This document shows, piece after piece, positions 1-64,000 of a DNA stretch of 64,000 bases. Within the stretch, counting starts at the first letter, position 1, and every line of letters begins with the position of its first letter. The notes below the pieces were generated by a model, which was given only the letters and a program-made list of their open reading frames with translations, searched no databases and was not told the DNA's origin. The position numbers were made by a program, and so were the translations under genes. The stretch covers positions 9,846,564-9,910,563 of the forward strand of contig CM082585.2 of assembly GCA_040954595.2 (NCBI GenBank). Direction: 5' to 3'. This DNA is from Balanoglossus misakiensis. Its lineage: Eukaryota > Animalia > Hemichordata.

Positions 1-1822
1 TTGTGCCATGAAGCGAGTGACCAAATTGGTTGATTCCTAGATCAAATCGGTTCCCATGGCAACATAGTCGGTTTCCCTGGCAACCGTCACGGAGTGGGAG
101 GGGGGAATAGGAAATAGTTTTGAAAACCTATAAGTCACACATGACTGTCCCGCATGGGATGTGGTTAGGGCTGTAAAAAATCTTCCATTTGTTCTCGATG
201 ACAGTTTAAGGTTGAAACCTTTGTCATACACAGGTAGGATTGGAACCATCCATTATGAAGCTGAGACATAGGGGTGGACAGGGTCAAACTTCAAAACTTT
301 TACCTTCACCCCCAGATGATGAGCCATGTTGTAAATAGGTGTAATAAGAACCTCTTTAGCCGAGAATGCCTCCTAAATGTCAGGGTTTTAATTTATCAGC
401 ACTGTCCGGTTCACAAACGGGGATTTAACTTTTAAAAGATACACACACACGATACCGAAATAGACCGTTTATGTGGTTTACTGAAGCAAACATGTCAGGC
501 TGGGAGATAGATAATGGACTAGTGGGTTGCACTTTGCTCTCATATCAACCACATGAACTGGATCTTGGCAATGTTCAAAAACTCCATAGAAACGACCGGT
601 AGCCATCTTGGATTTTAAAATAATTCTGTGTTTGTCTTGTTTGGTTTTAGATGTTTTTTATCGAACAAATAGCAAACAATGTCATTCACATCAGTTGAAG
701 ATTGTAAATCATTCTCAGTCAGTACAGTACAATGTCAAAACTTTTTTCTGCAGTAGCGACAGTCACAGCGGACCTACTGTAGGGTGAGTAAGGTTACAAG
801 TCAGGTGTATTTCAATATGCAGACTACTCCAAACCATGGTCGGTTTTAAATCACCCACATTCCAGACTTCTTTTTAACTATTTCTGACAGCCACTCGAAT
901 AACGTTACCACACAAATCAGCTGGGTGTAACTCAGGTATCCCCGACAACGGTGACCCAATCAAAATTTGCTTAGTTACGGAACGGCACCGAGTCTGCCGA
1001 ATATAATGAGGACCGTTCATGAAGACTTGAGATTAAGGCCAGATTAGGCAAATTTGGTATAAATTACATGAACCTGGCAAAGTTTGACATAAATTGGCTA
1101 TAAATTGTGATCGAGTATCAGATAACGGGGCAGCATTCTAAATTTACTAAGTCACAGATATTTTAAGAAGTGCGCATAAAGGACATGTAATACCCTCTGA
1201 CTTTACACAGACTTATATATATAACTGGAACAAAACAAGCACCAACACGCACTCCTGGTTTTCTAACTGCAAATTCTTTTTTCGGAGAGCTATTTAGTTT
1301 CATTTGAGCATGAGTTTTCCAAAGTTTAGACAAGCTAGAATAAACAGAGGGCACCGCAGTGGGCTCTTTTTATCCGGCCTTTTATCCGGCCTGACATTTT
1401 GGAGGAATCGCAAGACAAGCGTCCCTGCACGTGTGCATTACTGGAGAAAAGTGAACACACACTGGCTTTATGCGATCATAATTGACATTTGTAGTCAATT
1501 CAGTGCTGTGAAGTGTATGAGAAGTATCAAATTTTTGACGCAAAATGTGCAGAAAATGATTTGGGCTTCCCTGATTTCGTTTGCACAGCACCAAATTACA
1601 CGTGTGCACAAGGGCCACCGAGCCTCCACTGACAAATACTAACACATGTACAGTTGTACGCAGATAAAAAACCCACCATACACACACTGGCACATAAGCG
1701 CTCAAAGACAAAGAAGCCTATTGAAGGATTAATGTCGTACAGTAAACTTCAGAAGGGGTACTCCAGAAAGGTCCAGTTTGACCTTGACAACGGGACAGAC
1801 ACATTCTCAGGTTGCTACTCAC

Positions 1823-1879
1823 CGAAGCACACTTGATGTCGTCTTCACACACTGTAGCACCATTTAGTCTTTGTAGTTG
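1823..1879 (-). CDS. ANOS1: Anosmin-1 coding exon 2 (QLQRLNGATVCEDDIKCAS); gene continues beyond the left edge
   Basis: 57-nt phase-0 exon with acceptor ttttcattgcag and donor gtgagt, in frame with exon 1. Its C-x5-C spacing matches vertebrate anosmin-1 NNGSLVWCQNHKQCSK (recalled sequence). Confidence 0.75.
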
Positions 1880-4800
1880 CTGCAATGAAAACAGAAAAAT
1901 TAACTTGTCATTTACTCTGGCAGACATGACGCCCGACGCATTTCACATGAACGAGAAATGTTGACGAGGGCGAGGCTGTAACTTTTAATATTTTTCTCAG
2001 CTCCTTTCTGTATGTGAACTAGAAGCGAAAAGTGCAACATTTTGAACGCTGCGTTCAATTATTTCACATCCAGTAAAAGAAAGATACTGAGCATTAAAAA
2101 GAACACCAGTCCATAAACGATGTCAAAGCACCAAGAAATCATCTAGCATTCCCTATGGGAATAGGTGTATGTAGTGTATACATGTATAGCATATCTAGTA
2201 TTCAGTTCAGCAGAACTGTATGTAATACATCATGAACAATCCAGGATCAGTTGCACTCAACTTCTTTTCTTTTCTTTTGGCAAGAAATAAATGTCGGGCT
2301 CCATTCGTGATAAATCTTAAATGCTTTCTTTTGACGGAGAGTCACCATGTGCCTGTTGGCCAAATTCGCTCCTGTATGCGTGTGTCGGGTGAAATACGGA
2401 CTGAAAGGTGCTGGGTCATGAACACGACTTTTTTTACGACATATGTGAGCGCAATAAGATTGGCAACTTTCTGGTCAACATTCACTAGACACAAACACTT
2501 CATCTGACAGAAGGAAAAAAAAACTCTGCACAGACGTTTCCAATTTGCACATGGTTTCTGTAGTGGCGTGCAAACAGGCAGCTCGACGCACGCAACAATG
2601 CAACCACAGAAAGTCGGTATCAACTCTGTAGAATTCACCCGACAGACGATGACAGCTTCCTGCCAATGTTGCAAAGTCAGAAGGACTTTGATTACCAAGA
2701 ATCAACTACCTGTTCACTTTAGAACTCAAAGAGGCTGTCAGTTGAGATTAAGAGTACCACTTTGCAGAAACTCGTGGTGGAACGCTCATAAACTCCTCTG
2801 CTATGGCTGAATACCAGTCATCCAACAATTATTAGTTTTCCGATATTTTTTAACCACCTCGTAACATTTTACTCCCCCTTCCAACCCCCTCACCCTCTCT
2901 TCCTTCACCAGTCTCTTTTGTTTCATTCATTTTCTGTCACATTCTTGCAACTGCACCTTTCTCCATTGTCTGAAACAGAGGAGAAGCTCCCCAGACGATC
3001 AGTACTTGAAAAACCTGGCGTAAATCTCGGGTACTGTCAGGGGAGTGATGCAGCGATCTGAAAAGACCAATTGGGGATTTCTTTTGTAGTCTTCTCCTTC
3101 TTGTTAATTGTCTTCAAGAAATCCTTTCCCTGAGAACCTTGAAACAAGTGAATCACTCTGGTATGATAAGTAGCTGGCATTCTTTTCATGGGATCCAGCT
3201 TTTCTTTCCTCTCTTCCATATTTGTTTTTCTCATGTATATTGTCTGTTTAACGAGAACATCATAAATACTAAGCTTCTCAATTAAGAATAACTGTTAATC
3301 GATCTTTGAAAACTATGGGCAAAAGAGGTCTCCTTTCTATACTTCTTTTATCAACAATTGTTTCACTTTCATAAAGACCAGATGAGACATGAATAATAAA
3401 ACGGAGAATCGCCTTAGAATCTGGCACATGTTCAAGTCGCAGAATTTACCGTCTTGACAAATCTGGCCATTTTCTCAAGATACTGGCATTGTCTACGCTA
3501 ATTAGACAATGCAGTCCCAATGATCTCCCCGGCAGATTAAACCTCACAGCACCTGGGCATTGCCATGGAAACAATGGAAAGGTATCCCAGATTTTGCCCC
3601 GTAATGCTCCAAATCTGCTCTCTGTCTCCCACCCCCATTGTGGGCCGAGCTGGTGACTGCAGTCAAAACCTACAATGTAAACTGGGATAATTCCATGTGG
3701 GTTTTTTGGACAGGACTTGACAACCCAAAGACGGGGACAAAGAAATTCATTACTCATTGTCGCAGGTGAATGTCTGACATGACAGCGCTTTAATTCTCCC
3801 ACTCATCCTCACCAATTCAAATGCTCCCTCTAATCGCTAATTTGCCAGCCAGAAATGAACAGGGTATAGTTATCGCGCAGAAAAAACACAAAGGTGGCAC
3901 CGTTGTTGCGATTGTCTGCCAGAACCAAAACAGAATACCATGGGATTAAGTTTATGTCACCGCCATTGCATAACGCCAGGCCATCCAAGACAGCGTGAAG
4001 AAGCAACACCAATTGTGCGCATACTTTTGAAGACCAGTTTGTGCATACTTTCGGAGTTCTCCAACAGACAAAACGTATTCCTCCCAGGCCAGCCATAAAG
4101 TCCCCCTTTCTCAAGGTTGTCTAATAATTCGGAAGTCCTCTCTGTTGCCCCGGGGCGTTTTTCTGATAATTTGTTTTCTCTGCGTGATCATTTGAGGGAT
4201 TCTCTTCACAGAGATAGACCGTGCCCGTAGGACGTATTCACGGGCCAAAACTTTAACTGTGTCTGCTCTAGCGTGCAGAATGGCAACTGCAGGCCCACGA
4301 CTGCAAAAAGTGAATCAATTAAAATAGCAACAGACCGCCCGAACGTCTCTTCATAGCTCTTCAAGAAGATGACTCAAGCTGTATTAGAATCACAAGCAAA
4401 CAGAAACACCAAGTTTAACATCCAGCTCTAACATTTGGCTTTATAATTCAAAGGAGGAGAGAAAAAGAGCATCTTTCTCTGACTGTTCCCACCAAGCCAA
4501 TATGGCCGACCCGTAATAATTCAAAATGATTTTTTTTTCTATCTGCAGTGCAATTACAAATTGACAGGCTTGGAAACTTCAATTAATCCTCAGCTTGACT
4601 CAACGAATCACAAAGTATGATATCGGATAGTGGACAGACCGGCGCGAATACCTCTATATTGCACTCCTGCACGCATGGTGGCTTCCCATCGCCCCCGACG
4701 ACGTCTTGAACATGGACAAAGAAAAGCAAGAGAGAGACAATGGCAGATGGAGAATAGACTCGCCTCTCGACACAAGGGAGTAAAAGGAGCTCGTAAACTG

Positions 4801-5419
4801 CTTCTCCGCTTTGCACCTCTGCTCGCCAATACTTCCATGATGCCCATTCACCATTTCATGTTGCTCACATAAAAATTCAAATGAGAGTCTTCAAAGATGG
4901 CGGAGCACAATGCGCGCTTTGTCAGCATTTTTACTTTATATTCTCGTGGCATACAGGTGATAAACGTGACCGTTCTCTTAACTTTCCTCGCTTTAACTAC
5001 CCTAATCATGGATAGCGCGCTGGATTTCTTTTCAAGCACTGGTACTCAAAAGGGTTCTGATTCATGTTGATCTCTGTATCAAATCAAATTTCGAGCAATA
5101 TTCGTTATTGAATGCAATTTGCTCAAATTTCATGCACAATTAAGAGTCTTTTCATTACTTTTGTCACTTCAAGCAAGCCATCTTTTTCAGTAGTGAATAC
5201 TTCTGAATTCATAGACAAGGTTACTGGCATACAGACATACAAACATACACATACACACATGGACATATTCTCTGTCATGTCAGAGCTTGGAGGCAGACAC
5301 CTTTCTCATTATGCCGCATAACCGGCTTACAGTGATTAGTCTGTGTGTTTGCCGATGCTCTGGGACATCCCTAAAGGAAGCACTATTGAAATCGAGATTT
5401 AATTTACAGAGGGTAGTGA

Positions 5420-5632
5420 GTGGGAATTCAAAATGGCCGCCAATGTCTGCCATCCCTATGGGGGAAAATGTGGATTGTCCTTATTTTTTTGCATGAACTC
5501 CAATTTTTATTCTCAAGAACATTTTGCATGGTGACCCCCAATTTTTATTCTCAAGAACAATCTAAAGTAGTTATGAGCAAAAAATGAGAAAAAGTTCCGG
5601 TCTTTGATTTTCAAGGCACGTACCACCTTAAA
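5420..5632. mobile_element. Non-autonomous DNA transposon (MITE-like) fragment
   Basis: Contains aaaatggccgcc...ccctatggggg and ends ...cgtaccaccttaa (TTAA end). Has an internal ~35-bp tandem duplication (ccaatttttattctcaagaac x2). A similar core motif recurs near 17590. Confidence 0.45.
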
Positions 5633-8600
5633 AGGGGTTGTGCAACTCACTAGTCTGTAACTTTTGATATGTCTTGTCAATATTTTATGTGACATGCACT
5701 AGATGCCAAAGAGCAAGCCACTCAACTTGATAGGTAGCCTACTTCTGTTGCAAACTACTCGACTCGCGTCCTGGTGACGGAAACTAAGGTGGGAGTTTAC
5801 TTGCCACCAAAAATGTGTTGCTTTTTCTCAGAAATTTTGACATGCATGTAGTCTGGCATGCTTTACAATGGGGCATCCACAGTAGAAACTGGCTTCTCCA
5901 GCTTTATGTGGAAAGAGACCAGGTTTGCAGTTTCATGGACATTTTTGACGTCAACTGAAATTGAGCTTTTGCTAGGGTAGACTGTCAGTAATATCATTTC
6001 TGGATTGGTTTTTGAAACAAAAAGGGTTTCATGTCACTGCTAGGGAACCGCATATATTTGCATATGTAATTTGATTTCTGGCCTGTGCAGACATTACATC
6101 ATCAGTAACCACACAAGCCGGAATATTGAACGTGAGATGCAGTTAAAAAATATCAGATAATGAGACATCGCTGACCACACAGATAGGCCAATTCTGACTG
6201 GCCGTGTCTAGTGTATGTTTACAGGCAAATTCAATGGCACTACCGCAAAAATGTCATCGCAAATGGACGCATATAACCGTAATTTAACCACATCAAATTC
6301 CATAGTTGAGTTGACCCGCACACTGAGTATGGCGTACAACTGAAATGATCACCCCATATAATATTAACTCTGCAAATTCCCTAAAACCTCTGAGCAGTCT
6401 TTTCAAAAGATAAAATTCTCTGTGTGCACACCATGAATGTGTCTTTTCTTTCCTCGGGCGATTTCAAACTTGTCAAATATTTCAGGGAGGACACCCAAAA
6501 ACATTTAAGCTTTGAATTGCTGTTTGCCATGACAACCCAATATAGGCAGAGCTTGCTATTTTTTTCTTCACAGTTGCACTGTAGTATTCTACAATTTTAT
6601 TAATTTATGCAAAGTTTGCAATATTTAGTTTAGACATCAACAAAACCAGACTGGTTCCCATTCTGCTATCTCCATGGCGACTGGTGAGACTTATACTGTT
6701 GCAAGACCATGCAACCATGTTAAAAGGTACACCGCTGGACTCCATTTCACACCGAAATTCCAAAGCCTGTTCCGCCTTCTTAAAAACCTGGCAATACTAT
6801 CGCTATTCTCAAATTAAAATTCTTTATTTCAGATTACACCTGCCAATATTATCACACAGCCAATCAAGAAACACCCCAGCACCCCCCCCCCCCCAAAAAA
6901 AAAAAAAATCCACAAAGAAAACTTGTCTGTTACTGATACGACCGAATCTTCAAAGCAAACCATTTGGCACTGGTCATTAAAAATTGATAAGCCCCACTCA
7001 TGGACTTGTAATTGATCTAAGTCCAAACGCCGACACTTTTTTAAAGCTCAGCCGGGACAGCTAACCTACGACCTAGCAACCAGGTGTAATCATTCCTCTG
7101 CAGACTAAACACTTGGCTTTACAAACCTGACTCTAGGTGTGGATTGCCTAATTTGGCTGAAATTACGACTGCTAATTAGGACAAATCCCACTAAAAAATT
7201 TACCACAGTCTGCCAGAGATTCCACACACAATAGAGCTCGACAAACTTAAACTTTCCAAATTCTTTTGTCGGTGGGATCAACCTGGATTTCATCCAGACA
7301 AGGCAATACGATTCATTCAATCAAAGACGACGCAGTTTTATTTTATTATTTCATAGCTGTTTTGTAACTGGAAAGAAATTCCACAAAACATACCGCGCCA
7401 AACTGCATTATTTAGTACACTGCATGTATATAAATTTTACAAGAAGCAGACTTCGCTTTGTACTGTACAAAGGTATCCAAGCACCACCACCCAGTAAGAA
7501 AAGTAGCTCTAATATAAATATTTGAAATACTAAATTAACAATATTTTTTACTTTTCTGTTGAACATATCCCAACATTTCTTCCTGAAGTTATTTTAAATC
7601 AACACAGTCTAACAGAAGTCCCGACAAGCTAAGGTATGAAACAGAAAATTCAAAATTCCTTTGAACAAAGGAGATTAATCTTTCAGCACAGACTCTATGG
7701 TATGTAGGTCGGTCGTTGTAACTGATAAAGTTTTAAACTTGACAGGTTTTTTTTTGGCACTTCTTATCATCGCAATCAGTCCCATCACTACCACTGACTT
7801 TGTGGAGCAAATTTTCCGCGCTGTATACAAATTGAGCCTAGTTAAGTCTCTCTTTTAGGTTTAGACTCATAAAAAAAAACCAACAGACATAAACTTTTAT
7901 CCCTGGTCAGGGCACAATGTAACAACAGTAATGATGTTGCTCTCCATACACACAGGGTTTGGTGAGTCTTTGACAGAACAGAACTTTCTCTGTCTTTTGA
8001 CACGTATGTTTTCATTACGGAATTTTTATGCCTCACATAAAGTTTGTCTGGGGCCATACCGAGGAAATAAAAACAATAAGAGGAGAAATAATGGAGTGAC
8101 CTTCACTAAATATTATCTGTAATCGACTGCCCAGACCATACTCATGAGGTCTTCAAAATTTAATGCCCCAACTTTTCTGGTGGTGGTCTAAACTTTCAGA
8201 ACACTATACTTTTCAGGGAAAGATTTCCACACAAAATTGATCGTTTTTTTTTTTTTTGCTATTTCACATGGCTCAAATCAGTAAAGTCAACAGAACAAAG
8301 GAAATTGGCACAAAACTGAACTTACCAAGAATGAATACACTCTCACACAGCAAAAAGTATTTTATTTTTACCAAGAACAGATTAAAAAGTTAAAAGAATT
8401 CCTTTAAAAGTTTAACTAAAACTTAGCTTAACATGTATAGCTTACCACTCAAAAGTTTTTGCTCAAAATAAAGTGAGAATACATCCTTTAGAATGTCTGA
8501 CAAAACCTAAACCTGTGCTAATAATGAGGTCGATGATTGCGTGTTTATTTTTTCTTACGGTCGACTTCAATCGTCCGCAGAGTGATGAAACCACGATTAG

Positions 8601-10063
8601 ATCTAATAGATTACTGACCACACGCAGCTAAATCAGCGGGCGAAACCGCAAAAGTTCCAGGCACCATTTAGTTACAAAACAATCAACGCAATCCGGCAAC
8701 ACTGTTGCCAAATTGTTAATAAACATTGCAAACTTTGCCTTTTAATAGTGAAATATACAAATGGGGTTCTGGATCCTGGAATATGGATCAAGTCCCCGGC
8801 GCATTCCGATGCACGTTTTTTAAAACTTTAAGATCTTCTCCGCTATCCGATTGTTTCAATGTCGCAGTATTTGCATATGTGACATGACTGAAGACACGTA
8901 CGTACACAAGACCACGCTGCGAGCGGCGGTTGCATTGTTTGACAAGTAACTGTTGTCTTTTCGCGTAAATTTAATTATCTAACCCCCCGCGCAAATCTGG
9001 CACACATTCGGGGCACGCTGACAATTCCGAAATCCTAGTATTGGCAAATAATTTCCGGTGCAAAGGTCGACCTTATCACACAGTTAACATTTACGGGGCC
9101 TGTGATGGATTACTAGAATCTCCATTATGTTAGATATCCCCCAAGTCTCAAAATAATTTCGCTTGGTGACGGTTCCCTTCCTTGAAAAAGTTCAGCACAA
9201 AGCGAAACCCCTCTCTCCTTTAACGGGAATCCCCCCTTTGGAAAATTCCGCTGATCTCTGTACATATATTTGATAAGCACGTAGGCCGTGGTGGTACCTA
9301 GCTACGTGCGGTGTGTGAATTAATTGCCAAATTTAGAAGTGACACATTTAGAGGTGTTCGCTGTTCAGGCCACCCGGTTGAAATCGCTGCGGCGGCACTT
9401 TATATTGAATCTCTATTACTCTACCACTGATCCCATACTGAGTGACTTTCCCAATAAAACTGTAAGAGATCGGACCGAACACGGCACTTGGATCGGGACG
9501 AATATACGTTGGCGCGTTTGACCCTGACACTCCAAAAGCAGAATGACTTTACTAAATGTCACCCCTGAAAAACGGGCTGACCTTAGCCCATTGATATAAA
9601 AGTCTTTTAAACCTTTCCCGAAACTTCGTGAGATAGGACACCAAGCGATGGCCGCTGGTTGTTTTAAAGTGCATTGGGGGAAGCTGTGAAAAGGTCGAAG
9701 GCGGCTACCCTGGGGACTGTCGGATATATCCGGTGAATTTTCCACGCAAGGACAACTGGAAAATCCTCACACACAGCGTGCACTGTGAACGAACATGGCC
9801 GTAGTTGTAAACATACAGCTAGCCATGCAGTGTACACACACAGTCGCAAACCCTCAACATTTCCAATTCCGCGATTTCTGACATAAAACACACCGTTTTC
9901 CACCAGATCGGTGATCAGGAACTGACCCCACAAGCCACAGTTATTCCCCGTGGTTTTGAATATTTCCGATTTTCGTTTCAATTACGATAAAATCTGTGAT
10001 CGGGTAACCGAACGGTCGACATGAAAACGGTGTAACGTTACATTCATATACGTATATACTCAC

Positions 10064-10189
10064 GTGTGAATGCAGGGTTAAGCACCTCGATTTACACCGC
10101 GCTTGTAAAATCGCCTCGTCCATTTCGGCAAAACACAAAGTCACTGGAAGGACTAGTACCAGAAGCACAAAAAGTAAATAATCAGCCAT
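10064..10189 (-). CDS. ANOS1: Anosmin-1 (Kallmann syndrome protein) coding exon 1: signal peptide plus start of the Cys-rich domain
   Basis: MADYLLFVLLVLVLPVTLCFAEMDEAILQARCKSRCLTLHSH followed by donor gtgagt. A hydrophobic signal peptide precedes ARCKSRCLTLH, which resembles human ANOS1 ARCASRCLSLQ. Confidence 0.8.
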
Positions 10190-13100
10190 TCTGAGAGTCA
10201 ATCTTCGGGAGATCAAAAAGGTTTCTTCGAGTGGCTGGGTTCTCCCCGCTGTACAACGGCCTGGCTCAAAAAGACCCGTGTCGAAATCAGCTGTAGATTG
10301 GGAGTTGCTTACTCTGTCCGATGGGGGTGGTCGACTCCTTCGCTGAGGGACGGTCAGTTCTCTTTACAATTCAATCGCACTGGCATTTAGGATATGAATG
10401 TCATCCCCAACTCGAAATCTTAAGAAACGGTTTTCTCTCATTGGCAGAAATCTATCGGGTGAATAAAGAAAAATCGTCTACAGTGGAGAAAAACTTTCTG
10501 AATATGGTGTATTGTTGCAGATAACTGAGGCGAAATAGTCGCCCACGTTACACAAAAGAAGGCCTGTGGAAATAGAACTCGGATATAACTATTGTACAAT
10601 GTATATCATGTATATGGGGGCTGAATTCAATTTAAATAAATTAGCATAACAAGGCACATAATCCCAAATTCCCTCTCCTGCACTCTCACTTGCTCTTCCG
10701 TTCACCGCGACACCTCCCCCAAGTGTCAGCCCGTCTCCAGGGCAAAACGCATTCCTGTTCCGCAGGTACGCAACCAGGCTTGCGGTTGTCAAAATGCGGG
10801 CATGTCTGCCATATTATTAATCGTGTATATAAATCACTATTCAGCATTGTTAAAAAGCGTGAAAAATACCTTGGTGGAGCGGTTCAGTTGATTTCCATAA
10901 TTTCCCCCAAAAGAGCATTCTGAGGCAGACTTCATTGCTTTTTTATGTATATACAAGATTCACCTCTTAAAATGTGTCTAATATTAAAAATTGAACGCCT
11001 TCAGGTAATCCTAACGCTTGTTATATCAAAATGAACCCAAACTGCAGTGAAATATTTTATAAAGCAGAATCCAAGTTTTTCCCGATTGCAATTTCTTTCC
11101 ATGCAAAGCACAATGTGCGGGCATCACAAGATAGATCCACCCCTCCGGCAGGGAGTTTTAAATTGTTGCAAACTGTTTGGTGTGTCGAATGACACGGGTA
11201 TTTCGCAACTGCATAGCCTTCAATGGATCTTTTTACCGGACGCAACGACCCGCAACTGCCCAGTAACATATGGTACACGCATGGGTCGTCATCTGCAAGC
11301 TTAATTTTAAACCACGTGACAGGTTGGCCGGAGAGAGCGTCAGATTCAATAATATTTCTGGCACGTGCGTTTTGACCATGGGATTAATATATTTAGATTC
11401 TCGCAGAGGGGGGCTCAGGGTTACCAAAGCCCCTGTCATGATTATCAAATGCGCGTAGAATAAATCATTTCATATGACTTGCTATAGGTTTTGCCCACCA
11501 AATTAAAAATCTTAAAATGTCACTCGCAGCATGCAATTATTTATGCACAATATATGTTTATAAGTAAACCTATTTATACTATGTTTATTAGTGAAAAAGA
11601 GAAAGGTTTGCTGACCATCTTCAGTTTTATCGTTTCACTAATCACGTGAGTGTTTCTATGGCTCCGTAAACTGAAGGCCACGCTTATGTAATGACATTGC
11701 GAGTCCATTATGTTACGTGTTGAACTTGACGGATCGATTTCACATAAGTGTTATAAAAAGCATATTCACGTCTCTGCGTATAGGTACAATAACCATATAC
11801 ATTTGTTTCAAAGTAAAAATCCATTAGCTTTAATTTGCAAAGATGCGCGTCTACCGAAACTTTCACTCTCATCACTTGAACTTCCAGCGCATGCGTTCAC
11901 GCCCTAGTCCACTGAATAACCTCTCTCTTCGCACCCTTGTCCTACAAACAGTGACACCTGACACATTCATGGTAATCCCGCTTTGCTATTCTTGGAACAA
12001 ATAAGACCCATTGAAAGAGATATATTTGCGCGGGCCTCTTGCTTTTGAATTAAGTTTGTCACCCCCACTTCCCCGACTATTTTAGCATCCTGTCACACTA
12101 CCATCTATGCTTTCATACTGAACAGGGGAATTGGTCATCTAAGTTTCAAACTGTTGTGTCCACCCGGAGCCCCCTCCCCCCCCCCCCTTTGAGTCGCCGG
12201 GGGACTGAAAGAACACACAAGCTCCGGTGACGCCATTTTCCTGTCTTGGCGTCAGTATAAATGGAAAAGACGTCGCCAAAAATGTTCTGGCGGGCCGACG
12301 CCGTTCCAAAGTGGGACATTATTTGGTGATTTATGGAGAAGATACCAACTCAAGCGACGCTTGCTGGCGGAGACAATTATAAGGCCGGTGGCGACCGGAT
12401 GCACATGGTCACCTTTAAAGATGCTATGAAAACATCAATAATTTTTGGATGGTTTTTACCGATAGTGCACACGCCGCGCACCTGTTCACGGTTCCACAAA
12501 GAAAATGTTATACCAATTGTATAAACCCAGTCAGAAGAGAGAAACTTGCAAAGAGAAGGGGGGCAAATTGGAAAGAACAGTGATACCTGTAACAGACACC
12601 TGGTCTTTAATACAACAGTTCTTAAATGTAATAAGAGCCCTATACGTATTCCCCCAAGTGACCATGGTGCAAAAATAACAGAATTCGCTCTCACTGACAT
12701 CTCAGTGAACATTCTCGATAAAAAAAGAAAACACTGAAGGATGAGCTGCTTTGGTCCAAATTTTGAACAAAGGGATTTGTAAGATACTTGTCTCGCTCGG
12801 ACGGTTTCCAAATGTGATGTAGAGATAAAGAGGGTATGCTTTCTTTAGGCTGTGGCGTTATGGATCGGGACCGGGCACGTGGCATTTTAATTAAGTTTAC
12901 CTGTGCCTAAAGGCGACGGTAAAAACGGCAGGTGTTTCGGCTGCTGACCTTTGACACGAAGTCGGGTTGATTTGCCGTCACGCAGACGACAGGTACCCTA
13001 GGTTGCGCTTAACTTCGTTTTATCGCCCTGTCACCAATCAAGCATCTTCACGTCGCACTGTGAATAGATTTCGCATAGCGACCGACATCGTGTACGGATG

Positions 13101-13282
13101 CAGCAATGCGAGTCTTCTAATTGAAAACGTGGCTTGCACATTTGAGTGGAGGAGAGAAAAACGAACGAGTCGAGTCACTTTTTGTGAAAATTTGAAATAG
13201 ATACTTCATATCGACAATTTAAACCAGCCACTTGACATTCAAAGTTACTGGTCGCGTCATCATATAAGAGCGGGTGCCAGGA

Positions 13283-13326
13283 AGAGAGGGAGGGAGGGAG
13301 GGAGAGAGAGAGAAGAGAGAGAGAGA
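13283..13326. repeat. (GGGA)n/(GA)n purine microsatellite
   Basis: gagagggagggagggagggagagagagagaagagagagagaga. Confidence 0.85.
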
Positions 13327-16300
13327 TACGTATCATAACGTGTGTGCAGGGCCGGTATATTTCAAACATTCTACCACACCTCCTGTGTAAACCATCTCGA
13401 CCTCTTTCGACTTCTAGCGCAATCTCGAGAATTGTAATCCGTTAATTGGTTTACTGAGAAATGTGGACTTTCAAAGAGTACACTTAAAGTTAAGGGAGGG
13501 GTGATTTCAACTTCGGTCATCGATAAGATAATCGTCTGTATCCGTGGTAGCACACTGAAAGCAGGTTCCAACACGTTTTATACGTAGGCGTGTCAGGGAA
13601 AATTTCGTTGCATCAGCAAATGCAATATTTGGCGAAAGAACGAAGACATATATTAGAATATTAAATGAGGAATGCGTTTCACCTGCCCATTTCTATTTAG
13701 TTTCGTCCACCTTGGTTTATTTCTCATTTTTTCGATTATTGTACGTCAAAAGAGACCAGTTGTGTCCCTGACGTTGGGCACGACTATCTCTCTGTCAGTC
13801 AATTTTATCATTAAACATACTGCGGACTTACAAAAGTACTCCCGCCCACGACAAGCCTAGAGCCGGGTTGAAACGGGGTCACTGTCGACAGCTCCCTGCA
13901 GCAGAATTTTTGTCGACTTTACAGGCCTGGGCTTATTTAGTTAATTCTGTCTGTCTCTCCGCAGGCCTGTCTCTCCGAAGTCTCTCTTTCTCTCTATCTC
14001 TCGCGAAGACGGGTACATACAGTGGACGACCACTGAACCCATATCGCCAATTGATCTAAAGAATACCTCCACGTGCTTCAAAGTGACGTTTTTTATCCCT
14101 TTGATAATACCACTGATCCAACCCGCATACCTTTCCTCTATTCATACGCACCTTGTTCAGACCTCGTGATGAATGAAATCTTTCCGTTCATATAAGAGAC
14201 AGAGATCGAGACGAAAGTGAAAAAAAAAATGGATTTAAATTTAGGGTCCGAAGTCGTCATGTCTAGCCTATCTCTTTCAAATGTAAACGAAATCCATGAA
14301 AGTCGCACTTTTGAGATTTAAAGTTAATTTAGGAAACTGTCCTTACAGGAGCAGTTTTTTTTTAATAAGACACAATGAACAATATGTTTAACAATCTAAG
14401 TTTTCCGCCATTATTCCACGACAAGTAATAACTGTATGCGTTGGCAAGTAAGCTCGGTATCATGACCGTACAGCTGAGATCACAATATTTTTTTAAATCA
14501 CATTTGCAGCGATCAGACTTATTTGTGAGAAAATCTGAATTCACACTTTTTGTTAACATTGCAAAAGAAATTAACTTTACATGTCATAAGTTGTCGCTAG
14601 GATTCGGGGTTAGGGTTTAAATGAAAGTTCCTGTCCTATCGGCAATAGAGCAATTTTCTCCTTGGCTTTTGTTCGCTTTGCTTTATTCTCCATGCCGAAA
14701 TCTCCGTTGGCCTGCCCGCGACACATCTCTGCCTTTTATTAAGGTTGTATTTTTAGAAACGGGGTTAGGCCTCCATCGCTTGTCATTCTTCTGTCGCGTG
14801 GACAGTGGTAAATGGTCTGTCACACCGACTGGGTTTCGGGGCATCCAGGTGTAACTCCCGGTGGGAGTGCGTCCGCGTGAGGTGCCAGCCCGCTTTGTGT
14901 GACCGAACCAATGGCCGCCTAGCAACCGAACAAGTCCCGGCAAGTTGTGCAGTGTTGGGGAACTAAAGGGGCAAAAGATCTATTAATAGTGACAGTACCT
15001 GTCCGCCGCACGACAGCAGAGCTTAGCAATTTCCAAGGGAATCCCGAACTTTTGAACAAAAGCACCCTTGTGTGCCAAACCTTCCTTCCTTTTTTGAAGC
15101 CAAGAGGCAGTTGCTTGCCGTTCGCTCAGGAATTTCTATACATGCAATAAAAAAAGCCATTCTTTGTACAGAGGATTTTTTCAAATGAACAAACGGCTAT
15201 ACCCTTCTTTGAAAAGCTAACATCGACAAAAGGATTGCACAGTTGAAAAGGGGAGCTCCCTTTTGAAAAGTCCGATAAAGGTAGATTTGAATATAAATAA
15301 CACGTGCAGGGTAACCTACATCTTGGACTGATCGGCCCCTACAGCAAGCAGGATGATCTGAACTGTTTTAAAAAGTGTCTATTTGATCTCCTAGGCCGAC
15401 AAAGAGGAAAGCGGTCTTGCATTTTGTTTTTAAATTAAAGATGAACGACTTGTCAAACTCTTGATGTATAAATGTCTCTGCACACGTGGCTACATACCCA
15501 ACGCCGCAAATACCTTGAGGTCGCTCAGCAGTGAGATTAATTTGCATATAGCGACGTATGACTCTCGCCTCAATGGTGGGTTCAGTTTCTTGCGCCCGAC
15601 CGTATGCAAATTACGCGTGGACTATTCGCTGAAAGTACTTGAAGCAAACGATGTACATAGCAACCATTGTCACTCTATTTGACTAGCAATAATCGCCGTT
15701 CCGCTCCTCACATTTCTATACACTTCTTTACGTCGCAAAGGAAATAACCTCGATGCTCATGCTCGGCGCCGGTCGGCCCCTGCGCGCCCATATCGAATAC
15801 CTGCTAAAATCACCTTCTACTAAAACGAATTTTACACGCCCTCATTTATTACAGGGAAAGTGATCACAGCAAGACCATTGAATCATAATCTCTCCTTCTC
15901 TGGCGAGAGAGCCAAACTAGCCCGATAACTTCTCTCCGTTGAGAGATCTACTTGAAAAGCCAGCGAACAATCTGGCAAATTCTAAAACATGGCCGGATCG
16001 TCTCCCAAGGAAAGTTGAGTGTGTGTTTTGCTTTCTTTCATTTCAATTAGCTGTGTAAATGCCTCTTTTATTTACCGTTCACTTTTGTTTCTGTGTAAAC
16101 TACCCATTCATGGCTATACGTGGGCGGCTTTTGTGGTCGATCACAAAAACTCTTCAGTCCGAGGTGCAACTCAATGCCCCCGCACAACTGGCGCATTAAA
16201 ACCACCAGGTCTATTACGTCACGACAGGTAATTTTGCGCGAAGAGCGGTCACGTGACCTCCTTGATTTCCCGTTCAAACATCCCGATGTACTTTATATTT

Positions 16301-19189
16301 TTTCTTCCTCTGTTACCGAAATCGATATGTATGATCTAAGTATCGCATTACGTCACATTTATGCTATTTTTATGGCGCTAATACCGGCAGAAAGGTAAAA
16401 AATCGAAGTCATCTGTGACACCCGTGCTCTGGCGTGGTAAATGTGTTCTGAACGGGGCAAAATAACGGGACTGAAAACTTTGGAATTTTTCTTTCCGTAT
16501 ATATTTTTTTATCCTTTTATATTTTGATGCATGGCCTTGAACGCACATGTCTGGACGAAATATACCGAAATTTCAGGCGCCATAGAAAATTTCTAAATCA
16601 CCACCAAGGAAAATAATTAAGTTAAGCGCACGAAACAGAGCCTATGCATGATAGGAGGGGGGGGGGGCGCAAAAGTACTGAACGCAAGCATGCATGGATG
16701 GAAATTTCACTGACAGTTCGGCTCGTTTTTGTCGGTGATGACGGCAGAACTCAAAGGATAGATCTACGCAACAGTTTGATGCGCAGCAGCTGGACGATTT
16801 GTCGCCCCGGAGCCATCTGAAAAAAAAATGTGCCAGGATTATAGAATAGCCGATTGCAGAATCGATTGAAGACTCCTGGCTTGTATCAATGGCTTGGGGA
16901 AAGAGATCAAGAAACAAAAGCGTCTATTTTTCCCGGATTAGGGCGTTCGGCTATATTCGGTTTTGACCAGCGGGTTCCAAGTGTGAGAATGGCGCACCTG
17001 TCGGGTGTCGGATAAAAAAGAGAGAGGGCAAAAATCACACCAGAGAAAATTGTCGGTAATACACGCATTGATAATCAGGAATTCTCGTTCCAATCGAGGG
17101 GAGCGCGTGGAGAAATTGATCCTGAATCGTGTGTCGTAATGTGAATCGGAATTAGTTCCGTGTCGGCTCCTCTCCACAATACTTGTGCAAACCAGACGGC
17201 CATTCTGCCACATGGTTAGCTTCGGATTCAGAATACAGTTACCTAATCCACCACGACGCGCAAACACAAAAAAACCTCGTTAAATAAACAAAGCGAAACA
17301 GTTACAGAATTTAAAGGCGACTTAAAAGGCCCCGGACACAAAAAGCTAAACGTGATGTTAACCAGTGCTCGCACAATACTTGGAAATTTCAAATCGATAA
17401 TGTAGGTTACCGGCAGTTTATTTTAGATTGGAGTCGCCTCGGGGTATAAATGCTGCCATTTTTTTTGTCTTAACACTTCAACTCCCCGACCGTTCGACCG
17501 ACTAATCTTCAGAACAGGCATTTCTCTCCCAAGAGAATCATCACAGCCTTGTCCCAGATATCGGTCACAGTCTGTGATGAAGATCAAATCAAAATGGCCG
17601 CCCGAGAAAGTTAGGTTTTAGAAGGGATAGACTTCCCATGTATTGCTATGGCAATGAATACCTACGGTTTTCCATCTGTACCGTGGCTGATACCCACTCA
17701 ACTCTTTCAAACGATACTTGTTTTAACCATATTGGTATCAAAGCGTTTTATTTTTAACGACACACAAATAATGCATGGGGCCATCTACCAATAAAACTTT
17801 GCTGACGTAAAAACATACTACTTAAGCTCTATATTTAAAAATAACTTCTGGTTTCAATTAATTAAATCTGACACATATAACATCCCTGTAACTGTTCACC
17901 TCGCTGAACGCGTCACTAATATTGATAATATATTGAGTTCATTTCAACTTATGATAAATGTCAATTGATTGAATTTATCTCAGATCAATATTGATTGGAA
18001 TACATGCATTCGTTTAGGTTAATTTATATAACATGCTAACACTGGATATTGTCCGCGATGTGCGGCGTTGGTCATCCTTGAGTCAATCCCAGAAATAGCG
18101 GTCTGTATACACGATTAAGCTGAACAAATATTTCTACAGTTAAATTACCGTTCTGTGTATATGTGAAGCAAACGCAACGACTTAGCAATGACGTCAGTTC
18201 ACAGTCGGCACCTGGATGGGTACGCGCATCCGGTCCATCCATTGAACGGAAAGACAAGCAAAGGACTTAGGTGTTGGCCTTGCACATTCATGTTACATAC
18301 CAGCTCATCCATGCATGTTTTGAGAAATCATAAAAAGTTTCTAAATGTGCAAAATCCATGAATGAGCTGATGTCTTTAAGTTAACGTACGTTTGATTTTA
18401 ACTTTAATATAAGAAATTGTATTGGGATTTTTCTGCTTGTTGAAACACGTCGGATTGCAATTTTCTCTCATCAGAGCGCGAAATCTCTTTCTGCTTGTTA
18501 TAGCGGTAAAGTATGACTACTTAAATGATGATACTCTACCATGATGACGTCTGCAATATCTGAAATTATCTTGTGAAATTCATTTCGATGTGCAATTTGA
18601 CAACCCACACCTTTACACTCCGCGCTCCAGCGTGTCACGTCGCGCAAATTACGCGTGTCCTTGGCGAGCTGTAAAAACAGTTACGCAACATGCCCATCAA
18701 CGTTTTCCATTGGGTTGTCAATTCGCCAATAATTGCTTTTATCTGCTCTGAAATGTGCATTAAAAGCGGAACGCTGTAGTAATTACATTAATGGACGGGT
18801 TTCCAGGGTATGAACAAGTTCACCCTTTTAATAAAGACCCGGCGAAATTACCTCGGTAACGTCCGTATAACAACGCCTTTGAATAATACCGAACAGCGGC
18901 GCGGACTTCTTTATTTTATAATTAAATGTTAGAACTTGACTTGAAATGCTGTAACTTAAATTGGTTGTCAAAACGCTATTGTACGTGGATCGTGTTTTGA
19001 CTTGTATTCGGTGAGAATAAAGGGCTCGCTTGTATTATACGCTCTATTAAAAGTGTCGATCACACGGTTGCTAAAAGAGGCTTAGGTAATTTAAAAAAAA
19101 TAAAACGTGGGAATTTATTTTCCCACTTGGTGAGAGTGAGACAAAATCGAACGTCCACACATAGCCAGGTTAAATGTATAGGCGGTCGC

Positions 19190-19243
19190 CATTCATTCAT
19201 TCATTCATTCATTCATTCATCCATCCATCCATCCATCCATCCA
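19190..19243. repeat. Compound (CATT)n(CATC)n microsatellite
   Basis: Directly visible tetranucleotide runs. Confidence 0.9.
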
Positions 19244-21295
19244 TGTGTGTCTGTCTGATTATCCCTGCATTCTCCAACCCTTTTGGCTTTGGACGACAGG
19301 CAAAAGATCACCAGCCTACACCATGCATATGCATAAAGGACAATTTAATTAAAGTAATGAATTTAATGATTGGGAGAAGGTTGGTTTGAACAGATGAGAG
19401 CCAAGAATAACCACGTCTGGAACAAGAGCACCAAGGCCAGTGAAGCAAATTACGAAGAGTGGAATTTGGTGGTGGGGGTAGACACGACAATACTTAAATA
19501 GCAACGACGGAGGAGAGTTTGCATTGAAGCGAGGCAGAAATGATGGCCGGACCGTCGAGTTTTGAGAGAAAAAAATAACGTAATAAACACAGTAAAATGC
19601 AGCTCTGCAATAAACTAGACAGTCTTGATCATAGGATTACCGCAGCGCCGATTTATGATATTGCATTAAATAGGGAAAACAAAAGACCTCGACACCTCTG
19701 TAATCTTCTTATCGCGTTATTAAACAAACTTAATCCCAGGGCTCCACAATGCAAATGCCCCCCCCCCCCCCTTCCACTGCTGGTCCCGAAACTGAAATTC
19801 GATTGGATAGATTCCAGCAAACCGGGAGTGTCTGCAGCTGTGATGAGACGGAACTGCATGACAATAGACGCGCGTGTAGCCCGCTAATTTTGTGTCGTTA
19901 TTTTAGGCTTATTGAGTATGCAAATATCTAAGTGGGTGTCATAATTTAATTAGTTATTATCTGCGACATATGTCATTATTTTTTATTAATAGCTCGGTGA
20001 ATTTAACCAGTTATTCAATATTAAAATGTCACGGGCAATGGAAATACAGACCATGGTCTGTTTGGTTTAAAATGGTGAGATATTTAATAGGTAACAACTC
20101 AATAAAACTCTATTATGAAAACACAAAATATAGTGCAAGTGCGTTGATCGAGCATGTACTTTATAGTTTTATATTATACATTGCCATTGGCGATCGCCCT
20201 CTACCAATATACTGCTCGCAAACATTGGGGGCGCTAAGCCAGACAATCTACATAGAGTCCTGTGGTAATAGTAGTGATGCTGTTACCATGGCTACATCTT
20301 TGCTGGTCTTGTTTGCCAGATGTCGAACCTGCTACACATCAAGACCGCTTATATTTCATTGTATTCTGCTTTATTACGCAAATAAATGATCCTTTCAATG
20401 AAAAAGACAAGATGGAATATGTTTCCATAGTTACAGATGAGAAAAAAAATTGTAAATAAGTTTCCTTTTTTTTTCGTTTCTCTCCAATCCAGGAAGGTAA
20501 AGGGACAAATTTCGTGTTAAATTACCAGAAAATATACACACACGGATCCTTAATGAGATACAAAAATAAGTTGTATGGTCTAATTTTTATCTTTTTTTCC
20601 CCTAATTGGAAGAGACTGAGCCTACATAATCTTGCAGCTAACATTTTATATGAATTATCAGACACTACAATTAATGGACTGCATCAAAAAACTACATTGA
20701 TATTTTCTAACATAATCTTACAGCAAAAGTCAAAAATAATAATTGTAGTACATGCATACATGCAAACACTGGAACAGGTGAATTATTTCTTTAAAAAACT
20801 TGCAGTGTTACAAGTTTTCTTGGTAATTGACGTACCCTATGCAAAGCATGCTGGGTAACAGAATGATGTCACAATTTCGACTGCAAAATGCTACACAGTT
20901 GATTGCTTGTTACTGTTTCTTTTATGTGACTGACAGCTTCCTTGAACTGATCCAATCAGCTACTTGCATGATTGTGGCTTATACCATTGTGTTGGGGGGT
21001 GGGGGGGTGGAACAAATCACGACAAGTTGACAAGCTTGCTTGTCAACCTATTCCTTGTAATTCCTGCAACGTTCTAAAATTCAAAACAGAGATTTACAAA
21101 CACACCAACGTACACACACACGCTCAATCCGAAGTAGCCCTAAGTGCCACAATATAAACGCACATGGACACCCTAGGTTTATCATAAAAGTCACAAACAG
21201 CACCCTCAGCCAATCTAACTTTCATCCATAATCAGAAAAATACCTCTCAAAATTTGCATAAACTTGTTCACAATGTGAATACAATGCTGAATAAT

Positions 21296-21713
21296 TTAAG
21301 GCCAGTAACATAATTTCTACATCCGCACACTTTCCAAAATTCAATATAAATTTTGCTTTCACTACTAAATATACAAATATTTCACCTCAGTGCCATTAAT
21401 ATTTAGATATACATTATAAACATCAGTCCAGTTATTTTAACTCACATCTGTCTTGGGTCGGCCATTTTGGTTCAGAGGTCAACGTAAGTGGAAGCTTTTT
21501 ATTGGATATTTGAAATCCATAAATGAATAGTTAAAACAGTTTTAGACTCTGTGACATAGTATATATTTCTCATCTTTTTATGAAAAATATTGATTTCCAC
21601 TTCCAAAAAAAAAGATCTCAGAAAGCATAATTGTGAATTATTAATATAAGGGGGAAATTGATTATTGATTAGTCCCACAGTATCAGGTTCTTTAGATGAT
21701 TGTTACTGGGCTT
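21296..21713. mobile_element. MITE-like element with terminal inverted repeats
   Basis: Left end ttaaggccagtaaca and right end tgttactgggctt (reverse complement aagcccagtaaca). No coding capacity. Lies just downstream of the MYO7A stop codon. Confidence 0.55.
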
Positions 21714-22153
21714 CTATTAATGAAATACTTTTCATTTTTTTTCTTTCAACCAAGTCTTTTTCCCTATTCCAAACAATAAAAAGATCAAAGTTTATAAACA
21801 TTTTTGCATCAGAAATTTGTAGTATGTCAGCTTGCCTTTTATGATAGGACAAAATTTATTCATCGGACTTTTGGTTTTAAGTTGATAATACCCTTAATGT
21901 TTTTTTGCTATAATTTGAATACAAAACCCTTACCAGGAAGTCCACTTCAATTATGATATCGTCATCTTAATAATTTCATAATATGGGGTACCATGCAAGG
22001 GCAGGGAACTTGAATTAAAAAATTCCCTGAAATTGCTTCTCCAACTTTTGAAGTACCCAGTTGTGACTCCCTAAAACAGTTCATATTTGCAACATTTTTA
22101 AAAATTTGTCAGCAAACGTTTCTTAGTACTTTGTGTGGCTTTGGCTCTTCAGT

Positions 22154-38175
<16,022 letters not shown>

Positions 38176-38484
38176 GGTTGCGGTATTTTTGATCAATCAG
38201 CTATCTCCTTGATAATTAGTTTGTTGGTGCATGTACTCCTGTAAAATAATAAAAGAAAATCAATATACAATATTTCCTGATCAGGGATTATGAAAAATTG
38301 TTCTCCACGTGTAAAAGCCAGCAGCCCAAGAGCAAAAGATTATAGTGGACTTACACAGAGAATTCATTGATAACCTGGGCATTGATATTTTACCACGAAG
38401 ATCCTTTGTTGCGTGTCTGCTGTACCTAATTCCGACAAATTAAAATAAAACTCTGGGACCATACACGACTCAGGAAGGAATTTC

Positions 38485-38660
38485 TACTGTTCTTTTCATA
38501 TTCAAATCGAAGTCTCACTGACCAAGGTTGTTTCTAGGCTGTTTTTAAATGCAAGACAGAATCTGGGCCCCTTCATGGATACAAAGCAAGGGATTTTTGT
38601 ACTGTTCACTTCATATTCAAATCCAGATCTAAGCCAAGGTTATTTCTAGGCTGTTTTTTT
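38485..38660. repeat. Local direct duplication (~60-bp unit, two copies ~115 bp apart)
   Basis: tactgttc...ttcatattcaaatc...ccaaggtt-tttctaggctgttttt occurs twice. Confidence 0.7.
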
Positions 38661-38720
38661 TTTTTTGCATTGTAACCTATGCAGGGGGGGGGGGAGGGGG
38701 GTCACTCTGTATACAGGCAC

Positions 38721-38913
38721 TTAAAGGTATACGGTCACCTATGGAAATATAGCTACAGTTACCATGGCAAATTGCGATCTAGCCAATCACTGATTTTCAG
38801 TGGGTGGCACACGCGAAAAAAAGAGTGCCACCATATGTTCTTTAGAACGCTCAAATACGCCATTTCAGCCATATATGGGCGTATGTAAATTGGAGGTGAC
38901 TGTATACCTTTAA
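38721..38913. mobile_element. MITE with TTAA ends and ~16-bp TIRs (Kolobok-like ends)
   Basis: ttaa-aggtatacggtcacct ... aggtgactgtatacct-ttaa. Confidence 0.85.
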
Positions 38914-41799
38914 CGTCCAAGCAAGCAGGTAAAAAACTGGATCACCACATTTATATGGGCGGATACCTGATCTCCAATTTCTGTTTGTACAGACTGACCC
39001 TAGGATCTCGCACTGCCCTCAATCAACTTTATAAACTGCACGAATCAAGATCCCAGATTTGCAAACTCTTGTCTACAAAAACTGGCCCCATATGACAAAC
39101 TAAGCAACAACCATCTCGAAAAAGCATTTCAACTGGTAAAGCACATTTCACATTGACAGAAATCGTTACAGAAGTCAAGGAGTGGAACATTTGTCGATCT
39201 TGATTGCCAGGTAGATCTCTATCGAACTCGGTATTTCGATGGGCACTTGAGGTTAAAGGTCAAGTCTGTCCCTGATAGATGCCTAAAGACCAAGACAATA
39301 TGGCAATCAAAAGAACACAATCGGTAGTCATTACTGTTTATGGCAATTGTACAAGTTGTTGCACTGAAACAACACTATTAAAGTGTGGCACACTAGTTCT
39401 CGCCTGGAGTACCAGCCGACTCATAGTACCTCATGAAATCTGACCTAAATTTAGTATTCAAACTTAATTAAAGGTCCAAAGGTACCTGAATTGCAGAACA
39501 GTTTAACAATCAGTTTTCACAGGAATCTCCAATGTAGCAACACTTCACTTGACCATAATGAATGTGGTTAATGTCCAGGGGGTTAACCCTCCTAGAACTG
39601 AGGTTACATGTAGAAACAGGGCAAAGTCAAATTTGATGCCATCATCACATCAGTTGGGCTAGACAAATCTATTCCGAAAATCACACCACTGTACCCTTGT
39701 CTGTCCTGGTTAACACCAACCCACCTTTTCTGCTGTAGGCCCTGAACCGTTACTGACTCTGACTACTTGAAATATATGGAAGCAAGGATTCCATAAAGGA
39801 ATTCACGGGCCATGTGACTGTGTAAATAATTATACTAATACTTCCAAGAACAATGGGAAGGTTTTCAAAACAATTCCCCACAAAAACTGGTTACAGGAAT
39901 AAAGCTTCTGCCCAAATGACTGGATGTTTTCTCAAGCTCTCCTGGATACAGTGGGGTCATGTATTCATCCTAAGCCTCAATGTCACTGTTCACGGTCGAG
40001 TGACAACCAGGCATTCAGGCAACAAAAGGAACGTCCACAAGGTGGGGCCCTAGTCGGGATCACCTGTACCAGGGGGCAAATGTCTCTGATTCAACCGGTT
40101 CATACTGAAATGTGTATGTGTTAAGTGTGCAAAATCAACCTTTCAACACCAATCATTTAGTAAGATATGACTAATGCTTTTGGAATTTACAGCACTTTAG
40201 CTAAAATTAATAATTATCATGACCTTACCACATAAAAATACATAAACTTCCCAAAACGGAATGATTGCATCTCCATTATTTCCGAACATTACATTTTGGT
40301 CATTATATTTCATCCATGAAAATAGCAAGTTTTAATGTTCTTCAAGACATTCATGAAGATGTTTGCCATTGCCAGAGTGCTATTCTTATCCTGTTACTAG
40401 GGAAACATATTACAGTATATTAAATATTCATACTTATATTGTATAAAACTATTCATGAGTTCACATGTTTACCAATTCTCGATTTTTTTAAATATTGAGC
40501 CTTGTAATTTTATCAGGATGGTAATTTTTCAATATGCATTTTGTAATTATAAACCTTAATTGATCTGTTTTTGTCTCTATGTTATCGTAAATGTAACGTA
40601 TATATATATATATTTATCCTCTCAATAGAATGTAAGGTTTTCAATTAAATTTTTTGCAAAATGATTTGATACATGGAATGAATGAAATCTGAAACAGTAC
40701 GGGACAGCAGATTATTTCATATAGTTTCAGATATCACCATCTCCCATTTGACGAATTAATATCGCACAGAATGAATTTTTAAGGCAATGATGACTTGCAA
40801 TAGGATATTATGTGACCCCACCATCAAAGATAGGTCAAGAAAGCATTTATAACCAAAAGGGCTGGGGCATCGTCCTGCTGATATTGTTCAATCTATGCAG
40901 CTAACGCTTTTGTTTTTTTCAAGGACTCTGCCACTCCTCTTTGCTTGTAGAAATTAAAACCACCATCAACAAACACGGCAAGGAAAAAGCTGATGCAGTC
41001 TACAAAACTTGTAATGCTCCTTCAACTACTTAAGCGTTCCACAAGACAGTCTTAAGACGTTTCTGAGACAAAAAAAATATCAATGGTTTCAAACGCTCAC
41101 CAGATTTTTGTGTCATTGTGTAGCACTGTGTGTTTTACTATTTGCTAGACTGTAGTGATTTTTACACTCAATAAACTGATAAGTTTGGTCAGAGCAATAT
41201 ATCAAAACAATCGCCATGGTGTAATTTACTGACTTATCTTGTTTCTTTCAAAGCAGTCTACTGATCTTGCGACAAGAGTCGGTGGGCGTATATATCTGGA
41301 CTTTGGGACTTTAAAAAATCGACCCTCTGTTGTTGATAACCCTTGAAATTAATGGAAATGATCTCGTTGCCAACACATGAATCCAAGGGAGAAAGTTGGA
41401 TGGAGAGTAAAATTGCCCACACCCATGACCATTCATGAGTATGACACTGATAAAAGTTGTGACTGGATTTGTTACATTTCAACATAAAGAGAAGTAATAC
41501 CTAATACAGTACATGAAATGAACCCTACTAGAACATCACATAAACATCAAGACAAGGCCTTTAAAACTGTTACTTGAGCATATTTTAACGTATTAGTAAA
41601 TAAGCATTTACAAATTATCGTTGCCAATGACAGAAAAAGAATATTATTTGCATCCAGGCTGAGAGACACCCATTGTATTAAAATACCGGAACTAATGCAA
41701 GATTGCAATCTTTCCGCGAATTTCCTCGATCAGGGTACAAAATATGCGAGATCATGGGTAACAATCATTCCAAACTGCTGTGAAAAGTGGCAGGTTTTA

Positions 41800-43560
41800 T
41801 TATAAGTAAACTTTCGAGTTGTGTTGGGGCTTTACGTAACGATTTCTATCTATCGCCACGGCCGTTATCGAATGTAGCAGAAATGAAGTAAACACAATAA
41901 TCTCTGATCCCGGATCACAAAACACCTATGTACTATCAGGTGGTTGGCGGGCCCCAGACAGAAAGAGTTTGACAGTGTGGACTGAATTTTGCCATGAGTC
42001 CACATTCCGGAGGTCAGATGTGTTGAGAACCCCGCCTTTGCAAAACAATAGAAAGGGGACGTGTCAGACGAACTAACTACTGCTTTCACTTTTCCGGGTT
42101 CGGACCGGTAGCAAACATTTCACCTGGTGTATTTGACGAGAGAAGTGATGTGGGGATAAAAGTTTTCTGCCATCAGAAAGTACTTTTTTCAATAACCGTT
42201 AGAGTCGCCATCGGGAGTTTTGCGAGATCGAGTTGATTCAAAATCAAGCGTTGCCAGAAATAGCGTTTTTTCTACAATATACCAAACCGAGTCTTCACAC
42301 ATTCACACCTGCCCTCGTGTACGTCCGGTAACACCTTTTCGTAACACCGACGCCGATGGGGACCCCAAATTGCAAGTTCTGGGGTGTACTTTATCATCAA
42401 AATTAGAACAGTAGGAAACAAATATGAGATCCTTACCTTGTGTTACAAGCTTATGATATTTCCAGTAGCACTTTTGCGCTCGGATGTCGCGAAATTCATA
42501 AGTATGTTGTCGGTGATCGCATTCAATTTCAACCGGCACACCCAATATGGTAGAACGCTATACGTCATGGCTTTGCGGAAGGATAATTGATAGGTAATTC
42601 CAACGAAGCGCGTATTTCCAAACTGTAAGATTGTTGGCTTTTTATTAAATTCACAACATTTTATAGGTTCTATTTTAGAGTTTACACATAGTATTTGTCT
42701 GTTTCTGATAAATAAAGACAGAACGGACAAAATAAATCTTGCGCCACAAACTGAGCCACCCCTAAATATAATGGTATGGCAGGGGAACCATTAATTTATT
42801 AACACATTACCCAAAATGCCCAATGCAACATGGCCGCTCATGGGCCAGAAGTCTGGTCAACTCTGAGGTGGTAGGTACACGACCTCCCGCGCCCGGTGAC
42901 CGCTCTGTGATTGTAGCATTAGGATTCTTCAATCGTCACCTCAAAACACATTGTAGGTAACAGCATCATTAACATTCGCTCATGGCAATATATGATTTCT
43001 TGATCGCCTTTTCATCACTGCATATCGCGACATCGGGGGTCAAAGTCCACATGTTTGCATGTGTACGATTTCCCCTATGCAATGCCTATGGTGCATAATT
43101 CAGGAAGACCTCTTTCCTGGATTATAGTTCTCGAAATATTTGGTCAACACATTTACAGGGAAGTCGGGCATATAATTTCGAATTCGATTCTGTCAGGCTT
43201 CAATCAATGGTACAACTGAGTTAATTTTGAGCTTTTGAATGAGTTACCCATCTGCCCAACTTCCGGGTTCAGTTGGAAGGTGAAATATTTCCTGTTAAAT
43301 TTCACGAGTTGTGACGCCGTGTTAAAACAAGTACGTGAGCATCTGGAAAATGTGGTGGCTGTGCCAGATTTGTATTTGTCAAATATAGATCTGTAAATAT
43401 ATGAACTTGGAAGGGATAAGCTGTCTGTATATAGATGGCGCTGTTCATCACCTTGGACACGTATACGAAACATGCCATTGCCATAGCCAGGTGCATCCTC
43501 CCAGGTGACCAAATAATAGCTGATATTAAAACCAGAGCGTAGGTGTCATAATAAGTAGAA
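41800..43560. promoter_or_regulatory. Putative divergent promoter region for MYO7A (minus) and the TPR-SGNH gene (plus)
   Basis: Locally CpG-rich stretch between two divergently oriented genes. Minus-strand donor caag|gtaagg at 42436 is a candidate non-coding first exon. ETS-type motif ACTTCCGG at 43259-43266. Both first coding exons begin at splice acceptors (38238 and 45185), so upstream UTR exons are expected. Confidence 0.45.
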
Positions 43561-43641
43561 TTGTTGATCGCGTAATCATGGAATTATAAAAAGTAAACAA
43601 AAGTTGTAACTAAAGGGCCTTTAAATTATGATAGTCAAACA

Positions 43642-43736
43642 TTAAGAACCATTTCACCACCATGGTTCAGTCCAAACCCATTGTTTCCTATGGTAAGATT
43701 GGACCTCTAAAGAGGGTATGGGGGTGAAAGGGTTAA
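43642..43736 (-). mobile_element. Copy of the ~90-bp piggyBac-like MITE
   Basis: Reverse complement ttaaccctttcacccc...ttaccatag-aaacaat-ggtttggactgaaccatggtggt matches 31287-31378. Confidence 0.75.
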
Positions 43737-45225
43737 GTATGAGTAACAAGGGTATCTGTACAGTTTCAGATAGATGAATTTGTGTGGTAATCCGGCCAGA
43801 CACTGGCGTGGTTGAAATTCTGGAACTCTCTGCATGTGTGCCCAATACTTATTGTTCTTAGCAACTGTGATAACATGTCAATTATTAATCAGGTCCCATT
43901 GAATTGAGCTGACTAGGCAATATATCATTCTGGGTAAATGTACAATGTATCTTTGCATCTGTGAATGTGATAACCTTTGAACTTTTAACCCAGAACACTT
44001 GTGAGATTATTCAGATTTGCCACTTTTTATATGAATTTTGTTTAAAATATATACAGAAATAACGAAGTTAAACACTTTTGAAGTTTGAAGGATATGAATA
44101 TGAGAATCGGCATGGAAAAAAATGAGTTTTGTTAAAATCGGACAAATTTGAACCATGGGAAAAGCAATATATCATTTCTTCTGTGATGTGTCCTGAGTTG
44201 ACATTATGCAAATGATATGCAGAATGAGTGGTTATTTGGACGCATACAGCCAAATGACTTGCACATACCTGCATGTGGTGTCATTTCTGGAGGAGATTCT
44301 GCGGTTTTGCTTGCTTCATCATGGAGAAACCTGGTGGCAAAGTTCTTGGAAGATTTCATAGGTATATGTATAAGAAATCACACGAACCATTTTGGCTATC
44401 TCGTAATCAAGACAAATGGCGTGACGCGGTAAAGTGGTTTTCTGTGTATGACAGTCAGACTTGTAATTTCATTTCTGGATTTTTTCTGTCTGGTTAACCA
44501 ATCGACAAGATTTGTAAAATTCCAAGCCTTTTAGTTTACGGGCTTGTATGCTTGTAAATCTAAGAATGTTGGCCTCGTATGACCACATCTCACACAAGTC
44601 AAGACATGAAGAGTATTACTCTATATGGTACCTGTCTAAGCCTTTCAACGCCATATTTAACTTGTCGTCTCTTTCAAAAAATTAGCCCTCATATCTTTTT
44701 CCTTTTTTTTTCTCAAATTTTGATCATGACCTGCAGACAATCGAAAAGTATTTCCACTTGGTCTAAAAATAAGGGAAAATGTACTAAAAAATGTGTGAAA
44801 ATTATAAAAATATGTTGCACCACATTTTGAGTATTTTGTAAAACTGCGTGGGTTGGTTTTGCGTGGGTGTCTGCAGGTGTCAGAGGTTATCCCAGTTGGC
44901 AAAGAGTGGCGCATTAAGAATGGGAGGCTTGAAAGTGGTATGCCATTTTCAGTTTTGCGAGTCTCTGGGAGAGGTCCTGCTATAGGCAAAAGTCTCCAGA
45001 TGCAAATATTTCTGCGGTAAGTCTCTCAGACTGGTGTTCTATACAGGTGTGATGAGAACTCTTATCTTGGAGAATATGTGCATCTGTGGCATTTATATGA
45101 GTGCACACCGTCACACATCTTAGGCTTAGGTTTTTTTGTGTAGGTCAAATAAACTAAGACTTGAAATGTTTGTTTTAACCGTAGAACTGACAGTGACACT
45201 GGGCTGACAGAACAAGACATCAAAG

Positions 45226-48200
45226 ATGAAGTTCTATCTGCACATGGAGTCAGCGCCCGAATTCACCATGGTGGTGAAGTTAGATGATGACGGAGACAAG
45301 AAGGTCAATGATATCTTGCAAGTAAGTAGGAACTTGAATTTGCCGTATCATTTTTCTGAAGTTAAGGGTTCATGATCTGGAAAGAGCTGGAATTTCAGAC
45401 CATGGCATTACTGAAAAATACTAGTGTTCTGTGTGGTTTTGTTTGTACTGTGACGTAGACAGTAAAATGTACTCAAATTATTATTAAGTCTACGTGATGG
45501 TATTTAATGCACATATAGTGCTGGGAAGAAAACGAAACTTCACTGAGTGCGTGGGCAGTCGGTGCCAATGAGGACACGCGTTCCAATGATAAGTGTGACA
45601 TCGTATGACGCCTACACATCTACCACGTGGTTGTCATGCTTTGCAGGAGGAAGTTCTCTGTATATGAATATTAATACAGAGTAAACCCCTAACTAATATT
45701 GTTATCTGACAGTGACAACTGTGAAGAAGCCAGTGCTTGGGGTCATGACCGTGATTGATTTTTGGTCCGGTCTGATATATATGAAAAACTTGTTACCTCT
45801 GTATGTATACATGTAGACCTTGCACGTTGTGGTGAGTGTGGGTAAAAGATTTTCAAGTTTGTGTCTTTTTAAATCAAGATTATGTTTTACTTGCAGTTGT
45901 TTTCTGAGAACTATAACATGAAGCATGGAGAAGTGCGGACACTCCAACCAAAGGATATCTATCTACAGACACATGACCGGTATGTGCTGACTGCATAATT
46001 GTATGCGTTATTACCATAGTGCAAAGTTTGGAAGACATATGAAAAGGGTGTATCTAGCCGTTTTGAACTGCCTGAAAAATAATTTCCCCCATTTTCTTTC
46101 CACCATTAACCTACACAGCAAGAAGCTAAGCTGTTCAGATTCTGTCTTAAAAATCAAAGAGAAATCTGATGTCTACGTACGCCTCTTGTGTGATCAACCG
46201 GAGGAAAAGGAAACCAAAGAAAAGCATAAGAAATCAGAACCTCGTGAAGTGAAACCAGAACCTTGTGAAGTGACAACAAAAAAATCAGAGGAAAAATTGA
46301 AAGAAAAAAAGGAAGTTAAGGAACAGCTGTCGAAACCTGTGAAAGAAAACCCTGTCTTGTCAAAGGGTAAGTGAATTATAAATGAATCAATCAATCAATC
46401 AATGATTGGATGGATGAAGGAAGGAAGGAATGAATGAATGATTGATTGGGTAATTGATTGATTGATTGAATGAATGTATGAATGAATGAATGAATGAATG
46501 AATGAATGAATGAATGACTAAAGAAATTTAGTATTTTTGAACTAACAACATTCTTGCAAATACCCTGTATTTCAGAACCAGCCCCTGTAAAAACGAAGGG
46601 CAAGGCATCTGTTCCACCAGTTTGTAGGTGCAAGAAAGCCACTCGGCCACCCAGTGATAAGTCTGGTGCCAAGGCCAAAACAAAAAAGATGACTAAAGAG
46701 GAGGAATATATTGCCGAAAAACTACAGACTGATTACACTGTCCATGTGGAAGGTCCAAGTTGTGGACTGTTTGGACTTGACAGCGACGAGGAAACAGAAA
46801 TCGATTCGCGTGAGAAACGTGGACGATATAAACTGGATATGGTTGTCAAACCAGACGAAAAAACAATCTGGTACTGTTGTGTGAAAAATCTAACTCTGCT
46901 TCCTTTTAGGGACTGTGCACAAATTCAAGTTACAGAGCATTATGAGTTTGGACATTTTCAGACATAAAGTAAAACCTGTCTAAACCGAACACCAAAGGGA
47001 AGGAAGAAATTATTCAGTTTGCAGAGTGTGCGGTTTATAGAGGTTCTTTTAACATGTGTTTCTATGTCAAAGAGGCAGGAAATGTGTTCAGCATAGACTA
47101 GGTTTTGTTAAGATGGGTTTTTACTGTATATTCATCTGTGTGGAGCCAATGAATTCACAGGCAGCGTATCATAAGACTTGGAGTTTCTGTTTTATTTGCC
47201 TTCACAGCATAAAAGCTGAACAGATCTCGGAAGATGAAGAATCGGACGATGACGATGGCAATGTCATGGTGAAGGCCAAGAAGTATCTGGAGGAGAGCAA
47301 GTGCTCGAAGGCGCGAGAGATTTATCGGAACGCTCTGGAGGAGAACCCCCAGAGCAAGGATGCACTAGTTGGCATGTGTAAGTGTCAGAGGTGAGAGTTC
47401 AAAGGTCAGGGCCTGTGTAATGTAAACAAAAAATGTGACCGTGACTGCAGTCTGTTTATTCACTCCCTCACCGTAGCAGATCCATTTGAACTTCACATGC
47501 CACAGTTGTTGTTGTTGTTGTTGTTATATATTTCAAATTGTTGTACCTTCCAGTTCGTGTTTATCGGAGAGCTGGTCGCCTTGAAGAAGCACTTGAGTAT
47601 CTCAAACAGGCGGACAAATTGTATCGATACAACTACAGGATTAATCAAATGTGAGTCTTAAAGGGACAAAGTCTCTGTTTTTGATGTCAAAATCCATTAA
47701 ATACCTACTCCAACTTTTCTGCAGAAAACATGAGGTGCAAGTCTTAGGGAAAACAGAAGTAATACTGATTATTGTCCGCTGTTTCTGTAGGCTAGGGGAG
47801 ACCTATCTGGAGCTGAAGAACGGTATTGAATCTGTCGTGGCCTACACGATCTGCATGCGCTCCAAAGATAAAATGAGTAAACGACGGTTGCAGGATATTC
47901 ATTTCGGCATGAGCAAAGGGTTCCTCATGGCTGGCAAAAAGGTGGAAGGGCTCAAAACACTACAGGTAAGAGTGACAGTGTCATTTCGTTCAACTGGAAG
48001 AGTTCAAAGAATCATAGTAACTTGATTCAGTAAAAAGTCTTGAAAAAAAAGTGGCAGTTTCCTCCAAGGTTGGGACTGTGACACATGTTTGCTGTCTGTC
48101 AGAGCTGTGATGAACCAGACAGTCATAATTATACATGATGATATCACACTGTTTTGATCTGAGGTTCTGAGCTCAATTTCAGACTTACCCCCCTCCTTCC

Positions 48201-51200
48201 ATGTATAAAGATCCAACGCTGCCATTGAGATCAATGAAGTTGGACCAAACCACAGTGGTGAAAGGGGTTAAAGTATCATAAGATAACCAGTTATTTCATG
48301 AAATGAACAGGATGTTCGCCCTTTCCCCCCTGCAATGTATATGAAAGTTTTACATGAGATATAATAACCCTTGCCTTCCAATTGTACAGACTCTGCTGAA
48401 AGAAAACATTGAGCACCACAAAGCATTGCTGGAGTACGCGTCGATGATTTACACCAAGTCGCCTCTGGGCCACAAGGAATCTATCACCATGGCGCTGACT
48501 GTGTTGACCCAATCCAAAGGTAGGAAAATCTGACACGGCTTACTTTGGATGTTTATAGGCCAGAATATTTCATTGTGCCATTCTCCGGGGTTCTTTGTTC
48601 AAATTGGCAAAATTTAGACTCCAAAATAGAATCAACCATGGGTTGCAACTGGGTGCATGTATACTGAACGTCCAATGTGAACTGAAATACCAAAGTTGAT
48701 GTTGATGTTTTTACATAGAAAATCAGTAAGAAGCTTTGATCAGTGGTTTGCAGTGTACTTCGATCTACCCCGACTGTGTGGTATCTACGTCAAATCTCCC
48801 TGAAATCTCACAACTGTGCACAAGATAACAAAACATGACCTTTATACATATATGCGCGTAATGGTATTATCACGGTGTCATGTCTGTCTCTTCATTTTTC
48901 ACCACGATATTCTCTTTTTCCTTTCCGCAGGCAAGGACAAAGAAGCGGCACAACTTTTGATAAAAATGCTGCGTCATCAAAACGGAATGAAATTTTTACA
49001 AAGGTAAACCTGAAGTGAAATTGATTTGACTTGTTCACAACACACAGTGAAAGCTTTAGTTTTTAGTTCCAGACATTGGTAAGTGTTTATGACCAACTAT
49101 ATTTTACATTTTGAAACAAATTGTTTTCTTTCAGTGAGATACATGAAGCCTGGAGTTCGGTGTCAGCTCTGTCATTTCTCTGCAATCAGCTCAGAGACCT
49201 TGGAGGTGAGTTGAAGTAACACTTTACCCATAATCCATGGAGTCATGTGATATGTTATTTAGCCAATCATGACTGATTAGTGGAAGCCATCTTGTTTTGT
49301 CTGTATGTTCCCTTTATTCCTGTTTCTGTCATAGTTTTATCCGACTGTACAAGTTAGGTTTTTCAGGGGACTTTTACACAGTAAAAAGGTCAAAAGGTCA
49401 CATGAGTTGCACTGATTTGAGATGGAATATTGTCTTCAGTTTGCGTTCAGTCTTTTGGTTCGTCGGTAACGAGTCACCCGGAAGTCTACCAAGAAACTGT
49501 TTGAAAAATGAAAACAAAATTCCATGTCACGTTCAAGAGTTGACTGGCTGAATGTATATCTTTATCAAACACAGCTATGCCCACAAACATGTAGCTGTGA
49601 TGACTAGAGACAAACATTAAGTTATGTGATGAGCATCCTGACTTTTTGATGTTTGTCCTCCTCACTTCACCTTTATGGTTTCTACCCCATCTAGGTTATA
49701 AATATTAACCATACTTTAACTGAAACGCATCACAAGGAAGCTGGTGCTTTCTGTCTGCTTTTCCAGGGACGATATGACGTTCAGACTACATACATGTATA
49801 TCACAGTATCGCACATCTGTTTGTCTATACTCAAGTGCATGTTCCTGACAATGAGAGCTACAGTGTCACTGGCGCTATTTTTATTCATAGCCTGGGTGAA
49901 TATCATCATCACACACTTCCACAATGTCTGTGTGATGGAGTATGAGCTGATGACAAACACTCAGTATGTGACAACATCCGAGATATCTCGTACATCAGCA
50001 GCTCCTCAAAACAAGATCGACAATTTTGTTTGGTTCCAATTATTGATATTTTAGCCAATTTTATAGGTGCACTACAGTAAAATTTGGAACAAAAATTGAC
50101 AATGATCAGATATTGATCACATTCTGTACCACACTTCATATACCATACTCATTACCATATTGTGCCACAGCTGAATGCATGAAACTGTGTCAAATATTTC
50201 CCTCTGCTGAGGAAAGAACTGAAAAAGTGAACTATGCTTTGCTATGTTTAGAGACTTGGGAAGGATTCAGACTGGGTGTATATCATTACCAACCATTGTT
50301 TGTGATTTGGCAGCAGTGATTGAGAACGATACATATTCAGTCTGGCGTTAGCGGCACACAACCTCCTACATATATCATCAGATATGAACTGCGCAAAACG
50401 TTTCTCGCTTTCCATTTCATTTCACGAGCCTAAAAAAATCACCAAAAAAAGCACAAATTGGTCAATGTCTCGGTGGTAAATGAAGATGTCCCGGTCAGAA
50501 AGTTCGGATTGGATGAATACCATCAGCAAACACCGCAAGGAATCATGATGCAGTGTTTGTTGATGATATGTATCCAGTTCGAGAATCAACAACGGAAACG
50601 ACGGTTACTTTTTCCCGATTTCCATTTCTTCCATCATGCATTCGCAAGGTCAGAGGTCAAAGTGCATGGCCTCTTGGGTCCATTGGCTAAATATCAGTAA
50701 CATCAGCGTTCATACCCAAGCTGGGAGCTACCAGATTCAGTTTGCTGTTTCCAAGGCGCTTTACATTGATGCTATCACAATGGCTACTTCCCAGTGTCAT
50801 AGCACCACGGTAATCTTGCCCTCAGCAAACCTGGTAGCTCACACATTTGCTGTGCTACATTCACTCATGGTACAATGACTAACTTAAATATAGGGATGAT
50901 GCAAAGAAATTGCAAGTTGTTCTCAAGTTGAGTGTAACTTTCTTTGAAAATCATGCTTGTTTAGTTAGAGAGCTCACTGGGTGCTACTCTTCATCTTCTC
51001 TCTCCTGTTACCTAGCGATACCGGAGGCAACAAAAATCATCCAGAGAGCCGTGGGAGTAGAACCCAAGAATCCCCAACCGTTGCTGAATTTGATGCATAT
51101 GTATGAGATACAGGACATGCACCAAGCAGCCATAGATCTGGCGTTGTAAGTTTAAGTTTTAAAAAATCTCAACGGGGTTGTAGTTCATCAAGTTTGACCA

Positions 51201-53578
51201 TGCTATATATAACCCACCAGCTGATTGGTTGGTCACAAGTTGAATACCCAATCAGTGTCATTGATTTTGACCAATTGTACAATTCACCAGCTGATTGGTT
51301 GGTTGAAATTTGAATACCCAATCAATGTCACAGATGTTGACCAATTGCAGAATTCACCTGCTGGGTGGTTGGTCATTGAATTAGGCAGTCAGAGCCGATA
51401 CAGACATTACATGCTTCATGATGTTCAGTTTTAATGATGTAGGCAAGTGTTCCACAGTTAGCAATGATGCTTCTAACTCTCTCTTCCTGAGTCAGAGTGA
51501 TGTCAACTTTAGTTCATACTCACTGAGCTGACTGGAGGAAAACTTACACCAGGAACTGACATCACACGGTATTCTTGTTTATAGATACATGTATTACTTT
51601 TCAAGATTCAGATCCATCTGTCTTCTCTTTCTTTCAGAGATTATTTTAAAAAGCATAAAGATTTGGACATCGCTGGTGTACAATGTTCAAGTTTCATCCC
51701 ACTGATAGAATGTGTTAAACACGATATTTATCTGAATGGTAAGGTTAATCCCATTGTGATACCAGTTATTGCATTCAGAAATACAGCTGTTTTCTGTCAT
51801 TATTTGAACCATGTCATTTATTACATTTATACTTTTGAAAGTGCTATAGGGAATTATTAAAAACAATGTCATTGACTTCTGCAGACCTGGAAAAAATCCG
51901 CCTATGGAGTACGGCAATTTCCTGCCAAAACGACAAATGACCACTCACCAATGAGAACCAAGGGAATTGTAACAATGAGGGCACTTTTCAAAATGGCGCT
52001 CTTCAAGATAATTTTTGTGACATATAATTTATAGCAAATTTACTCATTTTCCATTTGTAATGGCATGTTTTTTTGCAGATGCATCAACAGCCATGTCGGG
52101 GATCATCATCACCGTGGAATATCCACAAGATCGAGTGTACACCGACGACGAACTCTATATCTTGGCAGTGCTTTTTACTGTTGTCAAAATTTTATTTGTG
52201 AAGGGTTCCTACCGGATTCTGCATGGAATTAATAGGCTTCTCGGTACGTTCATTGAAACTTTCACCATGGCAGCTAAAATTTATCTAAATTTAAGCTTAA
52301 TATCTTTTTGTAAAGTACTCCTTGAAAAAAACCATTGAATCGTGTGTATGGTTCTTGTTACAGATCCTTGTTACAAAGATCGCGACCTTCACCTGACCTT
52401 GATTCGCAACGAAGCCGCATACTACGCCACCATCAATCAGCTGATGGCGATTGACATGGTGCCACTGCCAGATTATCCAAAATTTATTTATTTTGCTTCA
52501 GACAGTCATTGTCTGACACCAGCATGGCGGAGCATACAATACAAGGTACAGCAAACAGATTTCTGAACTAATTTGCATATAAAATGTGTGTGCACCTGGT
52601 GTGTTTGTGATAATGCATTAACATAGATTCTCAGAAGCATCACCATCTCAGTTTCTGACCATGCACCTCTTTTGAGTTCATGTCAAAGGTCACTAGCAAA
52701 TGTTAATAATGACTTCTTATGTTTCTTGCAGGGATCTAAGCACATTATCCACCCACTCCTCGCTACTGGTTGTAAGATTTGGCATCTGAGACCCGAGGGC
52801 ACTTTCTATCCCAAGGAAAATTTCTTCAGTATGATGAAAATTCTACCCAAGCGAGCCACGGTGATTTTTAACATGGGGGAGATTGATTGCAGAGAGGGAA
52901 TAACCTTTGCCGTGGAAAAGTGTAAATATGATGTGAGTTGTACCGACTTTTGTTCAAAATGGTTTTTGCTAATGGAGTTCTAATGGTTTGTCAGAAGAGA
53001 AATGGTAGATTATTCTGTACGTATGCATGTCATGATGTTTTGTTTTGTGGTGTGATCAAACATGGCTGACTTGGTCAAACTATCACTGTCATTACATTTC
53101 AGACAATCGAGGAAGGCATCTCCAAAGTGATCGACATCTATCTCAAAGTGATGAAGAAACTCAAGTCCCTGTACAATCTGCGAGTCTTTGTTCATCCGGT
53201 CAATCCAGTGTTGGACCTCACCAGATCCATGGTGAAAAGGTTCAACGTAGCTCTGGAAAAAGCTGTCCACGAAACACCCGGATTGATCTGGTTAGACCTA
53301 GCCAAGGATTTGTTGACACCGTCTGGAGATCAGTTAGATCCCCAATATAGTAAGTGTTCTTGACACAGTCTTTTCCTGTGATGGTTTAATATCACACGAC
53401 CATAATAATCAATCAAACTGTGTACAGCAAAATAGAATGTTGGAGATACAAGCAAATGTTTACATCTGGTTGAATTTCATAAACATGTTCTTGTGTCTCA
53501 ACAGGTCTTGATCAATCTCATTTGCATCCCTGCTATCTCCGGCTGTTGGAAAAGGCGCTGGACAAGAAACGCAGCTGA
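45226..53578 (+). CDS. Uncharacterised ~845-aa protein: small N-terminal (possibly ubiquitin-like) domain, Lys/Glu-rich linker, TPR-like helical repeats, C-terminal SGNH/GDSL-like hydrolase domain; 17 coding exons
   Basis: GT-AG exons with consistent phases: 45226-45321 (MKFYLHMESAPEFTMVVKL), 45897-45979, 46119-46366, 46576-46870, 47208-47377, 47554-47650, 47791-47965, 48390-48519, 48931-49003, 49135-49205, 51016-51145, 51638-51738, 52079-52243, 52364-52545 (YFASDSHCL), 52732-52932 (IFNMGEIDCREG), 53103-53349, 53505-53578 (LDQSHLHP...stop). TPR-like segments include AREIYRNALEENPQSKDALVGM, AGRLEEALEYLKQA and ATKIIQRAVGVEPKNPQPLLNL. Confidence 0.85.
46380..46517. repeat. Compound (AATC)/(GAAG)/(GATT)/(GAAT)n microsatellite
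   Basis: Directly visible tetranucleotide runs in an intron. Confidence 0.9.
48099..48176 (-). repeat. Inverted copy of the 30263-30340 repeat
   Basis: Reverse complement is near-identical to 30263-30340. Confidence 0.85.
51215..51380. repeat. ~70-bp tandem minisatellite, about 2.3 copies
   Basis: Unit caccagctgattggttggt...tgaatacccaatca-tgtca...ttgaccaattg-a-aatt is repeated. Confidence 0.85.
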
Positions 53579-54445
53579 TCAGTGAGCCAATCAGAGCCAA
53601 CCAGAAGAAGAAGACAACTCCATTGAAAGAGAGACATATGGAATTATAATCTCATGCTTTTATTTTACAATGTATGTTAGTCTCTAGGTGATATTTGCAT
53701 TCACAACTCTTCGAAGGAACCAAGAGTATCTATCCTGTTCATGCATATCTATTTTAAAATTTATAATTTGTAAATTTTTAACATAGAAATTATTTGAACT
53801 GACCTCTGATAAAACAGAGGAGTGTAATCTCGGAATCAGAAATTCAGGGAATGGTACTGAATTTGACTTTATACACCACCAATCAATCTGATTTTCATAT
53901 TAATCAGCATTTATTCTAGATTTTATGGTAATGAGAAGATTGACCAAAATAACAAATAGGAGGACGGTTAGCAAGTCTTATATAACAAAATTCTTTAATT
54001 ACAAATGAGAAGAATTACACTTCATTTGTTATGTGTTAAGGACAACTTTTTGTGCTATATAGATTCATTAAGTGTCTTTTACCATTGCTTTGAAGCATGC
54101 ATTCATAGTCAGACATTGCAAATGGATGGCATTTTTGACATGAAACACTTCTTGAGAGCAACTCAAATATCATGGAATTGTGAGAGCCTGGTAGGGTGAA
54201 TCCCATGTGTGACATCTGTGAACACTTAGAATTATTGTTTTTAGGATGAAACAACTCATTGCATACAAAAGATGCCTGCAATAAGATATTGAAGTAACTG
54301 TGAGACTCAGATGTTTTTTTCATACATATGTTTCTTAAGTCTAGACGAGTTGTAAACTCTGAAGTAAAAACAATGTATTCAGTGGCCGGAATGAACATTT
54401 GATGTTTATATGCACGTTTATGGTCTGTGTTTAATTTTTTTGTTG

Positions 54446-54529
54446 AATAAAAGTTTAATTTCAATTGCATGCACTGCATTACGAATGTTCATTTTTGTTT
54501 GTGAGAGAGAAAATGGATGCAGCTTTATT
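54446..54529. terminator. Candidate convergent polyadenylation signals
   Basis: AATAAA on plus at 54446-54451 (TPR-SGNH gene) and AATAAA on minus (tttatt) at 54524-54529 (headless myosin-tail gene). Confidence 0.35.
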
Positions 54530-55317
54530 TTAAATCAGTCACTTCATATCAGTGACACATGAACTATGAGGAGTAGCTTATCATCAATCATTAGAATGCA
54601 TGTATTTGATTTCAGGAAAATGGAACAATAGTTATGAATGCCAGAAAGATTACAAAACAGTAAAATTATTGTTTTTAAAATCCACTTTTTGTGTAGTATA
54701 TGAAGCTTATACTATGAAAGCAGGGCTTAAATATTACAAATGGTCAGCTTTAACTTGAATCATGTCTCAAAGTACGTATATAGCTGAGATTTAAAATAAC
54801 AGAACATATCAAGAATTACAAGAATTTATGATTGTCATATTGCAAATACCGGTTTATAGTACAAGTATACTTATGTTAATATTTCCCAAGTCTTCCCAAA
54901 GTTTGAATAATAGCTTTATTATATAAAATATATACTTCCATCTGAAATAATTATAAATTTTACTATTTCCATTACAATGCTTATAGTGGTCCATAAAAAT
55001 TTACATAAACATGAGGTACACAATTACTAATATTTGATTTGAAACTCTGAAATTATCTTTTTAATACCACTTCTGAAATGTAAAAACAAAAATCACCATA
55101 AAAACAGATTAATACACAACCACTTTCCAATAAGATATCTCCAGAAAGTTATTAAGTGATGACTTAGCAAATTTCTTCTATATCTCAGAAAATTTCCATA
55201 TTTAGGAATAAACAAAACCATTCACACCGTTGCTTAGACGTGTAGTACTATAAGATGAAACTTCTCGTCTTAGGTGGTCCAATAGGAGAACATACTTTCC
55301 AGACAATGGATTATTCT

Positions 55318-58300
55318 TTATCGCCGTTGTGGCCAGGTCTGGCCTTTCTTCTCCAGCAGATGACTAATGTATGATGTGATTAAGTCATCCATTTTATAAC
55401 CCTGAAAAGTTAATTTGTTTTTAATTAATTTAAAAAATAACTAAAACCACTCCCATGGCAACAGAGTGACCCTCATGTAGATGGCTTTTATCCCCCTTTC
55501 ATTCAATGTAATGGTTAGACGCACTTGTACACAGAGGTTATTTATTCATAAAATAAATACGCAAAATCCCTTACCATTGGTGTGAAGCAGGTCAGTTTAG
55601 TTCCCTTGACCAGATTGCCAAAAGTGATGTGGAAATAACCATGTCCACTGCTCCACGTGGATATTCTGGAGAATGGAAAACTCTGCAGTTTGGCTTTGGT
55701 TTTTGATTCAAAGATAGTCACGCCATGCATGCTGATCCCTATCACCAGAATCTCCGGCATTTCTGGGTGAGAATTTTGCTGAAATCAGAGACAAGAATTG
55801 TTATGAAGGTACAGCGACACCAACACGTTTACATCCTGTGTCTTCAGGAACAGTTTCAGATCAGGAAAGTTTCTTATTTAACATTTGGAGTCTCAGAACA
55901 TGCAAACACACAGCGGTAGTTCAATGATAACCTTTGAAAATTGTATGTTACCTTGACATCATAGAAACTGCATCCAAACGTTGGCCACTTGCCTACGATC
56001 TTCATGAAAGCCACCTTGGCTTCAGATCGTGTCATACCATCAGTATGTCTGCTGTGTGCTGCTTCAATCTCCTGGAAAGAAGAGTGAACATTGACACTGA
56101 ATAAACACCAGACTTGCTACTGCCTGTGGTTTTAGATACGTACATGACAGGTTACCTGCATACAGCTTTTTCAGAACAAACCCAAGTCAATACCCCACCT
56201 GAGACATGAAGACTGTGATAGCTAGAAATTGACTAGTTAATGTGGTGATAATTTTTGTTCTTACCTTCCTCCAGTTTTCAGGAGTCATAACCGACAACAA
56301 ATCTTCTGGTACATACTCTTGTCTCTTGTGACTGGCAATCGAAATGAACACAAAAAACTATGATAATTACACTTTGACTTGGTGGGTTTTCAACGATAAA
56401 AACTCTCCCACCTGTATTTGAAATTTGACTTAATTACTTTCAATTTTTTGGGAGAGAAACTTGCTCATCTGTTATTTTATGTCATTGCATCTCTTGGATG
56501 GTAAGGCAACTTACGAGATTTGACCAAATTCGGTTTTATCTTCACCATATCTGACTCTGTATTGTAATGCTGCTAATTCTATTGCTTCCTCCTTACTGCA
56601 GGGATGATAACCTCTCAATACTTTGGGTAATTCCTGCAATGGTATTAAACAGCTGAATAGTATTGACATTGCTTAACCACACTTGATTATACAGTACTAC
56701 AGACTTGAGGAACACACCTAAACTGTAGAAAATAGTGACAAGGTACAAACCACTCACCTGATGATAATGGAAAACACAGTCAGCATTTACATCTTTGCCA
56801 GGAACCACATTCAACCAGAGTTTCCTCATGAAATAGATCTGATAACTCGCAACATGGCTGCCTGAATTGCATAAAAACAAAAGAATGTTATATGCATGTA
56901 TTGTCTAGAGCATTCTTTACCTACCTTGGTAGTTTCTGAGAATATGTTTCAGAATGGATTATGCGAAAAGTACCTCAGAGTTTTCCATTTTTGCTATCAT
57001 TAACCTGTTCATCATACGTCAAATTACCTTCTGAAATGGTGATTTATCTATCACGAATTTTACAGTGTAGAATTATACACACGTGCAAGTTACACACTTC
57101 TACTTCTTTCACTAAATGTGCTTTTAAAGTAGTACACACAGAATTTTTCAGAACATATTTTAATTCTTTCCAATTTGATAGAGAAGTGCCTGAAAGTGCA
57201 ATTTATGTGCAATTATTTTGCAGCTGATGATTATAGATAATGTAACTGTCTATTAAAATTTTTCAAGCTGACCCTAACACCACAAGTTTAGCAAATTTTA
57301 CATTAACAGGAGTGTCACTTTTATGTGAAACAGACTTACCAGCCCCTGACAATAGTAAATATCCCACATCAACATCAGCTGCAAGTCAAGTTTAAATGTC
57401 ACAAATGTTTGATCAGTTCAAGGTCTCAAGCAAACATTTCTAAAATCCAGGAAGGTATTGATCAGTGTAAACCATAGTATGCTATAGTTGATTCAAAACC
57501 AAGTGGGTCGCTGAAACCAAAATTACAAATTCTAGGAAGGAATATTTTCAACACGGAATGAAGTGTTAGTACTCACATTCAGAGACTTTACAGCAGAGGC
57601 AGGAAGCTTTTTGGGGGAGAGAAGCATGCAGTCTTCTGAAATGCAAAAGGTTCATAGCAGCTAGAGACTGTGTTAATAGCAGGATCAGATATTACCAACC
57701 CACCAGTTATGGCTGGGGTATGATTGCAAGGGATAAGTGTCCAGGAGGTAACTGCCCTAGAACAGTTGATCATTGCAACACACTCTTGGTCACCTGGCAA
57801 ACAGATGATTAGGTTATTGTAGATTTTGATATCTATCAAAAGAGAAGAGGGATTTTCTGCAACAAGTCGCATTTTACTTGAGGTAGACCAGAATGACAAA
57901 GAAACCAGAAGACTTAGAAATGCAAGGGTAAGTAAAAAGTTGTTGTCAAAAGGAGATAGCAAGTCCTATTTACAGTAGGACATGTATTTTATGCAGCATT
58001 TTTCCAGAAGTATATGTTCTGGATTTAGTGTCAAAGGCCACTCACCTGATTCTTTGGATTTCATGGTTCTTGTCCAATCAATAGCATTGCCAACAAAGTC
58101 AAACAGGAAGTCATTGTCGGGAATGCTGAGAACTGGAAAAAGTGGATGATCGCAGTTAGATTGACTGATGCTTAGAATTCATCATTATATAGTGAGATGG
58201 TTTGAAAATGCTGATTTCTTCATAGTAGGAATAACATTACTCACCTTTGTCTGCAAAGTTGACAAACAGGTTGAATCCTTCTCCAGATAACAGTTTGACA

Positions 58301-58383
58301 TGTTGTACAATGAGTTGCGATAATTCTTTGGCTCGGGTCCAGTAATGCACAACAAATGGCTGCGGTTGAAACAGAAATAATGT

Positions 58384-58469
<86 letters not shown>

Positions 58470-59946
58470 ACCACAGCTGTATAGGATAATGGGAATTGTT
58501 GACCTTCCTACCTGTGTAGCACCATTTGGGAAATGTACCAAATGGGTCATTTCCTTAGATTTATTCTGCACTGCGTTGACTTCGATCAAATTTGGCGGCT
58601 GTTTGCGATGACCTGTTTTCAGTACGCTCTGAAATCTGGCATAGCTCTGGTTAGCCTCTTCAATACTCTGCCTGGATAAGAGAAACTTCACCAGGTGTGG
58701 GAGAAGAGTTTCGCTGCATGTGAACAATCCTGTCACAAGCAGCATCAATTCCCAGCATCTCTCTTCAGTATGCCTAAGTAATGAATGAATAAATGTTTAT
58801 TTATTTGAAAGGTAGCATGATGCATTCATATGTTCCTAAAGAACTAGGAATGTGATTGGTTTTGTATTCTGGACAGTTACAGCATGTCATGGATGCACTG
58901 TTAGAAAATGGTATGTTGACCACATGACTTGAAAATGACAACAGCACTACAATTTCTTCACACACACTTACTTATGTTTGTTGTGGGTGAGTTGTTTCAT
59001 AATTTGGCAGTACACCTCATCCCTCAGAGGTTCAAAGATGATAGCTGGTCTGAATATGTGGTCCGTCACTTCAGTGTTTCCACGACTTCTCTTCAGGTCA
59101 TTGATGTAAGCCAAGATCAGTGAGATTTGTTAAAGAAAACACTTGAAATAATCTCTTAATTAAAGTTCCATCATATTTGGCTTATTCCAAAATTTCTATA
59201 TGTTGCATATCAAATGCCAATCTGATTAAAATCAGATGTAGGGTACGCTTGGTTTACCATTACCCGTGATTGATTTACTGTTTAACTAGATTATTGCGCC
59301 TGAAAGGATATATGTATAGATGTGGACTGCCTGTTTTGCAAGGTCTTGGTTGATGAGGGTTTTCTTCAGGAGTGGTTCTTTGATGGGTTCTTTGCTGTAG
59401 CTCCACAGTTTGTCTTCTGTGTGGTGTCGGAACATCCCTTTCTTGACAGGAGGTCTGCAGTAAATCAATTAATTAATTAATTAATCAATCAATCAATCCA
59501 TCCATTGTTATGATAATACATAATAACTGCACAAGACAATTTCAAGTCTCTTATTGGTTGAAAGAAAATCTTGTCATGTTAACATGCTTCAGCCAGACTT
59601 ACCTGAAGTAGGTATGAGAATACTCTTCTAGTGTATGAAGTGCAGCTTGGTCTTCAGCATTTGTTTTCTCACCTCCCATACTAGAAGCCACGACTTTCTC
59701 TCTTGGACTGTACTGAACCCCACTTGTGTCCTTCACATCTTGGTGGGTGATCTCTAACACAGCCACTGCTTCTGCAGTGCTGGCGTTTTTGTCAGATTCT
59801 CCGCCATGACCTCCTGACGTTCCCTCTTTCTTCGCATGCCCGTCAGTTTCCATGGCACCCTTTTCTGGTTTCGAGTCAGACACGCTAATTTCCACTTTAA
59901 GTTCACTTTTCTGGGCTGTGTCTGAAGAACCCACATTTGTTTCCAT
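55318..59946 (-). CDS. Motor-less myosin-VII-like protein: novel low-complexity N-terminus plus a single MyTH4-FERM module (diverged duplicate of the MYO7A 3' tail), about 598 aa
   Basis: Exons 59603-59946 (ACC-ATG-G start, METNVGSS...[12 protein letters not shown]), 59312-59454, 58972-59119 ([14 protein letters not shown]), 58512-58773, 58245-58359, 58046-58132, 56758-56861, 56515-56633, 56265-56331, 55952-56071 (WPTFGCSFY), 55575-55778 ([21 protein letters not shown]), 55318-55401 ([13 protein letters not shown]...stop). The frame is intact and intron positions and phases match the last 12 MYO7A exons. Confidence 0.9.
58384..58468. repeat. (GAT)n trinucleotide microsatellite, intronic
   Basis: About 28 perfect units, lying between exons 58512-58773 and 58245-58359. 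Confidence 0.95.
59120..59311 (-). other. U12-type AT-AC intron in the headless MyTH4-FERM gene
   Basis: 5' splice site ATATCCTTTC at 59311, branch-like TTCTTTAAC near 59129-59137, 3' end ATCTCAC at 59120. Splicing restores ...[13 protein letters not shown]. Same position and phase as the MYO7A AT-AC intron. Confidence 0.9.
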
Positions 59947-62409
59947 GGTAATTCGACTTCTGACAACACTTTCTAAGACTAGCCTTTCCACTTGATCTTA
60001 TCCAAGCATCAAAGTTATGTTTGGCCTACAGAGTATGATTTGGCGCATTTAACACACATACAGCATTCATAGAACTTGGGGATGAAAATGATCTTTTCAA
60101 CTACCAGTTACCATGCAATCCTGACAGTAGAGCTCTAAAGGTTTGATAGGATAATCAACACAAAACTTGGTCAACTCTGAAATCAAACCAAAAGTATCAT
60201 TATTAGAAGAGGTTTGGTATTTCCATAGAAAGTTTTCAAACAGCAACGTACACATGAAGTGATGAACAAGCAGCAACTGAGTGGCATTCTTAGGGAAATA
60301 TGCAGTGACAGCTATGTTCATGGGGCACATTTTATTACATTTCAAGGATTTAACTTTGTATGCAAAGAATGGCTTATAATACAGTACATTTCATTGTGTC
60401 TGGTGTAAAGGCCAATAAAGCGTGAACTAACCTTATGGTATGGGTCATACAGTCACAGAGAATACACTGTCTAGAATACAAAACCAATTATGTTCCCAGT
60501 TCTTTAGGAACATATGAATGCATCATGCTAACTTTCGAAAAATCACATTTAATCTTCCTAACGATATCAATTAATGAAAAAGTTACTGCTACACCATGGT
60601 TTGGTCTAATAGTCAGATTTTTAAAATAGAAGCAGTGTAAAATATCCACAAATGTGAAAAAAAAAAAACATTCTGAAGGTGTTCACGATTTGAATGGATT
60701 AATCAGAGCATAAAAAGTGACCTCTGAACTCTGTGACCCCCACAGATACTTGGGTATTATCACTCTTTCACAACACACAGTGTAGAACACAGCTAAAACA
60801 TTTTGCCTTTGTTGCGATACTTTAAAATTAAAGCATTGAAATCATGAATTTTCTATTTTTGTAACACACTGCATAGCAGAAAGTAGGCTGTTGGGGTTGC
60901 TATAAACTTCAACATCTCTCCAACCACTCCCCTCACATAAAAGCAGCAATAAAATCGTGTGTTCCACTTGTTAGTCTCTTGGCCAACTGGTCCTACTGAC
61001 TGAATGACCTGTTTTTCGGGTAGAGAGAAATTAATGCCATGCTATGCTAAACTTTCATTTACATTGCTGAAATTTTTCCTAGCATTATTTACACATGAAA
61101 AGGGTTACTTACCCCAATCACAAGACAAATGTTACACATACGCGATCCAAAATATGAGGGTGGGTCAAACCTGACCGGTCAGTCAGTGTGTGTATATGCG
61201 CAGACATAAAGTGAAGAGGCCTTGGCTTTTTGTGTTGAAATATTTCGAGTAGCGATTCTTTTCCTTTTACTGTCATGTGTTTGTAAACAAATATTTAGAA
61301 TGACAAGATGCTAGTTTTATGAAGCTGCTTGGGAGAAAGTAATAGCCACGAAACTGACCTCAATATTTGGTAAAAAATCAAGTTACACACAGGTCAGCTG
61401 AATTGAATCAGACAAGAAAAGATATCTGTTTTTGACTGATCATCACTAATACAGTATATAGCGACTGGTATTAAAAACTTCACCACAAAGACATTGATTT
61501 GTTCTTTCATAGAATTGTAATGCACTAAATGTAACAGCAGGCCACCTACTAGTCTCACGTTTCGACTTACATATAAAAGCTCGGAATCCACTCATACAGC
61601 TGACCTGTTCAATTGTGCTTTTCATATTAAAGTATTGTGAGAGTGACGCATTCCATTTTTGGCTGCGTGTCAATCATTTGCACAACTTTTTAGGAAAAAT
61701 AATGGCTTTTTGATACTGTCGTCACACAACTATTGTATGACATTTGTGGAATTCATGGTAATTAACAACTCTATCTCTTTTGCTGAAAGCTTCTAATGAC
61801 AAAATTCTGTTATAACAATAACATTTCAATTCATGATTGTCTAGAAGCCACATCATGGAAATCCTATATGTCATCAACACAGACTTATTGTAACCATGGT
61901 AACACTAAGATAATACCTGCTACACCATTATAATCAAACTGATTTAGCTCTGCAATACTTTAATGCTGAATACTAGTGTTCTATCAAGTACATGCAGCTC
62001 TCAACCAACCATTTATTTTTCACAATGCAAAGATTTGGGAACTGATTTTGTTTTATTCCTATCAAAAAAAAGTAAGTGCGTGCGCTCAAAGGTATTCACT
62101 TTCAAGCATGTAAACAACACCCAGCAGTTATCCGTGACCTCAAACCAGGTAAACCACAGTTCAAGGTTTCTGCAACACTGCAATATTTTAGCGCCACTTA
62201 ATCAAAGACTTAACCATAAAAAAGCACCCTCTTCCACTTTATTATGTCATGTTTACATTTCTGCAACCTGTGTTAAAAGTGTACTTTTCAAACAAGCCCA
62301 GCCTACATGTACACAGGTGTGTGCGTAAGCCAGGGGGCAGTCAGCAGTCTTCAAACTTCAAAGCATCCAATCGAATCCCAAGAAAGTGTATCGCTGAATG
62401 GTATGCGGA

Positions 62410-62700
62410 CTTACCTTCACCTGTTCGCTGTCAATATTCAAATTCGTGTCCTTAAACCATGTCCTAATTAATTAAGTAACACTTACCATTGACAAAATCA
62501 CGCACTCAACACTTATCGATTTTCTATCTTCACTCTGTTTCGTACACTTTCATATGTAAATTTTCGCGCATAATGTTTTTGCCTCGATCTGGATACCGGA
62601 AGTCTCGTTTTCGGTTCCAGGGAAGCAGACGACATTTATTACATTTCACTGTTTACGACGACGTCTGGCGTTTTACTGAAACTTCTCAAAGGTAACGTTC
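62410..62700. promoter_or_regulatory. Putative compact bidirectional promoter (headless MyTH4-FERM gene / SYCE1-like gene)
   Basis: CpG-rich patch with ETS-type motif CCGGAAGT at 62596-62603. Minus-strand donors g|gtaagt at 62414 and 62486 and a plus-strand donor aag|gtaacg at 62692 point away from each other. Confidence 0.5.
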
Positions 62701-62941
62701 TTTTATCACGCCTTTCACACAAAATTGATAATCTTGATTGCTTTATTTAACTCAGGTAGAATGGTGGCAAACGTATTTTCGAAAATCACATATTTCAGAG
62801 TCTCTCTAGTACCTCCATGGTAACATGAGCATAAACATAGCCACACTTGACAAACAGGTACATGTAACTGCATGTAACAAACGAACGTATTCATTTTACA
62901 TCATCTTAATACAGAATATACTGTCTTGGTTCGTCGTTGAA

Positions 62942-63916
62942 ATGGATTCCCCATTTCGTTTGGAAGTCATTTTTGACACCATACAGGAATTACAGCAAGG
63001 TGGGTTGAAACTTGAGACTATTATGATACAAATTTGAAATACATGTAATGTGGATAAGTTAGTGCACATCACTGTTGAACATCTTTAGTACCCATTTCAG
63101 TTTTCACCAGGATGGGAAGTTTAATACTTGATCTGATCTCAGCATCCAAAAATATAAGACACACATAAAAATGAGGTAGCATATAAATAGCTACCACGCT
63201 AGCTCAAAAAGTATTCACATGATGATTCGTATAATAAATTGTTACATTTATAAATGCTGATCCGTTCATCTCTCCTCTTTTAACAGCAAAGGCACTGAAT
63301 GAAAAGAAACTGAATGAGATCAGAAACAACAGAAGAAGCTTGGAAAATAAACTTGATGCTGGTAAAACCCACAAGAGAGATTTTATCTTGAAAACATATA
63401 TTCTCTATGAATTCAACTGACTTTTATTTAAATTGAATTTTAACTGCCAGTTTTTTGGATAAATAAAATAATAAAGTATTGAATTTATTTTCAGTTTCAG
63501 CCAGACATGCTCAAGCCAGTGACACCAATAACAAAATGGTGGAAACTCTTAAAATTGCTCAACACAAAGTGTCTCAGACTAAAAGTCACATTGACAGGTA
63601 AGTCACAAAAAATAATGAATAACTGCAATATATAATGCTGTACATGAAGATTTGCTTTACTTTTGATATATTAAGAATTTTATTTTCCACTATGTTACAA
63701 AAGGCTTAACATGAAAAAGAGATGATGCCAAAACTATAATCATTCCACTGTAGATTAGTTTTAGCTTGAAAATTTTCCAGCTTGATTTGATGCTGAAAAT
63801 AGTTTACATTTTCTGTCAATTGCTAGTCAAGAAGAAGCCAACCAGATTATAGGTAGAAGAATTAAAACTTTGAATGAAAAGGTGCAAGAAGAAGAGGCGA
63901 AGCAGCAAAATGAAAC
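62942..63916 (+). CDS. SYCE1: Synaptonemal complex central element protein 1-like (5' part; continues beyond the window)
   Basis: Exons 62942-62999, 63287-63361, 63495-63597 and 63827-63916 splice to MDSPFRLEVIFDTIQELQQAKALNEKKLNEIRNNRRSLENKLDAVSARHAQASDTNNKMVETLKIAQHKVSQTKSHIDSQEEANQIIGRRIKTLNEKVQEEEAKQ. This is colinear by eye with the recalled human SYCE1 core (RVEVLINRINEVQQAKKK...LQKELDSL...KKQETLRIL...ERISALNLQIEEEKNKQ). Confidence 0.7.
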
Positions 63917-64000
63917 GTGTGTATTAAATCATTTTTACTGGACTATTTTTTACAATCTTAATCACAACACTATTTCTGCAGAATGTTTGCTCTGAGGAAG

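Follow-up and report, generated by a model that had tools for sequence, protein, structure and literature searches.

A separate gene for the C-terminal MyTH4-FERM of myosin VII beside MYO7A in an acorn worm

What is the second myosin VII-like gene that lies next to MYO7A in the acorn worm Balanoglossus misakiensis? The window analysed here, a 64,000-nucleotide stretch of contig CM082585.2 (positions count from its first letter), holds an intact MYO7A on the minus strand (22154..38175; 42 coding exons, 2172 aa, no internal stops). On the same strand we model from coordinates an intact paralog of 12 coding exons (59946-55318), whose stop lies 17.1 kb from the MYO7A start codon and which encodes 598 aa without an internal stop. 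The protein is 49% identical to MYO7A residues 1650-2160, the alignment beginning at residue 1650, and the best single-exon tblastn match (E=5e-26) excludes chance resemblance. This is what an earlier note on this DNA had proposed: a paralog of the second MyTH4-FERM module (MF2) only, 17 kb from MYO7A, its frame open despite divergence. The near-equal exon sizes it listed are exact in the gene models for all 11 pairs, and the identical phases are found at 11 of 11 introns, including the U12-type AT-AC intron 2 (59120..59311, minus strand; 25871-25674 in MYO7A). Its reading as a copy of the last 12 MYO7A exons needs amending: 12 exons are there, but a thirteenth, of 39 nt, had been missed, and the homology of coding exon 1 to MYO7A exon 31 is confined to its last ~33 codons (E=4.1).

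Coding exon 1 (59603..59946; this and all further exons of the paralog on the minus strand) measures 344 nt, compared to 131 nt for MYO7A exon 31. It opens with the ATG noted before at 59946, with an in-frame stop just 5′ of it (60000-59998), and runs through a new acidic, low-complexity N-terminus of ~80-100 aa into the start of MF2, which corresponds to the 3′ part of exon 31. Exon 2 (59312..59454, 143 nt) pairs with the 155-nt exon 32 of MYO7A. The MyTH4 region is encoded by exon 3 (58972..59119, 148 nt, placed by gene model and tblastn) and exon 4 (58512..58773, 262 nt; Pfam MyTH4 E=1.6e-11, 77% identity to the Ptychodera protein described below). FERM lobe F1 occupies exons 5 (58245..58359, 115 nt) and 6 (58046..58132, 87 nt). 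There follow a 104-nt FERM exon bearing the W and Q of the harmonin groove (56758..56861), a 119-nt F2 exon bearing groove K, R and Y (56515..56633), a 67-nt F2 exon (56265..56331), a 120-nt F2/F3 exon (55952..56071), a 204-nt F3 exon with a basic pair equivalent to R2176/K2179 (55575..55778), and the last coding exon with the stop (55318..55401); AATAAA occurs further 3′ at 54920 and 54529. The additional exon (57340..57378, phase 1-1), inside a 1184-nt intron and without MYO7A counterpart, adds 13 aa to an F1 loop directly before the equivalent of human G1982 and extends the protein to 611 aa, the frame still being open. It matches an insert of the Ptychodera ortholog at 10 of 11 residues (E=5e-6) and is absent from the Saccoglossus ortholog. 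Given a donor that scores best in that intron (10.7) and a weak acceptor (3.1), it is likely a cassette exon.

Could the locus instead belong to a longer myosin as its 3′ end, with 5′ exons beyond the window or mis-assembled, or be a decaying copy? Some 4 kb lie between the ATG and the end of the window at 64000, and through a weak acceptor (59959, score 1.7) a reading frame could run open into the ATG, both of which leave room for a longer gene. Up to that end, however, no motor, IQ, MF1 or SH3 sequence is found 5′ of the paralog, as the earlier note had stated: none of the 13 tblastn matches of MYO7A above 38.3 kb lies above 59700, the motor has no match above 38.3 kb in the window, and the sole MF1-range match there is the paralogous MyTH4 exon. 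Moreover, a plus-strand gene fills 62.9-64 kb, the 13 exons hold neither stop nor frameshift even though synonymous sites are saturated relative to MYO7A, two other acorn-worm orthologs are likewise short, and among the 150 best library matches no long protein comes closer than ~40% overall. We regard a longer or decaying gene as very improbable and are highly confident that the paralog is a real, separate and functional gene. It encodes MF2 only, behind the acidic N-terminus; of the class VII motor-protein features, the motor domain, IQ neck, MF1 and SH3 are absent and a Myo7-derived MF2 is present.

Splice scores suggest non-coding exons near 62.4-62.5 kb, so the gene probably starts with an exon other than the one holding the ATG. 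Predicted are a CpG-rich first exon (62415..62600, minus strand; donors after 62487 and 62415, scoring 10.7 and 13.0) and 5′ untranslated sequence in the ATG exon (59947..60176, minus strand; acceptor score 9.7). If the acceptor at 60176 is used, six upstream ATGs, heading short open reading frames, precede the start codon, which would speak against the adaptor role weighed below. Around the predicted first exon, CpG o/e reaches 1.29, the highest of any 500-bp bin within 38-64 kb. Head-to-head with the paralog lie the first four coding exons of a coiled-coil-like gene (62942..63916, plus strand) with an open frame of 108 codons. The SYCE1 label that the earlier note gave this neighbour is unconfirmed, single exons and ORFs yielding no SYCE1 Pfam match. 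The CpG-rich region is predicted to be common to both genes, likely as a promoter.

How old is this gene? Short orthologs, annotated 'myosin-VIIa-like', exist in Ptychodera flava (P0001, 658 aa) and Saccoglossus kowalevskii (P0002, 563 aa). With the 39-nt exon included, the paralog is identical to P0001 at 440 of 610 positions and to P0002 at 58%. Both begin, where MYO7A has its SH3, with a non-myosin segment that is acidic too (pI 4.1-4.8), and the N-termini of the acorn-worm short proteins share a conserved motif. Pfam scans of the Ptychodera ortholog found no motor family, and scans of this protein and of paralog exon 1 found no PH domains. A search with exon 4 among proteins of 154-2000 aa, a size range that full-length Myo7 exceeds, returned one match in 155 candidates, the short Ptychodera protein, which is weak evidence against a fused form. 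In a MyTH4-FERM tree, a check the earlier note had suggested, the three acorn-worm proteins form one clade with 100/100 support. The Ptychodera and Saccoglossus lineages split more than 370 My ago (PMC4729200). As orthologs within this clade are present in both, the paralog would be over ~370 My old, and we infer its origin to be a partial duplication of MYO7A dating back over ~370 million years. None of the 11 intron pairs can be aligned between the two genes. Likewise, synonymous sites are saturated (pS 0.785; pN 0.33), so that dN/dS against MYO7A is undefined. Of the 185 columns that do not vary among 8 ordinary Myo7 rows the paralog retains 131, and of the 233 that vary it retains 84 (p=1.6e-12), a pattern that signals purifying selection. 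Gene structure, the two orthologs and these signals together uphold the claim of a separately encoded, conserved MF2-only gene.

Similar MF2-only proteins are found in sea stars and copepods; the sea-star entries named 'isoform X2' may come from genes of their own or be short isoforms. In AU tests (LG+F+G4, fast searches, 23 rows), a single origin with the copepod set was rejected (p=0.0005). The tests retained a single origin of acorn-worm and sea-star short proteins (p=0.55-0.61), with support of 51/0 and a tool warning that long branches meet, and they also retained a hemichordate-only duplication (p=0.07). P0035 (EukProt) and other short matches were discarded as fragments, aligning to Myo7 from their first residue. 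Tentatively, we propose that a stand-alone gene for the last MyTH4-FERM of Myo7 split off repeatedly at the same cut point, with two or more independent origins behind the genes of acorn worms, two groups of sea stars and copepods. This would constitute an unrecognised class of motor-less tails that set the load of Usher-type cargo on the motor, with the acorn-worm cassette exon switching the cargo surface.

What might such a protein do? The model of the Ptychodera ortholog superposes on human Myo7a MF2 (5mv9) with a TM of 0.96 by target and an rmsd of 1.9, its best Foldseek matches are Myo7 MF2, and its residues 1-128 have pLDDT<50; on this basis, an MF2 fold with a disordered N-terminus is predicted for the paralog. 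An adaptor or trans-regulator role, as suggested before, is plausible from its sequence. The reading we favour, which falls slightly short of probable, is a motor-free adaptor for MF2-type partners, anchoring them or competing for them with full-length MYO7A. The gene would be transcribed from a CpG-rich promoter near 62.5 kb, and the protein would take the C-terminal peptide of a partner into its FERM groove, as vertebrate MF2 does with harmonin-a; lacking both a motor and the SANS-binding MF1, it would retain partners rather than move them. Since the 39-nt exon enlarges a loop at the G1982 surface, which affects harmonin binding, it might tune partner choice.

The harmonin groove comprises W1895, Q1914, K1918, R1921, F1923 (Myo7b)/Y2026, S2082 and L2083 (PMC5493754). 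In Myo7b numbering, the paralog keeps five of these seven (W1895, Q1914, K1918, R1921, and F1923 as Y, like Myo7a), along with the equivalents of K2118 and G2163. At a background retention of 71%, however, all five would be kept ~18% of the time (0.71^5), and they back the adaptor reading weakly for that reason; the kept groove residues and basic pair are no more than general conservation predicts. Each of the three acorn-worm short proteins has proline at the S2082 equivalent, and the residue equivalent to L2083 is M/S/L (M in the paralog), changes that count against the adaptor; L2083W in Myo7b abolishes harmonin binding (PMC5493754). The isolated Myo7B tail reaches microvilli via its own cargo (PMC8693963) and headless Myo10 is described as a cargo competitor (PMC6345916), both favouring an adaptor, whereas the isolated Myo7A tail remained cytosolic in enterocytes (PMC8693963). 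Set beside the points against is that the C-terminal motif of harmonin is reported as conserved in vertebrates, and a headless myosin of Arabidopsis has no discernible phenotype.

Alternatively, the paralog may have become a scaffold that keeps the fold but serves new, MYO7A-independent partners, possibly in the germ line if its promoter is common to a meiotic neighbour. Its branch is long (1.27 changes per site to amphioxus Myo7, compared to 0.26 for MYO7A), a length equally in keeping with new and with old partners. Identity to MYO7A is 45% in lobe F1 and 56% in F3, yet identity to the Ptychodera ortholog reaches 78% and 81%. The altered S2082 and L2083, the new exon, the N-terminal motif and the head-to-head layout around one CpG-rich region point the same way. 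Against this, the residues of the groove and of the F3 surface have been retained, and the germ-line part leans on a neighbour without SYCE1 Pfam match and on a predicted first exon; we consider such a scaffold somewhat unlikely. More doubtful still is a trans-inhibitor, the free MF2 binding the motor-neck of full-length MYO7A in the way its own autoinhibitory tail does. All three acorn-worm proteins carry basic residues (K/K, R/K, K/K) at the equivalents of R2176/K2179, and in vitro an isolated Myo7A tail inhibited the motor in trans (Umeki 2009, as cited in bioRxiv 10.1101/2024.09.17.613491). That preprint, however, reports that the RK-to-AA mutant activates poorly in cells and attributes much of the inhibition to IQ5. 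An intramolecular tail would presumably outcompete a free one, F3 is just 56% identical to MYO7A, and the basic pair is lost from the short proteins of sea-star group B and from some of those of copepods.

Myosin VII tails serve as laboratory cargo traps, and MF2 carries deafness mutations. Here MF2 alone has been retained for more than 370 My, while look-alikes arose anew in copepods and also exist in sea stars. This offers natural test cases of which MF2 surfaces selection maintains in the absence of transport and intramolecular folding. Surveys based on motor domains would miss such genes, and 'myosin-VIIa-like' names hide them.

How does the motor-free paralog compare with known systems? 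That it is undescribed, as had been suggested, holds for class VII: the literature searched contains no separately encoded headless class VII myosin and no paper on P0001/P0002. It holds less well elsewhere, as these orthologs are already annotated, albeit under an automatic name silent on the missing motor, and plant headless genes are described (PMC3850447). With MF2 of MYO7A/MYO7B (PDB 5mv9, 5mv8, 5xbf) the paralog shares the module and the intron positions, the U12 one included, at 49% identity to the adjacent MYO7A MF2; unlike them, it lacks motor, IQ, SAH, MF1 and SH3 and possesses the acidic N-terminus, the 13-aa loop exon and proline at the S2082 equivalent. Stand-alone MyTH4-FERM proteins (PLEKHH1-3 and unnamed proteins of 580-870 aa) have no myosin motor either, but do not derive from the Myo7 exon series; the unnamed ones are just ~23-29% identical to Myo7 MF2, and PLEKHH proteins carry PH domains. 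Headless Myo10, the vertebrate brain isoform, is a motor-less MyTH4-FERM protein described as a rival of the full-length motor (PMC6345916), yet it is an isoform of the same gene and keeps its coiled coil and PH, neither of which is found in the paralog, a diverged gene at its own locus, 17 kb upstream of where MYO7A starts, rather than the product of an internal start. The separately encoded headless class XI myosins of plants, Arabidopsis myosin-11E2 and Poales 11E4, differ in kingdom and in their coiled-coil/DIL tail without MyTH4-FERM. They too arose at their own loci by partial tail duplication, with intron phases common to the parent and new 5′ sequence, close to the parent in one case and, for the old 11E4, with ~48% identity (PMC3850447). 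Like them, the acorn-worm paralog occupies a separate locus, consists of tail exons whose introns sit where those of the parent do, and is conserved and constrained between species.

Does the MF2-only paralog, reduced to the second, C-terminal MyTH4-FERM module (MF2) of myosin VII, represent a gene in its own right? Modelled from window coordinates, MYO7A (38175-22154, minus strand) is intact, with 42 coding exons for 2172 aa, and the paralog (59946-55318, minus strand) comprises 12 coding exons encoding 598 aa. Over MYO7A residues 1650-2160 the aligned proteins are identical at 248 of 503 positions, and intron 2 is of the U12 AT-AC type in both genes. The earlier note had described the paralog as an open-frame copy of the last 12 MYO7A exons. 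Its 11 exon-size pairs proved exact, all 11 intron phases agree and the frame contains no internal stop; it missed that exon 1 shows homology over its last ~33 codons only, behind a new acidic stretch (pI 4.8), and it overlooked a 39-nt exon. Its claim that no motor, IQ, MF1 (first MyTH4-FERM) or SH3 exons precede the paralog was borne out: tblastn with MYO7A gave 13 matches above 38.3 kb and none above 59700, so no such remnant lies between the paralog start and the window end. Intron 4 of the paralog harbours a (CAT)n run of ~28 units (58382-58466).

Searching with exon 4 returned one match among 155 candidates, the 658-aa 'myosin-VIIa-like' protein of Ptychodera flava (P0001; 440/610 residues identical to the paralog model). 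This protein as query gave 49 matches among 7996 candidates, headed by a 563-aa 'myosin-VIIa-like' protein of Saccoglossus kowalevskii (P0002; 58% identical). These identities suggest that the window comes from an enteropneust closer to Ptychodera. Both orthologs carry an acidic N-terminus where the SH3 domain would stand. Within exon 1, a stretch of ~30 residues (59686-59790, minus strand) is well conserved with Ptychodera amid an otherwise divergent N-terminus and not evident in the Saccoglossus ortholog; it is a candidate short binding motif.

Between paralog and MYO7A, 504 codons yield pN 0.33 and a saturated pS of 0.785, with identities of 0.63/0.70/0.41 by codon position, and none of the 11 intron pairs align. 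The paralog retains 131 of 185 columns invariant in eight ordinary Myo7 rows, compared with 84 of 233 variable columns (p=1.6e-12), and each of its four MF2 parts shares 76-82% identity with the Ptychodera ortholog. That the locus is a fragment or decaying copy is the reading we rank last and consider improbable. At a distance of 1.27 from amphioxus Myo7, versus 0.26 for MYO7A, the paralog has evolved faster than its parent. An AlphaFold model of the Ptychodera protein, not the window protein, has a mean pLDDT of 77 (below 50 at 1-128 and at insert 418-428); among known structures it fits best the harmonin-bound MF2 of human Myo7a (TM 0.96 by target, rmsd 1.9).

The 39-nt exon (57378-57340, minus strand, phase 1-1) lies in the longest paralog intron and brings the protein to 611 aa. 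Its product agrees with the Ptychodera insert at 10 of 11 residues (E=5e-6); its donor is the best of that intron and its acceptor weak, and both MYO7A and the Saccoglossus protein lack it. Counted by hand on the alignment, it inserts immediately before the equivalent of human G1982.

A further search (7992 candidates, best 120 of 240 matches) added MF2-only proteins, recognized among 293 compared as aligning to MYO7A from ~residue 1669 only, behind an unrelated N-terminus. Three sea-star proteins (group A: P0033, P0037, P0198) have a basic Arg/Ser/Pro-rich N-terminus, two from Asterias (group B: P0245, P0236) are ~70% identical to Myo7, and ten, one from the copepod Eurytemora, form a copepod set sharing a three-residue start. 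All sea-star entries are named 'isoform X2', and each could be the short isoform of a longer gene. In group A, P0033 and P0198 differ from P0037 by six residues in the same F1 loop that receives the acorn-worm 39-nt exon, hinting that this loop is alternatively spliced there also. Many unnamed proteins of 580-870 aa (P0115, P0117, P0127 and similar) have a single MyTH4-FERM, often preceded by WW-like repeats as read by eye, and 23-29% identity to Myo7; they form a separate stand-alone MyTH4-FERM family, and most members of one Atlas cluster of such proteins come from Oomycota.

Trees were built from hand-picked rows (52, quick; 28, careful; 23, LG+F+G4 with AU test), without full-length Myo7 of echinoderms, Ptychodera or Saccoglossus. 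The three acorn-worm short proteins form one clade (support 100/100); the Ptychodera and Saccoglossus lineages parted over 370 My ago according to PMC4729200. The copepod set is nested alongside copepod Myo7 (99/97). AU tests rejected a common origin of the acorn-worm and copepod sets (p=0.0005) and a single origin of all short proteins (p<1e-50). A common acorn-worm and sea-star origin was not rejected (p=0.55-0.61), though it is unsupported (51/0) and brings long branches together; nor was a hemichordate-only duplication rejected (p=0.07). Together, these rejections and surviving alternatives point to at least two, and up to four, origins of MF2-only proteins.

Upstream of the paralog, splice-site matrices with 40 MYO7A introns as training set predict an acceptor at 60176 and two donors, one after 62415 and one after 62487. 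The CpG ratio within 38-64 kb peaks at 62501-63000 (1.29; median 0.46), just before a plus-strand gene starting at 62942; together, these features make a shared head-to-head promoter likely, as a prediction only. Use of the 60176 acceptor would place six short upstream ORFs ahead of the paralog start. Pfam did not confirm the earlier SYCE1 label of this neighbour. A similar layout is predicted for MYO7A, whose promoter and non-coding first exon likely occupy the CpG-rich 41500-43500 (o/e 0.77-1.12; ETS-like motif at 43266, donor near 42436), head-to-head with a plus-strand gene. Between MYO7A and the paralog, 45200-53600 (plus strand) holds one or two genes, whose exons give weak hints of TPR (TPR_19, E=5.5e-4, below cut-off) and of SGNH/GDSL (score 0.82). 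Downstream of MYO7A, an ORF at 9944-10363 (minus strand) combines a segment resembling a signal peptide with a weak match to the anosmin Cys-box (E=0.018); an anosmin-type gene probably begins with this exon.

What might the protein do? Yu et al. (PMC5493754) report that the harmonin-a C-terminus binds an MF2 groove (W1895, Q1914, K1918, R1921, F1923, S2082, L2083) and that G1982, K2118 and G2163 mutants bind more weakly. The paralog keeps the first five groove positions, plus K2118 and G2163; S2082 is replaced by P and L2083 by M. Since five of five would be kept by chance in ~18% of cases at 71% background retention, this is compatible with harmonin binding without proving it. Tentatively, we rank first a paralog acting as motor-free adaptor or cargo competitor; that it serves new partners is possible but less probable. 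Trans-inhibition is our third and rather unlikely reading; that autoinhibition acts through the second FERM is stated by PMC10579538. The equivalents of R2176/K2179, a pair linked to autoinhibition, are K/K in the paralog, as in the window MYO7A. A preprint (10.1101/2024.09.17.613491) cites earlier work in which an isolated tail inhibits in trans, yet describes this pair as a poor switch in cells. The Asterias group B proteins have lost the pair (M/Q) and the groove lysine, so that their mode of action is probably not that of the acorn-worm gene.

The MF2-only paralog is a real, old gene; its function we infer. Of main interest is that the same MF2 cut seems to have recurred in separate lineages. 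We found no Myo7 tail-only gene in the literature covered, which takes in few subscription journals, and no paper there combining Ptychodera, myosin and MyTH4; 'headless' is absent from the main text of a myosin survey (PMC5583752). The paralog is not a class VII myosin in the motor sense, yet it descends from one. The headless gene of a shrimp survey is a muscle myosin (PMC6537884), and headless Myo10 is described as an isoform (PMC6345916), unlike the separate gene here. Closest in kind are the headless class XI genes of plants, reported to have been made by partial duplication (PMC3850447; PMC3935558).
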